From a virus (Duplodnaviria; Heunggongvirae; Uroviricota; Caudoviricetes): a stretch of DNA of 64,000 nt. The notes under the pieces were generated by a model that did no database searches, had not been told where the DNA came from, and worked only from the letters and a program-made list of their open reading frames with translations. Where the stretch lies: positions 5,543 to 69,542 of the IMG/VR virus record IMGVR_UViG_3300034105_001678. The stretch is one strand, 5' to 3'. Below, one piece after another: positions 1-64,000 of the stretch (position 1 is its first letter; every line of letters begins with the position of its first letter). Both the position numbers and the translations under genes were made by a program.

Positions 1-265
1 GATTGACAATGAAACAAATTCAATCTATTATTTAATGGTTGAACAATTTATGGAAATCAAACCGAGTGAAACAATTTACCGACACAACGGAAACGAGATT
101 GACAAAATGTTTTTCGAGAAGTGGTTAGTAAATTACGATAACTACACAAACCAGTTACAAGATAGAAAAGTAATGGTTTTAACACCAAAGATTTCTAATA
201 TGAAACGAGTAAGTGTAAATGGTAAAATTTACTTTATCGGTTAAACATTAGTATTACATTAGGAA

Positions 266-298
266 AGTCCTCTACTGAAAAGTAGGGGATTTTTTTTT
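266..298 (+). terminator. rho-independent terminator (hairpin cctctact-gaaa-agtagggg plus T9)
   Basis: GC stem-loop followed by a T-run immediately after the stop of ORF 35..244. Confidence 0.65.
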
Positions 299-415
299 AC
301 ACACCATATTCCATCCCGAACCAGATCTGGATTATGGATATTGTTTGGCTTTGGTCGGTATTACATTAGAAGCCAAACATTAATGTCCAGTGATCCCTGA
401 ACCAGGATGGAAAAA
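299..415. repeat. Intergenic palindromic repeat element (IRE) copy 1
   Basis: Left end CCAGATCTGG. Core is ATATTGTTTGGC...GCCAAACATTAAT. Right end CCAGGATGGAAAAAATAATTT. Same architecture at about 10 other intergenic sites. Confidence 0.7.
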
Positions 416-430
416 ATAATTTAAATAATA

Positions 431-463
431 TTTGGTGGAATGGAATTAATGTTATATCTTTGT
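431..463 (+). promoter_or_regulatory. Early promoter, Bacteroidetes sigma-A type (TTTG at 431, TATCTTTG at 456-463, 20 nt spacer)
   Basis: Motif AATATTTGGTGGAATG-N-TTATATCTTTGT recurs before 13 plus-strand genes. It matches the Bacteroidetes -33 TTTG / -7 TAnnTTTG consensus. Confidence 0.7.
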
Positions 464-483
464 TGAAACAAATAAACTTAATT

Positions 484-1056
484 ATGGAACACACTAATGA
501 AACAAGAAAAGGTAACTACATTACCAGAACGTATCAAGAGACTGACCCAGAAAGTCCAAGAGGTTGGGATAACCTAACTACAATGTTATGTTTTCATAAC
601 AGATATGATTTAGGTGATAAGACGGAGTACAAGTCCGATATGTTTGAAGGTTGGGAAGATATGAAGACTAAACTTGTTGATACGGAAGACGTACACACGA
701 TTTTACCTTTGTACCTATACGACCATAGTGGAATTACTATTAGTACTAGTCCGTTCGGTTGTAATTGGGATAGTGGACAAGTAGGTTGGATATTCATTAC
801 TAACCAAACCATTAAGGAAGAAGGTATTGATGAAAGTAAAGTTGAGGAGTATCTTAAAAGTGAAGTTGAGACTTACGACCAGTATTTAACGGGTGAAGTT
901 TATGGATACAAGATATTCAAAGTTGAAACTTGTAGTCAAGGTCACGAACACGAAGAAGAATTAGATAGTTGTTACGGGTATTACGGGGAAGACGAGTGTA
1001 TGAAAGAAGGAGTTAGGGTTATGGAATACTATCTAAACGATGAAGTAGTTGTGTAG
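484..1056 (+). CDS. hypothetical early protein (acidic, several Cys/His)
   Basis: ORF 460..1056 in the track starts at TTG. The in-frame ATG at 484 (MEHTNE...) lies about 25 nt after the -7 box. A hairpin terminator follows. Confidence 0.5.
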   Translation: MEHTNETRKGNYITRTYQETDPESPRGWDNLTTMLCFHNRYDLGDKTEYKSDMFEGWEDMKTKLVDTEDVHTILPLYLYDHSGITISTSPFGCNWDSGQVGWIFITNQTIKEEGIDESKVEEYLKSEVETYDQYLTGEVYGYKIFKVETCSQGHEHEEELDSCYGYYGEDECMKEGVRVMEYYLNDEVVV

Positions 1057-1081
1057 TAATACATAGGTTGATAAGGTGAAA

Positions 1082-1112
1082 GGGGGTGAACGAAAGTTCA
1101 TCCCTTTTTTTA
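1082..1112 (+). terminator. rho-independent terminator
   Basis: Hairpin gggtgaac-gaaa-gttcatccc then T7. Confidence 0.6.
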
Positions 1113-1245
1113 TTACCAAGAACCAGATCCACCTATATCCGGATTCGGAATATTGTTTGGCTTTGAGGTATTACATTATAGGGGCCAAAGATTATTTACC
1201 GGAGGACCTGATCTAACCAGGATGGAAAAATAATTTGAAAATAAA
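1113..1245. repeat. IRE copy 2
   Basis: AACCAGATCC...AATATTGTTTGGCTTTG...GGCCAAAGATTATT...CCAGGATGGAAAAAATAATTT. Confidence 0.7.
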
Positions 1246-1313
1246 ATTAAATAATTTTGTTTGGAATTAAAATAGTTGTATATTTGTGTATTCTAAAACT
1301 AAAAAAAAATATT

Positions 1314-1643
1314 ATGATTAACCAACAAGATTACAAAGGTCGTGAAATTGAATTTCAAATGGACGACGTTGATGACAATGTTTACTTCGAGGGTTGTGAT
1401 GACCACACCTTGACGGATGAATTTATGACTAACCTAATGGAAAAGGTTATGAGTTGTAAATGGTTTATTATGGGAAACAAGACCGAAGGTATCATTACCT
1501 TTCAATCCCACAATGAATTTACGATTGACTGGAAATCAATTACAATGGGTGAAGACTGGGACACCGATGAAGAAGATGACCACACACAAGAAGTCCTATT
1601 GAATTATGACTCCGAACAAACCCAAGTAGTTAATTTCAATTAG
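1314..1643 (+). CDS. hypothetical early protein (acidic)
   Basis: ATG at 1314 is in frame with track ORF 1257..1643. Promoter at 1256-1286, terminator at 1663-1690. Confidence 0.5.
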   Translation: MINQQDYKGREIEFQMDDVDDNVYFEGCDDHTLTDEFMTNLMEKVMSCKWFIMGNKTEGIITFQSHNEFTIDWKSITMGEDWDTDEEDDHTQEVLLNYDSEQTQVVNFN

Positions 1644-1690
1644 AAGTTACAAACGGAATTAGACCCCTTACAAAAGTGAGGGGTTTTTTT

Positions 1691-1790
1691 ATGTCCAAGA
1701 AGATCTGGTTCACCTGAGTCTGTGTAATTTTGTTTGGCTAAGCCAATCATTATCCATAGCTCCGGCCCGGAGATCATCGTCCCACAGAAA
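1691..1790. repeat. IRE copy 3
   Basis: TTTTTTTATGTCCAAGAAGATCTGG...TTTTGTTTGGCTAAGCCAATCATTATCC... Confidence 0.65.
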
Positions 1791-1816
1791 TTAATTTAAA
1801 AAAGATTATAAAATGT

Positions 1817-1848
1817 TTTGTTTTATATTAAAAATTGTATTACCTTTG
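1817..1848 (+). promoter_or_regulatory. Early promoter (TTTG 1817, TACCTTTG 1841-1848)
   Basis: 20 nt spacer; fits the consensus. Confidence 0.55.
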
Positions 1849-1871
1849 TGGAACAAATAACAACAAGTACT

Positions 1872-2729
1872 ATGAGTAATCAAGATTCAAGAGTAGTAGA
1901 AATACTCAACAAAGCAAAATTAAACTGGAACGTGAAATCCGAAAGGGTTACCACGGAGTCTGGTATTACATTAGATGGGTATTCAGCCCTGGTTCGTGAA
2001 GACACGAACACTCCACTATCTGTTAGAAGTGAGTCGTATTATCCTTATCAAAACTACGAGTTAGTAGAGTTGTTAGACCGAGTATCGGGATTAACTGGTT
2101 TGTCCATTCACAAAGGAGGTTTCTTTGGTGAGGGCCAAAAAGTATTCATCCAGTTGAAGTCCAACAATTTACGAATTGGTAACGACAGAGTTGAAGGATA
2201 CCTTACGGGAATCAACAGCTTCGATGGTACAACATCTTTGGCCTTTGGTCCAAGTAACATCACCATCAGTTGCCAAAACAAATTCTTTGCAGCCTTTCGT
2301 GAAATGCAATCCAAGGTAAGACATACCAAGAATATGGTAGTAAAGATTGATGAGATCTGTAAAAGACTAGAAGGAGTACTGGACGAGGAGAAGATTGTAT
2401 TCGATAATATCCTTAAGCTGAGTGAAACAAGGTTCGACGATATCATTAAGGATAGAGTTACGCGTGAACTATTCGGCATTAATAAGGATATAGACCTTAA
2501 AGATATGGAGGCAATCAGTGGTGTAACACGCAATAAGCTGAGCCGTTTCTATGTAGATTTAAATGGTGAGTTGCAAGGCAAGGGTGATAACCTATGGGGT
2601 TTATTCTCTGGTATTACAAAGTACACTACTCATAGCCTTACAAAGAATGATAACACTGAAGCCAAAATGTTTGGTGTGTATGGTAAGAGAGAGTTAAGCA
2701 TATTCAACAAGCTGACAGAGCTTGTATAA
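1872..2729 (+). CDS. hypothetical protein (286 aa)
   Basis: In-frame ATG at 1872 (MSNQDSR...). The long ORF has coherent coding potential. Confidence 0.5.
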   Translation: MSNQDSRVVEILNKAKLNWNVKSERVTTESGITLDGYSALVREDTNTPLSVRSESYYPYQNYELVELLDRVSGLTGLSIHKGGFFGEGQKVFIQLKSNNLRIGNDRVEGYLTGINSFDGTTSLAFGPSNITISCQNKFFAAFREMQSKVRHTKNMVVKIDEICKRLEGVLDEEKIVFDNILKLSETRFDDIIKDRVTRELFGINKDIDLKDMEAISGVTRNKLSRFYVDLNGELQGKGDNLWGLFSGITKYTTHSLTKNDNTEAKMFGVYGKRELSIFNKLTELV

Positions 2730-2936
2730 CAATATTCGGTTGGGAGAGGAATATTAAAACACTCTGTGGTCATAGAGTGCGAAGGTTAAGAATAAGTATA
2801 CGAGTGGTATCCCAAGACAACGCCCACGTTGCGTTTCCTATCGTATTACATAGTAGGTGGTTCCTTGAAAAGCATAACGCCTATTCTTATCAAAGACTGA
2901 CATAGTGGAAAGACATTAGGGATTATAAAATAATAA

Positions 2937-2971
2937 AGACCTTTCGGAGTAGTCAACCGAGAGGTTTTTTT
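2937..2971 (+). terminator. rho-independent terminator
   Basis: Hairpin gacctttcgg...ccgagaggt then T7. The small ORF 2846..3079(-) in this region is probably a shadow ORF. Confidence 0.55.
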
Positions 2972-3122
2972 ATGCCCAAGAAATAGCAACTGTGCTGCAC
3001 TGGTGGAATATTGTTTGGCTGAGCCAATCATTATCAAGAGCTGCGCTGTTGCGCTGAGGAGAGCGCTTATACGGGCCAATCAATATTGTCCGGTGCCCAC
3101 TGATCTCCAGGACGTAAAAAAT
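2972..3122. repeat. IRE copy 4
   Basis: TTTTTTTATGCCCAAGAAATAG...AATATTGTTTGGCTGAGCCAATCATTATC...GGGCCAATCAATATTG...CCAGGACGTAAAAAATAATTT. Confidence 0.7.
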
Positions 3123-3146
3123 AATTTAAAAAAAAATAAAATAATA

Positions 3147-3178
3147 TTTGGTGGAATGAAATAGTTGTTATATCTTTG
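3147..3178 (+). promoter_or_regulatory. Early promoter (TTTG 3147-3150, TATCTTTG 3171-3178)
   Basis: Exact 20 nt spacer. Confidence 0.7.
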
Positions 3179-3199
3179 TGGAAACAAAAAAGAAAAATT

Positions 3200-3532
3200 A
3201 TGGACTACAAAATTGTAACATCAAGTAATTCACACACATTAACCGAAAACATAAGGTTATTAATAGGTGAAGGGTGGGAACCAGTTGGTTCACATCAAGT
3301 CGTAACTATACACGACCAAAATAGATATCGTGGTAATCAACATATTGACACCACACACGAAACCGAGTATTCACAAACTATGGTTAGAAAAACCAATACG
3401 AAAGTTATTGAAGTGGATATTATGTTCAACCATCCTGACGATGATGAAACCATTAAGGTTTATGATGAAGAAGGAATGAGAGAAGAATTTGAATATGAAT
3501 TAGATTGTTTAATTAAAAACTCTGGATTATGA
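3200..3532 (+). CDS. hypothetical protein
   Basis: ATG at 3200 (MDYKIV...). The track start 3176 is a TTG. Confidence 0.5.
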   Translation: MDYKIVTSSNSHTLTENIRLLIGEGWEPVGSHQVVTIHDQNRYRGNQHIDTTHETEYSQTMVRKTNTKVIEVDIMFNHPDDDETIKVYDEEGMREEFEYELDCLIKNSGL

Positions 3533-3801
3533 ACAGAATATCAATTTACAAAATAACGGATTTGGATGATGTAGATTCAGATGCGATGTATTATACTCTT
3601 AAAGGTTTAAGAGAACAAGTGTTAAATGAGTGGTATGATGTATGGGGTGAAAGGTGGAATGAAAAATGGGAGGGAGAACAAGACTACACCAAAGAACAAA
3701 TCAAAGAGAGTGATGAAGACCTATTTGGTTATATGGATAGTTGGAATTATAATGTGGAAACAATATTAGAAATCACGGAAGATGACTTCCCTAAATCTTA
3801 A
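3529..3801 (+). CDS. hypothetical protein (acidic, Trp-rich)
   Basis: ATGA overlap with the upstream gene. Confidence 0.45.
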   Translation: MNRISIYKITDLDDVDSDAMYYTLKGLREQVLNEWYDVWGERWNEKWEGEQDYTKEQIKESDEDLFGYMDSWNYNVETILEITEDDFPKS

Positions 3802-3804
3802 ACT

Positions 3805-4026
3805 ATGATAAAGTCAATCGAAGAAAAGAAACACACACCAGTTGAAATAGATTTAACTGGTCCTGATGGAAATGTATTTTACCTTATCGCTCAAGGTGGT
3901 AGGTATTGTAAACAACTGGGTTTAAACTCGGAAGTGTTCACTCGTAGAATGATGAGTGGTGATTACGAAAATGCGGTCAACGTATTTGAAGAATATTTTG
4001 GATCATTTGTAACTTTATTTAGATAA
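3805..4026 (+). CDS. hypothetical protein
   Basis: ORF closely follows the upstream stop. Confidence 0.45.
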   Translation: MIKSIEEKKHTPVEIDLTGPDGNVFYLIAQGGRYCKQLGLNSEVFTRRMMSGDYENAVNVFEEYFGSFVTLFR

Positions 4027-4028
4027 TA

Positions 4029-4060
4029 TTTGGTGGAATGATATATTAGTTATATCTTTG
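4029..4060 (+). promoter_or_regulatory. Early promoter (TTTG 4029, TATCTTTG 4053-4060)
   Basis: 20 nt spacer. Confidence 0.7.
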
Positions 4061-4081
4061 TACCGAACAAAAAAATTAATT

Positions 4082-4279
4082 ATGACAAAGTATCAAGTAT
4101 TAAGTCCAGACGGGTTTACGATTGAGTTCGATAAACCTTATTACACCTCAAAGAAAAAAGCTTTCGAAGCTTTTGACAAGTGGAAAGAAAGGTATAAATT
4201 ACAAGGGTATTATAGTTCCAACAATGGAAGAATACCTTTGGAGGAATTAGAAGATTATATGAGTATTCGTCAAATTTAA
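4082..4279 (+). CDS. hypothetical protein
   Basis: ATG at 4082 (MTKYQV...). Confidence 0.45.
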   Translation: MTKYQVLSPDGFTIEFDKPYYTSKKKAFEAFDKWKERYKLQGYYSSNNGRIPLEELEDYMSIRQI

Positions 4280-4390
4280 AATCAATAACAATGAATATAT
4301 TATATTATATACTTTTAGTATTCGGAGTTGTAGTAGTATTAGCCGCGATGGTTGTAATACTCGTAATCATAATTAAAAAAGCGATAGACA

Positions 4391-4663
4391 ATGGAACAGA
4401 CCCCAACGACATTTAACTTTCATTTAGATACAAAGGTTACAACCTGGTATCGTACAGAATTTGAAATCGAGGCTAACTCATTAGAGGAAGCTCAGAAATT
4501 GGCAATTGCCTTTCGTGAGAGAGGTGATAACACGGAACTGCCGTGGGAACAAATTGACGACACTCTTGAAGGTATGATACCAGATGAAAATGGTGCAGAA
4601 CCTACGGAGGAATTATATGATGAGGATGGTAATATAATTTGGGATAACACTAAATCAATTTAA
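4391..4663 (+). CDS. hypothetical acidic protein
   Basis: ORF. Confidence 0.45.
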   Translation: MEQTPTTFNFHLDTKVTTWYRTEFEIEANSLEEAQKLAIAFRERGDNTELPWEQIDDTLEGMIPDENGAEPTEELYDEDGNIIWDNTKSI

Positions 4664-4664
4664 A

Positions 4665-4982
4665 ATGGATAAGTTAGAATTAATCAAACGTATTACAGAC
4701 ATACTAAAAGTTAATGGATGTTTTAGTATTGGAGAATTGGAGGGAGAAACCACAGGAATTTGTGTGGGTGAATTAGGTAAGTTCGTTGGACTGGTTGAGT
4801 ACTTCACCGAAGATTATTGTGAAGTGAATGTATATGAACCAAGTTCATTTAGTTCAGACCCAATAGACACCTACGAACAAGACTATGGTTTTTTAAGTGA
4901 AGATGTATTAGGTGATATACATTTATTATGTGAACAATGGGAAGCTGAATGTATTAGAACAGAAAAAAGAATTTCAAATTAA
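4665..4982 (+). CDS. hypothetical protein
   Basis: ORF starts 2 nt after the upstream stop. Confidence 0.45.
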   Translation: MDKLELIKRITDILKVNGCFSIGELEGETTGICVGELGKFVGLVEYFTEDYCEVNVYEPSSFSSDPIDTYEQDYGFLSEDVLGDIHLLCEQWEAECIRTEKRISN

Positions 4983-5084
4983 GTTTACATTATAAAAGAC
5001 ATAATGTATATTATATAAAATTGTGTTTATAATTTGTGTTTGAATGTGTAAGAGGGAATGGTAGAAATATCATTTCCTTTTTTT

Positions 5085-5232
5085 ATGCCCAAGAAGATCT
5101 GAGCACAGTGGCACAGGAGAAATAATGTTTGGCTTTCACCTTCCGACGCTGTGGGCCCTGGACTGAATTTGTTTGGCCGAGCCAAACATTATCGGACAGG
5201 TGGATCACCGGCCACCGGTTCTTCCCAGGAAA
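5085..5232. repeat. IRE copy 5
   Basis: TTTTTTTATGCCCAAGAAGATCTGAGCACAG...AATAATGTTTGGCTTTC...TTTGTTTGGCCGAGCCAAACATTATCGG...CCCAGGAAAAAATAATTT. Confidence 0.7.
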
Positions 5233-5259
5233 AAATAATTTAAAAAAAATAAAATAATA

Positions 5260-5291
5260 TTTGTTGGAATAAAATATTTGTTATATCTTTG
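5260..5291 (+). promoter_or_regulatory. Early promoter
   Basis: TTTG 5260-5263, TATCTTTG 5284-5291, 20 nt spacer. Confidence 0.65.
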
Positions 5292-5312
5292 TGTAAACAA
5301 AAAAAGAAAATT

Positions 5313-5561
5313 ATGTCAAATCTAAAAGATCAAGAAGTTAACTCTCATTGGACAAAGGTCGCTAAGAGAGTATTAGAGGGAAAAACTATTGTAGAAGTTC
5401 GTTATCTTAATGATGAGGAAATGGAAATGATGGGTTGGTATAAACGACCTGTATGTTTTGTCCTAAATGATGGTACAAGTTGTATGTTATCCTGTGATGA
5501 TGAGGGTAATGATGGTGGAGTTTTATTCTATGGAACTGATGGTGTTTTACCAGTATTATAA
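5313..5561 (+). CDS. hypothetical protein
   Basis: ATG at 5313 (MSNLKD...). Confidence 0.45.
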   Translation: MSNLKDQEVNSHWTKVAKRVLEGKTIVEVRYLNDEEMEMMGWYKRPVCFVLNDGTSCMLSCDDEGNDGGVLFYGTDGVLPVL

Positions 5562-5597
5562 TAACATATAAAAAAGTTTTAAAAAAATTAAAATAAA

Positions 5598-5629
5598 TTT
5601 GGTGGAATGAAAACTTCTTTATATCTTTG
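5598..5629 (+). promoter_or_regulatory. Early promoter
   Basis: TTTG 5598-5601, TATCTTTG 5622-5629, 20 nt spacer. Confidence 0.65.
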
Positions 5630-5661
5630 TGTAACAATTTAAAATATATAATCCAAAAAAA

Positions 5662-5687
5662 CGGGGACAGGTTTCTGAACAAAAATT
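5662..5687 (+). promoter_or_regulatory. Conserved 5'UTR element CGGGGACAGGTTTCTGAACAAAAATT
   Basis: A near-identical 26-mer also sits at 9461-9486, in the same position between the -7 box and the ATG. Confidence 0.5.
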
Positions 5688-5691
5688 GAGT

Positions 5692-6438
5692 ATGGGAAAC
5701 GTACAATTATTAGGTAAAAAAGTAAACGAGGTTTACTCTACCAAAGATTACAACAAGTTTAAATTTCGTGGGGACAATCGTATTGTCAAAGACTCTCACG
5801 TAAGAGGTCTAATTGAGAATATGAAGTTACGAGGTTGGGAGCCAGGTTCATACGTGGTTATCAACGAGAAAGGTGAAGTCATTGACGGACAACATAGAGT
5901 AAGGGCGGCTATCCAAGTGGGTATTCCAGTTCATTACACTATTGAGAAAAAAGCGGGGTTTGAAACTATCCGTAACCTTAATAGAAACCAAAAGAACTGG
6001 GCGATAACCGACCACATTCACGGATTCGTTGAGGAAAACAATCCACACTACATTAAGTTAAACAACTTCATTAAGGAGTACAAAGAACTTAAAGTTACTG
6101 AATGTATGATGTTATGTAAAAATTCATTCTCATCAGTTCCTCGTAACGAGTTTGAGAGTGGTAACTTTACTACACGTGATATGGGTAAGGCGAGAATGTG
6201 GGGTGATTACATTATGTCACTTAAACCATTCTTTAAAGGTTACAATCGTTCAATCTTTGTAAGAGCGATAGTGAAAGTGTTATCAAAGAAACCAGAATTC
6301 AAGTTTGATAAATTCTTACATAAGGTTCAATTAAGACCAAACTTAATTACTATGTGTGGGACAGTTGAACAATATATATCAATGATTGAGGAGTTGTATA
6401 ACTTCGGTAGTCGTGATAAAATCAATTTAAGATTTTAA
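5692..6438 (+). CDS. ParB-like N-terminal domain protein
   Basis: Segment ...VVINEKGEVIDGQHRVRAAIQVGIPV... resembles the ParB/Srx fold motif (idGhHRl.Aa). ATG at 5692. Confidence 0.45.
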   Translation: MGNVQLLGKKVNEVYSTKDYNKFKFRGDNRIVKDSHVRGLIENMKLRGWEPGSYVVINEKGEVIDGQHRVRAAIQVGIPVHYTIEKKAGFETIRNLNRNQKNWAITDHIHGFVEENNPHYIKLNNFIKEYKELKVTECMMLCKNSFSSVPRNEFESGNFTTRDMGKARMWGDYIMSLKPFFKGYNRSIFVRAIVKVLSKKPEFKFDKFLHKVQLRPNLITMCGTVEQYISMIEELYNFGSRDKINLRF

Positions 6439-6466
6439 GAGTTGGGTTATATAGGTTGGTTAGTAA

Positions 6467-6496
6467 AGTGGGGTGGACTTCGGTTCACCCTTTTTA
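6467..6496 (+). terminator. rho-independent terminator
   Basis: gtggggtggacttcggttcaccc then T5. Confidence 0.55.
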
Positions 6497-6579
6497 TTTG
6501 TATTACCTGGAAGAATGATCTGGGTCGGGGGACCTGTTAGATAGTGTTTGGCCCTGAATGTGAATAAGTTAAAAAAAGT

Positions 6580-6610
6580 TTTGCAGTTATTAACATTTTG
6601 TGTATATTTG
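6580..6610 (+). promoter_or_regulatory. Promoter (TTTG 6580, TATATTTG 6603-6610, 19 nt spacer)
   Basis: Fits the Bacteroidetes consensus. Confidence 0.5.
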
Positions 6611-6635
6611 CAGAACGAAAACAAACAAATGTATT

Positions 6636-6878
6636 ATGATTAAAAAATTGTCGAAAGATCAGACATTAAGAATGTTTGACCATTCCACGAAATTGTATTG
6701 TAAAATACAATTGAGTGAAAACAAGAAGTATTACGAGAAGTACGTTTCCAGGGATAAAAAGAACTGGGAATTAATTAGTAAGTTAAAATCGTTTGATGAG
6801 GTATTAACAACTCAGCAAGAATTGATAGATAACAACTATATGAACTTGTTTAGAAAGATTAGCACGGGTAAAGTTTAA
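6636..6878 (+). CDS. hypothetical protein
   Basis: ATG at 6636 (MIKKLSKD...). Confidence 0.4.
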   Translation: MIKKLSKDQTLRMFDHSTKLYCKIQLSENKKYYEKYVSRDKKNWELISKLKSFDEVLTTQQELIDNNYMNLFRKISTGKV

Positions 6879-6908
6879 TAGATTTTGGATTAGTAAGTTT
6901 TATTGTTC

Positions 6909-6940
6909 AGGAGACCTCACCAGAAATGGTGGGGTTTTTC
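6909..6940 (+). terminator. rho-independent terminator
   Basis: cctcacca-gaaa-tggtgggg then T5. Confidence 0.6.
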
Positions 6941-6942
6941 TT

Positions 6943-7150
6943 TGCAACTAATTTGCGCAGATCTGGCAGCAGAGGTGGATAATGTTTGGCCATCGTAACT
7001 ACTTGATTATCAATGATAGTCCTGGGCCAATCATTATCGGTGCTGTTGCGCGCAGCAGGTGTTCCCATTTATGCGCAGCAATTTGGCTGAATTATGCGCA
7101 ACTGGTGGCCAATCATTATTAGGGATGATCTCACCAGCATCCAGGGCACA
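6943..7150. repeat. IRE copy 7 (the longest, composite)
   Basis: Contains GCGCAGATCTGGCAG, GATAATGTTTGGCCATCG, GGGCCAATCATTATCGG, TGGCCAATCATTATTAGGGATGATCT and CCAGGGCACAAAAAAAAC. TGCGCAG-type sub-repeats occur several times. Confidence 0.65.
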
Positions 7151-7179
7151 AAAAAAACTTCATTTATTTTTAAATTAAA

Positions 7180-7211
7180 TTTGGTGGAATGAAAATAGTT
7201 TTATATCTTTG
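7180..7211 (+). promoter_or_regulatory. Early promoter
   Basis: TTTG 7180-7183, TATCTTTG 7204-7211. Confidence 0.65.
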
Positions 7212-7233
7212 TACAGAACAAAAAAAACAAATT

Positions 7234-7992
7234 ATGATTTACAAAAACATCTCACAATCTAAGAAGTCTACTGGACTATCTTATTTAGGTATGGTTAACA
7301 ACTCTACCAAACACGAAAAAGCGTACAAGTTCGATGAACTGGTATACACTTTATATTTGGCACCTGCCAAAATGAGTGGGTACGAAGTTTGCCCGATGAG
7401 AACAAAAGAATGTACATTGTTATGTCTGAATGAATCAGGTCGTAATAAAATGGACACTCACAAAAACACGATTAACAATTCACGAATCAAAAAAACTAAA
7501 TTGTTTTTTGAGGAGAGAGAATTCTTTATGAAGTGGTTAATCGATGATATCACAATAGCCAAAAAGAAGGCTAAAGATCTGGGATATCATTTTAGTGTTC
7601 GTCTGAATAATACTTCGGATATCTCCCCCGAATCTTTTTACTTGTCAATTGATGGAGTCAATAAAAACATACTGGAAATATTTCCCGATGTTCAATTCTA
7701 TGATTATACAAAAGTACCTAATCGGATGAGGTTGAAAATGAAATACCCTAATTACGATTTAACCTTTTCATTTAGTGGTAACAATATGGATGAGTGTTTT
7801 AAAATGTTACAAAATAACATTAGGGTGGCGATGGTGTTCGACAAAGTTCCCACGTCATACAAAGGTTATAACGTTATCGATGGTGATCAGTACGATATGA
7901 GATATCGGGATGATGATAATGTTATTGTTGGTTTGAAGTTTAAACGAGTACGAACTAAACTAGATAAAAAATATAAGTTCGTAATACAATAG
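7234..7992 (+). CDS. hypothetical protein (252 aa)
   Basis: ATG at 7234. Terminator at 7999-8020. Confidence 0.5.
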   Translation: MIYKNISQSKKSTGLSYLGMVNNSTKHEKAYKFDELVYTLYLAPAKMSGYEVCPMRTKECTLLCLNESGRNKMDTHKNTINNSRIKKTKLFFEEREFFMKWLIDDITIAKKKAKDLGYHFSVRLNNTSDISPESFYLSIDGVNKNILEIFPDVQFYDYTKVPNRMRLKMKYPNYDLTFSFSGNNMDECFKMLQNNIRVAMVFDKVPTSYKGYNVIDGDQYDMRYRDDDNVIVGLKFKRVRTKLDKKYKFVIQ

Positions 7993-7998
7993 AATAAG

Positions 7999-8020
7999 AA
8001 ACCCCGAAAGGGGTTTTTTT
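7999..8020 (+). terminator. rho-independent terminator
   Basis: aaccccgaaaggggtt then T7. Confidence 0.7.
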
Positions 8021-8165
8021 ATGCCCAAGAATCTCCGGCCACTGTGCACAGATGAAATTTGTTTGGCCGAGCCAATCATTATTAGAAGACGCCGTCGCCG
8101 GTCTTCTGTGAAGGTAAGAGCCAATCATTATTAGGGATGATCTGCACCGGTGGCCGGAAATAAAA
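8021..8165. repeat. IRE copy 8
   Basis: TTTTTTTATGCCCAAGAATCTCCGG...AAATTTGTTTGGCCGAGCCAATCATTATTAG...GAGCCAATCATTATTAGGGATGATCT... Confidence 0.7.
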
Positions 8166-8190
8166 TAATTTTAAAATAAATAAAATATTA

Positions 8191-8222
8191 TTTGGTGGAT
8201 TGAAATAAAGGTTATATCTTTG
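8191..8222 (+). promoter_or_regulatory. Early promoter
   Basis: TTTG 8191-8194, TATCTTTG 8215-8222. Confidence 0.65.
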
Positions 8223-8245
8223 TACCGAACAAAAAAACATATACA

Positions 8246-8533
8246 ATGATTAAAGAAAAAAGAAAACCAATTTCAGTAAGTGACCACAAGAGATTCGCTT
8301 GCTTTGAGTATGAAAATGAAACTTCACCAGGCTATCAACTGGGCGATATTCTTTACAAGGAATATGGTGAAGAACAGGAACCAGAAGTCGGAGTAGTCAT
8401 CCAAACTTTCGAGGATGGTGATGTTAGAACCGATATGTGGGGTATGAGTTGTGATGACGAAGTATCTCAAGCAACTTTGGAACAGATCAAAAAGTATCGA
8501 CCAAGTTTAATGGAATTTCTTTTAATAAAATAA
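8246..8533 (+). CDS. hypothetical protein
   Basis: ATG start as in the track. Confidence 0.45.
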   Translation: MIKEKRKPISVSDHKRFACFEYENETSPGYQLGDILYKEYGEEQEPEVGVVIQTFEDGDVRTDMWGMSCDDEVSQATLEQIKKYRPSLMEFLLIK

Positions 8534-8534
8534 A

Positions 8535-8566
8535 TTTGGTGGAACAGAATAAAAGTTATATCTTTG
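8535..8566 (+). promoter_or_regulatory. Early promoter
   Basis: TTTG 8535-8538, TATCTTTG 8559-8566. Confidence 0.65.
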
Positions 8567-8604
8567 TAAAATAAATCATTTACTAATTAATAAATTTAAA
8601 CAAA

Positions 8605-9045
8605 ATGGGAACACGTTCAACCTACCGAGTTATCGAACAATGGACTGATGACAAAACCGGTAAAATCAAAAATGAGAATTTAGTTTTAGTGTATCTGCAA
8701 TATGACGGATACCCAACAGGTCATCCTATTGATACCGCTGAATGGTTATCAACTGGCAAAGTCGTAAATGGTTACAGCCTAAACGAAGAATTACAATTCA
8801 ACGGAGCTGGCTGTTTAGCTGCCCAACTCGTAGACAAAATGAAAACTGGAACTGGTGGATGTTATATACATTCATTGAGTAGTCGTGGTAAATCGTGGGA
8901 AGATTATCTCTATGATATTATTGTCAAAGAAGATAAATCCATTGAGTACGTTTGTTATGAGAATGGAAGTAAGAAGAAAGAACTATTTCGTGGTTCACCT
9001 GCGGACTTTGTAATCAAATATCATAAAGAAGATGTCGAAGCTTAA
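8605..9045 (+). CDS. hypothetical protein
   Basis: ORF. Confidence 0.45.
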   Translation: MGTRSTYRVIEQWTDDKTGKIKNENLVLVYLQYDGYPTGHPIDTAEWLSTGKVVNGYSLNEELQFNGAGCLAAQLVDKMKTGTGGCYIHSLSSRGKSWEDYLYDIIVKEDKSIEYVCYENGSKKKELFRGSPADFVIKYHKEDVEA

Positions 9046-9406
9046 TAAAGTTAGATTTAACCTTTCACGTGGTGAAAACTATATGAAGTGGAAAGTAATG
9101 TATGACGACGGCAGGGTGGATTATCACCATCCTGCTGAAGTTCAGATCAATATGTTTGGCTGTACCCTATCTAATAATAGAAGAGCGGCCGACAAGATCT
9201 TTAATGGTGAAACTACCAAAGTGGTGTGTGCTTATATTAAGTGTAAGGATGTCCAGGTTATAACCAGTGACTTCAATACTGAAAGTAATACACAGATCAA
9301 GTACAACCCAAGAGAGATGCCATTCTGGAATGTGGATGGTGTTAATCACGACGGAAATTATTATGAAGAACTTTTTACAATAGATTATAAAGTTTTTGTA
9401 AAATAA
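9032..9406 (+). CDS. hypothetical protein
   Basis: Overlaps the upstream gene by 14 nt. Confidence 0.45.
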   Translation: MSKLNKVRFNLSRGENYMKWKVMYDDGRVDYHHPAEVQINMFGCTLSNNRRAADKIFNGETTKVVCAYIKCKDVQVITSDFNTESNTQIKYNPREMPFWNVDGVNHDGNYYEELFTIDYKVFVK

Positions 9407-9438
9407 TTTGGTGGATTAAAATAATTGTTATACATTTG
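9407..9438 (+). promoter_or_regulatory. Early promoter (TTTG 9407, TACATTTG 9431-9438)
   Basis: 20 nt spacer. Confidence 0.6.
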
Positions 9439-9489
9439 TAAAAGAAATCAATTTAAAACACGGGGACAGGTTACTGAACACAAATTATT

Positions 9490-10035
9490 ATGGGACTAGA
9501 TATGTATTTGTCGAAAAAAACTTATGTTAAACAATGGTCACACATTGAACCAGAGAAACAATTTGAAGTAGAAGTTAAACGTGGTGGTGAACCTTACACC
9601 GACATCAAATCCGAACGAGTGTCATACGTGACCGAAGGTGTTGGGTATTGGAGAAAGTTCAACGCTTTACACAACTGGTTTGTGGAGAATTGTCAGGATG
9701 GTTTGGATGAGTGTCAAGAAAGTTATGTAGACCGAACCAAGTTAGAGGAGTTAGTTGTAACACTTCACGAGGTCAAGAACATTTTAGAGAACTCACCAAA
9801 GAAAAAGGTACAGGTTAAAAATGGTTGGTCAAATGGTGAGGACACCTTTGTTGAAATCGAAGTATCGGAAGATAGTGAGAAGTTAGATGAGTTGTTTCCA
9901 ACATCATCAGGGTTTTTCTTCGGGGGAACTGAATATGATGAGTATTACAAAGAACAAGTTGATGAAACAATCGAATTGATTACTGACTTGTTGAAAGATG
10001 AAACGGGTGAATACTACTACCAAGCTTCTTGGTAA
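9490..10035 (+). CDS. hypothetical protein
   Basis: Preceded by the CGGGGACAGGTTACTGAACA UTR element. Confidence 0.45.
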   Translation: MGLDMYLSKKTYVKQWSHIEPEKQFEVEVKRGGEPYTDIKSERVSYVTEGVGYWRKFNALHNWFVENCQDGLDECQESYVDRTKLEELVVTLHEVKNILENSPKKKVQVKNGWSNGEDTFVEIEVSEDSEKLDELFPTSSGFFFGGTEYDEYYKEQVDETIELITDLLKDETGEYYYQASW

Positions 10036-10055
10036 ATAATATAACGGGAATATCA

Positions 10056-10087
10056 TTTGGAAAAATGGTATTCCTTTTATATCTTTG
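10056..10087 (+). promoter_or_regulatory. Early promoter
   Basis: TTTG 10056-10059, TATCTTTG 10080-10087. Confidence 0.6.
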
Positions 10088-10108
10088 TAAAACTTAAACT
10101 AAACGATT

Positions 10109-10753
10109 ATGCCAAACTGGTGTTCAAATTCTATTGTCATTACTGGTGACAAAGAAAAAATAAAAAAGATTAAAAGGGTGTTACAATCAATGGACACCAA
10201 ACAAGATAACATTGGTATATTTCAAACTCTTGTTGGTAAGGACGATAATATAAGTGAGTCCCAGTACAATGAGGGAGGAGCTTGGTATCAACATAACCTT
10301 GATAGGTATGGATGTAAATGGGATATCAACTGGGATGACTCCAACATTGATATTGAGGGTGATGAATGTATTACTATGTCACCACAAACGGCTTGGTCGC
10401 CGCCGGAGGGATTCTGTAGATTACTATCCGAACAATATGGTGTAGATGTTCTACTGGAATACTCGGAGCCTGGATGTGACTTCGCCGGTAAACTTCTCAC
10501 ATATGGTGATGGTAGAGAGGAGGAGGGAGAAACATATCAATACCTCGAAGGATTATACTTCATTGATGAGGATTACTTTTGGATGGAGGTTAGAAACAAT
10601 CTCGAGTATGAGTTTGAAGATGGAGAACCGAGAGAAGTAAAGGAATGGATGGAAGACTTCCAGTATGTAGATGAGAAACATCATAGTGACCTTATTGAGT
10701 TATATGATGATATCAAAGAGGAGTACGAAGAACAACAACAAGAATCAAAATAA
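10109..10753 (+). CDS. hypothetical acidic protein
   Basis: Long ORF. Internal ORFs 10254.., 10288..(-) and 10446.. are shadows. Confidence 0.5.
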   Translation: MPNWCSNSIVITGDKEKIKKIKRVLQSMDTKQDNIGIFQTLVGKDDNISESQYNEGGAWYQHNLDRYGCKWDINWDDSNIDIEGDECITMSPQTAWSPPEGFCRLLSEQYGVDVLLEYSEPGCDFAGKLLTYGDGREEEGETYQYLEGLYFIDEDYFWMEVRNNLEYEFEDGEPREVKEWMEDFQYVDEKHHSDLIELYDDIKEEYEEQQQESK

Positions 10754-10822
10754 TTTCACGGGAGCTGAGATGGTAAATAATCTTTGGCTCCCATTTATAC
10801 ACACTAAATAAAAAAACAAGCA

Positions 10823-11314
10823 ATGGGAAGATTTAATCAATCAATCGACGGAGTATTCACTGATCTAGTAGAAGTGGGACAAATTCCAAGTTATGACAAG
10901 TTCGTAAACTATGGTAATGAAATTAAACCAAGTAAAGACCTGAAGAAATTCACCGTCGAGTACAAGAACCTAGTAAAGGTGTTTGGCCCTACAGTGGAGA
11001 AGTTGGCAACACTTGAGGAAATCATTATGCAAATGAGAGCAAAAGAATCAGTGGATGATATTAAGTTGTCCTTAGTAAGAGATTACTTATATGCTCGTTG
11101 TTCATTCTTCCGTCGTGGCAAGTTGTCTAAGGACATTCGTGTTATCGTGGACAAGGCTGAATTCTGGGAAGTACCTAATGTGGATGATCTTTTAACCAAT
11201 AAGGACTTTATGGACAAAGCCGTTAGCAAACTTACAAGAGCAATGGACACTGAGATTAAGAACAATGTCTATGAGTATGGTAAAACTCAAGAGTTAGAAA
11301 ATACTAAAAAATAA
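10823..11314 (+). CDS. hypothetical protein
   Basis: ORF. Confidence 0.45.
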   Translation: MGRFNQSIDGVFTDLVEVGQIPSYDKFVNYGNEIKPSKDLKKFTVEYKNLVKVFGPTVEKLATLEEIIMQMRAKESVDDIKLSLVRDYLYARCSFFRRGKLSKDIRVIVDKAEFWEVPNVDDLLTNKDFMDKAVSKLTRAMDTEIKNNVYEYGKTQELENTKK

Positions 11315-11369
11315 TTAGTATATTCCAAATTAGTTTGTATCTTTACATCGAACAATAAAATAAACTGAT

Positions 11370-11939
11370 ATGAGTAAAATTAAATTAGGTAAGGAGGTTA
11401 TGATATCCGACCCTTGTTATGTGGAACCTACTTGGTGTCAACATAAGCTTAAGAATGTATTACCTGGAGAGTACTCCGTGTATAACAAGTACTTCAACGC
11501 TGGTGATTGGGGCATAAGGAATTCTATGTTGATTGCGGTCCATCAGGATTACGAGATGGATGACAATCTAAGATGGAAAGAATGTGCTGGAGCTGTAGTG
11601 GGTGTTGACTCGGGACAGGCTGGAATATTTGACCACGCGTATTACAGGAAGGACAGTGTCTTCGAGAATCAGGAATCCAAATTCCTTAAGGAGTATGTGG
11701 TCCACAACAATGAGGGAGGAGAGATATGGTATGCACATATGTGTGACCGTACCTTAGGTGAAGAAGGATGGGGACACTTCGAACACGGAGTGGTATCTAG
11801 ATCTGGATTCGGGGATGGTTCATATACTCTGTATGTTGCAAGAGTTAACCGCAAGGTGGTTGGTATCTGTATCGACTTCGAAGTTGAACCTGATGGTTCC
11901 ACAATTGAATTTGATTTCTATAAGAACCAGGCTGTTTAG
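11370..11939 (+). CDS. hypothetical protein (in the GC-richer region)
   Basis: ORF with a noticeably higher GC codon preference than its neighbours. Confidence 0.45.
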   Translation: MSKIKLGKEVMISDPCYVEPTWCQHKLKNVLPGEYSVYNKYFNAGDWGIRNSMLIAVHQDYEMDDNLRWKECAGAVVGVDSGQAGIFDHAYYRKDSVFENQESKFLKEYVVHNNEGGEIWYAHMCDRTLGEEGWGHFEHGVVSRSGFGDGSYTLYVARVNRKVVGICIDFEVEPDGSTIEFDFYKNQAV

Positions 11940-12140
11940 TCCTGGTTCTTCTTACTAACATCTAATCCAAAACAAATGAAAAAGTTCTTATTTAACTTGC
12001 ACTGGCTGTTTGACTTCTATGTCATTTACTTCACCTATAATACTAGTAAGATTAAAAGGTACCACGAGTATATGTCCAAGAAGTATGGAAACAAATACAC
12101 AGATTTATTCACGGGACCTGAGGAGGATTCCAAATAATGT

Positions 12141-12569
12141 TTGGCTATGAATGAACCAGAAATAACTTTAAAACCTTCACAGTGGCTGAATGCCGGTTGG
12201 ATATTGTTTGGCCTTGCGGGCATAATGTTTGTCATCCCTCCACTTATAGCAATATGGAAGATAATAGAACTATATTGCCACAAGTATGATTTCTATGAGG
12301 ATCACATTCTAGAGTCGAAGGGTGTCTTCACCGTCACCAGGAATGAGATTCATTATTTCAGAATCAAGTCCATCCAAATCGACGAACCATTCCTCTACAG
12401 GTTGGTGGACCTGTCTAGTTTGCACATTAAGACATCTGACCAGTATACGATGGAGTTCACCTTGAAGGCTATACCAGTAGGTAAAACTCTGGTGAACGAT
12501 TTAAGGACTGTGGTTAAGGCAGAAAGAAAGGCACATAATGTGAGGGAGTTTGATATGTACGACCTATAA
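12141..12569 (+). CDS. membrane protein with a bacterial PH (bPH_2/YdbT-like) domain
   Basis: N-terminal TM hairpin followed by a region resembling the membrane-flanked bPH_2 domain. The start may instead be ATG at 12147. Confidence 0.4.
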   Translation: MAMNEPEITLKPSQWLNAGWILFGLAGIMFVIPPLIAIWKIIELYCHKYDFYEDHILESKGVFTVTRNEIHYFRIKSIQIDEPFLYRLVDLSSLHIKTSDQYTMEFTLKAIPVGKTLVNDLRTVVKAERKAHNVREFDMYDL

Positions 12570-12638
12570 AATATATTTTAATGGAATTTGGAATTACAGA
12601 TAATTTTGTTTATAATTTATATATAAACAAATCAGATT

Positions 12639-12821
12639 ATGAAAAAAACAAACACTGGTCGTGCAACACAGGTAACTACCTACGTGCCGATCTCAGACAA
12701 CATTTACCACGATGGGTATTCTTACCGTGTACGAGTAAGAGTTCAGGGCGAGACTGTAAGCAGAAACTTCTCAAGCAAGAGAAAGGCTGTAGCTTTCCGC
12801 AACGAATTGCTAAGAGGGTAA
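12639..12821 (+). CDS. small basic putative DNA-binding protein (AP2/integrase Arm-like)
   Basis: YRVRVRVQGETVSRNFSSKRKAVAFRNEL resembles the AP2 / Arm DNA-binding fold. A terminator follows at 12846-12888. Preferred over the overlapping ORF 12581..12898. Confidence 0.3.
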   Translation: MKKTNTGRATQVTTYVPISDNIYHDGYSYRVRVRVQGETVSRNFSSKRKAVAFRNELLRG

Positions 12822-12845
12822 TTAAAGACTTCCTTAAAAGAGGGC

Positions 12846-12888
12846 AAGGCCTGGGTGTGAAAGCGCTTGGGCCTTTTTTTTATGTCCC
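12846..12888 (+). terminator. rho-independent terminator
   Basis: GC-rich stem then T8. Followed by the TATGTCCC...CCCAGGATGGAAAATAATGTTTGGC module (IRE-like, 12889-12935). Confidence 0.55.
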
Positions 12889-12958
12889 GTCAGTGTAAGA
12901 CGACCCAGGATGGAAAATAATGTTTGGCTTTAAAATATTCTAAATATTTATAGGATAT

Positions 12959-13669
12959 ATGGAGAAACTAATATACCTTGTCGAGGAAAACGTTTTATTA
13001 ATGAAGAGACTCGAGAACCTAACCGTGTATGACGGGAACAGGTTCCACCTAACCATCACCTGGGAACAGGATGGTCCTAATATGCACGGTGTAATACTCG
13101 GGACCATAAAGGTGGACTCACCTCAGATATCAGTGGATCTAATCGACGGTCTGATGAAGACAGCAGCCCAGTACTTGTATGACAACAATATTGACCCGAC
13201 CGATAACATTACCTTCAGTGTCTCCAGGATATATATAATGTTTGGCCATAACAAGATTGATCTATTCGACTACATCCCACACAACCTGAAGAGGGACCTC
13301 ATCGGTGACACCCCAACTATAAAAGAAGTAGTAGATGGACACTATGGTAATATCAACCCAGATCAACTACCAGACTTCAACAGTGAATATGACAAACACG
13401 TAGCTGTTAAAATAAAAAGATTACAAGCCGTCTTTAAAGTATTACAAAGGGGTACCTTTGAAGGTGAACCCTATAGACTTAAAAGTCACCCTGAGATAGT
13501 TGTTAACTCGGACGACAAGAACTTCACCGTAGGTGGTAGGGTTGTTAGTCCAGACTTTAAACTATCCATTACAGGTGAAATTGAATCTGGACCACAGACT
13601 GTGGAGTTCAGAAACTTCCTTAGAGAGAAATTCAAAAACCTTGGTATAACCGATTCTAACTTTATTTAG
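12959..13669 (+). CDS. hypothetical protein
   Basis: ORF. Contains an internal ATAATGTTTGGCC motif at 13245. Confidence 0.45.
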   Translation: MEKLIYLVEENVLLMKRLENLTVYDGNRFHLTITWEQDGPNMHGVILGTIKVDSPQISVDLIDGLMKTAAQYLYDNNIDPTDNITFSVSRIYIMFGHNKIDLFDYIPHNLKRDLIGDTPTIKEVVDGHYGNINPDQLPDFNSEYDKHVAVKIKRLQAVFKVLQRGTFEGEPYRLKSHPEIVVNSDDKNFTVGGRVVSPDFKLSITGEIESGPQTVEFRNFLREKFKNLGITDSNFI

Positions 13670-13679
13670 TTGGGTTAGG

Positions 13680-13760
13680 GTTTGGGGCCAAACATTATTC
13701 GTATTACAATGGTTGTTTAGACACCTATCATTTTAGTCAATAATGTTTGGCCCTTATCTA
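13680..13760. repeat. Perfect palindrome GGGCCAAACATTATT...AATAATGTTTGGCCC flanking about 45 nt
   Basis: Arms at 13686-13700 and 13738-13752. Confidence 0.7.
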
Positions 13761-14030
13761 TTGCGGTCCTCCCTCCGGTCGGACCTTCATCCCGTATTCT
13801 TGCCAAACAAGTTCACCCTGTATGACATCCCGTAAGTTGTTTGGCAAAAGTGATGTATGACTTGGCGGGGGATCTGTCGATCCCCCTTCAGGTAGATACT
13901 AGAACCTGGTCTATAGGGATATAATTATAAACCCATTATACTGGTGTATGACAAGGGGGATGTATGACATCGGGATGAAGGGAGGGAGACGAGAGTCTCC
14001 CGACCGTATAACCATTATACTATTATATGA
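13760..14030. other. Candidate replication origin / strand-switch control region
   Basis: Four TGTATGAC(A/T) iterons at 13819, 13854, 13945 and 13961. IR TTGCCAAACAA / TTGTTTGGCAA at 13796-13848. Hairpin GGGGGATCTGTCGATCCCCC at 13869-13888. Long-range IR at 13771-13794 versus 13971-14006. Non-coding over about 650 bp, between the plus and minus gene blocks. Confidence 0.45.
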
Positions 14031-14349
14031 ACGGGTATAATCTGTATATATGTATGTATAAAAGTATACCCTTTATAGAAAAATATAAAAAACAGATCAC
14101 GATTGACGCAGGGGTCAATCCCCATAGAGTTGCAACCAAAGTGGGAGAAGGTGGTAAATTGTGGGTGATATATACTAGAACCCAAAAACCGGACACAAAG
14201 TCACTTATTTATGTATATAAAAAGATCCCGACAAAATGTCACTAAAAAAACCCCTGTTTACGGGTATAAAAACGGGAATAAATTAGGGGTCATTTACATC
14301 CCGTTATAATCGGTCGGAGAACGATGTTCTCCTCCCTCAAAGATAGTAA

Positions 14350-14640
14350 TTACTTCTTCTGTTTAAACAACTTTGTCCATATCTGACTACGGGGATTACC
14401 TAACTTCATCCCTATATACTTTCCAATAACTGAACCCAATATATAGAATACTACTATGGTAAAGTTTCCCTTTAGTAAATCATCTATGGCATAATAGGTA
14501 GACACAAGAGCCACCAAATTTAACCATACTGAATTTAAGAGTAGAGCCCCTATCTTATTCTGGTAGGTATACTTTATCTCTAACACCTTAAAGATGTTAA
14601 ATAAAGTTTGTGATGTTAATACTATAAGTTCTTTATACAT
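14350..14640 (-). CDS. small polytopic membrane protein (possibly GtrA-like)
   Basis: 96 aa with about 3 TM helices, immediately downstream of the GT2 gene. Similarity to GtrA is not demonstrable by eye. Confidence 0.35.
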   Translation of the reverse strand: MYKELIVLTSQTLFNIFKVLEIKYTYQNKIGALLLNSVWLNLVALVSTYYAIDDLLKGNFTIVVFYILGSVIGKYIGMKLGNPRSQIWTKLFKQKK

Positions 14641-14670
14641 TTATCTTTTTTTTGTAACCTGTCAAATATA

Positions 14671-15387
14671 CTACCCCCAATATCCGTGGGAATTTTTGAA
14701 AAATTCTGGGTTGTTTCTGTTTAGATATGACTTAATCATTATCTTGAACATCCATAATACTCCCTTGTTCTTGAACCTACGGGATGATGTATAGGTTCCC
14801 TCTATCTTGACTACCTTAAACTCTTTTGATGTCACCTTTTGTGATATCGAATAATCCTCAGCAAATAGGTGTTCAGGATTGTATCCTCCTACTGTCCAGT
14901 ATGCTCCTGAGTTCCATAATTGAAATCCTCCCACTGCAAAGGGTGTCCCCATATACAAGGATAAGGTCTGGAACATATCAAATACTCTGAATACCCATCT
15001 ATAAGGTTTATCTGTATAGAATGGAACTGTTACCAAATCTTTCCTGTGAGATAAACACTCTTCTATTATCTTTGGGTTGGTTAATAATATATCTGCATCC
15101 AAGAATAACATATACGGAGTTGTTACCAGGTTACTTCCGTTTAATCTTCCTTCTGATGGATATCCTCCTTTGATTACTTCTATATCCAATATATGTTTGA
15201 AGTCTACTTGTAATCTCTTTATCCATATCAATGAATCATTATCGTCTGATATATCTGCTATGATTAATCTTACCCCTGAGATGTGTTTTTGTCTTGATAT
15301 GTATTGAATACAATTATATAAGATTATTCCCTCATTTTTGGATGGGATTACTATTGTTAACCTCTTACGCAATGACCGTATATTCAT
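14671..15387 (-). CDS. glycosyltransferase family 2 (GtrB / Dpm1-like)
   Basis: N-terminal IVIPSKNEG and the LFLDADIL DxD motif are typical of GT-A / GT2. Confidence 0.6.
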   Translation of the reverse strand: MNIRSLRKRLTIVIPSKNEGIILYNCIQYISRQKHISGVRLIIADISDDNDSLIWIKRLQVDFKHILDIEVIKGGYPSEGRLNGSNLVTTPYMLFLDADILLTNPKIIEECLSHRKDLVTVPFYTDKPYRWVFRVFDMFQTLSLYMGTPFAVGGFQLWNSGAYWTVGGYNPEHLFAEDYSISQKVTSKEFKVVKIEGTYTSSRRFKNKGVLWMFKIMIKSYLNRNNPEFFKNSHGYWG

Positions 15388-16081
15388 CGTTATTATATAT
15401 TATATAACTGTTATTCTCAATCCAATCCCCGCAGTTCAGATATCTGATGCCATCTATTTGTTTGTCGTCAGGATGATGTATATGTCCACACATTACCGTT
15501 GTACAGTTATGTTTCATCCCCTGTCTCACTATCTCCTGCTCGAATGATGTCATAAACTTCACCGCCTCCTTCACCTTATCCTTTAGATATTTGGATAATG
15601 ATCTCTTATACCCCCACGATTTGAGTCTCCTGTCAATGGATATCGCCATATCATATCCGATACTACCAAGAACTCCGAGCCACTTCAACTTAACCACACC
15701 ATCATATAAATCCCCGTGGGTAATGTAGGTATTGTTATAGACATACTCATTATGAACCTCTATGTTCCCGAAAGATAACTCAAGGTAATCCCTCATAAAC
15801 TCATCGTGGTTCCCAGGAATATAAATTACCTTTGTCCCGTTCTTTGAATACGATAGAATCTTCCTCAGCACATTCGTATGTGACTGCGGCCACCTGAACT
15901 TCCTCTTTAGTAACCACCCGTCAATGATGTCCCCAACCAAAAACAAATACTCTGGTTGATACATCTTCAGTACCTCCAACACCTCTGTTGCATTGGAACC
16001 CTTTGATCCCAAATGAACGTCCGAAATAAATAATGCTTGTATCTTCATCCCCATAAATATCCTTCCCATCTCACGGGACAC
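15365..16081 (-). CDS. calcineurin-like metallophosphoesterase, LpxH/YbbF family
   Basis: LFISDVHLG, LVGDIIDGW, IPGNHDE and GHIHH motifs with spacing like UDP-2,3-diacylglucosamine hydrolase LpxH. Confidence 0.55.
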   Translation of the reverse strand: MSREMGRIFMGMKIQALFISDVHLGSKGSNATEVLEVLKMYQPEYLFLVGDIIDGWLLKRKFRWPQSHTNVLRKILSYSKNGTKVIYIPGNHDEFMRDYLELSFGNIEVHNEYVYNNTYITHGDLYDGVVKLKWLGVLGSIGYDMAISIDRRLKSWGYKRSLSKYLKDKVKEAVKFMTSFEQEIVRQGMKHNCTTVMCGHIHHPDDKQIDGIRYLNCGDWIENNSYIIYNNDEYTVIA

Positions 16082-16099
16082 ATTAATTTTCTATTATTC

Positions 16100-16351
16100 T
16101 TATTTGAATAACACCCTTATCATATCCTTTGCACGATTTAAACAGTCAGTCCAATTGTTCCCCTGGGATATGACATTCCCCGTCTCTAGGTCAAAGATAT
16201 ACCATATGTCACCTATCTTACACTTACCCCCTTTAATCTCAGGTACATTCGGTGCAGGTCTAGTCGTGTTAATGGTTATCCTTTTGGAATCTACCTTTAT
16301 CCAATTCCCATTTAAAAAAAGATTCCTTTTCTTGTTAGATTGTCCAGTCAT
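16100..16351 (-). CDS. hypothetical protein
   Basis: ORF. Confidence 0.35.
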   Translation of the reverse strand: MTGQSNKKRNLFLNGNWIKVDSKRITINTTRPAPNVPEIKGGKCKIGDIWYIFDLETGNVISQGNNWTDCLNRAKDMIRVLFK

Positions 16352-17178
16352 ATATTAGTTTCATAATGTTTCTTAGATGGATATAGTTCTAAAAATTTTT
16401 GTGTTGTGATTAATTCGTTTCTTTTTGATTTGTGATGAAAAACTCTATAATGATTCACCACACCATCAACCTCAATAAAAAAGTTTAATGGAGTTTCATT
16501 TTCAACTAAACACCCATAACAATGAATTTCGTTATTAGAATTGTGTTGAATTCTTATGTGGTGGTGCCAATCTTCAACCTCTAATTTGTCTTTTTTGTTA
16601 TGTGGATTCAACATTTTATTATTATATATCATATACCCATCAACAGTAAACCATCTTTTTGGTTTTGTCTTTGTTGGTTTTTGATTCAAACTTATTGGGT
16701 TAAATTCTTTCAAATATCTACTCAAAATGTACATATCAAATATACCACCATTTCTACTTCTAAATTTTTCCAAATAATCATAATCATTTTCTGAGAATAA
16801 TTCGTGTTCACTTAATCCATATTTCGTTATCATATGTTTTTTTAATGGTGAATCAATAAACTGATAAAATTTCCCATCCCATTCTATACCTTGCTGTCTT
16901 GTTTTTAAGTCCCACTTAAAGTGTTTCATATTATTACTAAGGGTATAATCATAATCCACAGGTATAAGATAAGGTGAAAATCTGTATCCCCAATGGTACC
17001 CATCTCCTTTCCAAGTCCTATATGCAATGTACATCGAATTAGGGGTGTTTAAATATTTAATCGGTAGAAAATCAATAAATTCTGCCAATTTTTTTTCGTC
17101 AGCAAGTAGAGTTTTAGGAATTAATAATGCACCTAACCCCGCAAACAATGATGTTTTTAAAAATGACCTCCTATCCAT
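16348..17178 (-). CDS. exported protein with twin-arginine (Tat) signal peptide
   Basis: MDRRSFLKTSLFAGLGALLIP is a textbook Tat motif (RRxFLK) plus an h-region. The mature part is His/Tyr/Trp-rich and of unknown function. Confidence 0.5.
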   Translation of the reverse strand: MDRRSFLKTSLFAGLGALLIPKTLLADEKKLAEFIDFLPIKYLNTPNSMYIAYRTWKGDGYHWGYRFSPYLIPVDYDYTLSNNMKHFKWDLKTRQQGIEWDGKFYQFIDSPLKKHMITKYGLSEHELFSENDYDYLEKFRSRNGGIFDMYILSRYLKEFNPISLNQKPTKTKPKRWFTVDGYMIYNNKMLNPHNKKDKLEVEDWHHHIRIQHNSNNEIHCYGCLVENETPLNFFIEVDGVVNHYRVFHHKSKRNELITTQKFLELYPSKKHYETNI

Positions 17179-17566
17179 TTAATGAAGATTTTACTGACTT
17201 CCAAAAATTTAAAACTATGTCATATTGAGTTTGTTGATTTTCAGGGTCAGTTATGTAATTTTCAAATATCTTTATCTTATTCTCAATTATACTTACATCA
17301 CCCTGCAAATATGTTCCAACTTGCATCATTGGTAAGTTATCCCCATTGATAACATATTCTTCGTGAAACATTTCAATAAGAATCATTAGTTTTTTTCTGG
17401 CAGAATTAAAATCCCCACCTAAATCAAACTTCTCAATTCTTTTTCTAAATTTACTTTTAGGATTAATAACCTTACCACCAATATATTCAGTAGTTCTTTT
17501 CGATGCAGTGTTACCTATTCCTCTAAATAAACCCCATACAAACGCGTTACCCATTTTGTTAGCCAT
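17171..17566 (-). CDS. hypothetical protein
   Basis: The ATG at 17566 (MANKMGN) lies downstream of the minus-strand promoter at 17588-17618. Confidence 0.4.
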   Translation of the reverse strand: MANKMGNAFVWGLFRGIGNTASKRTTEYIGGKVINPKSKFRKRIEKFDLGGDFNSARKKLMILIEMFHEEYVINGDNLPMMQVGTYLQGDVSIIENKIKIFENYITDPENQQTQYDIVLNFWKSVKSSLNG

Positions 17567-17587
17567 AATATTCTTATTTTTATAGTA

Positions 17588-17618
17588 CAAAGATATGGAT
17601 TATTTGGAATATCACAAA
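17588..17618 (-). promoter_or_regulatory. Minus-strand promoter (TTTG - 19 nt - TATCTTTG)
   Basis: The reverse complement reads TTTGtgatattccaaataatccaTATCTTTG. Confidence 0.6.
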
Positions 17619-17631
17619 ATATTTTATAATA

Positions 17632-17670
17632 TTTTTAAAAATAAATAAACCCATTGAAAACCAATGGGTT
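17632..17670 (-). terminator. rho-independent terminator
   Basis: On the minus strand, hairpin aacccattgg-tttt-caatgggtt then a T-rich run. Confidence 0.65.
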
Positions 17671-17719
17671 ATGATACCAACTTCCGACTTTGGCGGTGTT
17701 TTACTTCCGAGTTTGTCAT

Positions 17720-18088
17720 TTAAATTGTTTCATTGTCTCTTATTACTCCTCTGAATATTAGTGGTCTATCCTTTGGCATATCATCAAAATTATCTTCGTT
17801 GTAATGTATCATATCACTTATGTTTGTGTTGTCCACAAATTCATATACAAATATAATCTTATCTCTACTCATTTCCATAAAATGATTGTATGAATTAATA
17901 TATCTATTTGTAACTGTCACCGTCATTGTCTTTAATTCCTCGGTATAAAAATTTCCATCCCATCTATTTTCCATATAGAATATTACACCCACAGGTCTAT
18001 ACATCCATTGTAATTGGCCAAGGTAATCACTCCTCAAATACCATTTTCTCTTTATATTCTTTTGGAAGAACTTGAATGGTCTAATCAT
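17720..18088 (-). CDS. MIKPFKFF-family protein 1 (MIRPFKFFQKN...)
   Basis: Shared N-terminal decapeptide. The body is unrelated to other family members. Confidence 0.55.
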   Translation of the reverse strand: MIRPFKFFQKNIKRKWYLRSDYLGQLQWMYRPVGVIFYMENRWDGNFYTEELKTMTVTVTNRYINSYNHFMEMSRDKIIFVYEFVDNTNISDMIHYNEDNFDDMPKDRPLIFRGVIRDNETI

Positions 18089-18524
18089 TTCTAAATGTTA
18101 AAGTTGTGTCAGCATTGGTATGGAATACTTCTCCTACCATATCTTCATTCCATTTACATTGTTCATAAATAATATGATTAATCTCCGCTTCAACATCAAT
18201 ACTCATCCAAGCACCCGCTGCAAGTTCTTGTATATATCTTCTTATTGTTACACTATTTGTATGAACCGCAACCTCATCAATCTTCCTTCTAATATCATAA
18301 TCACTATAAGAATTATATTTGTCTCTATATAATTTAGTCATAATGATAATCAACATATTTTTAACTCTATCATTATCCATTAAATTATTATCCTGAATAT
18401 ATTTGTATGTGATGTCTAATACACCAATCAATAATGGAACATTTGTTGCATCATCTAACAAACCGGTTAGTTGCCAATTTATTTTTGTTTCGTTTGATCT
18501 AAAAAATTTGAAATCCTTTATCAT
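18081..18524 (-). CDS. MIKPFKFF-family protein 2 (MIKDFKFFRSN...)
   Basis: Shared N-terminal motif. Overlaps its neighbour by 8 nt. Confidence 0.55.
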   Translation of the reverse strand: MIKDFKFFRSNETKINWQLTGLLDDATNVPLLIGVLDITYKYIQDNNLMDNDRVKNMLIIIMTKLYRDKYNSYSDYDIRRKIDEVAVHTNSVTIRRYIQELAAGAWMSIDVEAEINHIIYEQCKWNEDMVGEVFHTNADTTLTFRND

Positions 18525-18751
18525 TATACATTATTATTTCGTTCATACATCGTAACTCCCTCTCTCCATAATTCATACTCATATTCTTCCACAAGTGGAT
18601 TGTATGGTGACTCTAACGAACGACTATTACGGTAACAATCAAATGCATCATAATATCCTTTTGTGTATATGTTTCTATCCTCAGGACTTAAACCACTATA
18701 TCTATTGGGTATAGGAACTTGTTTCTTTGCGAGGAACTTAAATGTTTTCAT
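18524..18751 (-). CDS. MIKPFKFF-family protein 3 (MKTFKFLAKK...)
   Basis: Shared N-terminal motif. Confidence 0.5.
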   Translation of the reverse strand: MKTFKFLAKKQVPIPNRYSGLSPEDRNIYTKGYYDAFDCYRNSRSLESPYNPLVEEYEYELWREGVTMYERNNNV

Positions 18752-18930
18752 TATTTTTTTATTTTAAAGAAATTAACTATTCTATCTGTGAAAGGTAGTT
18801 TATTCTTCTTTAACATCTCTTGATATTCCACCACTTCAATCGCCTCACTCATTAAGATTGGGGTTCCTCTTCTTACCTTATCAGACAATTCTTCAAGACG
18901 TTTGTCTGTGAGTGTTTTTCTAAATTTCAT
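18751..18930 (-). CDS. hypothetical small protein (MKFRKTLTD...)
   Basis: Track ORF 18751..19014 trimmed to the ATG at 18930. This avoids an 83-nt overlap with the upstream gene. Confidence 0.35.
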   Translation of the reverse strand: MKFRKTLTDKRLEELSDKVRRGTPILMSEAIEVVEYQEMLKKNKLPFTDRIVNFFKIKK

Positions 18931-18931
18931 A

Positions 18932-19162
18932 TTATTTAATTTTGTTTTCAATATTTTTATTATGGAGTTCAACAAAATACTCTGCAATATGTTTATGTAA
19001 CTCCCCAGACCCAACTATCCAATATTCATCTTGACCCCCGTCATCAAAAAGTATGGGTTCAATAGGTTTAATCGTTCTACACCAACATTTTTCTCCTTGA
19101 TTACAAGTTCCTATTTGCCATTTTACGGTTAAAGATTTTTCTTCCGCTTCTTCAAATTTCAT
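18932..19162 (-). CDS. hypothetical Cys-containing small protein
   Basis: Contains C..C..CWC. Could bind metal. Confidence 0.4.
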   Translation of the reverse strand: MKFEEAEEKSLTVKWQIGTCNQGEKCWCRTIKPIEPILFDDGGQDEYWIVGSGELHKHIAEYFVELHNKNIENKIK

Positions 19163-19172
19163 ATTATTTGTT

Positions 19173-19688
19173 TTATATTATATCAGGAAAATTATACATA
19201 TAGTGGTCTGGATAAATTGTTTGTCCTTCCACTGTGTTCCCTTCTTCAATACTTCTAAACAACATAACTTTATATGGCTGCGGCAAAATAGAATCGTATC
19301 TTTCTTCGGACACATCAAAGAATACAAATTCATCTGTGTTATAGAATTCAGGATATGTTTCATCTATTGGTGGGTTAGGATTTACATTACGATAATTCAT
19401 TTCTACTCTATCACTCCACCTCAGAAACCCTCTATTCCACAACTCACACCATTCAGCAGCCATACGATCATCGACAATACCTTCATATGGATTGATGGTG
19501 ATATTATTACGTCCAGCTTCCCACCCCTCAATGTATGTTTCAATACGTATTAAGGTTCCACCTCTCAAATCCTGTGGTAACATATTCCAATGACGATTCG
19601 ATATTCCATATGGTGGATCTATTCGTACTGGTAATGTATACTCATCACTATATGTGTATCCGTTAAGTAGTTTAAATGGTTTTATCAT
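19173..19688 (-). CDS. MIKPFKFF-family protein 4 (MIKPFKLLNGY...)
   Basis: Shared N-terminal motif. Confidence 0.55.
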   Translation of the reverse strand: MIKPFKLLNGYTYSDEYTLPVRIDPPYGISNRHWNMLPQDLRGGTLIRIETYIEGWEAGRNNITINPYEGIVDDRMAAEWCELWNRGFLRWSDRVEMNYRNVNPNPPIDETYPEFYNTDEFVFFDVSEERYDSILPQPYKVMLFRSIEEGNTVEGQTIYPDHYMYNFPDII

Positions 19689-20023
19689 ACGTATCTTATT
19701 GTTGATGTTCCATCTAAATATTCATTTAAAAAATCTTCCATAAATCCAATTACCTGTTCATTACATATATAATTTCTATATCTATATTTTAATTCATCTA
19801 TCATTGCTCTAACGGATAATTCATCCATATCACCATCGTAAATTAATTCTAATTGTGTATTTTGAGCTCCTACATAAAAACCAAGATGTTGTGTAGGACC
19901 AGAAAAAAAATATGTTGGTGGTTCGTTTGAAGTTATTACCTCAACAGGTACACCTCCAACCAATAGGTCGTAGTGATATAATCTTTTTGGTCTCCCCTCA
20001 AAAAATTTAAATTGGTTTACCAT
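19685..20023 (-). CDS. MIKPFKFF-family protein 5 (MVNQFKFFEGRP...)
   Basis: Shared N-terminal motif. Confidence 0.5.
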   Translation of the reverse strand: MVNQFKFFEGRPKRLYHYDLLVGGVPVEVITSNEPPTYFFSGPTQHLGFYVGAQNTQLELIYDGDMDELSVRAMIDELKYRYRNYICNEQVIGFMEDFLNEYLDGTSTIRYV

Positions 20024-20270
20024 CTTCTTCCCACTCTTTAATGTTTCTTAATATTGTTTCCGTTAGTTCTTTTGTTTTATCATCCAATAGTTTCATCATC
20101 TCAATATCTTTTGGGTTTGTTTCATCCCACGCAGCTTCTTCTCTCGCACCTGATTCGTGAATAACATTATTAATCATAAACCAACAGGACATTTTAATTC
20201 TTGTTTCCAACGATGTTTCTTTTAACAATTCACTTATAGTGTTTGATAAAATCTTTCTTGCCTTTGCCAT
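20007..20270 (-). CDS. hypothetical acidic protein
   Basis: ORF. Confidence 0.4.
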   Translation of the reverse strand: MAKARKILSNTISELLKETSLETRIKMSCWFMINNVIHESGAREEAAWDETNPKDIEMMKLLDDKTKELTETILRNIKEWEEDGKPI

Positions 20271-20271
20271 A

Positions 20272-20709
20272 TTATCCTCTTCTTTGTAAATTAATTAATG
20301 GGACACTTACTCTATAATTTTCAGTATTCCCGTCTCTTGTAATTAAATAAACTATGTGAAACATTCCACCAATATTAATTCCACTTACAATCTTTAATAT
20401 TATTACCTCACCATTTCTTTCTTCTATAGAAGTTTCATATCCTCTCCAATTTATATTTCGTCTCATTTTAGTTCTTACACGACTGATAACAAATCCATCA
20501 TAAAAAGTTTGTGGTATTGGAACTTGTACATAACCTGCTGGTATATATTCTGGACTTCTCATTATTTGTTGAACTCTATCTGATAACTCACTCAATCTCA
20601 CTCCACCATACAAGTCGGGATTAATTGTTCTATCATAATATCCACCTCGTGGTGTTGATACAACTATGGCACTATTTGTCCCCCGTAAAAATTTAAATGG
20701 TTTTATCAT
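20272..20709 (-). CDS. MIKPFKFF-family protein 6 (MIKPFKFLRGTN...)
   Basis: Shared N-terminal motif. Confidence 0.55.
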   Translation of the reverse strand: MIKPFKFLRGTNSAIVVSTPRGGYYDRTINPDLYGGVRLSELSDRVQQIMRSPEYIPAGYVQVPIPQTFYDGFVISRVRTKMRRNINWRGYETSIEERNGEVIILKIVSGINIGGMFHIVYLITRDGNTENYRVSVPLINLQRRG

Positions 20710-20909
20710 CTTCTTTTAAATTTAACTTGATGTAATAACATCATTGGTACGAATACCCAAGCAACTAAAGCCGCGGGAACGGTCTTAGCAATCACTTCGA
20801 GTAAAGTGAATTCATCTTTGTCTTCATATCTTCTCTCCGATGGATGTTTGATCATCCAATATACACCATATATTGTTGTTAGTATCCAATAGATTAATAA
20901 TATTACCAT
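20706..20909 (-). CDS. small membrane protein (2 TM)
   Basis: Hydrophobic segments with a basic C-terminus. Confidence 0.4.
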   Translation of the reverse strand: MVILLIYWILTTIYGVYWMIKHPSERRYEDKDEFTLLEVIAKTVPAALVAWVFVPMMLLHQVKFKRR

Positions 20910-20921
20910 ACGTTTAAAGTT

Positions 20922-21218
20922 TTATTCTACCATATAATATCTCGACCGTTTATATTCTTTTCTATTCTGATATGAGTCCTTCCAGTTCTGAATAATTTGT
21001 TCCGCTTGATATTTTTGTTGAAATGGATATGATCCCGATTCCCATACTTTGAAAGGTAATGGAAAATAGTTAGTATTATACCACACTTTTTGTTGTGGTA
21101 AATAATACGTTGTACCTTCGTAAGTCCACGTTTGGATACGATACTTTGGTTTTCCTTCTAGTGTTGTTACTCCCAACAACATTAGTACTATAATAAGTCT
21201 TTTCATTATTAGATACAA
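20922..21218 (-). CDS. small secreted protein (signal peptide)
   Basis: N-terminal MKRLIIVLMLLGVTTLEG. Confidence 0.4.
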   Translation of the reverse strand: MYLIMKRLIIVLMLLGVTTLEGKPKYRIQTWTYEGTTYYLPQQKVWYNTNYFPLPFKVWESGSYPFQQKYQAEQIIQNWKDSYQNRKEYKRSRYYMVE

Positions 21219-21250
21219 TATAAATAATATTTCTTATAATATAAAATTAT

Positions 21251-21820
21251 TTACCATATACTTAAAATTTTAGATAGAATGAGAATTACAACAAATGTTA
21301 TGATGGTTGCAATAACAGTTATAGGTAGCGCTTGGTCACTATACAATGATAACTTTTGAAAGAACATCTTAACCCTCGTCCACCACTTCGGATTAACAGT
21401 TGTTACTCTTGTTGCTTGGAACAATCTAATTTGATTTCTTAGTCTTTCACTTTCGGCCAACATATCTCTGTTCAAATTATATTGTTCTTGTGTGATGGTA
21501 CCGTTAAGTATTTGTGTACGATTGTTATCTTCAGTTACTATATCTCGTCTAATGAGCGCTCTTTCTAATGTAAACCTTTCGATTTCATCGGTAGCATTGT
21601 GAAATCTATCATATAATTCACGGTCGGTATGGTATAATCTTCTTCTACCCATATAACCTTCAGGTGTATCGGCGTTGATATATGTTCTTGGATGATGGTA
21701 ATTGATTACCTCTTGAACAAATCTTTGACCGTCATTTAATGATGCGGTTGCTCTAGTCTCTCCTTCATAGAGATCTAATGTTCCCTTAACTTCCTTCTGG
21801 AAAAATTTGAATGGTTTCAT
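21251..21820 (-). CDS. MIKPFKFF-family protein 7 (MKPFKFFQKEVKG...) with C-terminal TM
   Basis: Shared N-terminal motif. C-terminal hydrophobic helix. Confidence 0.55.
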   Translation of the reverse strand: MKPFKFFQKEVKGTLDLYEGETRATASLNDGQRFVQEVINYHHPRTYINADTPEGYMGRRRLYHTDRELYDRFHNATDEIERFTLERALIRRDIVTEDNNRTQILNGTITQEQYNLNRDMLAESERLRNQIRLFQATRVTTVNPKWWTRVKMFFQKLSLYSDQALPITVIATIITFVVILILSKILSIW

Positions 21821-21829
21821 ATTATTTTT

Positions 21830-21964
21830 TTATTCGTCGTCACCTCCGTTTTCATAACATCTCTCACACATACCATTAATTGACATTCCACTACCAATTG
21901 AACCGCAGTCTCTTCCACATATTTTGCAGAAACCCGCCCTAAAAAAATTGATTACCTTTTTCAT
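21830..21964 (-). CDS. 44-aa zinc-ribbon protein (not in the ORF track)
   Basis: MKKVINFFRAGFCKICGRDCGS...CERCYENGGDDE has two CxxC pairs. Confidence 0.4.
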   Translation of the reverse strand: MKKVINFFRAGFCKICGRDCGSIGSGMSINGMCERCYENGGDDE

Positions 21965-22102
21965 ATTATTTTTTATATTTTCTTAATTTACATTTTTCAT
22001 CCCATATCAAATATCTTATTTGTAAACTCTTAAAGAAACCTTTGGTTTCAGTTAATAAAGTTTGATAATAAATGATTTTCTTTTGGATTAGTCTTTTTGC
22101 CA

Positions 22103-22324
22103 TTATCTTCGGTTTAGTTGTCTACCCGCAGCAGACGGTGTGGTTAAGTAATAATCATAGTGCATCACACAATGTCTTTGATTTTCTTGAATAACATAAT
22201 TGAAATGATTATACTTCATTTCTGTTACGGTACAATAATAACCACGGAAAATAAATGTTGAACCAACTTGTAGTTGACATCTATTTTTATATGGGTTTCG
22301 TTGAAAAAATTTAAATGGTTGCAT
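22103..22324 (-). CDS. MIKPFKFF-family protein 8 (MQPFKFFQRNPYK...)
   Basis: Shared N-terminal motif. Confidence 0.5.
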   Translation of the reverse strand: MQPFKFFQRNPYKNRCQLQVGSTFIFRGYYCTVTEMKYNHFNYVIQENQRHCVMHYDYYLTTPSAAGRQLNRR

Positions 22325-22469
22325 TATGGTGTGATATAAAAAAATAATGAATCGAACTTTGAATGTGCGAGAAAGTAACTACCATCTTTACATTGATACA
22401 GGTTAACTGGTCTACCGTTTACTCTATCAGTGAAACGATACCCAATATAGGATGCGAATAATCTTTTAA

Positions 22470-22805
22470 TCATAATACTTCAGTTAATATTCTCCAGTCT
22501 TTTAATATGTTACCATCGAAGGTAACCTCAACAGGGATACCTTTTAATTTATCAACACTGTTTACTTTTGCCTCTTTCAATAATTTGGATACAAATCTCA
22601 TTGTATCATCAAATCCTTTGGTTCTATCTTCTTCAGTCCATTCGGTATATTCACTACGTTTAATCATTTCTGGGTCCCAAGCACCTTTGAAATCACCAAC
22701 GCCCCAACTACCATTACCAAGTGTAACCGATAGACCAATACAAGCGTCTTGATAACCTCCGTGTCCGAATCTAACTGATTCGATTTTTCCTAATTTCTTT
22801 TCCAT
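22470..22805 (-). CDS. hypothetical protein
   Basis: ORF. Confidence 0.45.
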   Translation of the reverse strand: MEKKLGKIESVRFGHGGYQDACIGLSVTLGNGSWGVGDFKGAWDPEMIKRSEYTEWTEEDRTKGFDDTMRFVSKLLKEAKVNSVDKLKGIPVEVTFDGNILKDWRILTEVL

Positions 22806-22807
22806 AT

Positions 22808-23455
22808 TTAAATTAAACTATTTGGGTAATATAATAATGTTGGGTTCTTCTTTTGAATATCAATGTCTGGATACTCTTCTTTGAATTTCATAACGTCAAA
22901 TCTTTTAGTAATAAGATGATGACCATTCTTAGTTGGGATGATTGCTTCAACCTTTGGCCCAACACTATATCCCGTTGGTATTCCTACTTTATCAAACTCA
23001 ACTTCAGTGATTGGTTTACAATTATATTCGATATGTGCAACCATCAATGGTGATGGTGATGTCATTCCGTCAACATCAATAATCCATCTCTTCTCACTCG
23101 TTTTAATTTGACCCACAACTGAATCGAATAAACCTTTTTGATTGTGTTGTCCATTTTGAATGCGTTGAGCTAATAACACCATCATATTCAGCGACACATC
23201 AAAATGATTTTGTTTCTGAACGTGAATGTATGCTCTTGCTTTAAACATCTCACATAGTTGTATAATCTCATCATACCTACGTTCCAGGTGTTCAATACTT
23301 TCAACACAATATGTTTTAATTGTTCTAACTGACTGGTGATTATCTTTCTCACCTTCAGGTTGATCCTTCTTACGTTTGAATACGTACAGCATATAAAAAT
23401 CTCCAGCGTTGGAGAAATTTAATAGGGGTTTAATAAGTTCAATATTGTTTATCAT
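22808..23455 (-). CDS. hypothetical protein
   Basis: ORF. Confidence 0.45.
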   Translation of the reverse strand: MINNIELIKPLLNFSNAGDFYMLYVFKRKKDQPEGEKDNHQSVRTIKTYCVESIEHLERRYDEIIQLCEMFKARAYIHVQKQNHFDVSLNMMVLLAQRIQNGQHNQKGLFDSVVGQIKTSEKRWIIDVDGMTSPSPLMVAHIEYNCKPITEVEFDKVGIPTGYSVGPKVEAIIPTKNGHHLITKRFDVMKFKEEYPDIDIQKKNPTLLYYPNSLI

Positions 23456-23757
23456 ATCAGTGGTTCGTCATCAATTTTATAAATTTGATATTGGTCCGAT
23501 TCTTTTTCATCTGCTCTACTTTTTATAAATTCTAAGGTGTCCTTAGCATTTTTCATATCTCCATAGAAAACGGTGGTATGAAAGGTGTAACAACATAATT
23601 GAGTCTCTTCTTTAGACCACCTTCTAGCTATAACGTAATTGAATTGTTCCATTTTTTTCTTTAATTCATTTTCTAGTTCCGATACTCTCCTCTCTAGTTG
23701 AGCAACTCTTGAGACTATATTATATTTTGAATCTAATTTAAGGTCTCTATCACTCAT
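23452..23757 (-). CDS. hypothetical coiled-coil protein
   Basis: ORF. Confidence 0.4.
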   Translation of the reverse strand: MSDRDLKLDSKYNIVSRVAQLERRVSELENELKKKMEQFNYVIARRWSKEETQLCCYTFHTTVFYGDMKNAKDTLEFIKSRADEKESDQYQIYKIDDEPLI

Positions 23758-23762
23758 TCGTT

Positions 23763-24005
23763 TTAATATTTATTCTTATCTGATTTACCTAAATGTGCTC
23801 GACCTTTAATTGTTCCAGTAAAGTTGTCCTCTTCAATATTTCTATCGACAATCAATGAAGTACTGTTAAGACTTACCATTTCTTGAAGTGTCTTCTTTGC
23901 AATTGAGCCAGCGTACTTTCTTTTGTTTTTGGTGTTGTCAGCACCTAACAACGGTGCCTCAAATTCAACCTCTACTTCCAAACTAATTGTATATTTGAAT
24001 AACAT
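23763..24005 (-). CDS. hypothetical protein
   Basis: ORF. Confidence 0.4.
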   Translation of the reverse strand: MLFKYTISLEVEVEFEAPLLGADNTKNKRKYAGSIAKKTLQEMVSLNSTSLIVDRNIEEDNFTGTIKGRAHLGKSDKNKY

Positions 24006-24009
24006 ATGT

Positions 24010-24429
24010 TTAATTTATTAGAGTCACTTCAACTCCTTTTAATTTAATTGGTTTCTCTGTCAATCCAACAAGAATATCTATTCGTTTCTTATGTCTCTTG
24101 TTCATTACATCTTTAACAGTATAAACACCATTATACTTTCCCGCCTTTCTAATCCTAACCTTCTGATTGAATCTCCATTTACGTTTTAAATCTCTAGAAA
24201 CAGCAATGATTTTGTGTTTCTTCGGATTATCAAGATCAATTTTAAAACCAGATGCGGTGATGTTTGGAGTTGAATCGGTCTCACCTTCAATAGGACTGTA
24301 CGTTGTTAAAGTGACAACCTCAACATCAATCTTTTTAACGATTGAGGTTACATATTTAAAATCTCCACTCAATTCACTATCTCCAACTACCTTAGGAAAA
24401 AACGCTAATATTAATAGTATATTTTTCAT
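24010..24429 (-). CDS. secreted 3D-domain (MltA-like) protein, putative cell-wall binding/lytic
   Basis: Signal peptide. TLTTYSP..TASG...IAVSRD...RIDIL resembles 3D domain motifs. Leaderless-type promoter at 24434-24465. Confidence 0.45.
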   Translation of the reverse strand: MKNILLILAFFPKVVGDSELSGDFKYVTSIVKKIDVEVVTLTTYSPIEGETDSTPNITASGFKIDLDNPKKHKIIAVSRDLKRKWRFNQKVRIRKAGKYNGVYTVKDVMNKRHKKRIDILVGLTEKPIKLKGVEVTLIN

Positions 24430-24433
24430 AGTA

Positions 24434-24465
24434 TAAAGGTAATGTATATTTTAGGATATACCAAA
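24434..24465 (-). promoter_or_regulatory. Minus-strand promoter with the -7 box 4 nt from the ATG (leaderless class)
   Basis: The reverse complement reads TTTGgtatatcctaaaatatacatTACCTTTA-TACT-ATG. Confidence 0.5.
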
Positions 24466-24470
24466 ATATT

Positions 24471-24665
24471 TTAAGAATTCTTTGTCAAACCCTCATAAAT
24501 ACCTTGAGAGGTTGACGCCGCGAGTATCAGATATACCACTTTAGTAACCCAATGCCACGTGAATAAATCAGGTTCGTTTGATATGAACCAAAATACCACA
24601 TACCATATTCCAGACCCAAAACCAATGGATAATATTAATACTATTATATCTTTTATTAGTTTCAT
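24471..24665 (-). CDS. small membrane protein
   Basis: 2 TM helices. Confidence 0.4.
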   Translation of the reverse strand: MKLIKDIIVLILSIGFGSGIWYVVFWFISNEPDLFTWHWVTKVVYLILAASTSQGIYEGLTKNS

Positions 24666-24847
24666 AATTAACCGACGTAAAATTCTTCTATTAAGTTATC
24701 ACCTTTAAATTCTTTTCTAACTAAGTAACATTCTGTTTCAGATGACTTTAGGTTCTTTAATTTTTTTTCCGCATCATTAAGTGATTCACATTCAACAACT
24801 TCTTCACCCAAAACGATTTCGTATTTTAATGTAATTTTCATATTTTT

Positions 24848-25939
24848 TTATTCGTAACTTTCTCTATCAATATTGATAACGTAAGGAAATCTAGGTATAC
24901 CATCTGGTGTTAAATTAAAATATTTAACGGTTGCAGTTTTACCAATAAGTTTGTTTTTATCTTTTAATAAATGACTCCCTTCCTCCCAAGAACATTTGAC
25001 ATTCGATTTAAATCGTTTATCATTTCTTTCAAATACCATATAACCAACCTGTCCACTCTTATTCCCTTCACCCTCAACCACATCTAAAATCATATACTCT
25101 TCATCAATAAACGATTTATGTTTGAGTAAAGACTTACTACGTTTATTTTCATAGTGAGAATCAACACGAAGTATTTGTCCTTCATAACCATACTCTACAT
25201 ACTTCTCATAAAGTTCCATAACTTTATTCTCATCACCAACTGGATGGGTTGTAACGAACTCACAAGTGGATGGTAACTTAACACCATACAACGCTCTGAA
25301 TCTTTCAAAGAATGTTCCACCTTGTGATGGGAAATCATAAATATGATATTTGATTACTCTTGAACACTCATCTAAATCTTCTTGTGTTGGTTTAGTTTTC
25401 TTAACTAAGGACACAATCTTATTGAAGTCATTAGCGAGTTTATCACAATACAATTCGCCATCGAATATGTGATCAGGATTCTCATCAAACAAGAACTTCA
25501 TTGATTCAAAGACGTGTGGTGCGGATACTATTTCTTTACCATTTCTACTCCACATACCATTAGACTTAACGATACAACGAATACCATCTAACTTTGGTTG
25601 TGAGAATATTGGGTAACTAACTTTATCTTTGTAGTCTTCCCACTTGTTTGCCAACATTGGTTCGAAGTATTGTTTCCCATCAATTGAATTGATATTTTCA
25701 AAATAACCTCGTTCAAGTTTAATCTTTCTCTTAGCGTGGGATTCAGCAACTGCTTGTTCCTCATCTGTTGTTTGATTAGACTTACCAGTGTTCTTACCTT
25801 TACATACTGTCCACTCACTAGTAACTTTTAATCCATCTGTTTGTCCTGAAATTGTTCGGTGTTTATTACCTTCAACTTCAATTGTCCACTCTTGAATTTT
25901 GTTACCTTTGGTCTTCTTGTATATTGTTTCTAATTTCAT
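24848..25939 (-). CDS. lig: ATP-dependent DNA ligase
   Basis: KxDG adenylation motif (SQPKLDGIRC). Size and layout match T7/T4-like phage ligases. Confidence 0.8.
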   Translation of the reverse strand: MKLETIYKKTKGNKIQEWTIEVEGNKHRTISGQTDGLKVTSEWTVCKGKNTGKSNQTTDEEQAVAESHAKRKIKLERGYFENINSIDGKQYFEPMLANKWEDYKDKVSYPIFSQPKLDGIRCIVKSNGMWSRNGKEIVSAPHVFESMKFLFDENPDHIFDGELYCDKLANDFNKIVSLVKKTKPTQEDLDECSRVIKYHIYDFPSQGGTFFERFRALYGVKLPSTCEFVTTHPVGDENKVMELYEKYVEYGYEGQILRVDSHYENKRSKSLLKHKSFIDEEYMILDVVEGEGNKSGQVGYMVFERNDKRFKSNVKCSWEEGSHLLKDKNKLIGKTATVKYFNLTPDGIPRFPYVINIDRESYE

Positions 25940-25940
25940 A

Positions 25941-26594
25941 TTAATCGTTTAGTGAACCCCATTGATGAACGAATGCACTTGCAATTCCATCGAAGGTTCT
26001 GTTACGAATTCTTTCTCTTTCTTTTGGATCTTTGGATGCCGCTTCAGCATACCACTTAGACATTCTCTTACCACTTTTGTATGTGATAAATTCACCCTTA
26101 CCGACAATCTTAGTTGGTGTTAGTAATGGTAAACCTTTTAACCATAAACAAGTACTCTTACTTGCCTCGTGTCCGAATTGCCAAGGATGAACAACTTGAT
26201 TGGGTTTTCTCCATATAGTACTCATCACACCAATAGGATTCTCAATCGCGATTCTTGGTATCGGTGCGTTAGATAATGCCATAAAGAATTCAATACCTTC
26301 CTTTCTATGTTGTTGTCTATCTGGAAACCTTGGATGTGGTCTACGTTCTGATGTTGGTAGATGTCCATCTTCAGGATGGTAAAACCATTTGTTACCTGTT
26401 ACAGTTAAGTAAGTACAAGGTGGATGAGCAATCATTAAGTCCCAACCCTGGTCTAAAATATCTAAGACATTTCCTTGGTAATGTTTACCTGGAGTTTCTG
26501 ATGGTTCGAGATCACAAGACGTTGCGTCGTGTCCCATTTTTGTGAACCAATCTCTAACGGTTCCACTAAATTCACAAGCTATTAATACTTTCAT
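25941..26594 (-). CDS. putative DNA C5-cytosine methyltransferase-like protein (short phage type)
   Basis: CEFSGTVR (motif I-like), AHPPCTYLT (PC motif IV) and IENP (ENV-like). Low-complexity middle region. Confidence 0.45.
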   Translation of the reverse strand: MKVLIACEFSGTVRDWFTKMGHDATSCDLEPSETPGKHYQGNVLDILDQGWDLMIAHPPCTYLTVTGNKWFYHPEDGHLPTSERRPHPRFPDRQQHRKEGIEFFMALSNAPIPRIAIENPIGVMSTIWRKPNQVVHPWQFGHEASKSTCLWLKGLPLLTPTKIVGKGEFITYKSGKRMSKWYAEAASKDPKERERIRNRTFDGIASAFVHQWGSLND

Positions 26595-26797
26595 AATTTA
26601 TTTTAAATTTGACATATGTTCTATGTGTTTATCACACTCTTCAATTTTCTTAATCATTAAGGTACGAACAACTTTACCAAGCATAGAATCATCTTCAGTG
26701 GATAATATTACTGAGGATGGTATTGTTATAGATTTCTTAGCCTCTTCGGATAACCGAATAGTTTCTTTTCTATAATAATCTCTATCTTTATTCATTG

Positions 26798-27076
26798 TTA
26801 ATCTACTTTATGGAAGGTCATTTCTTCAACTGGATAACAGTTACGTAAAGCTAAAACAAATGTTTTCAAATGATTGACACAATCATTATCAGCTCTAAGT
26901 GCCGCCTCTGTTAAATTGTTATTCACTACTGCTTGAGCGAAATCTCCACCCATATATCCCACACCATCTCTTGTTCTCATTATCGAAACGATAACGTCAA
27001 TGATGTGATTACTTGCTTGGATGTTGTATCTCTTCAAGAAATTTTCTGCCGCCGGATAGTATAATTCTTCTGACAT
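26798..27076 (-). CDS. hypothetical protein
   Basis: ORF. Confidence 0.4.
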   Translation of the reverse strand: MSEELYYPAAENFLKRYNIQASNHIIDVIVSIMRTRDGVGYMGGDFAQAVVNNNLTEAALRADNDCVNHLKTFVLALRNCYPVEEMTFHKVD

Positions 27077-27077
27077 A

Positions 27078-27647
27078 TTAAATTGATTTATATAAACGTT
27101 TGTGATTATAAAGTGCTACTGGATTTTCTTCTGCGATTAATCCATATTCATTTCTTACCTTATCATAAATTGATTCAGTATCTTCATTGATGTGTTTTGC
27201 AATGATGTTAACAAACCCATAGTTAGATTCATCAACCACATCTTGTGGTGTTCCAGGTAAACCACAGTAACTCGCCTCACCAACTTCGCTGATGAACATC
27301 CCACTATAGAATCCCTTCAAACGAAATCCGTCTACGAACTTATCGGCGTTACACCAAATGAATACTGAGTTATCTTTCTTCGATAACAATGGAACCATCG
27401 TGTTATCTATAACATAAGCGGTTCCCCATTTTGTAGATGAATTTGAGTCTGTGAATTGACCAACTGAGAATAATCCTCCAGGACTGCCGTGTCCCATCAT
27501 CATTACCCTATCGTGTTCCTCAATGAGTTTTTTAACCTCATCTTTTGTAACTCCACCCGTGATTACTGTTTTGTTTGGAATGGACTCGTAGACAACATCT
27601 AAAAACGATGTGCTTGGGTCCGATGGATGTATTATTAATGTTTTCAT
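27078..27647 (-). CDS. hypothetical protein
   Basis: ORF. A promoter directly abuts the ATG. Confidence 0.45.
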   Translation of the reverse strand: MKTLIIHPSDPSTSFLDVVYESIPNKTVITGGVTKDEVKKLIEEHDRVMMMGHGSPGGLFSVGQFTDSNSSTKWGTAYVIDNTMVPLLSKKDNSVFIWCNADKFVDGFRLKGFYSGMFISEVGEASYCGLPGTPQDVVDESNYGFVNIIAKHINEDTESIYDKVRNEYGLIAEENPVALYNHKRLYKSI

Positions 27648-27651
27648 ATGA

Positions 27652-27683
27652 CAAAGATATGTATTTTTTTGGAATATACCAAA
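27652..27683 (-). promoter_or_regulatory. Minus-strand promoter, leaderless class
   Basis: The reverse complement reads TTTGgtatattccaaaaaaatacaTATCTTTG-TCAT-ATG. Confidence 0.55.
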
Positions 27684-27688
27684 ATATT

Positions 27689-28069
27689 CTAAATAATTTT
27701 AGAATTTACTTTTTCTACTATGTTTTTGTAATCTTCCATATAACCATCTTCGAATTTAGAACGGTCATTAAAGGTCTTAATTGAATGAAGTACAGTGGTA
27801 TGGTCTCTACCATTTAAAAACCCGCCAATCTCAACTAAACTGTATTTAAACTCACTTCTCATCAGGTTACAGAACATATGACGAGCGTCAGATACTTCAC
27901 GCTTATTGTATTTGCGTATAATGTCCTCAACTGAAATAGAGTGGTACTCTCCCACTATCTTTAAAATTTCGGTATGGGAGATTTTAGTTCTTCTAGACTT
28001 TGTAAAATTTTTGGGGATATCTTCTTTTTTGATACCAGGGAAAACGTAAGGGCTAATCCTTCCTTTCAT
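27689..28069 (-). CDS. DnaA domain IV (C-terminal DNA-binding domain)-only protein
   Basis: [40 protein letters not shown] aligns with the DnaA C-terminus ([40 protein letters not shown]). Confidence 0.7.
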   Translation of the reverse strand: [126 protein letters not shown]

Positions 28070-28122
28070 ATTTTGTTATTTTAAACAAACATACGAATAT
28101 ACTAAATAACTACCAAATATTT

Positions 28123-28356
28123 CTAGTATTTTCCTGTAAAATATATGTAAACCACTTCTGGAATCTTGGTACAAATTGTTTCATTACCTTGACCGTCAGA
28201 ACAAGGGATAGACGGTAAGTCTTTAACGTACTTACGTAGTTCTCTAGGTGCTTTCTTCAACCTATTAACCACACTTTCCCTCGAGTATAATTTATCAGAA
28301 TCGTAATGTTCTTTGATTAATGAGGTATATTGAGATTCGGATATTACTATTTTCAT
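28123..28356 (-). CDS. hypothetical protein
   Basis: ORF. Confidence 0.4.
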   Translation of the reverse strand: MKIVISESQYTSLIKEHYDSDKLYSRESVVNRLKKAPRELRKYVKDLPSIPCSDGQGNETICTKIPEVVYIYFTGKY

Positions 28357-28388
28357 ACTAATAAATATCCGAATCTTTATTCTTTTTA

Positions 28389-29498
28389 TTATCTTTCATT
28401 TCTAAAATCGAATGATCCAGATCTAACTTGTTGAGGTACGGGTTCCGCCATATCCATATCCATAGGTTGTTCCGTTGATATTAATTCATCTATTTGTTCT
28501 TGTTGTAATCCTAAATTATCCATAGCATCAACTAATCTACGAACACCCATAGGTTCTTCTGAACGTTCCTCCATCACACCAACTTCTTCTTCAACGTTTC
28601 TCTCAATACCTCTTCTGATACGATTAACTCTTTCTTCCGAAATAGGTTGAGGTACATCTATTGGGTCCATAATTTTAAACCCACCAAACTTAGATAAAAA
28701 TTTATCTTCAACCTCCCTATCTTTGTCAGATAAAAGAAAACGATTTGTCTTAGGTTTATTATCCATAGATTCAACACGGATAACTTTTAATAATTCATTT
28801 GGTAATTCACTTTGTAGAGAATCTATACGAGCATCCTTTTGGTTCCACCAAGAGAATTCAGGATCGTTCTTATCTAATGAACGAAAACTTGCAACTTTAT
28901 ATCCACTCTTCTTATTTAAACAATAAATTAACACTCCTCTAGATGCGTACTTTGTGAAATATTCTGGATTACTTTCAGTAGTTGTACACCACTTAGTATT
29001 TGAACCGTACTTCTTAGATGCATTGAATGTTAATGGTCTAATAAATAACCACTCATCGTCTTCGTAAACTAATTTTATTTGTTTCTCCAAATCTTTACCT
29101 TGAGCAACTATGTCGGCGATACTAACAGCGTTGTTTATCTCGTCAAAGCTTTGATAAGTCGATACATCGTTTTGTTTAATTAAACCTCTTTCATTATATT
29201 CACAGAACTTTTGAAAGGTTTTAATGTCTGAAGTGTTAAACATACCATCAACTATACGATAGAACAATACTAATTGTAAATCTGATATACTATCCAATTC
29301 ACTTTTTTGAATTCCAAATTGTTCTTGTAAGTGTATTTTAATATCATTACAATGTTCTGAAATGTTAGGGGTCTTCTTCATAATCCTCAATAACGTCTCA
29401 GTATATTTCGTTTTCTTATCCGGACAGAATAAAGAAAACAATTCAAACATATTAAGATTGAATTCTGGATTAACTTTTAGTTCTTTTGTTCTAGACAT
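28389..29498 (-). CDS. hypothetical protein (369 aa, acidic C-terminal tail)
   Basis: ORF. No family recognised. Confidence 0.45.
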   Translation of the reverse strand: MSRTKELKVNPEFNLNMFELFSLFCPDKKTKYTETLLRIMKKTPNISEHCNDIKIHLQEQFGIQKSELDSISDLQLVLFYRIVDGMFNTSDIKTFQKFCEYNERGLIKQNDVSTYQSFDEINNAVSIADIVAQGKDLEKQIKLVYEDDEWLFIRPLTFNASKKYGSNTKWCTTTESNPEYFTKYASRGVLIYCLNKKSGYKVASFRSLDKNDPEFSWWNQKDARIDSLQSELPNELLKVIRVESMDNKPKTNRFLLSDKDREVEDKFLSKFGGFKIMDPIDVPQPISEERVNRIRRGIERNVEEEVGVMEERSEEPMGVRRLVDAMDNLGLQQEQIDELISTEQPMDMDMAEPVPQQVRSGSFDFRNER

Positions 29499-29546
29499 AA
29501 TTGGTGTTTTTATTAATATATATAATTATTTTGGGAATCCCAAATA

Positions 29547-30203
29547 TTAATAGAATTTTCTTAAAACTTCTATAACATCCCAAGCATCTTCAAGTGCGTT
29601 GTGAGTTACAATACCATCAACGTTTGCACGTTCCTTACATTGAGTAAGGTTCGGTAATGATTTATCGTTTGTCCAATCAACCATTAAGATTGCAGGATCT
29701 AATACTCTTTGACGAGTACGGATTAATTTTTGCCACCAAGGAAGTTCTTGTAAGAATAACTTATCAAATGTTCCAAAGTTTTTACCGGCAACATTTAATG
29801 TAATCGGTTTAGTTTTACCATCAATGACGGGTGTTAATTTTCCATTCACGTGAGTTGATGGTGAATCCAAATGTGAAAATCCATTACACCAAAGAAACTT
29901 ATAGAATTCTTTAATCACATCTTCTTTCTCATAGAAACTATAATCGGTATGTGTGTCCATTAAAAATCTAGTGTCATCAGTACCTTCAAGGTATTCACCA
30001 ATCATTGCAATGATTTCTTTGTTCATCGTGATTGCTCTTGGTGAACCTGTGATTTCATTTTGAAGAACAATCGCATTAAACTTAGGACACTCTTCGTATG
30101 GTAATTTCTTTTCAGTATCTTCGATAATTGCACCGATAGATAATACTTTGTGTTTCTCAGAATCTAATCCTGAAGTTTCGATATCAACGCTAACGTAGAC
30201 CAT
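29547..30203 (-). CDS. DEDDh 3'-5' exonuclease (DnaQ/RNase T-like)
   Basis: Exo I motif VSVDIETSGL. Exo III motif HNALEDAWD (H-x4-D). Confidence 0.7.
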   Translation of the reverse strand: MVYVSVDIETSGLDSEKHKVLSIGAIIEDTEKKLPYEECPKFNAIVLQNEITGSPRAITMNKEIIAMIGEYLEGTDDTRFLMDTHTDYSFYEKEDVIKEFYKFLWCNGFSHLDSPSTHVNGKLTPVIDGKTKPITLNVAGKNFGTFDKLFLQELPWWQKLIRTRQRVLDPAILMVDWTNDKSLPNLTQCKERANVDGIVTHNALEDAWDVIEVLRKFY

Positions 30204-30223
30204 TTTACTTTTTTTTAAAATTA

Positions 30224-30523
30224 TTAATTAAACATTTCATCTTTACCAACAGCATCGTGCTGTTTCACTAACTCGTTTATCCTACTCTCAATTCTAATTT
30301 GCAATGCACCTTCCAAACCTTTATCTTTCCAATTGGTTTCAAAATAAAATCTCGCCATATTAAATTTTAGTTTAACTTGGTGAAGTTCAAAGCCTGGAAT
30401 CATAATTAAATCTTCCATTTCTTTATCCAAGTAATCGGTTACTTCTGGAATGTTAAAACCTAAACCATACCAACTTTCGGGGATGTATGGTTTGTACTTC
30501 TCATTAAATTCATTTGATGTCAT
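30224..30523 (-). CDS. hypothetical protein
   Basis: ORF. Confidence 0.4.
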   Translation of the reverse strand: MTSNEFNEKYKPYIPESWYGLGFNIPEVTDYLDKEMEDLIMIPGFELHQVKLKFNMARFYFETNWKDKGLEGALQIRIESRINELVKQHDAVGKDEMFN

Positions 30524-30987
30524 AGTCCTAATTTATTAAGTTGTTTAATTGTATCTTCAGCTGAAGTATGTAAAATACCAATACCCCCCGCTTCAATCCA
30601 TCCATTTATATTATCAACTCTATCGTCAATAAGAATGTTGTTAGGACCTGCGAAATCTTTCTTATGTTTAGCACTTCTAAGAATCAATTTAACACCAGGT
30701 AATTCTCTATAAACCCAGTCAAATTTAGCTACCCTCGAATCTTCCTGACGAGATGGTGCTGAAAGTAATTTTGGATTATACTTTTCAATATAAGACCACA
30801 AGTCTTTCCCATCTTTCATCCAACCAAGGTTAATCCAAAAATCATAACCCGCTGCATTGATTGGGTCCCAAAAATCGGTGTCACTTCTATGTGAACCATC
30901 TAACTCGTGACCTGTAAGTTCTAAGTACCCCTTGTCAAAATCAACAAGTACCCCATCCATATCACAATATATTTTATACTCTCCCAT
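30520..30987 (-). CDS. HAD-family 5'(3')-deoxyribonucleotidase
   Basis: DMDGVLVDF motif I and overall NT5C-like layout. Confidence 0.6.
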   Translation of the reverse strand: MGEYKIYCDMDGVLVDFDKGYLELTGHELDGSHRSDTDFWDPINAAGYDFWINLGWMKDGKDLWSYIEKYNPKLLSAPSRQEDSRVAKFDWVYRELPGVKLILRSAKHKKDFAGPNNILIDDRVDNINGWIEAGGIGILHTSAEDTIKQLNKLGL

Positions 30988-31029
30988 AATATATGTTTTG
31001 AGTACAAATATAAGATATTAATTTGAATA

Positions 31030-31064
31030 TACAAAAAAACCCCAAAAAAATTTGGGGTTTTATA
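31030..31064. terminator. bidirectional hairpin terminator
   Basis: aaccccaaa-aaaa-tttggggtt flanked by A and T runs. Confidence 0.6.
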
Positions 31065-31083
31065 GGAAATAGTTGAAATATCT

Positions 31084-31308
31084 TTATTTTGTTTTAGCAA
31101 CAACCGTTGGGTTATCACTTTTTGCATTGTCTATAACGTAATATTCACCATTCTCATCCTGACCTATGGTCAATTCGTGATCGTCAGCTCCTGGTAATTC
31201 TTCAGGTTGGATTTTAGTATCGAAGTCGTCAAACTCTTGAGATTCCTTTAGGATACCCTCAACAATTCTAGTGATATCGGTTTGTTTTAATTTAATAACT
31301 TTGGCCAT
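31084..31308 (-). CDS. hypothetical acidic protein
   Basis: ORF. Confidence 0.4.
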   Translation of the reverse strand: MAKVIKLKQTDITRIVEGILKESQEFDDFDTKIQPEELPGADDHELTIGQDENGEYYVIDNAKSDNPTVVAKTK

Positions 31309-31511
31309 AGTTTCTTTTATATATAAATATCAGGTTATTTGGTTAAGATTTCTTACGATCCAAACCTTTCTTTTGATTCAATTTACGGGTGGCTTTAGCC
31401 ATTTTCTCCCTATTTTTTTGTTTCTTTTCACTTTTTGTCATATTCTTAAATATAAGAAAAATAAAAAAGGGACACCTTTCGATGCCCCTTTGGTTTTCAG
31501 GGATTTATATC

Positions 31512-32456
31512 TTAATTAATTCCTTTAAATATTTGTGGAACTGTACCATAAACTGGTAACTTACCATCCCATTTATTAATGAACTCCAATTGTAATAGCA
31601 TTGGTGTAATGGTCTTTTGTTTTAAACTATTAGCCTCAGCTTCAGCCTTAGCGGATGTTAACATTGCCTCAGCGTTACCTTGTGCGGTTGCCACTTTAAT
31701 CTTAGCTTCAGCCTCAGCTTGTTTAACTTTATTTTCAGCCATCAACGCCCCTTGAACGGCATTGTTCTTTGCTTCAATTGCTCTCTTAAATGTTTCAGGG
31801 TAAACTAAGTTAGATGTCAATTGATTAATGATGAAACCTTCAGGTAATAAACTAGCATCCAATGTTGCTCTTACTTTTGTTTCAAACAATTGACGGTTAC
31901 TGATTAGTTCCTCAGCCGTATAAAAGTTAGCGGTCATTCTAAATGCGTCATAAATGTTTGTCTTTAAAAACCCATCTTCAATCTCACCTAAACTTCTACG
32001 GTATTTGGCAAAAATCGATGGAACCTTATCTCTCTTTACAGAATAGTTAATGATTGGTGAAATGTGAAATTCACTACCATCTTTTGAGTTAACAATAAAT
32101 GCGTTCTCACCACTATATTCTTTATGTTGAATGTAAGTTGGGAACTCATAAATGTTATGTGTAATTGGATTAAAAAATACCATACCTGTTACTTCAGTAA
32201 CATCACTAACCCCTTTGTTATCACCATAAAGGTTTACCTTAACACCTACGTGTCCAGCGTCAATTCTCTCACAAGAGAAAAATAAAAATACTAATGTAAA
32301 AAATAACCCTACTCCAATTAAAATACTTCTCATAATTTGTTTTTGTTTTTGTTTTTGTTCTTGATTAAATTCTTCTTCTAAACGATTTAATTGTTCGTCT
32401 GTTCTTCTATTTCCGTAAGCATCAAAACGATTATCATACCTATTAAATGCTTCCAT
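31512..32456 (-). CDS. SPFH / band-7 (prohibitin/stomatin-like) membrane protein
   Basis: N-terminal TM then an SPFH-like body. Ala/Glu-rich coiled-coil tail (AEAEAKIKVATAQGNAEA...). Confidence 0.65.
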   Translation of the reverse strand: MEAFNRYDNRFDAYGNRRTDEQLNRLEEEFNQEQKQKQKQIMRSILIGVGLFFTLVFLFFSCERIDAGHVGVKVNLYGDNKGVSDVTEVTGMVFFNPITHNIYEFPTYIQHKEYSGENAFIVNSKDGSEFHISPIINYSVKRDKVPSIFAKYRRSLGEIEDGFLKTNIYDAFRMTANFYTAEELISNRQLFETKVRATLDASLLPEGFIINQLTSNLVYPETFKRAIEAKNNAVQGALMAENKVKQAEAEAKIKVATAQGNAEAMLTSAKAEAEANSLKQKTITPMLLQLEFINKWDGKLPVYGTVPQIFKGIN

Positions 32457-32457
32457 A

Positions 32458-32823
32458 TTATTTATTTTTTGGCTTCTTTCTTGTTTTCACAAATGGTTCC
32501 TCACTTTTAGTTTTGGAAGCTTGTTTGGGATTTCTTTTCTTTTTAATTATTTCTTCCTTGGGTACATAATCGTATTCAGTTTCTCCTGGTGGGATTACCT
32601 CATCTTTATTTGAAAAAAACTCAAACAGATCTTTCCATTGAATGAAATGATAAACAAACAATACTGAGAATATACCAACTAGTGCCGCCAAAATATTGGT
32701 GTACGAGTCTGCGGTAGTTAATCCTGGAAATACGATATATTCGAACACGATTACGACTCCGAATATTACTCCAACAACAGCCAAGACACTTTTGTCGAAT
32801 ACTTTTTTTAATGTTTCTTTCAT
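32458..32823 (-). CDS. membrane protein (2 TM) with a basic tail
   Basis: Hydropathy. Confidence 0.4.
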   Translation of the reverse strand: MKETLKKVFDKSVLAVVGVIFGVVIVFEYIVFPGLTTADSYTNILAALVGIFSVLFVYHFIQWKDLFEFFSNKDEVIPPGETEYDYVPKEEIIKKKRNPKQASKTKSEEPFVKTRKKPKNK

Positions 32824-32952
32824 TTGTTTTAAATTTTACCCCATCCGGATTTTTCCATACAAATTAAACGATATTGTTCAACTGTTCTAAGGAAGTTTAT
32901 TAATTTTTTCATAGTATTAAAATATAAATAAAATTTTTTAAATAAAAAAATA

Positions 32953-33609
32953 TTATCCAACAATTCCTTTCATATCATCTGTGTGATGATCTAACGGTCC
33001 TAACTCTGAACCGATTACAACTTTTTTCATCGGATTAATAATCTCACGATGTAAATCATAAGGTCTAAATTCTGGATGACCATCCATACCTACATCCATT
33101 CTTCTACCATTGGTAATCTTTTGTGCGTGTGGTAAGTGACAATGTCCGTGTAGCATTATTCTACCTTTACGTAAACCATTCCAAGATGATATTGGATAGT
33201 GCATACACTCCAACGTTTCACCCATATAGTTTACTTGTAGGAACCATTGAACACTATTGAATAAACTTTGACAGTTCTCTCTGTTCCTATCAATGTGATG
33301 ATCGTGGTTACCTAAGATTAAATGAATCTCTTGACATATGATTCTATCTCTTAACAATTGAATGTTTTCAAATCCACCGAATGACCAATCCCCAAAATGA
33401 ATCAACACATCTTCTTGACCAACAACCTCATTGATGTTGTTAACAATGGTATCATTCATCTTATCTAACGTTGGGAAATCCCTTGTTTGATTTTCCGGAA
33501 TATCTCCATTAGCTAATCTCCAATTAGTTGTTCCACGACATATGTTTCCGTGACTGAAATGGGTGTCTCCCGTTACCCAAACTTTTCTACTATCTTCTAT
33601 CTTTATCAT
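32953..33609 (-). CDS. calcineurin-like metallophosphoesterase
   Basis: GDTHFSHGN, GDWSFGG, GNHDHH and HGHCH motifs. Confidence 0.65.
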   Translation of the reverse strand: MIKIEDSRKVWVTGDTHFSHGNICRGTTNWRLANGDIPENQTRDFPTLDKMNDTIVNNINEVVGQEDVLIHFGDWSFGGFENIQLLRDRIICQEIHLILGNHDHHIDRNRENCQSLFNSVQWFLQVNYMGETLECMHYPISSWNGLRKGRIMLHGHCHLPHAQKITNGRRMDVGMDGHPEFRPYDLHREIINPMKKVVIGSELGPLDHHTDDMKGIVG

Positions 33610-34022
33610 CCTCTAAAAAATTTAAAATCTTTTTTCTTATCCGGTCTTCTATTTGGTGGTTCTATTCTTTCTATTGCAGACCTAATTGCCGTTTCTCTTT
33701 CTGATTGTGCTTGAGTAATTCGTGATATTGGTGGTGGAGGTGGAATGGTTCTACCAAAACTTGTCATTCGTTGTCTGTTAATTTCTGACATTGTTCTAAA
33801 CCATCCTCTATGTCTCTCGTTACTTTCATTTTCTTTCTTTCGTTTTTCTTTTATGATTTTTTCCTCATCATCTCCAATTAATAACGCCAATATTGGACCC
33901 AATATTATTGCACCTATTATTGTATCTAAACCTAATGTCCAACGTTTACTGTGATAGACCATCACATATGTTGCGGATATCATCCAAAAAAATACTAAAA
34001 CAAATATTAACTCGTTACTCAT
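33606..34022 (-). CDS. membrane protein (N-terminal TMs, PPPPP linker); C-terminus ends DFKFFRG
   Basis: Hydropathy. The C-terminal heptapeptide mimics the MIKPFKFF-family motif. Confidence 0.4.
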   Translation of the reverse strand: MSNELIFVLVFFWMISATYVMVYHSKRWTLGLDTIIGAIILGPILALLIGDDEEKIIKEKRKKENESNERHRGWFRTMSEINRQRMTSFGRTIPPPPPISRITQAQSERETAIRSAIERIEPPNRRPDKKKDFKFFRG

Positions 34023-34023
34023 A

Positions 34024-34521
34024 TTAACTAAATTCAGTTGATGTACTTACTCGAAGTCCATCGATTATTAAATCATCGTACTTGGGGTCATCGAAAAACG
34101 AACCAACACCTTTAGCTCTTTCCTTTTTTCGATATTCACGATTAACAACTAACCCATCAGGTTCACCCCATTCAAGTGCCATAGTAATAAAATCTTCAAT
34201 ACTCCACTCGTCACCATATTCATCAACCACCCTACCTGAACGAATGAAAGACAATAGTTCTTCTTTATTAGAATAATATTTGTCCTTATGAAAATTCCAA
34301 CAGAACTTCCAACCACCGCTTCGTTTACCTAAATGAATATTAGTTCCATCAATGAAGATACCCCACGGACTTTCTCTACCCCATTGATTATCAATAGGTT
34401 CATCAAACCCACACTCAATGTTACTTGGTGATAAATCTAAGTTGGCAATACGTTCTAGTAATTTGAATTTTCTTTCATCCATCTCGGATGCTTGGGGTAT
34501 GCGGTAGTAATTTGTTCCCAT
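34024..34521 (-). CDS. hypothetical protein
   Basis: ATG at 34521 (MGTNYY...). The track start 34542 is a TTG. Promoter -7 box at 34540-34547. Confidence 0.4.
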   Translation of the reverse strand: MGTNYYRIPQASEMDERKFKLLERIANLDLSPSNIECGFDEPIDNQWGRESPWGIFIDGTNIHLGKRSGGWKFCWNFHKDKYYSNKEELLSFIRSGRVVDEYGDEWSIEDFITMALEWGEPDGLVVNREYRKKERAKGVGSFFDDPKYDDLIIDGLRVSTSTEFS

Positions 34522-34658
34522 AATGTTAGTAAGTTTGTACAAATGTATATATTTTTTCTGATATCACAAAATATATCACAAAAAAATCCCCAAATTTCTT
34601 TGGGGATTAACTGAAACACGACTCGTGTCAGTCCGAGGATACTATCCAGGGAGAGGTT

Positions 34659-35891
34659 TTATTTTTTTATTTCTTTTAAGATATCTAAAGAAATGTTAAC
34701 AACTGTTTCGTTAATTTTCTCAACATCAGATCTTCTAACGTTTGCATATTTTAATGCTGTTTTAGGTGAGATACCTTCTATCTTCGTTTTAAAATCACTG
34801 ATAGCTTCTCTTAATCCTTGAGATACCGCAAAAACTGACATAATTGATTTGTCACCTGTAAATTCAATATCTTCTAATGGAACCATTTTTTCTACTTTAA
34901 TTACACCATCATCCAAATACCCACCATCTTGTAGAGTTAGTGGTTGCATTTTACCATTTGGGATTCTATATTCGTCTGGTCTTTTTCTACCAAACTTGTT
35001 TTTCATACTAATAGTCCAAATAAATTGGTCGTTTTGTTTAACACCCGTAATTTCAAAATCCATTTTCATTGAAACATCTAAGTTCAATTCTGAATAACCA
35101 CTTTTATCTAATTGGAATACATCAGTTTTACCTAAGTATCTTTTGTCGCTCTTTTTAGTTTCTTCCCATTTACTATATTTTTGATTGAATTGTCTTGCCA
35201 AATATGATGTATTGTTCTGTTCAGTGTCTCTACCACCAATTCTAGCAACAACCGACTTTAAGAATGATTGAGCATTTTCATATGTGTTGAAACTATGAAC
35301 TCTATATTTTATTTCGTCATTATCCCAAACATCGTTATGTGTATCTTCAAATTTAAGGTCGTTAACTATGATTGCTGGAATACTTCTTTTAGAAAGTATC
35401 TCATTAAATTGTTTACCTTTATCTGATTCAAGACCTAACTCATCTCTAAGGATAGGATTGAATAGTCTTCTAATATTTTCTTGTACGTCGTAATTTTCTC
35501 CACTTGCTTGGTAAGGTCTACGTTCGATATTGTTATCATCACCTTCGTCATCTGGTAAATTACTATAGACTCTTTTAGTGTTTCTATGTGGATTGTATTT
35601 TGGACAAGTGTCACTTGACCACTTAACTCCACCATATTGTTGTTTTAGTTTTTCAACTAAATCTGGATGACTATTAACAAACTCTTGAATATCACAAGTA
35701 AATATCACATTTACTCTACCACCTTGAGGGTTGTTAGGGTCGATTAACATATCGTGACCAATAAGATTACCTTCGTCATCTTTAATTGGTCTACTAATAG
35801 CATCTGCTTTATCCCATATACGTCCCATTTCATCTATTTCGGTTGAACTTTCTGAAATGATAGACATTAATTTTTCTTTCGATATTTCCAT
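34659..35891 (-). CDS. hypothetical protein (410 aa)
   Basis: Long ORF. Terminator hairpin at 34585-34612 downstream. Confidence 0.5.
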   Translation of the reverse strand: MEISKEKLMSIISESSTEIDEMGRIWDKADAISRPIKDDEGNLIGHDMLIDPNNPQGGRVNVIFTCDIQEFVNSHPDLVEKLKQQYGGVKWSSDTCPKYNPHRNTKRVYSNLPDDEGDDNNIERRPYQASGENYDVQENIRRLFNPILRDELGLESDKGKQFNEILSKRSIPAIIVNDLKFEDTHNDVWDNDEIKYRVHSFNTYENAQSFLKSVVARIGGRDTEQNNTSYLARQFNQKYSKWEETKKSDKRYLGKTDVFQLDKSGYSELNLDVSMKMDFEITGVKQNDQFIWTISMKNKFGRKRPDEYRIPNGKMQPLTLQDGGYLDDGVIKVEKMVPLEDIEFTGDKSIMSVFAVSQGLREAISDFKTKIEGISPKTALKYANVRRSDVEKINETVVNISLDILKEIKK

Positions 35892-35953
35892 TACTACGTG
35901 TATTTTTATATAAATATCACAGAATCACACTTATTGTGTTTTGTGTGATAATA

Positions 35954-37510
35954 TTATGCCATTGTAGATGAAGATGATATCATATTAGCAACTTTGGCAA
36001 CTTTGGGTCCACCTTGAGCAATTAGACTGTTACCACTATTTGATCTTCTATCTATTACAATTTGTAATAACGACTTAGGGTCTTTATTACCAGATGCAAC
36101 CGCTTCGTTAATTGTTCTTGCAAATTTTTGGAACCATCCCTCACCATTCCAAGTTGCGTATCCAAAATTAAACGTTAAAGCTGCATCTTTTGATATAATA
36201 TCTGCAGCTTCAGGTGACAAATGTGATTTACTAAATTTAATAAAGAATGGTTTCATAATGTCACCAGCCAATTTTCTTAATTTTCTATCCAACGACGGAT
36301 TATCTTTCAACATATAACCGTGTTTCCATTTACTTCTAGCATCTTCGGCATCAATTAAAGCCCAAAATTCCTGACCCGCAGGTCCAGTGGCTTCAGTACC
36401 TCCCGCCTTTCTATCCATACCAAACATTGTTTCACCAGATGCACCAAATCTACCATCTTTTACTCTACCATCTTGTAACATATCTGGGTGATAATATCCA
36501 CCCTCTAAATTATCTATGATAAGATTAACTATACCCTCCCAATCGTTAACTGTGACGTTACCACCACTACCGTTAGCTTTATTGATATATGATGAAAGTT
36601 CTTCTGATTTAACACCTCTTTCTTTAAGAAGTTCGATTAATTTATTTAACATTGCAGGAGTCGCTACTTTCAAATCTGTACTACCCGCACCAGCCTTACC
36701 TCCAGTTGCATTTGTTAATCCAGAAGCTAAATCACTTAAATTACCTGAAGATACACCTACGTGAACGTGAGATGGAATACCATCTATTTGCATTATCTTA
36801 CCAATAAGGTCACCTTCTTTAACTGAATCACCAACACTTACCGATGAGTCTATATGTGTATAGAAAATATCTGGTTTACCGTCGTTACTTTTTACAGACA
36901 CTTGGTCTCCGTATATTTTTTTAACTCCACTTTTAATTAATCCACCACTTGCCTTTCTAACTTTATTTACAACACCACTAGTGATTGAGTAAACCTCAGT
37001 TCCAACTGGACCTGTAACATCCCAAGCGTTTCCACTTTGCCAATCAGATGCACTATGTGTACCTTGACCAGGTTTACCTATTAATCCACCACCTTGTGAA
37101 ACCAACTTAGACGCCTCATTGATTGATGTTTTACCATCATTTAATTTCTCTTGTGTGAATTTAGCAACCGCAGCACCAGTCTCAGGACCAAAAAGACCAT
37201 CAACACCATACCTTGGTAATTCATAACCTAATAAAATTAAACCTATTTGCATAGACTCAACTTCTTTTTGAAATTGATATGAACCTTTTTCTTGTTGGGT
37301 TATCCCGTTACCGCTTGCGGCAGTTTCAAGAGTTTTATAAAACGCCTCAACGTCGGGAGTAATAGCGTCAGCCTTCTTATCGTCGTGTTTATTGGTCTTA
37401 ATACCCAAACCACCCATAATTTTATCCCAAAGTTCCCCCTCATTAACTACTTTTTTACCATAGTTAAGTCGGTGCATTCTTTCTAACTGTTCTATTAAAT
37501 TCTTCTTCAT
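35954..37510 (-). CDS. multidomain peptidoglycan hydrolase: PG-binding domain + M23 (LytM) peptidase + GH108-like lysozyme domain
   Basis: PG_binding_1-like LQIGLILLGYELPRYGVDGLFGPETGAAVAKF. M23 motifs HSASDWQSG...HVHVG. C-terminal EGGYYHPDM...GETMFGMD resembles GH108. Confidence 0.65.
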   Translation of the reverse strand: MKKNLIEQLERMHRLNYGKKVVNEGELWDKIMGGLGIKTNKHDDKKADAITPDVEAFYKTLETAASGNGITQQEKGSYQFQKEVESMQIGLILLGYELPRYGVDGLFGPETGAAVAKFTQEKLNDGKTSINEASKLVSQGGGLIGKPGQGTHSASDWQSGNAWDVTGPVGTEVYSITSGVVNKVRKASGGLIKSGVKKIYGDQVSVKSNDGKPDIFYTHIDSSVSVGDSVKEGDLIGKIMQIDGIPSHVHVGVSSGNLSDLASGLTNATGGKAGAGSTDLKVATPAMLNKLIELLKERGVKSEELSSYINKANGSGGNVTVNDWEGIVNLIIDNLEGGYYHPDMLQDGRVKDGRFGASGETMFGMDRKAGGTEATGPAGQEFWALIDAEDARSKWKHGYMLKDNPSLDRKLRKLAGDIMKPFFIKFSKSHLSPEAADIISKDAALTFNFGYATWNGEGWFQKFARTINEAVASGNKDPKSLLQIVIDRRSNSGNSLIAQGGPKVAKVANMISSSSTMA

Positions 37511-37540
37511 ATTAATATAAATATCACAATTTTAGTTCAA

Positions 37541-37747
37541 TTATAGGATATGATCCTCTTCATCCTCATCAAATTTACCAAAGAGGTCATCACCCTTATA
37601 ATCTGGGTGATTTTTACTCATATAATCTATTCCTCTAACCCAACTCCAAGAGATTAATGCGACAACTATAAACATTAACGCGAAAACTGGTATGTATTCC
37701 ATATTATTTATTCTTTTTATTATGTGATTTAGGTCTTCCGTTTTCAT
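37541..37747 (-). CDS. small membrane protein (holin candidate)
   Basis: 68 aa, one TM, charged C-terminus, adjacent to the lysin. Confidence 0.35.
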   Translation of the reverse strand: MKTEDLNHIIKRINNMEYIPVFALMFIVVALISWSWVRGIDYMSKNHPDYKGDDLFGKFDEDEEDHIL

Positions 37748-38066
37748 CTAACAGAACGAAAACTATCTTATCAATTCTAACAATCGATTCTTTTGTATTT
37801 TTGTTTCTAACATCACAACATATCGTTACTGACGTTGTCCCGAATTTAACCAAGTCCATACCAAATTCAATTATGTCACCAACCTTTGCGGTGGTTACAA
37901 AATCAATCTCAGACATCGCTTTGGTTACGATATTAGAACTACTCAACTGACAAATGGCAAAGATTGCCGCCTCCTCATCAATCCACTTTAATAATTGACC
38001 ACCAAATAACGTACCTCTTGGGTTTAAATCACCTGGCTTAATCAACTTTCTAGTCCTATATATCAT
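37704..38066 (-). CDS. hotdog-fold acyl-CoA thioesterase (YbgC/4HBT-like)
   Basis: LNPRGTLFGGQLLKWIDEEAAIFA matches the 4HBT motif. Confidence 0.6.
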   Translation of the reverse strand: MIYRTRKLIKPGDLNPRGTLFGGQLLKWIDEEAAIFAICQLSSSNIVTKAMSEIDFVTTAKVGDIIEFGMDLVKFGTTSVTICCDVRNKNTKESIVRIDKIVFVLLDENGRPKSHNKKNK

Positions 38067-38323
38067 TTTCTTTTTTGTTTTTCTCTGTACTCTCTATGTT
38101 TTTCTGACCAATTAGGGTCTCTATAATCAATTACGTAATCACAATAATCATAGTCGTTAACTATTTCTCTTGGTTGTGGTAAGTCTGTTTCATCCTCATC
38201 CGTTTTAATTATCTGTCTAACCTTACCATTAATAACTCTACGAACAATCCTCCAATACAATGAAGACTTCTTTTCATTTCTAGGTCTATCTTTAACAATA
38301 GGTTTACGACGGCTTCTGCTCAT
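38063..38323 (-). CDS. hypothetical Arg/Lys-rich protein
   Basis: ORF. Confidence 0.4.
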   Translation of the reverse strand: MSRSRRKPIVKDRPRNEKKSSLYWRIVRRVINGKVRQIIKTDEDETDLPQPREIVNDYDYCDYVIDYRDPNWSEKHREYREKQKRK

Positions 38324-38885
38324 CAGTTAAGAATTTTATGATCTTTTCTTTTATTCCACTTTGTTTAATGCCCTCAATACTCTTCGGGGTTAAAACAAAA
38401 TTATCCAATCCCCAAACTTCTTTCCATTCTTCTCCTTTACCCATATCCAAATCATCTACTGCAACCCATTCTGTGACCTCTGGGTGGTCTCTAAGGTATT
38501 GATGTATCTCCAAGGACCTTGACTGTTCTAAGTCCCACTGACGAGACCATATGAAGTTTTCAGGGACATCACATTCACCTAAGTTTTTAGTAAATGCTAT
38601 TGGTTTCTTTTTGAGTCCCTGTGACTCATAATATTCACCCATCTCCTCAACAGTGGCCCATCTTTTCCAATCAGATGAGACAACAATTTCAGCATTAGTT
38701 TCTTCCAGTATTTCATTTAGGGTATCGATTGCTTTCTTATTAAAATTATCAAAACGAGCGTCCAACTCAAGTGACATAACTGATTGACTTAACTTACGTC
38801 CAACCTTTTTTTGTTTCTTAAATCTACCTCCCCATTCTGTTGACAAACAAATAACCCCATCGTGATCTAAAAATATTACCTTCAT
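38304..38885 (-). CDS. HAD-superfamily hydrolase
   Basis: FLDHDGV motif I and VAVDDLDM motif IV-like. Confidence 0.5.
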   Translation of the reverse strand: MKVIFLDHDGVICLSTEWGGRFKKQKKVGRKLSQSVMSLELDARFDNFNKKAIDTLNEILEETNAEIVVSSDWKRWATVEEMGEYYESQGLKKKPIAFTKNLGECDVPENFIWSRQWDLEQSRSLEIHQYLRDHPEVTEWVAVDDLDMGKGEEWKEVWGLDNFVLTPKSIEGIKQSGIKEKIIKFLTDEQKPS

Positions 38886-38939
38886 TTCTTCCTTTTTATG
38901 TTGTAAATATAAATAATATTTTCGAATATCACAAATTAA

Positions 38940-39365
38940 CTATGAATTTTCTTCAATATAATCGTGTTGTGGAGACCAAACTCCTTCAGAAGTTACTTTT
39001 GGATTCTCATTTCTATCAATCATAACCCATTCAGCTTTAACTAAACCCCAAGGTTTGAAATGTTCTAATACGTCCTCAAGTGAGAAACATTTACAACTGT
39101 AGATATCAAACTGAGCCATTGGTAATTCGTAATGATCCCAAATGTGAATTGATGCGTGTGATGTTGCCAAAGTAACCGTACCTGTTAAACCTTCATTACC
39201 TGGGTAATCAACGTAAACACTCGTAGGTCCACCTACAACTTCCATTTTAACTTTATGAACTAACTGGATAAACCATTCATTTAAATCACTAACTCTGTTC
39301 GGAGGATTAGTGAGCCAAACCTTCATCAAAAGGTGTTGGTGATAAGGAACAAATTCTTCTTGCAT
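38940..39365 (-). CDS. S-adenosylmethionine decarboxylase-like (prokaryotic SpeH/SpeD class, pyruvoyl enzyme)
   Basis: GLTGTVTLATSHASIHIWDHYELPMAQFDIYSCK aligns with [32 protein letters not shown]. Confidence 0.55.
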   Translation of the reverse strand: MQEEFVPYHQHLLMKVWLTNPPNRVSDLNEWFIQLVHKVKMEVVGGPTSVYVDYPGNEGLTGTVTLATSHASIHIWDHYELPMAQFDIYSCKCFSLEDVLEHFKPWGLVKAEWVMIDRNENPKVTSEGVWSPQHDYIEENS

Positions 39366-39420
39366 ATATGTTTTTTTCTATTACATATATATCTTTGAAT
39401 TTGTATTTTTCTAAGATTAT

Positions 39421-39669
39421 TTAAACTTTCTTATTCTTATAAAACCACATTATATGGGTTGTTAATATCGCTACGTTTACAAACATAGTTGGGTTATTCA
39501 TAATCAGATATCCATACCAAATCCATAGAATGCAGGCTAGTGAATTTACCACCCTCAATTTAAACATCGATTTAAACGTCATCGACATTAACACAACCAC
39601 TGACGCAACCCAACCTAATACCTCAACCATTACTATATTTTTTAAAGTTCTTAACGAACCCAGTTTCAT
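39421..39669 (-). CDS. small membrane protein (2-3 TM)
   Basis: Hydropathy. Confidence 0.4.
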   Translation of the reverse strand: MKLGSLRTLKNIVMVEVLGWVASVVVLMSMTFKSMFKLRVVNSLACILWIWYGYLIMNNPTMFVNVAILTTHIMWFYKNKKV

Positions 39670-40306
39670 ACTTCTTTAATTCCTTTGTGTCTAATCCGTT
39701 ATATAATCCCGTTGACATAAACGCCTGAATCTCATCATCGATAATTTTCTTATCATTAACATAACCCATTTTCATAAGTTTCTTTTTTAACTTATCGTAA
39801 TGAGTTGGTTTAATTCCTTTTATAAGTTTATTAACGTCTCTCTTGTAATCTTTGTTGGTGAAATATAGACCGTGAGCAATCTCGTGATCTAAAGTTTTTA
39901 AGTCTTTGCTACTCGCACCAATCAAATACCAATCGGTTCGTCTACCATCATTCTTTTCCGATGAATCTTTTGCACAATACCAATAGATGTCGTTCATAAT
40001 CGAATCGTACTCAGTGTCTTTACAAAACTGATGATGAGCAACTTGTAAAATGTTACAGGGAATATTATAACCAGACCAATCTTCTGGATATGTAAATGTT
40101 TTCTTTTTCCAAGCATCTTTATAGAATCTCATATACTCCATCCAAGTAAAATATTTGTTCCTGAATATTTTATATGGTGACTCGTAGAATTCTTGGTATC
40201 GACAGAACAACATCGCTCTATCATAATTGTCGTCAACCAACACACAGTAAATGTTTGGTTTAATTTCTTTTACAACCCCCTGAACTAACGGATGATTGAT
40301 TTTCAT
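39623..40306 (-). CDS. putative HExxH zinc metallopeptidase
   Basis: LDHEIAHGLY motif. Otherwise unrecognised. Confidence 0.4.
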   Translation of the reverse strand: MKINHPLVQGVVKEIKPNIYCVLVDDNYDRAMLFCRYQEFYESPYKIFRNKYFTWMEYMRFYKDAWKKKTFTYPEDWSGYNIPCNILQVAHHQFCKDTEYDSIMNDIYWYCAKDSSEKNDGRRTDWYLIGASSKDLKTLDHEIAHGLYFTNKDYKRDVNKLIKGIKPTHYDKLKKKLMKMGYVNDKKIIDDEIQAFMSTGLYNGLDTKELKKYETGFVKNFKKYSNG

Positions 40307-40309
40307 AAA

Positions 40310-40885
40310 TTAAATTTTATTTATTTTAAATAACTCTTCGGTTAAATCAATATATGGTTGTGTTTCGGGATTATAATAGCCAACCATTTTGTCTATTTTT
40401 TCCTTATTGTCGTATGTTGTAGTTTTATTATGTTGTTCAACTCCCCAAATTGGTTCTGGTAATTCTCTAACATTAAACATAACCACTCGTTCTGGTGTTG
40501 CGCAAACATAAAAAACATCTTTGTCAGGTGATATAATCATATCGTCCCATTTTTTCTTTTCAACTAAGAAAGTATCATAATCTTTCTTTCTTCCTTTAGT
40601 TTCAATTCCACATTTTTCTAAAATACTACGCAAATCGATAGGAGAATATTTGTTATGTATATTTAAATCTATCAAATCAGGATACAATTTTTTCAATTCA
40701 AAATAAATACTTGTTTCATCCTGACAAATGTAAGTTAGATATCTTTCTCTTCTTTTACTTAAAAGTAGTGGTATACAATTAATAATTGTATCTAAACAAT
40801 TTTTATGTTCTTGTTCTTTTTCTAATTGTTCCGCTATCCGTTTTTCAATTTCTTCTACTGACAACTCTTCAATATCTCTCGACAT
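40310..40885 (-). CDS. hypothetical protein
   Basis: ORF. Confidence 0.45.
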   Translation of the reverse strand: MSRDIEELSVEEIEKRIAEQLEKEQEHKNCLDTIINCIPLLLSKRRERYLTYICQDETSIYFELKKLYPDLIDLNIHNKYSPIDLRSILEKCGIETKGRKKDYDTFLVEKKKWDDMIISPDKDVFYVCATPERVVMFNVRELPEPIWGVEQHNKTTTYDNKEKIDKMVGYYNPETQPYIDLTEELFKINKI

Positions 40886-41469
40886 AAATCTTCTGGTATT
40901 TTACTTCTTTCATAAGCGTTAGATCTACCTTGTGTTCCTGTTTTAGAACCTCTAGGTGCTGCAACGTGACAAGGTGAACCATTCTTACACATTGGTCTTG
41001 GAACCCATACATCACTATTAGTCCATATGTCGGTTGGTTTCATTCTTTCATCACCATACTGACAATATGTAACAGTGTTTCGTTTGAACTTATCCATAAA
41101 TGGCATCTTACGAAGAACTCCTCTTGGGTTTTCAATGAACCAATATGTTGGATTGAAATGTTCAATCACTTCGATAGTTTTCTTAACTAATTCAATACCA
41201 AGTCGTGCGGTATCTGTCTTAGGAATGTACGCACCCTTACCTCCAGTCCAATGGTGACCTAAAGCGGCAACACTGAATCCTGTACAAGGTGGTGATGCCC
41301 AAATTACATCAGGTTGAAATGGAACTTTGGTTACATCAAAGTCTAAGATACTAACGGCATAATGTATTCCGTCAAATGGTGTTAGGTCGGATGAAAATAC
41401 TTCCATACCTAACTCTTCGGCAATCTTTCCAACGGAACGACTACCCGCAAATAATTCTAATACTTTCAT
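40855..41469 (-). CDS. DNA (cytosine-5)-methyltransferase
   Basis: Motif I LELFAGSRS, motif IV ASPPCTGFS, motif VI ENPRG. Compact 204 aa. Confidence 0.8.
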   Translation of the reverse strand: MKVLELFAGSRSVGKIAEELGMEVFSSDLTPFDGIHYAVSILDFDVTKVPFQPDVIWASPPCTGFSVAALGHHWTGGKGAYIPKTDTARLGIELVKKTIEVIEHFNPTYWFIENPRGVLRKMPFMDKFKRNTVTYCQYGDERMKPTDIWTNSDVWVPRPMCKNGSPCHVAAPRGSKTGTQGRSNAYERSKIPEDLCREILKSCQ

Positions 41470-41756
41470 TAAACTAAATGCTTAAATTTATCAGCAACGT
41501 TATTGATATAATTTTCCTCATCTAAAGATAATAGATGTCTACATTTTTTTAAATGGTCAAGACTATCCCAAAAAGATTCATCGTTAACATTTGGTCTACG
41601 AACACCGTAATTAGATGCTTTAATATCTTTTTGGTCTTCACTAATGAACCCACACTCAACTAAGTAATCAATTAGTTCTTGTCTTTCTCTAGATGAACAA
41701 GCATCAACAAATTCACTTGGATTAACGTCGATGTCGTCTGGTGTAAAATCTGGCAT
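41469..41756 (-). CDS. hypothetical acidic protein
   Basis: ORF. Confidence 0.4.
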   Translation of the reverse strand: MPDFTPDDIDVNPSEFVDACSSRERQELIDYLVECGFISEDQKDIKASNYGVRRPNVNDESFWDSLDHLKKCRHLLSLDEENYINNVADKFKHLV

Positions 41757-41813
41757 AATAATTTTATTTAAATGTTTAAATAAAATATAAGAAAAAAAAT
41801 TGGAAATAAAAAA

Positions 41814-42146
41814 TTATAGAGAAAAAGATTCTCCACATCCACAGGTGCGGGATGCATTAGGATTGGACCAACTAAATCCTTTACCGTTTAAACCAGATGA
41901 GTATTGTAGCTCGGTACCATATAGATAAAGAACTGATTTCTTATCTACCACTAATTTAACTCCACCGCCCGCCTCGAACACGTCGTCCGATTCGTGTATG
42001 TTGTCATCAAAGTCCATTGTATATGAAAGACCTGAACATCCTCCACCCTTTACCCCAACACGAAGATGGTGAGTGTCTGGATTTATACCATCACCCACCA
42101 TAAGTTCTATCACGTGTTCTAATGCTAACTCACTTATTGTAATCAC
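41814..42146 (-). CDS. iscA: Fe-S cluster insertion protein, A-type carrier (IscA/SufA/HesB family)
   Basis: GGGCSGLSYTMDFDD and C-terminal CGCGESF are hallmark HesB motifs. Confidence 0.75.
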   Translation of the reverse strand: MITISELALEHVIELMVGDGINPDTHHLRVGVKGGGCSGLSYTMDFDDNIHESDDVFEAGGGVKLVVDKKSVLYLYGTELQYSSGLNGKGFSWSNPNASRTCGCGESFSL

Positions 42147-42328
42147 TTTAAACCAGTCTTATTTAATAAAGAATCGGTTGTTTTAATATCAACCTTTATT
42201 TCTTTTATCACTTGGGTTTCCTTTCGTAATTTTGCAAGTTCTCGTTGTTGAAAGAAACATATTAATAGTAATGCGATTGCACTTCCCTTAGTTATGTTGT
42301 CTTGATTTTTCTTGAAGAATTCTATCAT
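42143..42328 (-). CDS. small membrane protein
   Basis: ORF sitting between iscA and iscU. Confidence 0.35.
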   Translation of the reverse strand: MIEFFKKNQDNITKGSAIALLLICFFQQRELAKLRKETQVIKEIKVDIKTTDSLLNKTGLK

Positions 42329-42332
42329 AGTT

Positions 42333-42728
42333 TTAATTAATTAATATATCCATACCATTTTTCTTTCGGTAATCGTTTATCGCTTCTTTGATAGCATCTT
42401 CCGCTAATACCGAACAATGTATCTTAACTGGAGGTAATGATAGTTCCTCCACCAATTCCATATTATCCATTTTAATTGCATCATCTATTGACATTCCTTT
42501 CAACCATTCGGTTGCTAAAGAGGATGCTGCGATTGCCGATCCACATCCGAAGGTTTTGAACTTAGCGTCGGTTATGATGTTATCGTTAACTTCAATTTGT
42601 AATCTCATTACATCACCACATTCTGGTGCACCCACTAATCCCGTACCTACATTAGATTTACTTTTATCCAAAGTACCTACGTTTCGTGGGTTATTGAAAT
42701 GATCTATTACCTTATCTCCGTATGCCAT
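42333..42728 (-). CDS. iscU: Fe-S cluster scaffold protein IscU/NifU
   Basis: Near full-length identity pattern to bacterial IscU: MAYGDKVIDHFNNPRNVG, GAPECGDVMRLQ, FKTFGCGSAIA, LPPVKIHCSVLAEDAI. Confidence 0.9.
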   Translation of the reverse strand: MAYGDKVIDHFNNPRNVGTLDKSKSNVGTGLVGAPECGDVMRLQIEVNDNIITDAKFKTFGCGSAIAASSLATEWLKGMSIDDAIKMDNMELVEELSLPPVKIHCSVLAEDAIKEAINDYRKKNGMDILIN

Positions 42729-42751
42729 AGTATTTGTTTATATGATAAATA

Positions 42752-42997
42752 TCAGTCAATCAGTTCATCTGTTATAATGTTATGATCATTTAAGATTTCG
42801 TGTATCTTTTCATATACCAATTCCAAAGCATCATACTTGTCAATTTCTTTACCTTCCATTGACCATTCTAAACCTTTTTTAGTGTTATGTACAATATCCC
42901 ATAACGCCATCGCCATATCTAAAGATTTAATTGCTCTTTTATGTGCCATAACATCGTCAGGATCACTTAAGTTGTACTCTATTGTCGCTTTCGCCAT
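42752..42997 (-). CDS. hypothetical protein
   Basis: ORF. Confidence 0.4.
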   Translation of the reverse strand: MAKATIEYNLSDPDDVMAHKRAIKSLDMAMALWDIVHNTKKGLEWSMEGKEIDKYDALELVYEKIHEILNDHNIITDELID

Positions 42998-43125
42998 AAG
43001 TCACTGAGTTTTTTACCTGGTTTAATTATTCTACCGTTTTCATCCATCATAGGTGCTCGGTATATTTCAAATGCCATCCATAAACCTACTAAAACTAATA
43101 AAATTCCAAACTTCATCATATTGAT

Positions 43126-43428
43126 TTATTTTAATGATTCAACATATTTTGATTTCCAAAATTGCCACCATTTACGTTTGACAATTGGTTTACATTCTGA
43201 GAATGGATTATCTCCAAATGCTACCTTATTTAAATACTTGGAAGATATTACATTGAAAAATATTTCGTGGTACTTTTTATCTACCGTGGAAAAATCGGCA
43301 ATAACTTCAACGTTTAATGTTACAGGACCATCTTCAGTATATACTATAAAATGTTCTTGTAATTTAACTAAACTACTTGTTTGTAAATTTATATAATTTC
43401 CATTTCCAATGTGAAAATCGGTTCCCAT
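43126..43428 (-). CDS. hypothetical protein
   Basis: ORF. The plus-strand ORF 43121..43396 is its shadow. Confidence 0.4.
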   Translation of the reverse strand: MGTDFHIGNGNYINLQTSSLVKLQEHFIVYTEDGPVTLNVEVIADFSTVDKKYHEIFFNVISSKYLNKVAFGDNPFSECKPIVKRKWWQFWKSKYVESLK

Positions 43429-43429
43429 A

Positions 43430-43753
43430 TTACTCTGTTTGTGTTGTTAATATTAGTTCAAATTCGTTAGCACCTTTTTTGTTTTGTTCTTTGAACATTT
43501 CAAGTGCAATCTCATAACGACTAACCTCAGTAAATCTAATAAATAATTCATCTCGTAAACTATCTCGTTCATTAATGATTTGTACCTTTTCAATATCACC
43601 ACCAGGAATATAACCATTGTCTGTTTGACACTTAACTAATTCTTCTTTTGTTTTTCTCAACTCTTCTAATTTATTAAAATAGTTAACCAATAAACCTGTA
43701 AAAGATAATGTAGCAACTACCACATAAAATCTAAGCTGTGTTAAAATTTTCAT
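43430..43753 (-). CDS. hypothetical protein with N-terminal signal/TM
   Basis: ORF. Confidence 0.4.
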   Translation of the reverse strand: MKILTQLRFYVVVATLSFTGLLVNYFNKLEELRKTKEELVKCQTDNGYIPGGDIEKVQIINERDSLRDELFIRFTEVSRYEIALEMFKEQNKKGANEFELILTTQTE

Positions 43754-44052
43754 TTGTCTAATTTTTTAATGTCTGTTAATATTTTCTCCACCTCTTGTTC
43801 AGATAGATAACCAAGTACATCGTCTGTAATTGGTGTGTCGTAAGTTATCTGACCATCTTTACCAAAGACAGCTAATTCATATAACCCTTTAGATCCTCCA
43901 TATGTATGTTCACCTTGAACAATACTAGCCCCGTAACCATTTGAAAATTGTACTATACATTGTTTTCCTATCCCCATTGGGTGTATTTGGAAATTCAACT
44001 CCTCGAACACTATCGTGTCTAAGTTGTTCGTTGGTCTTGTTTTTACGTTCAT
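43750..44052 (-). CDS. hypothetical protein
   Basis: ORF. Confidence 0.4.
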   Translation of the reverse strand: MNVKTRPTNNLDTIVFEELNFQIHPMGIGKQCIVQFSNGYGASIVQGEHTYGGSKGLYELAVFGKDGQITYDTPITDDVLGYLSEQEVEKILTDIKKLDK

Positions 44053-44265
44053 CTTTTTGTTTTTTTACAAATGATTGTATTAAATAATAATTCATATTAA
44101 AATATTTCTTCCGCAATTCCTAATACCTCAGCAACACCTAAAAATATTGCCGTGTTTCCGAATTGCTCGTTAAATAAAAAAAGACACGCCACAATTCGTA
44201 AAATTGATTTTACAATACTAATCCAAAAATGGCTGTTTGTTTTTGATTCTTTCTCTTGCATAACT

Positions 44266-45234
44266 TTAATATACTATTTTTTCTTGAGATTTCAAAATAT
44301 CATCAACAATTTGTATCCTTTGACCAATCCATCTCATTACATTTACTGTCATTGAGTTACCAATAATACCTTTAACATTTGAATATGATGGTTTTTTACC
44401 GTCAATTTCAAAGTCAAGATAATCATCAGGGAACCCCTGAAGTCTAAGTAATTCTTTCTCGGTAAATTCTCGGATACCTCCCTCATCAACCCAATAGTTT
44501 GATGTTGAATCCTTACCAAACCCATCGGTTAATGTTTGAGAATATGATTTAGTTATCGTACCTGCGATTCTAATTTGTCCGAGAAGACTTTTGGTACGGT
44601 CATCCCTCTCTTTAAGAGTCTCTTTTTTAAATTTCTTAAAACATCCTTCGTCAAATAATATTGCCGCAGGGACTCTCCAGTCGGTTCCACGATATCCAAC
44701 AATGTAGACTCTTTTGCGTCGTTGGGGTACTCCAAAATATTGGGAGTCGAAAACCCTATAAGCGATTGACCGTTTGGTACCTTGAACAATACCTCCCCCT
44801 CTGTTGATGTTGTCCGGTCTAAAATCGACACCTGTGAAAGAGGAGATGATGTCACACAACCCTTCTTTGTGTTCTTTATCAAAAACACCGTCGACGTTTT
44901 CCCATACGTTGTACTTGGGAGATTTTGACTCAAGAATTCCTCCATATTTAATGGCGAGTTGAGCACGTAAGTCATCCATTCCTTTTCTGAGTCCTGAATT
45001 TGACCAAGCTTGGCACGGTGTGCCTCCGACGAACACGTCGAAATCTGTTTTTTTGAATTTTTCATCGTCTAGTAAGTTTAACATATTTGTATAAAAAGGA
45101 ACATCAGGGTAATGATGTTTAAGGACTTTCTGTGGGAAACTTGCAAAGTCACATAGACCCGCACATTCCCAACCAAGTGGCTCCCAAGCGACAGTCGCCG
45201 CCTCCATACCACTACATACTGAAAAATACTTCAT
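44266..45234 (-). CDS. DNA (cytosine-5)-methyltransferase
   Basis: Motif I FSVCSGMEAA, motif IV GGTPCQAWSNSG, motif VI VWENVDGV. C-terminal target recognition domain. Confidence 0.8.
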   Translation of the reverse strand: MKYFSVCSGMEAATVAWEPLGWECAGLCDFASFPQKVLKHHYPDVPFYTNMLNLLDDEKFKKTDFDVFVGGTPCQAWSNSGLRKGMDDLRAQLAIKYGGILESKSPKYNVWENVDGVFDKEHKEGLCDIISSFTGVDFRPDNINRGGGIVQGTKRSIAYRVFDSQYFGVPQRRKRVYIVGYRGTDWRVPAAILFDEGCFKKFKKETLKERDDRTKSLLGQIRIAGTITKSYSQTLTDGFGKDSTSNYWVDEGGIREFTEKELLRLQGFPDDYLDFEIDGKKPSYSNVKGIIGNSMTVNVMRWIGQRIQIVDDILKSQEKIVY

Positions 45235-45337
45235 ACGTTTGTAAGTTTAAATTGTTTCGATACAAATGTAATAATAATTTCGGAAATACGAAAAAAAATT
45301 AAAATATTTTTCGGAATATGATATAACTAATTGATTA

Positions 45338-46732
45338 TTAGTTACTTAAAAAGTCATATTTTTCTTTTTTCCACTCTATATGTGGGTGTGATTTAAATCT
45401 ATTAGTTAAGGTTTCAACTGCAGAATCAAATATATCAATTACTGGTGTGTTCGCCTTACCATATTGTTGAACTAGATTACCTTTTCTATATTGTAAGTTG
45501 ATTCTTTTTCTTTTGTAAGTTAATGCAACATAAACATAAAGATTACCATTGGTAAATTGTTTACTCATACAATTCTTCATAGTATATCCCTCCAACCTAA
45601 AATCTTCTTCCGTTAATAAAATCTTTGGTTTGTATACCTCACCATCAATATCAATCTCTGTTTCAATAATATTAACAAAGTCCTCTGGGAATTCATATCT
45701 TAATTTATATCCACGAGCAAGGTGTAATTTAATTCCAGACCAGGACTCCAACATATTTTCAAACTCGTGATCGTCTTTTGCTTTGAACTTTAATTCTATA
45801 TCTCTCTCCTCTAATAATTCCCTGATTGAAAATAACTTATTAAGATTGTATATTAAAGAATCAGATCTCAATGTTTCTTTCTCCCAACCATTAATAAGTC
45901 TAACCATTGATTTCTTTTCCACATCATTCTTTAGTTGATGTATTTTTTTGTTTGGTGGTAAATCATAGCAATGTTGTTCCCAAACAAATTGTTTCAAATA
46001 TTCTAGATAGTTGTCACCAAATAATTTACAAATATAATTTAATGAACTAATGTGAATTGGTTTATCACACTTTGTATTTAATTGACTAACTAGATACTTT
46101 GATTTAATTCCATATGAATCAAGGACTGACGGTAGGAACTTATTATCGTTCTTAACTAACCACTTCTTCTTTGGGTATTCATACTTAATGTCTTCATACA
46201 CTCCGTCGTGTGATTTAATATCTTTAACATCTAAATGATAATCAACTAACATATCATAAAGTGGATTAACAACACTTTTATGTTCGTAGTTTTTAGATTT
46301 AATGAAATCACTTTTAAAATTAGGTTCTATTTTCCTATAAATGATATCGTTGATTGATTCAATTGCTCTATCATACTTGACACCCCAAAATTTTAATCTC
46401 TTCTCACCTCTATAATAACCATTCTCACTTAACTCGGAAAGTAATTTAAATGAATTCTTTTTAGTAAGGTATGAAGACTTGAATTGTTTCTCATCTGTTA
46501 AGTTATTATTGTTAAGTCTATAACCAACAACGATATCTCCAGTTGTAATGTTTAAATTAAATGTATGAGTAAATGTGATTTGTTTTTTGGTTCCCCACCT
46601 TTGATAATCAAAATCAAACGTGCCAACAAATTCAATGTTGTTATCGTCAGAATACAATTTCAAATCACATAGTGAAACTGATCCACTTTTACTATCTACC
46701 TTTTTCTGATTGTGTATTAATAATAAATCCAT
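45338..46732 (-). CDS. large hypothetical protein, paralog of 46771..48663
   Basis: Shared segments with its neighbour: LPSVLDSYGIKSKYLVSQL versus LVASVLDMLGIKTKATIKIL, and NCMSKQ versus HHCVATY near the C-terminus. Confidence 0.5.
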   Translation of the reverse strand: MDLLLIHNQKKVDSKSGSVSLCDLKLYSDDNNIEFVGTFDFDYQRWGTKKQITFTHTFNLNITTGDIVVGYRLNNNNLTDEKQFKSSYLTKKNSFKLLSELSENGYYRGEKRLKFWGVKYDRAIESINDIIYRKIEPNFKSDFIKSKNYEHKSVVNPLYDMLVDYHLDVKDIKSHDGVYEDIKYEYPKKKWLVKNDNKFLPSVLDSYGIKSKYLVSQLNTKCDKPIHISSLNYICKLFGDNYLEYLKQFVWEQHCYDLPPNKKIHQLKNDVEKKSMVRLINGWEKETLRSDSLIYNLNKLFSIRELLEERDIELKFKAKDDHEFENMLESWSGIKLHLARGYKLRYEFPEDFVNIIETEIDIDGEVYKPKILLTEEDFRLEGYTMKNCMSKQFTNGNLYVYVALTYKRKRINLQYRKGNLVQQYGKANTPVIDIFDSAVETLTNRFKSHPHIEWKKEKYDFLSN

Positions 46733-46770
46733 CTACATAAAATATAGATGGATTTATTTAGTTTGTGTAG

Positions 46771-48663
46771 TTAAAACTCTTCGAAGGGTAGTCTGATACC
46801 GTTGAATATATCTGTAACCCTTACTGGTAGTAACTCTTGGGTGATTTCAATACCGTTTATTTTAACTGGAACTTTCTTCTTTTCTTTCCAATTAAGGGTT
46901 CCCCATCTTGAACATTGTTCTATTTTTTGAGATAACAGTAAAAGACCGTCTTCAAATGTTGATGGTGGTGAGGCGTTACAGAACGACCTTTGTTGAATAC
47001 ATTTACCTGATTGGATATCAAATTCACACGTTACCCTATCCATACCACTTTGATTTCTTAACGATATTATTATGGATTTATCTTTATCAGAATAGGTTGC
47101 AACACAGTGATGCATAAACGCACCTTCTTCAATATAATCTTCTTCCCTTCTAAGAACGTAAGGGTATAGTGTGTGTAATGATTCGTCATTTTCCAAACAC
47201 TCTAAAGGTTTTTGTAAATCTTCTAAAACTTTATCTTCGTATTGATATTCAATGACCCAACCTTTTTTGATTGCTCCCATCATTTTGGTTAACTCTCTAT
47301 GTTCGACGTGAAATTCGTCCATAGTTCTAGACTTCAAATAAATTGATGGGTCATATTCTCTCACCCTATCAATCATTCTTATGTGGTCATCAACCAACTG
47401 AATAAATCTTTCCGAAAGAGCACTATTAGAATCCATATAATTAAACGAGTTAACTATCTTTATAAGGTTTTCTTTTTCAATATCCTTTAAACCATATACC
47501 TTATTCATTTCCCTTAACATCACCGCTTTGGTTCCAACATCATTATAATCTCTAATTCCAAATTTACGAGTCGACTTTTCAAATATCATTGGGTTTACAT
47601 TTCCAATGTACTTTGCATAATCACTATCAAAGTAATGAATGAACTTACATAAACCATAAATGTCAATGTTAGGATATTCGTGTAAAATTTTAATAGTTGC
47701 TTTAGTTTTAATACCTAACATATCCAAAACGGATGCCACTAATTTCCTATCATTCTTTTTTAAGAACTTCTCTGTGGGATATAACTTAGTTAGGAGGTAA
47801 TCATAATGACTGTTTGGTACTTTAATCTTTTTATTTTTAATGAATGCAGTCATTACATCATTAATGAAACTTTCTTGATTTGATGAGTATGAAATGCAAC
47901 CTAAATCAAGACCTAAAGATTCCTGGATTTTTCTTGTAAATAAAGTATCATCAAAACTATTTTGATAGTCGTTATATAATCTTGAGTAATCACCTATCCC
48001 CTTTGTTTTAATTGTGAGGAATGATGTGTTCTGAATTAAATTATGTAACGATTGGAAACTATTTGTTCTGAATACTTGTGAATTTTGTTTACCTCTAACA
48101 GTTTTAGTTAGGGTTGTAAAATTACCAGTAACCAAATTAAAAGTTAAAGACTGAACAATATAACTTTTTTTAAAGTAAATACAATTATAACTTCTGTGTT
48201 TATCTTGTCTATAAAGTTTAATTGTAATCTTATCTCCGTGTCTTCTGATTGACCTCTCAATTATGGTAACATTAATTTCAGAAAGTGGTCTACCGTAATG
48301 ACTTTTAATTTGTCTATCCTTTGTTGTTTCAAAGGAACAATTACCTAACTTATTTTTCTTAACGTAGTAAGTTAAACGAAAGGTTTCTTGTACTGGTTCA
48401 GTTGTTGCAGCGTAAAACACCTTCTTCTTTTTCTTCTCAGGTAAGGAGACTATTTTACCTATGGGTTTTAAGACGTTAACTAAACGTTCAAGTTTTTTAT
48501 TTGGGGCATCCCAATCAATTTCTAAACTATCTAAATCATCAATTAATGACTTGGATAATTCCCTTTTCTCATCTAATCTACAATAATCTTTAAATGGGGT
48601 TATCGTTGCGTATTGAAATTTTTCTCTTAAAATGTCTTCCATATCGTTAAGTTTAGGGTACAA
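46771..48663 (-). CDS. large hypothetical protein (630 aa), paralog of 45338..46732
   Basis: See above. No recognised catalytic motifs. Confidence 0.5.
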   Translation of the reverse strand: MYPKLNDMEDILREKFQYATITPFKDYCRLDEKRELSKSLIDDLDSLEIDWDAPNKKLERLVNVLKPIGKIVSLPEKKKKKVFYAATTEPVQETFRLTYYVKKNKLGNCSFETTKDRQIKSHYGRPLSEINVTIIERSIRRHGDKITIKLYRQDKHRSYNCIYFKKSYIVQSLTFNLVTGNFTTLTKTVRGKQNSQVFRTNSFQSLHNLIQNTSFLTIKTKGIGDYSRLYNDYQNSFDDTLFTRKIQESLGLDLGCISYSSNQESFINDVMTAFIKNKKIKVPNSHYDYLLTKLYPTEKFLKKNDRKLVASVLDMLGIKTKATIKILHEYPNIDIYGLCKFIHYFDSDYAKYIGNVNPMIFEKSTRKFGIRDYNDVGTKAVMLREMNKVYGLKDIEKENLIKIVNSFNYMDSNSALSERFIQLVDDHIRMIDRVREYDPSIYLKSRTMDEFHVEHRELTKMMGAIKKGWVIEYQYEDKVLEDLQKPLECLENDESLHTLYPYVLRREEDYIEEGAFMHHCVATYSDKDKSIIISLRNQSGMDRVTCEFDIQSGKCIQQRSFCNASPPSTFEDGLLLLSQKIEQCSRWGTLNWKEKKKVPVKINGIEITQELLPVRVTDIFNGIRLPFEEF

Positions 48664-48712
48664 ATATAGTAAAAAAAGTTAGGATATACGTATTTATATA
48701 AAAAAATATATT

Positions 48713-48841
48713 ATGGCGAAAGCAAAAGGTTCATCCACATCTCAAAAGGTTTCTTTTGGAAAAAAAGGTAAAGGTAAATATAAGAAAAATTTTGGTCCAA
48801 AAGCCCAAAAACCAAAGAGATACAGAGGTCAAGGTCGTTAA
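48713..48841 (+). CDS. putative 42-aa highly basic peptide (not in the ORF track)
   Basis: MAKAKGSSTSQKVSFGKKGKGKYKKNFGPKAQKPKRYRGQGR. Sits on the plus strand between minus-strand genes, preceded by an AT-rich region. Confidence 0.25.
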   Translation: MAKAKGSSTSQKVSFGKKGKGKYKKNFGPKAQKPKRYRGQGR

Positions 48842-49317
48842 TTTAAACGACCCCCTCCTTTGTACGATTTAATGTATCTTGGCTCATCAATACTACTGAG
48901 CTTGACATTCTCGTATCTGTTGGCTGCGTGGACAAAAATCCTATTACCTAAGTAAACCCCACAGTGCCAACCACTTGGACTTTGAGTACTTCTAAAATAG
49001 ATAAGATCTCCCATTTGTAGACTATCTTTAGTAACCCTAGTTATTTGATACCATTGTTGGTAACAAACATCCTTTAAATCAAGACCATACACATCTTTAT
49101 ACAATCTTTTATTGAATTGTGAACAATCAATACCCTTTTTAGTACTACCCCCTAATTTATATTTAACACCTAACCAATTATTAATGAAATTACCTAAAGG
49201 TGGGTTATTTATTTGTAACCATTCTACATAATCTGCAAATTGATTTCGTTGTACTGTCTGTGCCACCAACCCCCTAGAGATTAGCATTAGCGTTGTAATT
49301 AAAATAATTTTTCTCAT
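48838..49317 (-). CDS. NlpC/P60 family cell-wall peptidase with signal peptide
   Basis: Catalytic Cys in GIDCSQF. Catalytic His in GWHCGVYLGNRIFVHA. Confidence 0.7.
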   Translation of the reverse strand: MRKIILITTLMLISRGLVAQTVQRNQFADYVEWLQINNPPLGNFINNWLGVKYKLGGSTKKGIDCSQFNKRLYKDVYGLDLKDVCYQQWYQITRVTKDSLQMGDLIYFRSTQSPSGWHCGVYLGNRIFVHAANRYENVKLSSIDEPRYIKSYKGGGRLN

Positions 49318-49622
49318 AATAACGATAATAAAATATACGATAGTTTATATCCCACAAACGCTCCCAATGCGGATGGGATTGGAAAGACTATCAACTTTCC
49401 AAAGTCTGTAACATATTTGGGTCGATTAACAATCCTACCCATAAAAAAATAATAACAAAGATAACATAAAAATACTGCAATGTCTGTACGTGTGGCAATA
49501 AACACTACTAATGTTGCACCCAAGAATCCAAATACAAAGTTATCTCTTACACCTTCCCAAACTTCTTTATTTGTGGCTTCTTTCCATTCTTTAATTATTT
49601 TCTTAGTTCTATTTTTTACCAT
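49314..49622 (-). CDS. small membrane protein (3 TM; holin/spanin candidate)
   Basis: Hydropathy. Overlaps the NlpC/P60 gene. Confidence 0.4.
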   Translation of the reverse strand: MVKNRTKKIIKEWKEATNKEVWEGVRDNFVFGFLGATLVVFIATRTDIAVFLCYLCYYFFMGRIVNRPKYVTDFGKLIVFPIPSALGAFVGYKLSYILLSLL

Positions 49623-49737
49623 CGGACCTCCCTAACTCTTGTTGTAATTGTTGTATTCTTAGTTTATCCCTTTGGGTTGAATCTTTCTTTGATTTTAATT
49701 CTAAAATCTCTTTAACGATTTCTTCTTTACTCATAAT

Positions 49738-50859
49738 TTAATTACTTAATGGTGCTTTTATTGACGGGTGATATTGGTAATTTTCTAATATTACATCTTT
49801 TTCTCCGAATGAAAATATACCATCCATAATGTGTACAGTTGGTAAATTAAATGGTTCTCTGTTTATTTGTTCTTTAGCTTGTTCAATATGGTTCTTATAT
49901 AAATGAACATCACCTAAATTACCTATTAATTCATCTGGTACCATACTCATTTCATCCGCAATCATCATTAATAATAAACCATATGACGCAATGTTAAATG
50001 GTAAACCTAAAAATGTATCAACAGATCTTTGATTCCACATTAAGGATATTGCTCGTTTAGGTATATTGTGTGATTGTAACTCTTCACTCAATCCCCCACC
50101 AAATGGAACTATATCATCAACCATTGATTTAAACCTTTCCTCACCAACTTTCTTCTTTAATAAGTCCCACATCTCTTCCCCAGTTAACTTTCTAGTGTAG
50201 ACTTGAAAACCATAATGACAAGGCGGTAAAACCATTTGGTCTAACTCACCCACGTTCCAAGCACTTACCATCAATCTTCTACTATCTGGATTTGTTTTAA
50301 GTTCATCAATTAGATTTTGAATTTGGTCTAAATAAATTGGGTCACCGTTATCGGATATGTCTTGTAATCCACCCCATTTTCTCCATTGTTTACCATAAAT
50401 TGGTCCGAGTTCTCCCCATTCCTTAGCAAACTCATCATCAATTTTGATAAGATTAATAAATTCTTCTTGAGTTAATGGTGTTAACATATCCGAATTACTG
50501 AACAGTATTTCAATGTGTGGTTGGATACCCATAATATCTCCACATTTATATCCATCAATAATCTCATTAATCTTTTTAGAATAGTTTTTATAAGCATCAC
50601 CATTCCAAATGCTACATCCATTCATCACTAGATACTTGATGTTAGTACTACCACTTAAAAACCAAATCAACTCGGTTACCATAGTTTTCCAAGCCATTTT
50701 CTTAGTTGTTAATAATGGAAACCCCTGAGCCATTCTATGACGTATTTGTCTACCAAAAACTGAAATGGTTCCAGTTCCAGTTCTATCCGTTTTAACAACT
50801 CCATTATCCAAAATATCTTGTAGTAAATCTTGATACTTCTTATCAATCGTATTCATCAT
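49738..50859 (-). CDS. thyA: thymidylate synthase (ThyA) with two insertions
   Basis: DRTGTGT, GFPLLTTKK, SAWNVGELDQMVLPPCHYGFQVY, LGLPFNIASY. About 100 aa longer than E. coli ThyA. Start trimmed to MMNTIDKK. Confidence 0.85.
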   Translation of the reverse strand: MMNTIDKKYQDLLQDILDNGVVKTDRTGTGTISVFGRQIRHRMAQGFPLLTTKKMAWKTMVTELIWFLSGSTNIKYLVMNGCSIWNGDAYKNYSKKINEIIDGYKCGDIMGIQPHIEILFSNSDMLTPLTQEEFINLIKIDDEFAKEWGELGPIYGKQWRKWGGLQDISDNGDPIYLDQIQNLIDELKTNPDSRRLMVSAWNVGELDQMVLPPCHYGFQVYTRKLTGEEMWDLLKKKVGEERFKSMVDDIVPFGGGLSEELQSHNIPKRAISLMWNQRSVDTFLGLPFNIASYGLLLMMIADEMSMVPDELIGNLGDVHLYKNHIEQAKEQINREPFNLPTVHIMDGIFSFGEKDVILENYQYHPSIKAPLSN

Positions 50860-51065
50860 ATTAATTTTTTTCTTCTTCAATTTCATATCCTTCTTGGATT
50901 TGTACTCCCATCATATAGGTTAACCACCTGATTGTTAACCCCCAACAAGGTGACGTTATACCCGTTTCAAGGAACTCCGTTTTGTTATAAAAAAAAACTA
51001 CCGTTGGTATTATGAACCAATGGTGCCTTTTATTATAAATAAAAAAGTCTTTGTAGTAAATTTTT

Positions 51066-51353
51066 TTACTCTTCATAGTCTCCAGTTGTTTTTCTTAATA
51101 ATCTATCAACCTCATCTTCCTTTTCTCTCATCTCAATCACTCTGATGTAGTATGTATCAGGTGAGTTTGTTTCGGTTTTCATATTCTTATCAAACCACTT
51201 ACTAAACCATTTACCTTTGTACGCTAGAACTTGACATCTGTCAGCAAATTCATTAGCGTCATCTTGGTCTAGTAGACCCTCGTCAACAAGTTTTGCAAGT
51301 ACAATGTCTTTTACCTTGTTGTAATTTTCCATTTCTGAAGTTAAATCAATCAT
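51066..51353 (-). CDS. hypothetical protein
   Basis: ORF. Confidence 0.4.
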   Translation of the reverse strand: MIDLTSEMENYNKVKDIVLAKLVDEGLLDQDDANEFADRCQVLAYKGKWFSKWFDKNMKTETNSPDTYYIRVIEMREKEDEVDRLLRKTTGDYEE

Positions 51354-51558
51354 TTTCTTTTAATTTACTTAAACATTTATACAATATATGTGACTCTTCT
51401 AAAGTATATAATCCGCTTTGTTGACCGTAAGATATGGAGGCCTCTATTATTTGAATGGTGTCCTCTTTACTGATATTATCAATAAATGAATCGAATTCCT
51501 TTTTGCTCTTGAATTCTATTAATCCTCCGAATATATTTTCCATAATTAAAGTATACAA
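51346..51558 (-). CDS. hypothetical protein
   Basis: ORF. Confidence 0.4.
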   Translation of the reverse strand: MYTLIMENIFGGLIEFKSKKEFDSFIDNISKEDTIQIIEASISYGQQSGLYTLEESHILYKCLSKLKEND

Positions 51559-51590
51559 AATTTAAATCAAAATTCCAAATAATTATAGAT

Positions 51591-51956
51591 ATGAATGTTA
51601 CAATAGGTGGTAAAATGTTCCCTGGTGAGTACTTAACAAGCCCAGAAGATATCCAAAAGGGTATGATGGGTCGAGACTCTCTTGAGGGTTGTATGGTCTT
51701 TAAAATGGGTAAAGGTCACCATTCATTTTGGATGAAGAACTGTTTAATCCCATTGGATATTGTTTTTGTTCTAAACAACAGAGTAAGTGGTATTCATCAC
51801 AATTGTCCCGCTCCGGATAGACATCGTATGAACCCACCAAAATATACAGGTCTTGGTGATCACGTTGTTGAGTTCCCAGGTGGAACCTGTAAAGATTTTA
51901 AGGTAGGAGATAAGGTCAACCTTTACCTTGGAACACCTCAGAATCCCATTAGATAA
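51591..51956 (+). CDS. DUF192 (COG1430) family protein
   Basis: KGMMGRDSLEGCMVF...FWMKNCLIPLDIVFV matches the DUF192 signature (RGLM...GMLF...FWMKNT.IPLDIIF). Confidence 0.55.
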   Translation: MNVTIGGKMFPGEYLTSPEDIQKGMMGRDSLEGCMVFKMGKGHHSFWMKNCLIPLDIVFVLNNRVSGIHHNCPAPDRHRMNPPKYTGLGDHVVEFPGGTCKDFKVGDKVNLYLGTPQNPIR

Positions 51957-52063
51957 AATTATACCTCTTTCCATTGATTTTTTAAATTATTTTTGTTAAC
52001 TTTTATAAAATATAAGTAATCAATAACAATAAAACAAACTATTTATAATTAAACATTAATACT

Positions 52064-52243
52064 ATGGGCTGCGGATGTAAAAAAAGAGCTGACGAACAAC
52101 CTGTTCAAGAACAGACTCAAAACGTAACAATCAAATTAACTGAATCTAATACAGGTTCATCAACTACCATTACCCAAACTCAAGAGGAGTTGGTAGAGAA
52201 AATTGTCGCTAAACTTAACGATTTAGAGGGCAATAACCAATAA
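52064..52243 (+). CDS. 59-aa hypothetical protein (MGCGCKKRADEQ...), possibly N-acylated
   Basis: ORF followed by hairpin atatcggacagggaatatcggattctgtccgatatt. Its MGCGC N-terminus resembles a dual acylation motif, which would be odd in a phage. Confidence 0.3.
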   Translation: MGCGCKKRADEQPVQEQTQNVTIKLTESNTGSSTTITQTQEELVEKIVAKLNDLEGNNQ

Positions 52244-52316
52244 TATATCGGACAGGGAATATCGGATTCTGTCCGATATTTTTTACCTTATCTGTATATA
52301 AAATTTTATATATTAT

Positions 52317-52514
52317 ATGAAAGCGCAAACAAAATTAACGAGTGTGAATATCTTAGATGATGTTTACAAAAAATTCAAAATTAAATCAATCGAAGGTTCA
52401 ATTAACCTTCAAAAATTGGTTAATCGATCATTGGACCTTTACAATAAAGATGAAAAGTTCAGAGACCTAATAAACGATCATAACGGATTAGCCGCTAGCG
52501 GTTCAAAGTTTTAA
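52317..52514 (+). CDS. hypothetical protein
   Basis: ORF. Confidence 0.35.
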   Translation: MKAQTKLTSVNILDDVYKKFKIKSIEGSINLQKLVNRSLDLYNKDEKFRDLINDHNGLAASGSKF

Positions 52515-52518
52515 ATTA

Positions 52519-53874
52519 ATGAAGAAAAAAATATTACTTTTATCTGATGATTTAAGAATGACATCAGGTATTGCTACTATGTCCAAAGAAATCGTATTAG
52601 GTACCGTCCACAAATACGATTGGGTTCAGTTGGGTGCATCGATTAGTCACCCTGAAATTGGGAAGATTGTTGATGTAAATGACGACATAAGAAAACGCAC
52701 CGGAGTTGAAGATGCGAATTTAAAGATTATACCATACAATGGTTATGGGGATATCAATATGATTCGTAGATTGTTAGACGAAGAAAAACCAGATGCCATT
52801 CTTCATTTTACGGACCCACACTATTGGCAATGGTTATACGATAACGAACACGAGATAAGACAGCGTGTACCAATTTTATATTGGCACATTTGGGATGACT
52901 TACCAGATCCACAATACAATAGAGACTTCTATGAAAGTTGTGATTGGGTTGGTGGTATTTCAAAACAAACATACGGTATTATTCATCGTGTTAGTAAAAG
53001 AACCGATAAGGTTACATTTAAACCTTTGGAAGATTGGCAGATAAGTTACGTTCCTCACGGTATTAATCCAGATTTATTTAAACCGTTAGATACTATCAGT
53101 GAAGAAGTAACTAAATTTATTCACGGAGAAAAGAAATATGACTTTGTTCTATTTTACAACAGTAGAAACATTAGAAGGAAACAACCAAGTGACGTAATTT
53201 ATTCATTTAAATTATTCTGTGATAGATTACCAAAAGAAAAGGCTGAAAAATGTTTATTGCTAATGCACACATCTCCGGTTGATGAGAATGGTACAGACTT
53301 ACCTGCAGTTATTAATGACCTTTGTCCTTATGATGTTAGATTCACGGGTATTAAATTAGAACAAGATAAGCTAAATGAATTCTATAACATTGTTGATTGT
53401 ACAATTAACATTGCAAACAATGAAGGATTTGGTTTAACGACGGCAGAATCTTTAATGTCGGGAACACCAATCATTGTAAATGTTACTGGTGGGTTACAGG
53501 ATCAATGTGGATTTGATTTTAGTGCCGATGATTATATTAGTGTCGGTACTTTACATAGTAAGGAAGAAAGAAGTCAAACAGCTCACGGTGAATGGGTTAT
53601 TCCTGTTTGGCCATCGGCAATTAACTTAAATGGTTCAGTACCAACACCATACATTTTTGATGATAGGGTTAATGATATTGAAGTTGCTGATGCTATTATG
53701 AAAATGTATAAGTTTAGTAAAAAGAAGAGAAAAGAAAAAGGATTAAAAGGTAGAGAGTTTATGATTAACAATCTATCAAATAAAATAATGTGTGATAAAC
53801 TGATTGAAGGTATTGATACCACAATGGAAAAATTCACACCAAGAAAAAGATTCGACACATATAAAGTAATATGA
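52519..53874 (+). CDS. glycosyltransferase, GT-B fold (GT1/GT4-like)
   Basis: C-terminal EGFGLTTAESLMSGTPIIVNVTGGLQDQ is a GT4-type donor-binding motif. Confidence 0.65.
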   Translation: MKKKILLLSDDLRMTSGIATMSKEIVLGTVHKYDWVQLGASISHPEIGKIVDVNDDIRKRTGVEDANLKIIPYNGYGDINMIRRLLDEEKPDAILHFTDPHYWQWLYDNEHEIRQRVPILYWHIWDDLPDPQYNRDFYESCDWVGGISKQTYGIIHRVSKRTDKVTFKPLEDWQISYVPHGINPDLFKPLDTISEEVTKFIHGEKKYDFVLFYNSRNIRRKQPSDVIYSFKLFCDRLPKEKAEKCLLLMHTSPVDENGTDLPAVINDLCPYDVRFTGIKLEQDKLNEFYNIVDCTINIANNEGFGLTTAESLMSGTPIIVNVTGGLQDQCGFDFSADDYISVGTLHSKEERSQTAHGEWVIPVWPSAINLNGSVPTPYIFDDRVNDIEVADAIMKMYKFSKKKRKEKGLKGREFMINNLSNKIMCDKLIEGIDTTMEKFTPRKRFDTYKVI

Positions 53875-55127
53875 TTAAACCATTTTTATTATTTAGAGGA
53901 CCAGTAAAAACAAGAAGCGGATATGGTGCACATTCAAGAGACTTACTTGAATCACTTTATAAGATGGACTTGTTTAATATTAAAATTGATAGTTGTTCTT
54001 GGGGAAGTACTCCATTAACCGCATTAGAAGAAGGGAATGAATTCCATAATTGGATTAATGAAAACATCATTACCAACTTACCGGATCAACCAGAGATTTA
54101 TGTACAAGTAACCGTACCAAATGAATTTCAAAGAGTTGGTAAATTTAATATAGGTGTGACCGCAGGTATTGAAACAACTGTGGCACCTAAAAATTGGGTG
54201 GATGGTTGTAATAGGATGGATCACATCATAACCACTTCAACATTTTCTAGAGACGTTTTATTACAAACAGTTTATAATGAAACAGAAAATAATACTGGAA
54301 AATTAATTAAACAATTTAGAATTGAAAAACCCGTTTCAGTATTGTTTGAAGGTGTTGATACATCAATATATAATAACAAATATAAAGGTATCGATGTCGA
54401 TATTACGGAAGATTTTGCGTATCTTTTTGTTGGTCATTGGTTGAAAGGTGATACTGGTCAAGATCGTAAAGATGTTGGAATGTTGATTAGATGTTTCATT
54501 GAAGCATTTAAGGATGAAGAAGTAAAACCTGCGTTAGTTCTTAAAACGTCGTCAGCAACTTTCTCAGTTAGACAAAGAGAAGATTTTAGAAAGAAAATTG
54601 AGGATATTGTTAAGTTAAGTAAAACCGATACTCCTCCATCAATTTATCTTTTGTTTGGTGAATTAACCAATGAGGAAATGAATGAGTTATATAATCATCC
54701 TAAAATAAAAGCAATGGTTTCAATAACAAAAGGTGAAGGATTTGGTAGACCGTTATTAGAATTTACAATGACGGGTAAACCTGTGATAGCATCTAATTGG
54801 TCTGGACATAAAGACTTCTTACCTATGGAGAAAGCTATAATGGTTGGTGGTTCATTAACTGAAGTACACGAAAGTGTGATAGATGATTTTATCATTAAGG
54901 GTTCCAAATGGTTCACAGCCAATTATAACGAGTTTACAGAAGTGATGAAAATTGTTATTAAAGATTATGATAAGTTTTTGGAGAAGTCTGAATTGCTTAG
55001 AGAGTTTAACTCTGAAAACTTTACGTTGGATAATATGAAAAATAAGTTTGAATCTATTTTAAAACAAAATACAATTCAACCAAAAGAACATAAATTGGTT
55101 TTACCAAAACTCACAAAAGTTAACTAA
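53871..55127 (+). CDS. glycosyltransferase, GT-B fold (GT1/GT4-like)
   Basis: KGEGFGRPLLEFTMTGKPVIASNWSGHKDFL. The N-terminus MIKPFLLFRGP resembles the MIKPFKFF family motif. Confidence 0.6.
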   Translation: MIKPFLLFRGPVKTRSGYGAHSRDLLESLYKMDLFNIKIDSCSWGSTPLTALEEGNEFHNWINENIITNLPDQPEIYVQVTVPNEFQRVGKFNIGVTAGIETTVAPKNWVDGCNRMDHIITTSTFSRDVLLQTVYNETENNTGKLIKQFRIEKPVSVLFEGVDTSIYNNKYKGIDVDITEDFAYLFVGHWLKGDTGQDRKDVGMLIRCFIEAFKDEEVKPALVLKTSSATFSVRQREDFRKKIEDIVKLSKTDTPPSIYLLFGELTNEEMNELYNHPKIKAMVSITKGEGFGRPLLEFTMTGKPVIASNWSGHKDFLPMEKAIMVGGSLTEVHESVIDDFIIKGSKWFTANYNEFTEVMKIVIKDYDKFLEKSELLREFNSENFTLDNMKNKFESILKQNTIQPKEHKLVLPKLTKVN

Positions 55128-55378
55128 TGTCATTTAAATTTCTCACAGGTAACCAAGATATGTTTACACATTTGGAACCCACCCAACTATTAACATTAAG
55201 ACAACCAACAATGATTAACAATGTTGAATTTTGTTTTCAGTTTGGTGATAATGAACCCGTAGTATTTGCAACAGGACCTAATGAATGTCAAATTCGATTA
55301 AGTCCACAAACAGATGCTAATATTATGTTCACAGATAATCATAGACAGTTTAAATTATTTGCAAGAGAAAGACAATGA
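55127..55378 (+). CDS. hypothetical protein
   Basis: ORF. Confidence 0.35.
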   Translation: MSFKFLTGNQDMFTHLEPTQLLTLRQPTMINNVEFCFQFGDNEPVVFATGPNECQIRLSPQTDANIMFTDNHRQFKLFARERQ

Positions 55379-55584
55379 GAAAGTTTACCTTCTTTGTTGG
55401 TATTAGTAAACCAACACTAACCGCAACTTGGTCACCTGAATTCAATGATAATTTATTTACTAACCACGGTATTGATGCTGAGGCGGAACTAACAAGAATA
55501 ATGTCAGCAGAAATTGCAAGAACAATAGATGAAGATATAATAAGAACATTAACAAGAGAAATAAACGGAGGATTAAGAGCCTAA
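55375..55584 (+). CDS. hypothetical protein
   Basis: ORF. Confidence 0.35.
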   Translation: MRKFTFFVGISKPTLTATWSPEFNDNLFTNHGIDAEAELTRIMSAEIARTIDEDIIRTLTREINGGLRA

Positions 55585-55585
55585 T

Positions 55586-56431
55586 ATGAAAATTTTAGTA
55601 ACAGGAGGAGCAGGATTTATAGGAACTAATCTAATTAAGAGATTATTATTTGAAGGGCATAATGTAGAATCTATTGACAACTACGATAGTGGGTTAGTGT
55701 CCAATCACGTAGATGGGTGTAACTATCATACGGGAGATATAGAATCTATTGGTTTGATGGATAAAGACTTTGATATGATATATCATTTAGCGGGACTAAG
55801 TAGAATCCAACCATCGTTTAAAAATCCAACAGAAACTTTCAGAGTTAATACTATAGGTACCGAGAGTGTTTGTTCATTTGCAAAGAAAATAAATGCTAAG
55901 GTTGTATATGCGGGTTCGTCGTCAAGATGGCACGACCCATTTCAATCACCATACGCTTGTTACAAACATATGGGTGAAGAGATTTGTAAAATGTACAGAA
56001 AGGTTTATGATATAGACATTGAAATTGTTAGATTTTATAATGTTTACGGACCTAACGAAGTTGTTGACGGTGATTGGGCCGCAGTTATTGGTATATGGAG
56101 AAGACAAGTTATTAATAAGGAACCAATTACTATTGTTGGTGACGGTAATCAAAGACGAGATTTCACACACGTTATTGATATAGTTGATGGTTTATATAGG
56201 GTTGGTACGAGTAACGAAAAACACGAAGACGCTTGGGAGTTAGGTACTGGAACCAATTATTCAATACTTGAAGTCTATGAAATGTTTAAGGAAAAATTTG
56301 GGTGTGATAAGTTACACATTGAGAATCAGAAGGGTAACTATCGTATAACTTTGCGTGAAAATAACGATGCAATCGACCGTTTAGGTTGGTCACCAGAAAA
56401 TAGATTAAAAAATTATGTAGATAGTTTATGA
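55586..56431 (+). CDS. NAD-dependent sugar epimerase/dehydratase (SDR family)
   Basis: Rossmann ILVTGGAGFIGTNL. Catalytic YACYKHMGEE (YxxxK). Confidence 0.75.
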   Translation: MKILVTGGAGFIGTNLIKRLLFEGHNVESIDNYDSGLVSNHVDGCNYHTGDIESIGLMDKDFDMIYHLAGLSRIQPSFKNPTETFRVNTIGTESVCSFAKKINAKVVYAGSSSRWHDPFQSPYACYKHMGEEICKMYRKVYDIDIEIVRFYNVYGPNEVVDGDWAAVIGIWRRQVINKEPITIVGDGNQRRDFTHVIDIVDGLYRVGTSNEKHEDAWELGTGTNYSILEVYEMFKEKFGCDKLHIENQKGNYRITLRENNDAIDRLGWSPENRLKNYVDSL

Positions 56432-57051
56432 AAATAAGTTTTGCTATAACAGTATCCAAAGAGATAAACGAAATTAAACATTTAGTTCCATTCTTATTAG
56501 AACATAAACGACCTCAAGATGAGATAGTTGTTTTGTTTGATGAAAAAAATGGAGACAAGGAAGTGTTAGATTTTTTATTGCCTTTTAATATCAAACCTAA
56601 CGTACAAACCTGGAGAGGTTTTGATTTTGATTATAACTTTGCCGATTGGAAGAATAAATTAAATTCTTATTGTGTTGGGGATTATATATTTCAATTAGAT
56701 GCTGATGAGATGGTAAGTGAGTATATGATAAAGAACGTTACTGAAATCATTTCTATGAATAAGGACGTTGAGTTATTTTTTCTACCAAGAATAAACATAG
56801 TAAGTGGAATAACTCAGGATCATATTAATAGATGGGGATGGATAGTTGATGACTTAGGTAGGATTAACTTTCCAGACTTTCAAGGTAGAATATATAAGAA
56901 AGGTTTGGAATGGCAGGGAAAAGTTCACGAAAGAATTGTAGGAACGAAGTCCTATTCATTACTACCATCAGATGAAGAGTCGTATTGTATTAAACATTAC
57001 AAAGACATATCTAAACAAGAACAACAAAATAACTTATACAGTAAAATATGA
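56428..57051 (+). CDS. putative glycosyltransferase (GT-A, DxD QLDADE)
   Basis: DxD motif and GT2-like N-terminus. Confidence 0.45.
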   Translation: MKISFAITVSKEINEIKHLVPFLLEHKRPQDEIVVLFDEKNGDKEVLDFLLPFNIKPNVQTWRGFDFDYNFADWKNKLNSYCVGDYIFQLDADEMVSEYMIKNVTEIISMNKDVELFFLPRINIVSGITQDHINRWGWIVDDLGRINFPDFQGRIYKKGLEWQGKVHERIVGTKSYSLLPSDEESYCIKHYKDISKQEQQNNLYSKI

Positions 57052-57596
57052 AACTAGAAGAAATATACAATCAGAGATGTTCAACTCCATCGGATATTAA
57101 TGAACACTTACCAACATTAAAGAAATACGCCGAGGAGTGTGACCACATTACCGAAATGGGAGTTAGATGGGTGGTATCAACTTACGCCTTTATGATGGGG
57201 GGACCTAAAAAATTAATATCAATTGACATTAACCCCGTTGAAAAACACGGAATTAAAGTTGAAGACTTAGTTGAATTAGCCAAAGAAAAAAATGTTGATT
57301 TTGAATTTCAATTAGGTGACACTACTGTAATTGAAATTGATGAAACTGATTTTCTTTTTATTGATACTTGGCACGTTTACCAACAATTAAAAACAGAATT
57401 AACACTACACGGTAATAAAGCTAGAAAATATATTGGATTCCACGACACCACAATATTTGAAACTAGAGGGGAAAACGGTCATCCTGGTTTATGGCCCGCA
57501 ATCGAGGAGTTCTTATCTGAAAACCCTCATTGGTCAGTCCACGAAAGGTTTACAAATAACAACGGATTAACTATATTAAAGAGAAATGAAGATTGA
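57048..57596 (+). CDS. putative class I SAM-dependent O-methyltransferase (TylF/CmcI-like)
   Basis: EMGVRWVVSTYAFMMGG...ISIDI...FLFIDTWHVY pattern. Confidence 0.4.
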   Translation: MKLEEIYNQRCSTPSDINEHLPTLKKYAEECDHITEMGVRWVVSTYAFMMGGPKKLISIDINPVEKHGIKVEDLVELAKEKNVDFEFQLGDTTVIEIDETDFLFIDTWHVYQQLKTELTLHGNKARKYIGFHDTTIFETRGENGHPGLWPAIEEFLSENPHWSVHERFTNNNGLTILKRNED

Positions 57597-58164
57597 ATTT
57601 ATAATACCGACTTATAATAGGGTACATCACTTAATGACTATTATTAGTTCAATATTTGCTCAAACTAATCCAAATTGGTATATACACGTTGTTGCCGATT
57701 GTCCACCCGAAGGAACATTAGATAAGATAATGGACTTTTACAAGGATAGTGATAAAATAAAATTCACAATTTTAGAAAAAAGGTATAACGATTGGGGACA
57801 TACCCCAAGAAATTACGGATTAAAAAACTCTAAAGAAGAGTGGGTTATTATGACGGGAGAGGATAACTACTACGTTCCTACTTTTGTTGGGGAATTTTTA
57901 AAAGTTGCAACTCAGAACACCATATTTGTTTATTGTAATATGGTTCATAATTGGGTGAATAAAGACTACATTGCAATTAAATCTCAACCAATATTAGGTC
58001 ACATTGATATTGGTAATTTTATGGTTAAAAAAAGATTAGCTAAAGATATGGAATTGGATGTGACAGAAGCTAACGCCGATGGTTTGTTTGTTGAGGAATA
58101 CTTGAGACAATATCCTTTCGGTAAACAAAAGTTTATAGAAAAATTTTTATATGTCCACAACTAA
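57586..58164 (+). CDS. glycosyltransferase family 2
   Basis: FIIPTYNRVHHL...AQTNPNW...ADCPPEG and DxD-like VIMTGEDNYY. Confidence 0.55.
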   Translation: MKIEFIIPTYNRVHHLMTIISSIFAQTNPNWYIHVVADCPPEGTLDKIMDFYKDSDKIKFTILEKRYNDWGHTPRNYGLKNSKEEWVIMTGEDNYYVPTFVGEFLKVATQNTIFVYCNMVHNWVNKDYIAIKSQPILGHIDIGNFMVKKRLAKDMELDVTEANADGLFVEEYLRQYPFGKQKFIEKFLYVHN

Positions 58165-58915
58165 AAAGAAATGTGCGGTTTTTACTATTGTAAAAAATGA
58201 AAATTACTTCTTACCAATATGGTTAAAACATTATAAGAGGTACTTTGATAATTCAGACATTTATATCTTAGACCATCAATCGAATGATGGGTCAACTGAA
58301 GGATTAGATGTTAATGTTGACTTAGTTATTAACGAAATGGCATTTGATCATCAATGGTTAGTTAATACCGTAGAAAACTTCCAAGTTAAATTACTTGAGA
58401 ACTATGAATCGGTTTTATTTGTGGAAATAGATGAGATAATATATACTCTTGACAAACCATTAAATGAAGTTATAATTGATTTTATTAACGATGATAATTT
58501 ACTTGTTCAATCTTGTACTAGTAGAGATTTATTACAAATTTTAGAAACAGAAAAGTCTTTAGAAGAGGGTGATTTAATTATTGAAAATAGAAACTATTGG
58601 TTCGAGGATGCAATTTACCATAAAACATTATTATCTAAAGTACCTTTAAAATGGGTGGTTGGATTTCATTACATAACTAACCATACCACAAACCACACAC
58701 TTAACCTTAGAATGTGTCACTTACATCGTTTTGATTTTGAATTAATGTGTGAAAGAAATATTCATCGTATAAATAATACCCAAATTGAGGGTGGTGCAAA
58801 TGGTTTTCAAAATAAAACAACAGATAAAAATAAATTAATGGATTTCTTTATTATGGAACATAATAAAAAGGAACTCATTCCTGAAGAACATAAAATAGCT
58901 CTAAAACATATATGA
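58151..58915 (+). CDS. putative GT-A glycosyltransferase (GT92/GT2-like)
   Basis: AVFTIVKNENYFLPIWLKHYKRYF..IYILDHQSNDGSTEGL resembles the GT92 N-terminal region. Confidence 0.4.
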   Translation: MSTTKKKCAVFTIVKNENYFLPIWLKHYKRYFDNSDIYILDHQSNDGSTEGLDVNVDLVINEMAFDHQWLVNTVENFQVKLLENYESVLFVEIDEIIYTLDKPLNEVIIDFINDDNLLVQSCTSRDLLQILETEKSLEEGDLIIENRNYWFEDAIYHKTLLSKVPLKWVVGFHYITNHTTNHTLNLRMCHLHRFDFELMCERNIHRINNTQIEGGANGFQNKTTDKNKLMDFFIMEHNKKELIPEEHKIALKHI

Positions 58916-59538
58916 ATTTAATTGATAAAAATATCTACAATGAATTTACTTTATTGCCCGAAGATACATCTGGTTGGAATGGGAATAGTGAAGTTTTTGT
59001 TAAATTAATTACAGAAATTAAACCTAAAACAATTATTGAAGTTGGTTCTTGGAAAGGACAGTCAGCAATTAATATGGGTAAAACAACTAAGGAATTGGGA
59101 TTAGGTACCACAATACATTGTGTGGACACTTGGTTAGGTGCAATTGAATTTTGGTCAAGTTTAAAGGAAACAGAAGAACGTAATTTATTATTACGTCACG
59201 GATACCCTCAGATTTATTATCAATTTTTAAGTAATGTAATTCACAATGGTTTACAAGATACTATTTTACCATTTCCAAATACATCGGAAAATGGATTTAG
59301 ATATTTTAGAGATATAAAACTGACCGCGGATTTAATTTACATCGACGCCTCTCACGAGGAGGAAGATGTTTATAAAGATGTAAATAATTATTTTACCTTA
59401 TTAAACGCGGGAGGTATAATATTTGGGGATGATTATGTTAGTTGGATTGATGTAAAGAAATCAATTGACAGATTCGTTAAAGAACAAAATTTAACTTTAG
59501 AAGTATTGGAAAATAATTTTTGGGTTATAAAAAAATAA
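58912..59538 (+). CDS. class I SAM-dependent methyltransferase (CmcI/TylF-type sugar O-methyltransferase)
   Basis: SAM motif IIEVGSWKGQSA. IYIDASHEEEDV acidic motif. Confidence 0.55.
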   Translation: MNLIDKNIYNEFTLLPEDTSGWNGNSEVFVKLITEIKPKTIIEVGSWKGQSAINMGKTTKELGLGTTIHCVDTWLGAIEFWSSLKETEERNLLLRHGYPQIYYQFLSNVIHNGLQDTILPFPNTSENGFRYFRDIKLTADLIYIDASHEEEDVYKDVNNYFTLLNAGGIIFGDDYVSWIDVKKSIDRFVKEQNLTLEVLENNFWVIKK

Positions 59539-59542
59539 GATT

Positions 59543-60637
59543 ATGGTATATGATTACTTAATAGTGGGTTCTGGATTCTTCGGTAGTATCTGTGCACACG
59601 AACTTAACAAAACAGGTAAGAAGGTTTTAGTGATTGATTCAAGAAATCATATAGGTGGTAACTGTCACACAGAAAATAAAGATGGTATCAATGTTCACAC
59701 ATATGGTCCTCACGTATTTCACACATCAAATGAAGAAGTTTGGAAATGGATTAATCAATTTGTTGAATTCAATAACTTCAGACTGAATCCTGTTGCCAAT
59801 TACAAAGATGAATTGTATTCGTTACCTTTTAATATGTGGACATTTAATAAGTTATGGAATGTTACCACACCTGAACAAGCTAAACTTGTTATTGAGAATC
59901 AATCTAAAGAGATTGGTGAACCAACTAACTTAGAGGAACAAGCAATTAAATTGGTTGGTAAGGATGTGTATGAGAAATTGATTAAAGGATATACCACCAA
60001 ACAATGGAAGAAAGACCCTAAAGAATTACCTAAAGAGATTATAACTAGATTACCTGTTAGATTTACATTTGATGGTAACTACTTCAATGACAAGTATCAA
60101 GGTATTCCAATTGGTGGTTACACACAGATATTTGAAAAGTTATTAGATGGTATTGAAGTTAGGTTGGGTGTTGATTATTTCAAAGATGAATTACCCGAAC
60201 ATACTAAAGTAATATACACTGGTCCTATTGATAGGTTCTTTGATTACAAGTATGGTGAATTAGAATATAAAACAACAAGGTTCGAACATAAACACTTTGA
60301 CACACCAAACTATCAAGGTACAGCAGTAATGAACTACACTGAAGAAGAGATAGTACATACTAGAACTATTGAACATAAACATTTTGAAAGTTCAGACACA
60401 CCAACAACTTGGGTTTCGTGGGAATATCCTCACACATATAAGGCAGGTGAGACCGAACCATATTATCCTGTGAATGATAAATCAAATACTGAGATATATT
60501 CAAAGTATAAAGAAGAGGCAAATAAATTAAGTGATAGTGTTTTATTTGGTGGTAGGTTAGCCGAGTACAAATATTATGATATGCATCAAGTAATTGCGTC
60601 AGCGTTAGATTTTATAAATAAAGAAATTAATAAATGA
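59543..60637 (+). CDS. glf: UDP-galactopyranose mutase
   Basis: MVYDYLIVGSGFFGSICAHEL...VIDSRNHIGGNCHTE...HVFHTSNEEVW closely parallels E. coli Glf (MYDYIIVGSGLFGAVCANEL...IEKRNHIGGNAYTE...HIFHTNDKYIW). Confidence 0.85.
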   Translation: MVYDYLIVGSGFFGSICAHELNKTGKKVLVIDSRNHIGGNCHTENKDGINVHTYGPHVFHTSNEEVWKWINQFVEFNNFRLNPVANYKDELYSLPFNMWTFNKLWNVTTPEQAKLVIENQSKEIGEPTNLEEQAIKLVGKDVYEKLIKGYTTKQWKKDPKELPKEIITRLPVRFTFDGNYFNDKYQGIPIGGYTQIFEKLLDGIEVRLGVDYFKDELPEHTKVIYTGPIDRFFDYKYGELEYKTTRFEHKHFDTPNYQGTAVMNYTEEEIVHTRTIEHKHFESSDTPTTWVSWEYPHTYKAGETEPYYPVNDKSNTEIYSKYKEEANKLSDSVLFGGRLAEYKYYDMHQVIASALDFINKEINK

Positions 60638-61743
60638 ATATAACATTTGTATTGGCGGTATTAAATAAATTAGATTTAACCAAGGATTGTTATAATCATT
60701 TACGTAAGTTATATCCAGAGGTACCGTTAGTTATTAGTAGTGGCGGATCTTTAGATGGTACAAAGGAATGGTTAGAATCTTTAGATGATGAGTATATGTC
60801 ATATTTTCACGACGATGAAAGATTGACATTTTCCGATACCTACAATGCTGGAATTAAATTAGTTGATACTGAGAAATTAGTGTTGATACATAACGATATG
60901 GTTATTGGTGAACAGTTCTTAGAGAACTTAGATAGATTATTAGATGAGAATCCAAATACTTTATTATCGTACACCACAATTGAACCTCCAATCTTTAAGG
61001 GACACAAAAGACCTGGTAAAGTATTAATGGATATGGGGTCATCGTTTCATAATTTTGACCATACTTTATTTGAACGATACGTTCAAGACAATAAAGATAA
61101 ATGTAATATCTACGATGGTGCGGTTTTCTTTATGAGTGGGACCAAGAAAATGTTTGATGATATTGGCGGGTTTGATGGTTTTAGTTTTGTCCCTTGTTTC
61201 TGTGAGGATGATGATTTCTTAATTCGTGCGAAACTAAAAGGCTACGAACTTAAAACTACGGACTGTGCAATCACCTATCATTTTGTTTCGCAGACATCTA
61301 GATTTAGTGACGAGATGAAGACCGATAGGTTTAAAATTGAAGTTTCGTCAAATAGAAACTTTATTAGGAAGTGGGGTATTCCAATATCATCGTTTAATGA
61401 ATTAAGATATTGGGAAGATAAGATTTTCAAATATAATACCTTTTCAATTGGTTTGACAACTAGAGATAAATCGAAATTAGTACAATTAGAACCTTACTTT
61501 GATAAAATCGATTTAGGGGTGATTCCTGAAGATTATATAGAGAATGAACAAAAGAATACACGCTACGATTTAAGGTCGAAATTTACCCTTACTGACACCG
61601 TTGACGTGATGGTTTATGAAACTGCACCATTCACAGATGAAGACATTTATACTTTGAATAGATTAAGGTTGTCATTACCTCATTATGAACCTGGACAATA
61701 CAATATAGGTAATATGTTAATAGAAATAAAAAAGGGACTATAA
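60634..61743 (+). CDS. putative glycosyltransferase (GT2-like; candidate galactofuranosyltransferase)
   Basis: N-terminal GT-A-like region. Sits directly downstream of glf. A terminator hairpin follows at 61735-61760. Confidence 0.4.
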   Translation: MNITFVLAVLNKLDLTKDCYNHLRKLYPEVPLVISSGGSLDGTKEWLESLDDEYMSYFHDDERLTFSDTYNAGIKLVDTEKLVLIHNDMVIGEQFLENLDRLLDENPNTLLSYTTIEPPIFKGHKRPGKVLMDMGSSFHNFDHTLFERYVQDNKDKCNIYDGAVFFMSGTKKMFDDIGGFDGFSFVPCFCEDDDFLIRAKLKGYELKTTDCAITYHFVSQTSRFSDEMKTDRFKIEVSSNRNFIRKWGIPISSFNELRYWEDKIFKYNTFSIGLTTRDKSKLVQLEPYFDKIDLGVIPEDYIENEQKNTRYDLRSKFTLTDTVDVMVYETAPFTDEDIYTLNRLRLSLPHYEPGQYNIGNMLIEIKKGL

Positions 61744-61755
61744 GTCCCTTTTTTA

Positions 61756-62211
61756 TTATTTCTTAATCAACTTAAATAGTACTTGATATTTGTCTTTTGT
61801 TTTTCCCGCTTCCTTTAGATCTTCTTTGGTAATTTCAGGATATTCAATTTCAATTTCTTGATTTAAAAGTACACCATATTCATTATCAAATTCGATGTAC
61901 TGAGGGTTAACAACTTTACCAGTTACGGTACCTTCATCGTCCTTAACTTCGTTGTACATTTTTACTAAGACGCCACCATTACCATCTTCTTCTCCATACT
62001 TTTTGATTAATTCATCTCTTAATGCTTCAACCTTAGTTCTCTCGCCTTTAAGTTCTGTTGAGAAGTCACTCAATTCGTATTTCAAAATGATTGAAAGGTT
62101 TTGTTTACTGAATCCCTCAAACACCTGTTCTCCAGTTTGTGGTTCGATATACCCGTTAATTTCGCTTTCTAATTGTAGAACGTCCCCTAATTTTAATGTG
62201 ATTTTTTCCAT
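61756..62211 (-). CDS. hypothetical acidic protein
   Basis: ORF. Confidence 0.4.
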   Translation of the reverse strand: MEKITLKLGDVLQLESEINGYIEPQTGEQVFEGFSKQNLSIILKYELSDFSTELKGERTKVEALRDELIKKYGEEDGNGGVLVKMYNEVKDDEGTVTGKVVNPQYIEFDNEYGVLLNQEIEIEYPEITKEDLKEAGKTKDKYQVLFKLIKK

Positions 62212-62262
62212 ATTTTTTAATTTTCTTTTATAATATATATTTTATTTTTCAAAAAGTGAATC

Positions 62263-62871
62263 TTATTTCCACCACCATCCTTTACCGTCAAAAACGGCAT
62301 AGTCCATTATTAAATTAATTCTATCTGATTGACTTTGGTTTCTAACCTCGTGTTCAACCATATCATTCAATTCCCAAACCTCTCCAACCTTAAAGAACTT
62401 ATCTTCATCCCTAACATTGTAGATAATCTTATCTTCCTCGGAAATCAATGCAACGTGAACTCTATGACTAAGGGTGTAAGAACCACCAACGTCTATATGT
62501 CTATTAACATTCTTACCTGCAAATAGTTTAACGAACACAGCCCTAGCAAGATAACCTGGACCGTATTCTTTTTCCAAGACCTTCATAACAGGTTCCAATA
62601 ATTCTTCCATATTAAGAAGATCCCAATACTTGTGTTTAGTTCCGTTAAAGTGTCTAAAGTCTTTATCATATATTAATTGAATGGCTTGGGTTGCGGAATG
62701 GAATCTACTATATGCTTCTTGTCTAAAAGTATCAGCACCCCAATCCTCATCTTCAATTTTACTTAAGGAATCAATTAATGGTTGTGGGTTAATTGTACCC
62801 AAAAATTTAAAATTTTCTCCTATGTTCATAGAATAGTGATTAATGCGTATGTTATCATAAGTGATATCCAA
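62263..62871 (-). CDS. aspartyl/asparaginyl beta-hydroxylase-like 2OG-Fe(II) oxygenase (LpxO/AspH family)
   Basis: HIDVGGSYTLSHRVHVAL and GEVWELNDMVEHEVRNQSQSDRINLIMD match family motifs (HxD...RLHLGL; FDDS.EHEVWN.S...R). Confidence 0.5.
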   Translation of the reverse strand: MDITYDNIRINHYSMNIGENFKFLGTINPQPLIDSLSKIEDEDWGADTFRQEAYSRFHSATQAIQLIYDKDFRHFNGTKHKYWDLLNMEELLEPVMKVLEKEYGPGYLARAVFVKLFAGKNVNRHIDVGGSYTLSHRVHVALISEEDKIIYNVRDEDKFFKVGEVWELNDMVEHEVRNQSQSDRINLIMDYAVFDGKGWWWK

Positions 62872-63830
62872 ATTATTAATGCTTTAAGATATGTCATAAA
62901 TCCTGTGTGAAAATACTTTTGACCTATCGGTAAACATTTATGTGAAGGCGATATCAAATACGCGGAATATTCCAAAGTGAAAAACAATACAAAATAATGC
63001 ATACCAAATACACTTGTTAATAAACTAACAATACTTGCATATTTTGCTGAAGACCCTAATAAAAATGAAGATAAGAAAGATATCATCGACACTATTAAAA
63101 TGTATTCTGGTTTGTTATATTGTTTTATATAACCTTCCATAACGCCATAATAAGAACCAACTACGTTACCTAATATAATCACTAACGCAACAATCCATAT
63201 TAGTTCCCAATTAATATAATTTATTAACTTAGTCCAACTGTTAGAATAATAGACTAGATAGAGTGTAAATATTGTAAACGCTCCAAAATAATAATCGGTG
63301 AAGCAACTAATAATAATTGTACCTAAGAATGGTAAAACAACATTAGTAATATTCTTCCAATTAATTGGGTCGTCACTTACTTCGATATCTATTTCATCGT
63401 CATCCATAGATAGGATATAATAACTAATATATAATCCTGAAATCAATAACAATGGCCAGATATATGACATAAACTGCATATAGGTTAACCCTAACACCGC
63501 CATAGGAATAATAACTGTTTTCTCTAATGGTGACCATAGATAGTAATGATGAGTTGCAAGGTAATCGATGATACCAAACTTCTTACGTTTCTTATTATCA
63601 ATCGGAGCAATACTATTCAACATAGATGCCGATAGTGCAACACGACCTGGTATGGGTAGAATACCACCAAATAGTGATACTAAGAATACTACCATCTTTT
63701 TAGATTTAACTTTTTGTTCTAGTAATCTAAAGATGTCCATAAGGTATCCTCTTTCTTTGAGGATACCTGTTACGAACATAATGAATATTAAATAGACAAG
63801 GAACTCTTGCCCTTTGATTAAAATCTCCAT
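62826..63830 (-). CDS. polytopic membrane protein (about 10 TM; possible Wzy/EpsG-like polymerase)
   Basis: Hydropathy only. Located next to the glycan island. Confidence 0.35.
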   Translation of the reverse strand: MEILIKGQEFLVYLIFIMFVTGILKERGYLMDIFRLLEQKVKSKKMVVFLVSLFGGILPIPGRVALSASMLNSIAPIDNKKRKKFGIIDYLATHHYYLWSPLEKTVIIPMAVLGLTYMQFMSYIWPLLLISGLYISYYILSMDDDEIDIEVSDDPINWKNITNVVLPFLGTIIISCFTDYYFGAFTIFTLYLVYYSNSWTKLINYINWELIWIVALVIILGNVVGSYYGVMEGYIKQYNKPEYILIVSMISFLSSFLLGSSAKYASIVSLLTSVFGMHYFVLFFTLEYSAYLISPSHKCLPIGQKYFHTGFMTYLKALIIWISLMITYALITIL

Positions 63831-64000
63831 ATTAAAAATTATATTTAACTATTAAATTAAGACTTCTTGATGGTAAATCAACTGATGAACCCCAAACTCT
63901 ACTTACATCATTAAATAAATTATAAACTAATAATGTGTAATTTAATTTGTTTTGTTTTGTTGAGTATCCGATATTAACTAACCTCACACCCTTATTATGT

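Follow-up and report, generated by a model that had tools for sequence, protein, structure and literature searches.

Bacteria can renovate their membrane lipids with PlcP and a glycosyltransferase, which together turn phospholipid into diacylglycerol and diacylglycerol into glycolipid. Described examples are S. meliloti (SMc00171), Phaeobacter (MED193_17359), SAR11 (PB7211_983/960) and P. aeruginosa (PA3219/PA3218), and the plcP-agt operon of bacteria has already been published (PMC4796936; PMC8528852; PMC9239053). The partner of plcP varies and can be a GT4 Agt, a Pgt-type enzyme or a UgtP-type enzyme (PMC4796936; PMC9239053). Diacylglycerol can also be glycosylated by a GT2 enzyme without transmembrane helices, as in MG517 of Mycoplasma, which is membrane-bound via an amphipathic helix (PMC3849446, PMC6506492). 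The metallophosphoesterase LpxH is reported to have, in all species, GNRD instead of GNH(D/E), with arginine where the motif otherwise has a conserved histidine (Okada et al. 2016; PMC5016852).

The window analysed here is a whole stretch of 64,000 nucleotides from a Caudoviricetes virus (IMG/VR record IMGVR_UViG_3300034105_001678, positions 5,543 to 69,542). An initial annotation had read four consecutive genes in the window as a cassette for envelope modification. The genes of its core probably do act on envelope lipids, but the editing of lipid A or O-antigen by a Gtr-like and LpxH set did not stand up. Our analysis suggests that these large phages convert host phospholipids to phosphorus-free glycolipids rather than edit lipid A or LPS.

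Organization of the locus

Open reading frames were present at all four positions claimed earlier, all on the minus strand. They encode a 96-aa membrane protein with two predicted hydrophobic helices (14350-14640), a 238-aa GT2 with a soluble GT-A fold (14671-15387), a metallophosphoesterase of the PlcP clade (15365-16081, 238 aa when read from a GTG) and a 276-aa orphan with a twin-arginine-like N-terminus (16348-17178). The four genes are not consecutive, because an 83-aa ORF that had been overlooked (16100-16351, minus strand) separates the phosphoesterase from the Tat-like protein. The true start of the phosphoesterase is likely the ATG at 16054, where its homologues begin; the protein is then 229 aa long (MGMKIQ...). 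The 3′ end of the phosphoesterase gene overlaps the start of the GT2 gene, and the two are probably translationally coupled.

The N-terminus of the 276-aa protein, MDRRSFLKTSLFAGLGALL, fits the twin-arginine consensus, as the initial annotation had noticed, and has an RRSFLK motif and a hydrophobic stretch; its score against TAT_signal (PF10518) was 13.9 bits, under the cut-off of 22.7 (E 0.053). In a search of 5.8 billion proteins, homologues came from a single 90% cluster. No sequence match was found in the PDB, and no relatives were found in viral contigs or in 80 IMG/VR loci carrying the module. Because it is absent from these 80 related loci, the Tat-like protein lies outside the conserved cassette. 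The 83-aa ORF had no family match in Pfam, PHROG and NCBIfam profile searches. Its occurrence was confined to near-identical contigs (L013 and L014), and the 80 IMG/VR loci all lack it. This ORF and the Tat-like protein are lineage-specific passengers, rare accessory genes that neighbour the conserved module. What is conserved as a unit is the pair of phosphoesterase and GT2, not the four-gene LPS/lipid A cassette.

The Asp/Asn hydroxylase homologue at 62263-62871, earlier connected with the cassette by way of LpxO, the lipid A hydroxylase, does match PF05118 (47 bits, for the general domain only), but lies 45 kb away. The PF05118 domain is encoded in the core gene set of pelagimyophages (PMC7029224) and is also found near the phosphoesterase homologue in phage Mosig. 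Recognisable phosphate-acquisition genes were otherwise absent among the window ORFs scanned. Pho-box-like sites were not enriched in the window, with 2 matches against 5.7 expected for the enterobacterial consensus, which may not be that of the host; Pho control may have been replaced by phage timing.

The phosphoesterase falls in the PlcP clade

The phosphoesterase matches Metallophos (PF00149) in Pfam with an E-value of 4.4e-13. LpxH is its best match both in NCBIfam and among PDB sequences, far under the family cut-offs: the scores against the LpxH equivalogs were 46.1 bits for NF003743 (cut-off 134) and 37.4 bits for TIGR01854 (cut-off 190). In BLASTP, the identity to E. coli LpxH was 21% (34.7 bits; 19.6% in the alignment) compared to 45% (203 bits, E 3e-70) for a Pseudomonas pseudonitroreducens protein whose gene immediately precedes that of an Agt homologue. 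A protein from a Pelagibacteraceae MAG, with an Agt-like glycosyltransferase downstream, matched at E 9e-64, and the identity to proteins from bacterial plcP-agt loci (Pseudomonas, Bradyrhizobium, Pelagibacteraceae MAG) was 43-47%. The PlcP placement uses such candidate orthologues, defined by synteny, and not the characterised SMc00171, MED193_17359/EAQ46983, PB7211_983 and PA3219; the published search for PlcP required an E-value under 1e-40 in BLASTP against a characterised PlcP, and matches here lie below that value against the candidate orthologues.

All phage copies grouped with the cellular plcP-locus proteins in a neighbour-joining tree and in the multiple alignment, and LpxH stood apart on a long outgroup branch. 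The motifs VGDIIDGW, GNHDE, CGHIHH and NCGDW are common to the phosphoesterase and the plcP-locus clade and missing from LpxH. GNHD[ED] is found in the window protein and the phage copies throughout, S-SRM01 having GNHEA, and the LpxH proteins of E. coli and P. aeruginosa have GNRD. Relatives were found in Bradyrhizobium, Afipia and Pelagibacteraceae; in alphaproteobacteria, lipid X is made by LpxI, and LpxH is not known to serve this step there. An identity as LpxH was rejected on the presence of GNHDE instead of GNRD, the failure of both NCBIfam cut-offs and the ~20% identity to the E. coli enzyme.

The metal-binding set is complete (DxH, GD, GNH, the H of HGD, and GHxH) and its motifs are kept in both phage lineages. 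D12, H14, D42, N82, H83, H191 and H193 do not vary across 19 homologues, and at least 90% of these have H113. In the AF2 model, which is only of moderate confidence (pLDDT 70), residues 120-181 form a helical insertion (helices 120-146, 153-169 and 171-181). This insertion lies after the HGD motif and before GH(x)H, at the same position as in LpxH, and is shared by PlcP. A Foldseek search against the PDB gave LpxH for the top 24 of 24 fold matches, with a TM-score of about 0.55; these matches and the position of the insertion place the enzyme in the LpxH-like branch of metallophosphoesterases. The family and the branch proposed in the initial annotation were retained, and the LpxH/YbbF label itself was not. 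Placement in an Mre11/SbcD-like clade, named there as the contrary outcome, did not occur, and the clade found is a lipid-acting one, PlcP instead of LpxH.

The cellular ORFs read here are 250-309 aa long compared to 229 aa for the phage enzyme, which has no C-terminal tail and has small deletions in the helical insertion. Its pN was 0.05-0.16 with saturated synonymous sites, indicating strong purifying selection. The phosphoesterase is a member of the PlcP clade and, judged from its sequence, a putative Mn-dependent phospholipase C.

The LpxH label on homologues in IMG and GenBank phage records is a recurring annotation error. A table of auxiliary metabolic genes (AMGs) in viromes counts lpxH under LPS biosynthesis (PMC9611531).

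The GT2 is a soluble GT-A enzyme

The glycosyltransferase of the window matches PF00535 with an E-value of 9.5e-8. All 25 diverse homologues match the same family, and 16 of the 25 also match PF13506 (GT21). Invariant in these 25 sequences are D45, D97xD99 (D97-A-D99), E177-D178 and R203-R204, which confirms a GT2 with a DxD motif. A GtrB/Dpm1-like enzyme, as first proposed, is not what was found: a hydrophobic stretch of transmembrane length was not evident in the 238-aa sequence or in the model, and without a transmembrane segment the GT2 does not have the GtrB/Dpm1 architecture. The AF2 model (pLDDT 81) matched generic GT-A folds in the PDB, such as TarP, GtrB and WrtF; the similarity to GtrB (TM-score 0.55, 16-18% identity) is a generic GT-A resemblance. 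The C-terminal 39 residues contain 8 K/R versus 1 D/E and are rich in aromatics. The dN/dS was about 0.16, and the catalytic residues of both enzymes are conserved under strong purifying selection.

Gene linkage in phages and bacteria

At least 7,900 phosphoesterase proteins were found at E ≤ 1e-5, with 84-96% identity among the 120 matches listed, and 1,147 GT2 proteins were found. The phosphoesterase gene adjoins the GT2 gene on the same strand in 79 of the 80 IMG/VR loci with a GT2. The phosphoesterase precedes the GT2 in 27 loci and follows it in 52, mostly with an overlap, and any other gene cluster is common to at most 24 of the 80. At one locus (L191), a GT-B enzyme (PF13528) takes the place of the GT2 beside the 96-aa gene and the phosphoesterase.

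Among the bacterial loci, an Agt-type group-1 glycosyltransferase gene adjoins the homologue in 33 of 80, mostly on the same strand and starting ~80-100 bp downstream; the identity of this neighbour was checked against the PDB. The arrangement corresponds to the plcP-agt operon already described in bacteria (PMC4796936; PMC8528852; PMC9239053). Four cluster representatives are fusions of a GT4 and a Metallophos domain, and the latter is 39-44% identical to the phage enzyme. A GT2 homologue adjoined none of the 80 cellular PlcP-like genes.

The 96-aa protein, which had been described as polytopic and in the position of GtrA, had no match in Pfam (E up to 0.1) or PHROG. Only two hydrophobic segments are predicted, which is not a polytopic, GtrA-like layout; a GtrA-family flippase has four transmembrane helices. 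Homologues were found in 19 IMG/VR loci, 17 of them with 75-96% identity and the outliers with 60% and 47%. The gene lies within 3 kb of the phosphoesterase in 14 of these 19 loci, its coding region overlaps the phosphoesterase start in 9, and in L135, L150, L166, L168 and L173 it is found between the GT2 and the phosphoesterase. With a pN of about 0.1 and saturated synonymous sites, the protein is strongly constrained. It is not a GtrA but a real membrane protein with two helices, which joins the module as an optional third partner.

Proposed pathway and alternatives

We propose, with a probability of roughly 0.55, that the phage module mirrors the bacterial PlcP-glycosyltransferase system and leads from phospholipid via diacylglycerol to glycolipid, freeing phosphorus during infection. 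In the first step, the PlcP-type phosphoesterase would remove the phosphorylated head group from PE, PG and PC of the host, leaving diacylglycerol in the membrane. In the second step, the GT2, in place of the usual GT4, would move a sugar from a nucleotide sugar onto the diacylglycerol, and the resulting phosphorus-free glycolipid would preserve the integrity of the membrane. It is the strict gene linkage to the PlcP-type enzyme that points to diacylglycerol as the acceptor. In the third step, the released phospho-head groups may feed the host phosphorus pool and from there the synthesis of phage nucleic acid, a benefit that would matter since related phage contigs reach 300-335 kb. The 96-aa protein might, speculatively, anchor or assist both soluble enzymes at the membrane. 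A tentative extension, which could well fail, is that this widespread phage-specific module (the PlcP-type enzyme, the GT2 and the 96-aa partner) mobilises membrane phosphorus for building very large phage genomes and that the many viral lpxH AMGs counted under LPS biosynthesis in aquatic viromes stand for phosphorus scavenging.

A shared metabolite is the simplest explanation for the strict adjacency in both gene orders, and diacylglycerol is the only product of PlcP that stays in the membrane. This makes it unlikely that the enzyme is a PlcP-type phospholipase while the GT2 serves another acceptor, such as polyprenyl phosphate, a hopanoid- or carotenoid-like lipid or the released head group, for a change of the cell surface, for example in superinfection exclusion. 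The known bacterial partners of PlcP, being diacylglycerol glycosyltransferases of several folds, argue in the same direction. Such an acceptor would agree with the profile matches: TIGR04283 was the best NCBIfam model in 25 of 25 GT2 homologues, far under its cut-off, followed by MftF, HpnB and CruG, models that mostly take their names from pathways of small molecules or isoprenoid lipids. Among the fold matches were GtrB and DPMS, which act on polyprenyl phosphate, and lipid remodelling has been reported to alter phage attachment (PMC9938194).

The phosphoesterase is not always paired. Phages Mosig and S-SRM01 carry it without a GT2, so it can act alone, and L189, L192 and L194 have the 96-aa gene and the phosphoesterase without a glycosyltransferase within 3 kb. 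These loci would fit a phosphoesterase that degrades host phospholipid mainly for lysis or host shut-off, with the link to the GT2 being incidental or serving only to detoxify diacylglycerol. We find this improbable given the pairing in 79 of 80 GT2 loci, the substitution by another glycosyltransferase in L191 and the distance from the lysis-type genes of the window (an M23 peptidase at 35954-37510 and an NlpC/P60 protein at 48838-49317), neither of which adjoins the module. In Pelagibacter phage Mosig, the homologue adjoins an annotated phosphate ABC transporter gene, which we read as pstS.

Joint editing of lipid A or LPS by an LpxH-type hydrolase, a GtrB/GtrA-like pair and a Tat-exported enzyme is very improbable and already largely refuted. 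This reading draws on LpxH as the nearest solved fold and best profile and PDB sequence match, on the LpxH labels in IMG and on GtrB among the fold matches of the GT2. Against it stand GNHDE in place of GNRD, the scores under both equivalog cut-offs, the lower identity to E. coli LpxH than to the plcP-locus protein, and the absence of the Tat-like protein and the 83-aa ORF from the 80 related loci. The features of a Gtr-type glucosylation cassette were also not found, as there was no Pfam match to GtrA, no transmembrane helix in the GT2 and no GtrC. Least probable of all is a nucleic-acid role, in which an Mre11/SbcD-like nuclease or phosphatase would partner a DNA glycosyltransferase, for which there are a weak match to PHROG 7339 ("DNA repair exonuclease", E 8e-7) and the ThyA-like and C5-methylase genes in the window, and against which stand fold and sequence shared with LpxH/PlcP, the helical insertion of lipid-binding type, Mre11 fold matches 1000-fold weaker than those to LpxH, and fusions and synteny that tie the clade to lipid glycosyltransferases.

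If the proposed conversion of phospholipid to glycolipid is correct, phages would strip phosphorus from the host membrane, beyond the import of phosphate (pstS, phoA), with a glycolipid keeping the membrane intact. This would be a new type of auxiliary metabolic function in phages and would give phosphorus a new path through aquatic systems, encoded by a common gene pair in phages whose related contigs are up to 335 kb. Evolution around PlcP is modular, as shown by the non-orthologous swapping of glycosyltransferases: a GT2 here, a GT-B enzyme in L191 and a GT4 in bacteria.

Comparison with known systems

Like the bacterial PlcP-Agt system, the candidate orthologues of which belong to the same clade, the phage module has the same motifs and metal-binding residues, an operon-like pairing with a glycosyltransferase and the same predicted chemistry. 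In contrast to it, the module is phage-encoded, its phosphoesterase is shorter and its partner is a GT2 of the GT-A fold instead of a GT4 Agt of the GT-B fold; the two genes stand in either order, often with the 96-aa membrane protein beside them, and Pho-box-like sites were not enriched in the window. The similarity to LpxH, with a calcineurin-like core and a helical insertion at the same position, is a kinship at the level of the superfamily. The phage enzyme has a histidine where LpxH has Arg80, and its cellular relatives are found in alphaproteobacteria and in operons with diacylglycerol glycosyltransferases.

The phage GT2 resembles MG517 in its GT-A fold and, by described positions, in its tetrad (D45, D97, D99 and E177-D178 compared to D40, D93, D95 and E193-D194), a likeness in tetrad and fold that is generic to inverting GT2 enzymes. 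It also resembles MG517 in having no transmembrane helix and a basic and aromatic C-terminal region. Other diacylglycerol glycosyltransferases of the GT2 family without transmembrane helices are the cyanobacterial MgdA and the GT21 Pgt, and the phage GT2 is much shorter than either. With phage GtrABC, the module shares a phage-borne GT2 beside a small membrane protein. However, the 96-aa protein is without a GtrA domain and has only two of the four helices expected of GtrA, there is no GtrC, the GT2 is without the C-terminal transmembrane helices of GtrB (chains of ~306-316 residues in the fold matches) and its conserved partner is a phosphoesterase. As for pstS, phoH and phoA of marine phages, the proposed benefit is relief of the phosphorus limitation on phage replication, but the target here would be a membrane lipid instead of uptake or ester hydrolysis outside the membrane.

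Gene layout of the window

An ORF listing of the window confirmed the four minus-strand ORFs that the initial annotation had read as a cassette for editing lipid A or LPS, and it added a fifth ORF that had been overlooked. The block, all on the minus strand, consists of a 96-aa membrane protein (14350-14640), a family-2 glycosyltransferase (GT2) of 238 aa (14671-15387; Pfam Glycos_transf_2), a metallophosphoesterase of 238 aa when read from a GTG (15365-16081; Pfam Metallophos), the overlooked 83-aa ORF (16100-16351), and a 276-aa protein with a putative Tat signal (16348-17178; Pfam TAT_signal below threshold). The five ORFs are packed tightly. The Tat-signal ORF and the 83-aa ORF overlap by 4 nt. 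The overlap of the phosphoesterase and GT2 is 23 nt, and JGI's alternative GT2 start shortens it to 8 nt. Phosphoesterase homologues from metagenomes are 227-230 aa long, which favors the ATG at 16054 as the start of this gene. Pfam gave no assignment for the 96-aa and 83-aa proteins, and PHROGs contributed only generic "metallo-phosphoesterase" labels.

The window appears to derive from a large phage, with densely set small ORFs and genes for a ligase, a ThyA-like protein, C5 methylases, M23 and NlpC/P60 peptidases and GP88. One IMG/VR viral contig carries a GT2 with 96% identity to that of the window, and related viral contigs are as long as 298-336 kb. A DNA similarity search of the 3.6-kb region against phage records gave no match, and neither GT2 nor one large neighboring ORF had a tblastn match among deposited phages. 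A tRNA search of the window found none, and a scan for sigma-70 promoters and terminators gave matches at chance level.

The phosphoesterase very probably belongs to the PlcP clade

The phosphoesterase had initially been assigned to the LpxH family, and LpxH was its top NCBIfam and PDB sequence match. The scores were 46 and 37 bits against the LpxH NCBIfam models (cut-offs 134 and 190), the PDB match had an E-value of 3.5e-4, and BLASTP against E. coli LpxH gave 34.7 bits and 21% identity. According to Okada et al. (PMC5016852), LpxH alone has an arginine (Arg80) in place of a catalytic-site histidine, and this holds in all species. At the equivalent site every phage copy keeps the histidine, as GNHD[ED] or, in the phage S-SRM01, as GNHEA, and LpxH from E. 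coli and P. aeruginosa has GNRD. An identity as LpxH was rejected on the sub-cut-off NCBIfam scores, the low identity and the presence of GNHD[ED] instead of GNRD.

When 185,579 species genomes were scanned for the phosphoesterase, 598 relatives were found, and the best 80 were examined. These were full-length matches with 39-46% identity, from sources that include Burkholderiales, Pseudomonas, Campylobacterales, Bradyrhizobium, Afipia and a Pelagibacteraceae MAG. A group-1 (GT4-type) glycosyltransferase was found beside the phosphoesterase homologue in 33 of these 80 cellular loci, mostly on the same strand and starting ~80-100 bp downstream, and its identity as a glycosyltransferase was confirmed against PDB sequences. 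This arrangement is the published plcP-agt operon, in which the Mn-dependent phospholipase C PlcP, a metallophosphoesterase, yields diacylglycerol and, under phosphate starvation, Agt converts the diacylglycerol to glucosyl- or glucuronosyl-diacylglycerol (PMC4796936, PMC8528852, PMC9239053). LpxH serves as the outgroup for PlcP in PMC9239053.

When compared by BLASTP with a Pseudomonas protein from a plcP-agt-type locus, the phosphoesterase scored 203 bits with 45% identity. An alignment revealed motifs that are common to the phage and cellular proteins and missing from LpxH, namely VGDI[IV]DGW, GNHDE, a YWSLS-type helix, CGHIHH and NCGDW. In a neighbor-joining tree, both phage lineages and the homologues from the phages Mosig and S-SRM01 grouped with the cellular proteins, and LpxH was placed on a long branch. 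Four of the 50%-identity cluster representatives were GT4-Metallophos fusions, which link this clade independently to lipid glycosyltransferases. The AF2 model (pLDDT 70) showed a calcineurin core with a three-helix insertion, and its 24 best PDB fold matches were all LpxH, at 17-21% identity. Thus, the fold supported the initial assignment at the level of the superfamily, but the motifs, tree and identity pointed to a PlcP-like protein as the specific family. Based on these sequence comparisons, the phosphoesterase is very probably a member of the PlcP clade and not LpxH.

The phosphoesterase and GT2 form the conserved unit

Among contigs with close homologues, the phosphoesterase-GT2 pair alone recurred, and the flanking genes varied even between relatives with a 95% identical phosphoesterase. 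Scanning IMG/VR with a GT2 alignment gave 80 loci with GT2 identities of 45-96%. The phosphoesterase adjoined GT2 on the same strand in 79 of the 80; it preceded GT2 in 27 loci and followed it in 52, the genes usually overlapping or lying no more than ~100 bp apart. When all ORFs of the 80 loci were clustered all-versus-all, no other real gene family occurred in more than 24 loci. Paired copies had diverged down to 37-43% identity for the phosphoesterase and 53-60% for GT2. Since the adjacency survives both a change in gene order and this wide divergence, the comparison provides strong evidence for a functional coupling of the two predicted enzymes. The Tat-signal protein, which had been counted as a member of the cassette, had a single homologous cluster among 5.8 billion proteins and no relative in the viral-contig scan or the PDB sequence search, and because both it and the 83-aa ORF were absent from all 80 loci we consider the two to be passengers.

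The 96-aa membrane protein is real and relevant to the module, and it is not GtrA-like. Homologues in 17 of 19 IMG/VR loci were 75-96% identical, with two outliers at 60% and 47%. In 14 of the 19 loci the gene lay 3 kb or less from the phosphoesterase, in nine its coding region overlapped the start of the phosphoesterase gene, and it was located between GT2 and the phosphoesterase in five loci of the lineage with GT2 first. Synonymous sites were saturated and pN was ~0.1, and the high identity therefore reflects constraint and not recent transfer. On contig L191 (2013-4910), a GT-B glycosyltransferase (PF13528) was followed by the 96-aa gene, a RimK-type ATP-grasp gene and a PlcP-like phosphoesterase, so the class of glycosyltransferase can be swapped while the theme of the module persists. 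Some phages carried the 96-aa gene and the phosphoesterase with no glycosyltransferase nearby, and five phages carried the 96-aa gene alone.

Two further observations were made on related contigs. On contigs L006 (4361-5737) and L007 (181-1557), a TnpB / Cas12f-like (OrfB_IS605) gene is inserted upstream of the module at a distance of a few kb; contig L005 (305 kb), which is otherwise collinear, lacks it. In the loci L122-L178, where GT2 comes first, neighboring ORFs code for secreted proteins whose N-termini include MKKLLLLLLLLPTIVFSQ and MKKLLAIVGLLLTFGVSNAQ. In our reading these are similar to signal peptides of the Bacteroidota type and may hint at the host of this lineage.

Other features of the window

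A ten-gene sugar cluster on the plus strand (52519-61743) encodes two GT4-type glycosyltransferases, an NAD-dependent epimerase/dehydratase, four or five GT2 proteins, a SAM methyltransferase and a UDP-galactopyranose mutase (Glf), and is a glycan-building set that is sizeable for a phage; it may act on the host surface, the virion or DNA. On the minus strand at 17720-22324, at least eight ORFs open with a common N-terminal motif, M-x-x-(P)-F-K-F-F/L. The same start, together with a shared ...TIRYV end, was found in a neighbor of the module on the related contig L011 (9655-9957). By their sequences, these ORFs may be a paralogous family or may share an N-terminal signal. A 666-nt non-coding stretch (13670-14350) separates convergent gene blocks. 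It is unusually structured (MFE z = -4.9 versus shuffles), has a higher GC content than the remaining window, and contains a 15-nt inverted repeat with perfectly matching arms (13685-13699 / 13739-13753). In it, TGTCATACA occurs four times in a span of 150 nt (13819-13969, minus strand). Neither this stretch nor the whole window had a match in Rfam.

Another calcineurin-like phosphoesterase, unrelated to the first, is encoded at 32953-33609 (minus strand; PF00149, E 2e-7). The thymidylate-synthase-like protein of 382 aa at 49738-50886 (minus strand) matched PHROG 160 with an E-value of 7e-111 over only ~290 profile positions and seems to carry extra sequence. There is also a C5 cytosine methylase (44266-45234, minus strand) and a second, weaker methylase-like ORF (40855-41469, minus strand), and together with the thymidylate-synthase-like gene these hint at DNA base modification. 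Finally, an Asp/Arg beta-hydroxylase domain protein (PF05118; 62263-62871, minus strand) overlaps a DUF401 membrane protein (62826-63830, minus strand). This hydroxylase family is reported to belong to the pelagimyophage core (PMC7029224), and in Mosig a gene of the family lies near the PlcP-like gene. The comparison revealed nothing that ties the window protein to LpxO in particular.

A proposed model for phage-encoded lipid renovation

We propose that the phosphoesterase would cleave phospholipid to diacylglycerol and a phospho-head group, that GT2 would glycosylate the diacylglycerol, and that the phosphorus of the head groups could support phage replication. The analysis itself shows the clade placement of the phosphoesterase, the intact catalytic residues in both enzymes, the strict linkage of the pair and the purifying selection. 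We assign a probability of roughly 0.55 to the full mechanism, in which a PlcP-type phosphoesterase and GT2 renovate lipids. A 300-kb double-stranded genome contains 6 x 10^5 phosphorus atoms by simple arithmetic, and by our own reasoning membrane phospholipid would therefore be a meaningful reserve in a small host cell. The phosphoesterase homologue in Mosig adjoins a phosphate ABC transporter gene, a neighborhood that is consistent with the phosphate theme. The window showed no enrichment of the Pho box, for which the consensus was enterobacterial and may not be that of the host, and this counts against a simple Pho-regulon picture. No other phosphate-acquisition genes were recognized among ~40 window ORFs scanned, which weighs in the same direction.

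The PlcP family and its chemistry are already known from bacteria; the SAR11 PlcP, for example, restored DGTS synthesis in a plcP deletion strain of Phaeobacter MED193. What appears to be new is the phage-carried module, the replacement of the glycosyltransferase by a non-orthologous one, the small membrane partner and the high metagenomic abundance of the pair. The phage homologues are labeled LpxH in GenBank and IMG, members of the clusters have only the automatic names "LpxH" and "glycosyltransferase involved in cell wall biosynthesis", and lpxH was counted under LPS biosynthesis in a table of the Lake Baikal viral metatranscriptome (PMC9611531). A non-exhaustive literature search found no paper on a PlcP encoded by phages and none that joins plcP with phage auxiliary metabolic genes.

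The glycosyltransferase GT2

That GT2 would use diacylglycerol as its acceptor is inferred from the linkage to PlcP. Searches with tblastn and an HMM from the phage alignment found no GT2 homologue beside the PlcP genes in the 80 cellular loci. Among 25 diverse GT2 homologues, PF00535 matched all and PF13506 (GT21) was touched in 16. The best NCBIfam model was TIGR04283 in all 25, far under its cut-off, and MftF, HpnB and CruG came next; the names of these nearest models mostly refer to small-molecule or isoprenoid-lipid pathways and not to polymers. Invariant residues in the 25 homologues include D45, D97xD99, E177-D178 and R203-R204. The AF2 model (pLDDT 81) had a plain GT-A fold, and its PDB fold neighbors were generic GT-A enzymes only (for example TarP, WrtF, GtrB and K4CP). 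The proposal of a GtrB-like enzyme with a membrane protein in the GtrA position was abandoned, as there was no match to GtrA and GT2 has no transmembrane helices.

Residues 125-143, in the acceptor-side variable region, form a strongly amphipathic aromatic helix in GT2, and the C-terminal 39 residues are aromatic and basic (8 K/R versus 1 D/E). Both features fit a predicted interfacial binding of GT2 to the membrane. A GT2 enzyme of this kind is known in MG517, a diacylglycerol glycosyltransferase that has no transmembrane segment and an interfacial membrane-binding arrangement (PMC3849446, PMC6506492). The phage GT2 resembles MG517 both in the lack of a transmembrane segment and in having features that fit interfacial membrane binding.

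Follow-up and report, generated by a model that had tools for sequence, protein, structure and literature searches.

The giant phages phiKZ and SPN3US load their heads with numerous proteins, paralogous or diverse, that are to be ejected, and they do so via terminal propeptides. In phage T4, ten residues of the capsid-targeting sequence (CTS) suffice for targeting, residues 4 and 7 carry it, and the Alt protein is processed at both termini (PMC9026906). The internal proteins of T-even phages have been described as "highly diverse ... with only a conserved CTS" (PMC3012670). Here we describe a tag of 6-8 residues (M-x-x-F-K-F-F) that is carried by hundreds of otherwise unrelated small proteins in uncultured giant phages. 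As with the CTS, a stretch of about 7-10 residues stands at the very end of unrelated, fast-turnover small proteins, and the cargo genes sit outside the structural module. The inner-body proteins of phiKZ and SPN3US are also comparable, since they belong to jumbo phages and are targeted and processed through their termini. However, their propeptides are longer, are set by protease sites (S/A/G-x-E) and have no single common motif of 6-8 residues, and no homology was found between the tagged proteins and these ejection proteins. Oomycete RxLR and Plasmodium PEXEL likewise place a short motif near the N-terminus of effectors whose genes are clustered, modular and hypervariable and number in the hundreds. 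They serve eukaryotic secretion or export routes with unrelated motifs and machinery, and this comparison is conceptual only.

The array and its surroundings

The window was the whole 64,000-nucleotide stretch of a Caudoviricetes record in IMG/VR. On its minus strand, at 17720-22324, eight genes opened with M-x(1-3)-F-K-F/L-F/L, and every N-terminus listed in the initial annotation was found in its place. The tagged ORFs encoded 73-189 aa and were close-packed or overlapping, with ATGA or TAATG junctions. Eight small ORFs without the tag lay within the array or abutted it (18751..22473, minus strand), and independent gene calls concurred. The features were as follows.

17648..17670, minus strand: terminator-like hairpin (10-bp stem, T-rich tail) inside the 129-nt gap directly downstream of the array
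17720..18088, minus strand: tagged gene, 122 aa, MIRPFKFFQKN, last gene of the array; BLAST cluster 4, orthologues in 5 other loci
18081..18524, minus strand: tagged gene, 147 aa, MIKDFKFFRSN, body predicted all-helical
18524..18751, minus strand: tagged gene, 75 aa, MKTFKFLAKK
18751-19014, minus strand: untagged small ORF
18932-19162, minus strand: untagged small ORF
19173..19688, minus strand: tagged gene, 171 aa, MIKPFKLLNGY
19685..20023, minus strand: tagged gene, 112 aa, MVNQFKFFEGRPKRLYHY
20007-20270, minus strand: untagged small ORF
20272..20709, minus strand: tagged gene, 145 aa, MIKPFKFLRGTN
20706-20909, minus strand: untagged small ORF, TM
20922-21218, minus strand: untagged small ORF, signal peptide
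21251..21820, minus strand: tagged gene, 189 aa, MKPFKFFQKEVKG, tail-anchored by a C-terminal transmembrane helix
21830-21964, minus strand: untagged small ORF, Zn-ribbon-like
21966-22103, minus strand: untagged small ORF
22103..22324, minus strand: tagged gene, 73 aa, MQPFKFFQRNPYK, first gene of the array
22324-22473, minus strand: untagged small ORF
25941-26594, 40855-41469 and 44266-45234: three DNA methyltransferase genes
33606..34022, minus strand: two-TM membrane protein, 138 aa, C-terminus ..KKKDFKFFRG followed by a double stop
55127..55378, plus strand: candidate ninth tagged gene, 83 aa, MSFKFLTGNQ, one-base overlap with the stop of a GT4 gene

The three methyltransferases that had been noticed nearby were thus present as DNA methyltransferases, and the membrane protein said to end in DFKFFRG was real. 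The motif matched 10 in-frame Met starts (with 60 aa or more before the stop) in the window, while 60 Markov-shuffled windows gave a mean of 0.05 and a maximum of 1. A six-frame scan of the 64 kb revealed no N-terminal F-K-[FL]-[FL] outside the array other than the one at 55127-55378(+). A glycosyltransferase at 53871 did begin with MIKPFLLFRG, as had been remarked, but it lacked the nearly invariant Lys and its N-terminus resembled the opening strand and glycine loop of a GT-B fold. It was probably not a tag.

The terminal peptide

The consensus of the tag was [M-(I/V)-(K/R)-x]-F-K-F-(F/L)-(Q/R/K)-(G/K), and F5 K6 F7 F8 of the 147-aa protein were invariant across 41 homologues. Synonymous usage in the tags was that of the bodies (TTT 57-75% vs 75%, AAA 72% vs 69%), and substitutions of F to L and K to R occurred within the tag. 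Therefore, selection acts at the level of the peptide and a DNA signal is not involved, as had been proposed.

It could still be supposed that the tag was a translation device for a Shine-Dalgarno-less host, working as an optimal context for initiation, as a ramp in early elongation or through the nascent peptide. Indeed, the start context of all 117 window genes was SD-less and A-rich, an SD-like tetramer in 7 of the 117 equalled the random expectation, and the tag codons were AU-rich. However, this context was common to 117/117 genes and the tag was found on nine, none with an assigned function. Moreover, synonymous sites in the tag were not more AU-rich than those in the bodies, and there was no conservation upstream of the tagged ATGs. 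The peptide was also conserved at C-termini. Namely, a mini-Gp23 family carried it at both termini across 42-94% identity, three further proteins had it at the C-terminus only, and C-terminal copies like that at 33606-34022 recurred in relatives. Since such copies are incompatible with a start-context optimum, this alternative of the initial annotation failed, and the double-ended mini-Gp23 left any translation-start effect close to refuted and hardly credible. The function of the peptide does not depend on which terminus bears it, which recalls the processing of T4 Alt at both ends.

In two AF2 models, both of low confidence, the tag was predicted to lie outside any confidently modelled fold (pLDDT <50 at residues 1-27 of the 147-aa protein and 1-22 of the 171-aa protein). 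A tag that is unstructured in monomer predictions, and borne at both termini by one family, would suit tags that bind each other: a beta-prone, amphipathic F-K-F-F might zip proteins into oligomers or a condensate, or close a double-tagged protein on itself. The alternation of aromatic and basic residues is like that of FKFE-type peptides, which self-assemble, and of the amyloid cores KFFE and KLVFF. Nevertheless, we consider such self-binding unlikely, as Pro at position -1 (43/120 tags) and the strict terminal place suggest a receptor pocket rather than a zipper, and it would seem costly for more than 35 families to aggregate together indiscriminately.

Cargo families and their distribution

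The window and 16 IMG/VR loci contained 115 tagged ORFs in at least 35 BLAST families. The eight array bodies fell into eight separate BLAST clusters, and when 16 tagged families were compared profile against profile without their tags, no homology was detected (119/120 pairs unrelated), which bore out the earlier description of the bodies as unalignable. The best hhalign pair, clusters 5 and 11, reached 56% probability and every other pair stayed below 10%.

Besides the tag and its YTYSDEYTLP extension, the 171-aa protein had an RMF-like domain and, at the C-terminus, a beta domain. Against 1.84 billion representatives, a profile search resolved it into two modules. These recurred singly or in combination with modules from other tagged families, and the tag was at the start of 49 of the 53 relatives bearing them. 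Additionally, extended N-terminal modules were common to different body families, such as the EGRxKRLYHY extension that the 112-aa protein shared with another one. The tagged proteins are assembled from small modules (RMF-like, gp23/Gol-like and others) drawn from a shuffled pool, and they are nearly always capped by the tag. Pfam matches to RMF and Rmf_CrpP came from single members among the 115 proteins; P0295 matched Pfam RMF at 4e-17 and was also matched by the family profile. In the 75-aa protein an RMF-like motif (GY..A...PY...W.EG) was recognised by eye, and a Pfam search gave no match even at E<=1. One cargo module resembled gp23 residues 96-133, overlapping the segment that we take to be the EF-Tu-binding Gol peptide. 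Some tagged proteins contained fragments of Gp23 (PF07068), the T4-type major capsid protein, with a BLASTP E=3e-12 to T4 gp23 residues 254-315.

The tandem layout, the weak link between clusters 5 and 11 and the common extension modules might be taken for one fast-evolving paralogous family, expanded by tandem duplication, in which the N-terminus was the part under strongest constraint in a shared fold or function. We regard this as quite improbable. Besides the unrelated profile pairs, the two AF2-modelled families differed in body secondary structure (one all-alpha, the other alpha plus beta), and modules were shuffled combinatorially rather than diverging in place. Furthermore, the peptide occurred at C-termini and on a Gp23-derived protein that had untagged relatives.

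The cargo was mostly acidic (median pI 5.3) and most of it soluble, and several families were tail-anchored by a C-terminal TM helix. These membrane proteins, and a make-up like that of (KFF)3K carrier peptides, would fit a signal for targeting to the membrane or envelope, or for unconventional secretion, cationic-aromatic and amphipathic like KFF-type cell-penetrating peptides. This was very unlikely, since the peptide had no hydrophobic h-region, twin-arginine or lipobox, its eight residues with a net charge of +2 were too short to bind a membrane stably, and the cargo was largely of the soluble, acidic kind. Lacking a hydrophobic core, it is not the classical secretion signal suggested before.

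Tagged arrays were confined to viral contigs: in 185,579 prokaryote genomes we found none, and the 42 pattern matches there had at most one tag-like ORF per locus. The related viral contigs, none of them cultured, reached 636 kb with about 31% GC, and their densest arrays packed as many as 18 tagged genes into 8.5 kb. At the syntenic locus of the 636-kb contig, the same flanks enclosed five tagged genes instead of eight, partly of different kinds, so the locus is hyperplastic and the same tag stands on differing cargo there, as had been anticipated. The surroundings of the arrays looked accessory or early, with ligase, phosphoesterase and glycosyltransferase genes adjoining. No structural genes were found within 10 kb of the arrays in 17 loci, and the T4 late-promoter motif was not enriched.

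A possible counterpart of the T4 capsid-targeting sequence

Our leading, still tentative, explanation is that the peptide serves for terminal docking, most likely as a T4-like label that targets proteins to the capsid. A short flexible motif would address a large, fast-turnover set of small modular accessory proteins to one receptor, most likely the prohead scaffolding core, and the motif would be the clade's counterpart of the CTS. Tagged proteins made in the infected cell might be caught via the tag during prohead core formation, packed alongside the DNA and delivered with it into the next host, where their modules (RMF-like, gp23/Gol-like and others) could act immediately on host machinery or defences. 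We infer this receptor, packaging and injection partly from the likeness of the T4 starts (MKTFKEF in IPI, MKTYQEF in IPII and IPIII) to MKTFKFF and MKPFKFF of the clade, a match that spans only 7 residues. Residues 4 and 7 of the CTS correspond to the invariant F and F/L of the tag's short form, so aromatics occupy both targeting-critical positions. All three T4 internal proteins match the relaxed pattern M-x(1-3)-[FY]-[KQR]-x-[FL], which has a background of about 1-2% of ORFs. The clade also shows an affinity to T4 in the Gp23 fragments of its cargo and in its ligase, which had its best cultured matches in T4-like phages.

On the other hand, position 6 is Phe in the clade and Glu in T4, and no conserved T4-type L/I-x-E cleavage site followed the tag ([LI]xE within 22 residues in 16% of proteins, vs 27% in a control stretch). 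T4 internal proteins are basic, whereas the clade's cargo is mostly acidic, assembled from shuffled modules and sometimes membrane-anchored, which is awkward inside a DNA-filled head. Dozens of tagged genes per genome, compared with 3-5 in T4, are far above any CTS set that we know of. The early-looking setting and the unenriched late-promoter motif also count against a capsid label, and the clade could not be shown to have a T4-type prohead protease or scaffold. Likewise, no tagged body matched an anti-restriction or anti-CBASS family or fold, contrary to what the initial annotation had suggested. Its analogy with the T4 internal proteins was supported by the MKTFKEF resemblance, residues 4 and 7 and the gp23 segments in the cargo, and not by cleavage or cargo character; the clade's tag is known from sequence, and we infer its packaging.

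It was also possible, though somewhat less likely in our view, that the tag docks on another partner in the cell rather than the capsid. Through a phage-encoded hub or a host one (chaperone or trigger factor, AAA+ protease or adaptor, ribosome or EF-Tu, sliding clamp), the tag might recruit, tether or time the degradation of an entire early accessory protein class. The evidence for a flexible terminal peptide fits this equally well, as does the early or accessory setting; membrane-anchored members are easier to reconcile with a partner in the cytoplasm than with the inside of a capsid, and the RMF-like and gp23 96-133-like modules point to the translation apparatus. Trigger factor and DnaK prefer aromatic-plus-basic segments, which is the make-up of the tag. 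Beta-clamp-binding motifs (QLxLF, more fully QL[SD]LF) have the five-residue pattern x-Phi-x-Phi-Phi, also found here, and bring diverse proteins to one hub through flexible termini. However, the typical Gln of clamp motifs was present in 8/120 tags, Phe replaced Leu, the middle residue was basic, and no replication link was evident for the cargo. Additionally, degrons and chaperone sites seldom need a near-invariant F-K-F, dozens of proteins vying for one host hub would be odd, and the T4 CTS resemblance would stay unexplained.

If the capsid-label reading is right and the tag marks proteins for delivery, the cargo of these phages would be readable directly from sequence, in the way that the shared RxLR and PEXEL motifs let a delivered arsenal be enumerated.

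The tagged genes and their terminal peptide

On the minus strand between positions 17720 and 22324, 16 small ORFs were closely packed, and eight of them began with M-x(1-3)-F-K-[FL]-[FL]. The initial annotation had described a peptide shared by the N-termini of unrelated genes in this array; the peptide proved to be real and its occurrence was much extended. Scanning the 64 kb in all six frames revealed a single additional N-terminal tag and located, as had also been noticed initially, a copy at the C-terminus of a membrane protein.

Tagged genes of the window and the hairpin that followed the array
18088, minus strand: start of a tagged array gene
18524, minus strand: start of a tagged array gene
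18751, minus strand: start of a tagged array gene (18524-18751, 75 aa, MKTFKFLAKK)
19688, minus strand: start of a tagged array gene (19173-19688, 171 aa, MIKPFKLLNGY)
20023, minus strand: start of a tagged array gene
20709, minus strand: start of a tagged array gene
21820, minus strand: start of a tagged array gene
22324, minus strand: start of a tagged array gene
17670-17648, minus strand: terminator-like hairpin after the last array gene
55127-55378, plus strand: 83-aa ORF with the additional N-terminal tag (MSFKFLTGNQ)
33606-34022: membrane protein ending in KKKDFKFFRG

Met starts bearing the motif numbered 10 in the window versus 0.05 in Markov-shuffled windows, and the array ORFs matched independent gene calls from identical metagenome contigs. 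The logo of 115-120 tagged proteins read M-(I/V/M)-(K/R)-(P/E/D/T)-F-K-F-(F/L)-(Q/R/K/T/S)-(G/K/N); the search pattern had dictated its F, and among the alternatives that the pattern permitted, K accounted for 96% and the second F for 92%. The first F was residue 3-5 in every case. Within the alignment of a single family, F-K-F-F was invariant while residues 2-4 drifted.

Synonymous codons in 110 tagged genes were chosen in the tag as in the body (TTT 57-75% versus 75%; AAA 72% versus 69%), and replacements of F by L and of K by R used several codons. Therefore, selection acted on the peptide. No conservation was seen upstream of the tagged ATGs. TTT-AAA-TTT-TTT was rejected as a frameshift site, being in the wrong frame and having variable codons. 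Another start singled out by the initial annotation, MIKPFLLFRG of a glycosyltransferase, was rejected as a tag: it had no Lys, and its N-terminus resembled the strand and glycine loop with which the GT-B fold opens. This likeness was judged by eye, and the PHROG glycosyltransferase match began only at residue 65.

AlphaFold2 modelled two families with low confidence (mean pLDDT 66 and 57), and in both the first 22-27 residues had pLDDT below 50, as would suit a linear motif that is flexible better than a strand of the core. Membrane targeting, in which the tag would act as a signal, had on its side a C-terminal transmembrane helix in several families, including that of 21251-21820. The tag itself had no hydrophobic h-region (about 7-15 residues in such signals), cleavage site or lipobox of a Sec, Tat or lipoprotein signal, and polar residues followed its four-residue F-K-F-F; a neighbouring ORF, 16348-17178, did have a genuine twin-arginine leader.

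Bodies joined to the peptide and its C-terminal copies

The bodies of the 115 tagged proteins were 48-198 aa long and fell into at least 35 BLAST clusters, with the eight array genes of the window in eight different ones. They were mostly acidic (median pI 5.3). If the tagged proteins were a diverged paralogue family, homology or a common fold might extend past the tag. With the tag removed, hhalign detected no body homology among 16 clusters (best pair 56%, others below 10%), and the two low-confidence models differed in class, one being alpha plus beta and the other all-alpha. Thus, neither homology beyond the tag nor a common fold pointed to a single paralogous family.

Moreover, the bodies were built from modules. 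The profile of the 171-aa protein family recovered 56 proteins from 1.84 billion representatives, and 49 of the 53 relevant relatives carried the tag at their start. This protein was divided into two domains, one RMF-like at the N-terminus and one of beta type at the C-terminus, which occurred singly or joined to modules of body clusters 0, 1, 7 and 9. Directly after the tag, clusters 0, 1 and 5 had KG-Y-V-Y-S-D-E-Y-T-L-P in common, and clusters 0 and 9 had EGRxKRLYHY. Scores of PF04957 and NF041886 on tagged proteins were weak only (7e-4 to 0.2), and the 171-aa family profile reached P0295, a true multi-RMF protein (Pfam RMF 4e-17), at E=9.6e-4. The RMF/Rmf-CrpP-like motif GW.A.....NPY....W.RGW was present in 19173-19688 and in two ORFs of a related locus (L005:7175-7405 and L005:6620-6853), and was recognized by eye in 18524-18751. 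These likenesses hint that part of the cargo may be aimed at the translation apparatus.

A further module, RRxAGRTIAQDLVPVQP(L/M)xxP, recurred in small proteins that were not capsid proteins, some with the tag and some without.

Examples of the RRxAGRTIAQDLVPVQP(L/M)xxP module in other loci
L001:3124-3594
L005:5576-6046
L014:5456-5920
L075-L078: untagged ORFs

It resembled T4 gp23 residues 96-133 weakly (Pfam E about 1e-3, hhalign 14.5%). This part of gp23 overlaps the Gol peptide, which binds EF-Tu and triggers exclusion by Lit. A search of PDB sequences with the profile of the gp23/Gol-like tagged family returned no gp23 or gp24, and given this and the hhalign value the gp23/Gol link was a lead only.

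The peptide was also found at both ends of one family, which we call mini-Gp23. Its members were 105-128 aa long, had a precomputed Pfam match to PF07068 and aligned with T4 gp23 residues 254-315 (BLASTP E=3e-12); a VQPM segment was like gp23 90-120.

Mini-Gp23 family
L067-L069 and L071-L074 (e.g., L068:1538-1915); proteins P0296-P0325

Two pieces of a T4-type major capsid protein thus stood in swapped order, gp23 ~254-315 and then ~90-120. The genes adjoined glycosyltransferase genes outside any head module, and a search through this family for the true capsid gene of the clade yielded small proteins only. Across 42-94% identity, the members began with M-x-L-x-x-F-K-[LF]-[LI]-[RS]-G and ended with [ND]-F-K-[LI]-L-[RK]-G-stop; two more distant members were without either terminal peptide. 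The C-terminal copy stood alone in two proteins of another related locus (L004) and in the 33606-34022 membrane protein.

These C-terminal copies bear on translation effects, according to which the peptide would be a start-context optimum for a host without Shine-Dalgarno signals, as the initial annotation had suggested as an alternative, or would act in the nascent chain. Start sites of the window did have the expected character: an SD-like tetramer preceded 7 of 117 genes (6%), which was the random expectation, and positions -14..-8 were strongly A-rich and G-poor. Such starts are typical of Bacteroidota-type translation. Since the peptide also occurred at C-termini, start-context and nascent-chain explanations were excluded. 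Its presence at either end argues instead for a putative binding partner that reads the peptide.

Distribution and genomic setting

One degenerate 23-nt sequence encoding MIKPFKF(F) served as the search pattern. It matched 16 stretches on 14 IMG/VR contigs (5-335 kb, 29-39% GC), 15 of which stretches had multiple tagged ORFs, with a maximum of 18 in 8.5 kb (L005). When 185,579 prokaryote genomes were searched with the same pattern, 42 matches appeared, several of them not at an ORF start; no locus had more than one tag-like ORF, and no tag arrays were found in these genomes. Two window families had 358 and 315 clusters in a collection of 5.8 billion proteins, on contigs of up to 636 kb, and their named members were all annotated as hypothetical proteins with one exception, a transposase.

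The largest of these contigs (L081; JGI 3300051786 Ga0502775_0000012, 636,496 bp) shared with the window the order of ligase, array and GP88 block. Its array had five tagged genes, partly different, versus eight in the window, and the locus was therefore hyperplastic. Other contigs of the clade measured 316-335 kb, very nearly half its length, and instead of a 636-kb genome the contig may represent a dimer assembled head to tail.

Among 50,697 GenBank phage records, tblastn with 27 concatenated tagged families gave no match, nor did blastn with the region or tblastn with the 171-aa protein; no cultured relative thus came to light. LR756511, a 595-kb uncultured phage with the nearest GenBank relative of the ligase, was rejected as a member of the same clade (43% GC, no tags in 41 kb). 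The literature searched on the motif or on tagged families of huge phages contained no description of this system.

The window (~32% GC) came from a large phage and encoded an ATP-dependent DNA ligase, thymidylate synthase, a deoxyribonucleotidase, three DNA methyltransferases, M23 and NlpC/P60 peptidases, PcfJ, DUF932, GP88 and a long sugar-modification cluster. Its 64 kb held no structural genes and no tRNA genes, and sigma-70 promoters were not enriched. Just downstream of the array, 16348-17178 on the minus strand encoded a 276-aa product with a twin-arginine-type leader, RRSFLK (MDRRSFLKTSLFAGLGALLIPKTLLA), and no family match; judging from this leader, the product is probably a phage-encoded exported protein. 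A metallophosphoesterase and a GT2 glycosyltransferase followed it, and both recurred beside arrays at several related loci, with six members each among 68 scanned array-neighbour proteins. One array neighbour (among L001-L016 or L070) matched OrfB_IS605 / Cas12f1-like TNB, a TnpB-type transposon nuclease, which shows mobile-element traffic in the accessory regions.

The thymidylate-synthase homologue (49738-50886, minus strand) had 382 aa, and its match spanned the 266-position Pfam profile; therefore, it contained ~100 extra residues as insertions. The ten genes of the sugar cluster (52519-61743, plus strand) encoded two GT4 and three or four GT2 enzymes, an epimerase/dehydratase, a methyltransferase and UDP-galactopyranose mutase, which suggests an unusual (galactofuranose-containing?) glycan on DNA, virion or host surface.

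A probable docking peptide and its comparison with the T4 capsid-targeting sequence

The tag is probably a docking peptide, placed at a protein end, through which small proteins of a shuffled repertoire are all directed to a single receptor. The leading candidate for this receptor, which we put forward tentatively, is the prohead core, the tag then being a packaging label like the capsid-targeting sequence (CTS) of T4. The first 10 residues of the T4 internal protein IPIII are enough to bring it into the head; targeting depends on residues 4 and 7 and processing on residues 8 and 10, and both termini of Alt are processed (PMC9026906). The internal proteins of T-even phages are diverse defence proteins with the CTS as their sole common feature (PMC3012670).

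The initial annotation had drawn an analogy with these proteins, and part of it held. As in T4, a short peptide at the extreme N-terminus was common to unrelated small proteins, here 115 proteins of at least 35 families. The T4 genes, read directly, began with MKTYQEFIAE (IPII and IPIII) and MKTFKEFTST (IPI). The short tag MKTFKFF/MKPFKFF had the same M1, K2, F4, K5 and F7 as IPI, and its form M-K-x-F4-K5-F6-[FL]7 had the aromatic or hydrophobic positions 4 and 7 of the CTS; the register of the long form was shifted by one residue. A relaxed pattern spanning both systems matched 3 of 3 T4 internal proteins versus about 1-2% of ORFs elsewhere, and since it was devised after both sequences had been seen, it was supportive and not proof. 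Moreover, the best cultured matches of the ligase were T4-like phages, and small tagged proteins contained PF07068 Gp23 fragments, which suggests some T4 affinity of the clade.

On the other hand, several observations spoke against membership in the CTS system. A gp21 L/I-x-E site was not found at the tag end: [LI]xE occurred in 16% of proteins versus 27% in a control stretch, and Glu was enriched at no position after the tag. Unlike the T4 internal proteins, the cargo was acidic and partly membrane-bound. No head genes were linked to the clade, with the gp21 protease, gp22/67/68 scaffold and gp23 capsid protein absent from the 64-kb window and 17 related loci. The T4 late promoter TATAAATA was not enriched (12 observed versus 13.4 expected).

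That the receptor is some other intracellular hub is somewhat less likely than the prohead core. The tag was compared with the beta-clamp motif QL[SD]LF, whose consensus has Gln at position 1 and Leu/Phe at positions 2, 4 and 5; it had the same hydrophobic spacing but different residues, with P/E/D/T at position -1 and Gln in only 8 of 120 cases, so that the consensus was not matched. What probability remained was spread over self-association, in which tagged proteins would dock to one another, and the three readings taken up above: a diverged paralogue family, targeting to membranes and effects on translation.

The packaging reading is more tentative still in its full form, in which a general address label used at either terminus would load a combinatorial library of small effector modules, dozens for each genome, into the capsids of ~320-kb uncultured phages for co-injection. 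If this were true, these phages would have an 'effector translocation signal' comparable in scale to RxLR/PEXEL repertoires, which either descended from the T4 CTS or converged on it; all that the clade injects for host takeover and against defences could be listed from sequence alone, and the 8-residue tag could become a packaging handle. Seen as a CTS-like system, the tag is unusual for its scale, for the modular make-up of its cargo and for being used at both kinds of terminus.

Genes of jumbo phages are mostly small ORFans without a handle for study. Here, a peptide of 6-8 residues marked one functional class, comprising 9-10 window proteins and, in metagenomes, hundreds of families, and built from a common pool of shuffled modules. 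Were the peptide a capsid-targeting label, the T4 CTS principle would reach far beyond T-even phages, injected-protein arsenals could be very large, and the peptide would be at hand both as a tag for packaging and as a rule by which injected factors of anti-defence or host takeover could be recognised in sequence. If it docked to another hub, it would represent a new viral short linear motif system in bacteria.

Acj9 and RB16 were examined at the locus that corresponds by synteny to that of T4 ipI, and CTS-like sets were not found there. Elsewhere in this locus of RB16, between its genes 2 and 3, a 261-aa 'conserved hypothetical' protein (L080:1383-2168) started with the CTS-like MKSFKELLSE and had an L-x-E site, and T4 57B (L064:13953-14411), located beside ipI, started with MMEFKDF. 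Judging from these starts, both may be unrecognised CTS-bearing proteins.

Follow-up and report, generated by a model that had tools for sequence, protein, structure and literature searches.

The gene at positions 27689..28069 (minus strand) of the 64-kb window, the term used here for the whole stretch of DNA that was analyzed, encodes a stand-alone DnaA domain IV. It runs from an ATG start for 126 amino acids plus stop, and its identity is supported by the open reading frame, the Pfam match, its relatives and dN/dS. An earlier note on this DNA had claimed a 126-aa reading frame at 27689-28069, and this was found at exactly that position, on the minus strand, starting with ATG and containing the quoted peptide. 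On the evidence of sequence and structural modeling, the protein can safely be called a DNA binder that would act through a DnaA-type helix-turn-helix and have no other DnaA ability; its most likely activity is that of a monomer that occupies DnaA-box-like sites and is unable to initiate replication. Two features are new here: alignments of the family point to a strongly constrained N-terminal motif common to most relatives, and to a subfamily-specific replacement of the minor-groove arginine by asparagine. The fitting annotation should be "DnaA domain IV-like DNA-binding protein", and not initiator.

Residues 34-98 (27776-27970, minus strand) match the Pfam family PF08299, Bac_DnaA_C, at E = 5.3e-18; the score, 65.2 bits, is above the gathering cut-off of 31.5. 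The domain IV fold extends over residues 34-122 (27704..27970, minus strand), as judged by phmmer alignment to 1j1v_A, by Foldseek and by pLDDT. The best phmmer match in the PDB is 1j1v_A, that is, E. coli DnaA domain IV with a DnaA box, which aligns without gaps to residues 34-122 (E = 1.6e-12) and ranks ahead of the DnaA proteins of Aquifex, Bacillus and Mycobacterium. AlphaFold models made from alignments of 24 and 110 sequences had pLDDT values of 80.5 and 90.5, respectively; both show the five-helix fold of domain IV, and in the model from the deeper alignment the domain itself reaches 93-98. The top Foldseek match is again 1j1v_A (target-normalized TM 0.93, rmsd 1.2 Å, 33% identity), and with 3pvp_A as the other of the best matches the ranges are TM 0.92-0.93 and rmsd 1.1-1.2 Å. 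By AlphaFold and Foldseek the fold class is a helix-turn-helix with a long recognition helix, as in DnaA domain IV. The proposal that the protein carries the C-terminal box-binding domain of DnaA is thus borne out, both by the Pfam score and by a fold within 1.2 Å rmsd of the E. coli domain.

The same holds for the proposal that the AAA+ and oligomerization domains are absent. The score against the full-length DnaA model TIGR00362, 70 bits, is far short of its cut-off of 343.9, and the match covers only model positions 336-436 of 437, i.e., the last ~100 positions, so that by this comparison AAA+ domain III and the N-terminal domains I-II are absent from the 126-aa protein. Profile searches of the neighboring genes returned no AAA+ match, and the 64-kb window holds a single copy of DnaA_C. 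Because the score lies below the TIGR00362 cut-off, the automated name of the relatives, "chromosomal replication initiator protein", is an over-annotation. Relative to DnaA domain IV (E. coli DnaA residues 374-467, PDB 1J1V, PF08299), the protein has the common fold and an identical signature, RDHTTVLH, and adds a 30-residue N-terminal extension that bears a motif at residues 5-14; relative to E. coli DnaA as a whole, it is without domains I-III, and hence without ATP binding, oligomerization, unwinding and helicase loading.

A search of 5.8 billion proteins returned 23 clusters of close relatives, all of 121-127 aa and with 49-90% identity. Against four relatives dN/dS was 0.16-0.21, and a value of ~0.2 indicates a real gene under purifying selection. 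When 1.84 billion representatives were searched with a profile, 22,665 matched at E up to 0.001, and among the best 149 other representatives of these 22,665, 130 were 86-160 aa long, most of them aligned from profile position 2-6. The short relatives were compared in an alignment of 131 sequences, with separate alignments of 24 sequences (the close family) and of 110 sequences, all members of the latter matching Bac_DnaA_C. Proteins with 2-5 tandem DnaA_C domains were also returned by the profile search. In the BFVD, at least 70 viral proteins have the same fold (those listed are 92-204 aa, with one of 368 aa), and "Chromosomal replication initiator, DnaA C-terminal" is the name of many of the entries. 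A search with narrow patterns did not find the close family in 185,579 species genomes of bacteria and archaea; the second pattern led to three loci with 24-32% identity, all of them outside the close family.

A stand-alone DnaA_C gene is therefore not unusual in phages and has been annotated before. The class consists of proteins of ~90-200 aa with a single DnaA_C domain, a description that the 126-aa protein fits, and by its sequence it would be an added member of an annotated class whose function is uncharacterized. The counterparts whose size was seen have ~130-180 aa, consist mainly of the DnaA_C domain and lie among early or DNA-metabolism genes. The same architecture is found in HTVC203P gp22 (177 aa), in gp24 of Olleya phage Harreka_1 (145 aa) and in a protein of Microcystis phage Mae-JY35 (161 aa), and the cultured-phage proteins have 27-41% identity to the query over part of the domain. 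Further annotated counterparts occur in Cellulophaga phages phi19:1 and phi19:3, Tenacibaculum phage Gundel_1 and Polaribacter phages P12002L/S; the Polaribacter proteins, compared here by annotation only, are labeled "replication initiation protein DnaA" (PMC4615864). Most HTVC010P-type pelagiphages likewise have a gene with the DNA-binding domain of DnaA only, for which no functional test was given (PMC8477408), and "DnaA" genes have been noted in ocean viromes too, also without functional tests. In the literature searched we found no experimental study of a phage stand-alone DnaA_C protein. Such domains are among the commoner recognizable small proteins of marine and freshwater phages, and they are routinely mislabeled "chromosomal replication initiator".

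The ungapped alignment to 1j1v allows each residue to be numbered as its E. coli DnaA position minus 344. The DnaA signature and recognition helix (RDHTTVLHS...) occupy residues 88-106 (27752..27808, minus strand), equivalent to E. coli R432-E450, and a basic loop, RKYNKR, occupies residues 52-57 (27899..27916, minus strand). In DnaA, helix 434-451 reads the 3' part of the box, TnCACA, the 5' TTA is read by Arg399 from within the minor groove, and both R399A and T435M render E. coli DnaA defective in box binding (PMC5742627). Passages in PMC5742627 and PMC13451751, both citing Fujikawa 2003, give D433, H434, T435 and H439 as base contacts and R407 and T436 as backbone anchors. A check of the DNA-contacting Arg and Thr residues, as advised in the earlier note, had a divided outcome: R407, D433, H434, T435, T436 and H439 are kept (as R63, D89, H90, T91, T92 and H95, with R88 for R432), whereas the equivalent of R399 is an asparagine, N55 (codon 27905-27907). 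In the 24-sequence alignment R63, R88, D89, H90, T92 and H95 are invariant and T91 is at least 90% conserved; among the 131 short relatives R63 is present in all 131, H90 in 128, D89 in 123 and T92 in 118. Asparagine at the R399 position is shared by 21/24 members of the close family, so that the loss of key base-contacting residues, which the note had set down as evidence against its proposal, is found in part. Arg stands at this position in the three most divergent of the 24 close members and in 122/131 of the wider relatives. K56 and R57 adjoin N55, and there is no sign of compensation. Since N55 replaces the R399 equivalent and R399A is defective in E. coli, the N55 subfamily may bind canonical DnaA boxes weakly or not at all.

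The second distinguishing feature is the N-terminal motif at residues 5-14 (28028..28057, minus strand), defined by conservation, pN/pS and pLDDT. It fits a subfamily pattern, [IV]SPY[VI][FY]PG[LI]K, whose common form is ISPYVFPG(I/L)K, and the layout common to the subfamily is this motif, then a variable linker, then DnaA_C. All 24 members of the close family have P7, Y8, V9, P11, G12, I13 and K14; of the 131 short sequences, 101 retain Y8 and 110 retain G12, and the strict pattern matches within the first 30 residues of 69/130 short representatives. Over residues 5-14 pN is 0-0.05 against a pS of 0.2-0.86, residues 1-16 form the most constrained stretch of the gene, and the linker that follows (residues 17-33) evolves almost neutrally. 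The motif is absent from DnaA and from the Pfam models, and in the window and the related loci it occurs in no protein other than the product of the DnaA_C gene. Three proteins of cultured phages, which were translated for comparison, are unlike the query in both features: they are without the SPYxFPG motif, and their residue at the R399 position is still Arg. Because the pLDDT of the motif rises from ~50 with the shallow alignment to 74-79 with the deep one, it may pack on the domain in the modeled structure, perhaps on the face that is covered by domain III in DnaA; a role as docking peptide may equally well apply.

The conservation of the DNA contacts bears on what the protein might bind. 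Base- and backbone-contacting residues are kept across the very diverse phages represented by the 131 short relatives, nearly as well as in DnaA itself, which argues for one common target sequence, and, among sites that the hosts of such diverse phages have in common, the DnaA box would be the obvious candidate. We tentatively prefer, from sequence comparison, a reading in which the protein would be a monomeric double-stranded DNA-binding occluder on host DnaA boxes that blocks or uncouples host DnaA. A dominant-negative competitor of host DnaA, which the earlier note had put forward as one possibility, is plausible in the light of the sequence and is the form of the idea that we favor. In this mechanism the protein would bind DnaA-box-like sites; it would, certainly by our reasoning, read their 3' half (TnCACA), and with Arg399 replaced it would read the 5' TTA less strictly or in an altered way. 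It would then act as an occluder, since a protein of this kind can only occupy a site; the sites occupied in the host would be the DnaA boxes of oriC and of promoters under DnaA regulation, and host DnaA would in this way be blocked or uncoupled during takeover. The N-terminal ISPYVFPG(I/L)K segment would either dock a partner or cap the part of the domain that lies beneath domain III in full-length DnaA. Occupation of DnaA boxes, or of DNA overlapping them, by other proteins can prevent initiation: CtrA and Spo0A occlude origins, although they are unrelated response regulators with their own sites. The N55 substitution and the defect of R399A in E. coli (PMC5742627) speak against host boxes as the target. 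In addition, a single domain is without the cooperativity of DnaA-ATP filaments, and competition with DnaA would for this reason need high expression.

If such proteins do compete with host DnaA, they would give phages a simple and general control over replication in the host, and could serve ready-made as tools for blocking initiation. It is possible, but doubtful, that phages of Bacteroidota and other hosts widely use an isolated DnaA domain as an early decoy on the boxes of host oriC and promoters, so that host initiation would be turned off or rewired with DnaA itself left untouched and the N-terminal peptide recruiting a partner; the promoter of ribonucleotide reductase is, speculatively, one candidate target of such a decoy. 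If true, the decoy domains would make up a class of phage takeover proteins that is both new and very widespread and that mimics the DNA-binding module of the initiator. Were these proteins instead transcription factors or origin markers, they would help in mapping the regulatory sites of huge phages.

The surroundings of the gene are those of a large phage. Relatives lie on phage-like contigs of 216-320 kb with many small genes and conserved synteny, in the order RNase_T-like exonuclease, ~360-aa protein, ~77-aa protein, DnaA_C, ~185-aa protein and, further on, methyltransferase and ATP-dependent ligase; the window carries the same block together with NT5C, thymidylate synthase and other methyltransferases. 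The best match of the ligase of the window is in a 595-kb uncultured phage, and no nucleotide match to the 16 kb around the gene was found among 50,697 phage records. Given the size of the contigs that carry relatives, the ligase match and the absence of a DNA-level match among these phage records, the window is part of an uncultured huge phage, probably with a genome of more than 200 kb. The 369-aa upstream gene matches two PHROGs of unknown function; the neighboring 189-aa, 77-aa and 92-aa genes match nothing in Pfam, PHROGs or NCBIfam, and PADLOC gave no matches for the 126-aa protein or four neighbors. Placement in a block of nucleotide-metabolism or takeover type (exonuclease, NT5C, ligase, methyltransferases, thymidylate synthase) is consistent with an action on the host.

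A Bacteroidetes-type promoter of its own, TTTG-N20-TATGTTTG (28086..28117, minus strand), was located by pattern scan and ends 16 nt before the ATG. The pattern TTTG-N18-21-TAnnTTTG occurs 20 times in the window against 2.3 expected, and 13 of the 20 matches precede genes of the plus-strand block at 0.4-10.1 kb. The same type of promoter lies directly upstream of the gene in every relative examined, including members that are 33-55% identical, and in lineages L007 and L012 a terminator-like hairpin precedes the DnaA_C promoter. From these promoters, in the window and upstream of the relatives, we infer a Bacteroidota host and transcription of the gene by unmodified host RNA polymerase, which would take place without phage factors and probably early. 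Fold relatives are present in cultured Cellulophaga, Tenacibaculum, Flavobacterium and Olleya phages, consistent with a Bacteroidota host range. A host-type promoter directly upstream of every copy examined also fits the early action that occlusion of host boxes would call for.

In a different reading, the domain would bind a phage-specific operator derived from the DnaA box near promoters and repress or activate phage genes. We regard this as possible though rather unlikely. One candidate variant is a shut-off of the early block through a conserved early-promoter element, written GGTGGAAT or TTTGGTGGAATGA, that abuts the -33 TTTG, with the N-terminal motif contacting RNA polymerase or a co-factor. 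Nine of the 13 early promoters carry TTTGGTGGA(A/T)T, i.e., GGTGGA(A/T)T, beside the -33 TTTG, and its complement TTCCACC fits 5/6 positions of TnCACA, a weak resemblance. Against this, CATTCCACC fits the 9-mer consensus at 5/9 positions only, neither TCCACA nor TNCACA is enriched in the window, and a second promoter class has a palindromic -33 element that suggests a dimeric regulator instead. DnaA itself acts as a transcription factor, and the N55 substitution suggests an altered specificity, both of which would agree with a regulator of phage genes. So would a fusion of sigma-70 with DnaA_C repeats (P0052), which was among the matches of the profile search and which by the same token weighs against the targeting of host boxes.

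The one experimentally studied example found of a DnaA-like DNA-binding domain outside DnaA points the same way, away from host boxes. GafA of RcGTA, like the query, has a DnaA-like helix-turn-helix in a virus-derived element and a non-Arg residue, Glu, at the R399 equivalent; it uses this helix-turn-helix outside replication initiation, as a transcription activator whose N-terminal DnaA-like domain is required for RcGTA promoter activation (PMC9638019). The DnaA-like part of GafA is a separate small protein in some lineages, and Hyphomicrobiales carry a separate small DnaA-like gene before gafA (PMC9638019). By the published description the two are nevertheless distinct: GafA has a weak DnaA similarity of ~40 residues, is fused to or paired with a sigma-like domain and binds the omega subunit of RNA polymerase (PMC9638019), whereas the query has a complete domain IV with a high DnaA score, and profile searches found no sigma-like domain in the 126-aa protein or in adjacent genes. 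Operators that belong to each phage would also not be expected to leave the contact residues nearly as conserved as in DnaA among otherwise dissimilar phages.

The domain might alternatively not be a sequence-specific DNA binder at all and be re-used as a protein-binding module, for example a mimic that traps an Hda-like host partner, an idea that we consider highly improbable. Hda is an instance of a single DnaA module that serves as a regulator; it is the AAA+ module and not the DNA-binding one. The N55 residue at the R399 position would suit such a re-use, and DnaA residues at or beside P423 (numbered Leu423/Pro424 in that study) contribute to Hda binding (PMC5742627). The P423 equivalent varies, being V79 in the query and most commonly K in the wider family. 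The strong constraint on all major-groove and backbone contacts would be hard to explain without DNA binding, and Arg is retained in the three most divergent members of the close family.

If the target were in the phage genome, DnaA boxes might be expected there. Sites matching TTATCCACA with up to one mismatch number 27 in the 64-kb window against 28.7 expected, a perfect box is absent from the window, and no 300-bp stretch of it holds more than two boxes, the same as in shuffled sequence. Relaxed boxes were not enriched in the window and related loci under any Markov order and were if anything under-represented: in 197 kb of non-redundant loci (the window plus 133 kb) there were 12 relaxed boxes against 26-40 expected, and three perfect boxes against 3.7. 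We rejected the depletion of TTWTNCACA as evidence, since 12 against 40 under the first-order model becomes 12 against 26 under the fourth-order one, the shortfall being largely a general shortage of TNCACA in loci that are also not independent. The complete genomes of Harreka_1 and HTVC203P contain 14 boxes against 11.4 expected and 7 against 11.9, respectively, with no two boxes within 300 bp. The lack of box enrichment and clustering in the window, the 133 kb of further loci and the two complete genomes is in keeping with a host target, with the reservation that the counts in the window cover 64 kb of a genome that is probably longer than 200 kb.

The example that the earlier note had given of a box in the intergenic repeats, CATTATCCACCTC, is indeed present, at 6972-6984 and not at 6965-6977, a shift of 7 nt. 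It occurs once, bordering on a hairpin repeat, AATAATGTTTGGCC...GGCCAAWCATTAT, and the listed copies of that repeat family are without CCAC there. The 64-kb window as a whole gives no evidence of a DnaA-box origin.

These results also bear on the view that the protein is an origin-binding adaptor, which would mark a phage origin in the rest of the genome or at a diverged site, recruit a phage or host helicase or primase via the N-terminal motif and so replace host DnaA in origin recognition. This is the usual annotation; HTVC010P-type pelagiphages are without a DNA polymerase and have the DnaA-domain gene among very few replication genes, and a part in initiation has been proposed for this gene (PMC8477408). 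The motif could be a docking peptide, and the gene lies among DNA-metabolism genes. We nonetheless think this view unlikely. The window, the related loci and the two complete genomes with genes for such proteins all lack a box cluster; a replication protein is annotated separately in Harreka_1, which fits better with a host target; and the 126-aa protein is without an unwinding or loading domain. Nor was a consistent partner gene found adjacent to DnaA_C when one was sought across the wider family: the downstream 189-aa gene is common to L007 but missing from L009 and L012, so that no universal partner exists among them.

The region at 13.7-14.0 kb, which the earlier note took to be the phage origin, does not have the features of one. 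It is a convergent junction, where the plus-strand block (ending at 13669) meets the minus-strand block (whose last long ORF ends at 14671), it coincides with the maximum of the cumulative GC skew, and it contains no box with one mismatch or fewer. By the standard skew rule the origin lies at the cumulative minimum and a maximum is of terminus-like polarity, although in phages GC skew mostly follows transcription. The minimum is near 52 kb, where the gene blocks diverge, and the divergent junction at ~51.6 kb has no notable repeats or boxes. Scans with Rfam and for tRNAs found nothing in the window, nor in 13.5-14.75 kb at a permissive threshold. The non-coding stretch at 13.7-14.0 kb is ~98-99% identical to a related contig, with one central segment replaced, against 88-95% in the flanks, and a 258-nt core of the region folds with z = -4.8. 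Together with the lack of boxes, this fold and the high non-coding identity suggest that the region is a structured RNA or a cis-acting element and not a DnaA-box origin.

The block of genes transcribed from the + strand at the start of the window (400-10,100) carries 13 Bacteroidetes-type promoters (TTTG-N20-TAnnTTTG) upstream of its genes, for example at 431-462, 3147-3178 and 7180-7211 (all +), and beyond the -33 element an extension, TTTGGTGGA(A/T)T, is conserved in 9 of the 13. These promoters look like a strong early class and point to a host among the Bacteroidota. Although the huge phage is presumably lytic, its early block includes a gene for a ParB-like protein (5686-6438, +; phrog_12305, E = 3.5e-32).

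A second class of promoter, found on the - strand at 27652-27683, 17588-17618, 31005-31035 and 34540-34570, and present also in the related loci L001, L003, L005 and L007, carries a -33 region that is nearly palindromic (TTTGGWATATTCCAAA), the form expected of an operator to which a dimeric regulator binds. The gene immediately 3' of the DnaA_C gene is placed by sequence prediction under a promoter of this class, and in the L007 lineage the DnaA_C gene itself has a predicted second-class promoter. This 3' neighbour (27078-27647, -) encodes a 189-aa protein with no match in Pfam, PHROGs, NCBIfam or PADLOC; between the window and L007 it is 75% identical, whereas the DnaA_C proteins are only 55% identical.

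Some relatives (P0052, P0067, P0074, P0087 and P0125) have 2-5 tandem DnaA_C domains without an AAA+ domain, and in one of these, of 1100 aa, the repeats are fused to sigma-70 regions; the N-terminal SPY motif is absent from all five. Distant members with the SPY motif (on contigs L009-L014) all have Bacteroidetes-type promoters 5' of the DnaA_C family gene, and their neighbours are genes for heme oxygenase, bilin reductase, Kyano_Gp96-like, Tad3-like and cREC_REC proteins. Given these neighbours, the SPY-motif family is, as judged by gene content, one that spans quite different large phages.

In the window pooled with L001-L012 (197 kb non-redundant), loci that are homologous, the relaxed DnaA box TTWTNCACA is rarer than expected (12 observed versus 26-40, depending on Markov order), and the strict consensus is not under-represented (3 versus 3.7). 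TNCACA is generally scarce in these sequences, which explains much of the deficit; since the pooled loci are also homologous, the deficit is not solid evidence for avoidance of DnaA boxes. The DnaA-like box cited in the earlier note overlaps the edge of one copy of a hairpin element (AATAATGTTTGGCC ... GGCCAAWCATTAT) that is repeated between the early-block genes (1722-1764, 3003-3045, 5161-5203, 6980-7040, 8051-8093 and 13685-13753). This element possibly acts in transcription termination or as a site where a protein binds.

Where the phage origin had been supposed, at 13.7-14.0 kb, a convergent gene junction holds a non-coding region (13,755-14,360) that is G+C-rich relative to its neighbours, includes the short repeats TGTATGACATC and ACGGGTATAA, and gave no match in Rfam or tRNA scans. 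Within it, a core of 258 nt folds into several stems, with z = -4.8 for the + strand and z = -4.4 for the - strand. The region is ~98-99% identical in IMGVR_UViG_3300017774_002667, except for one replaced central segment (13.89-13.96 kb), whereas the flanks are only 88-95% identical. A structured RNA is one possible reading of this region; a cis-element for packaging or replication is another.
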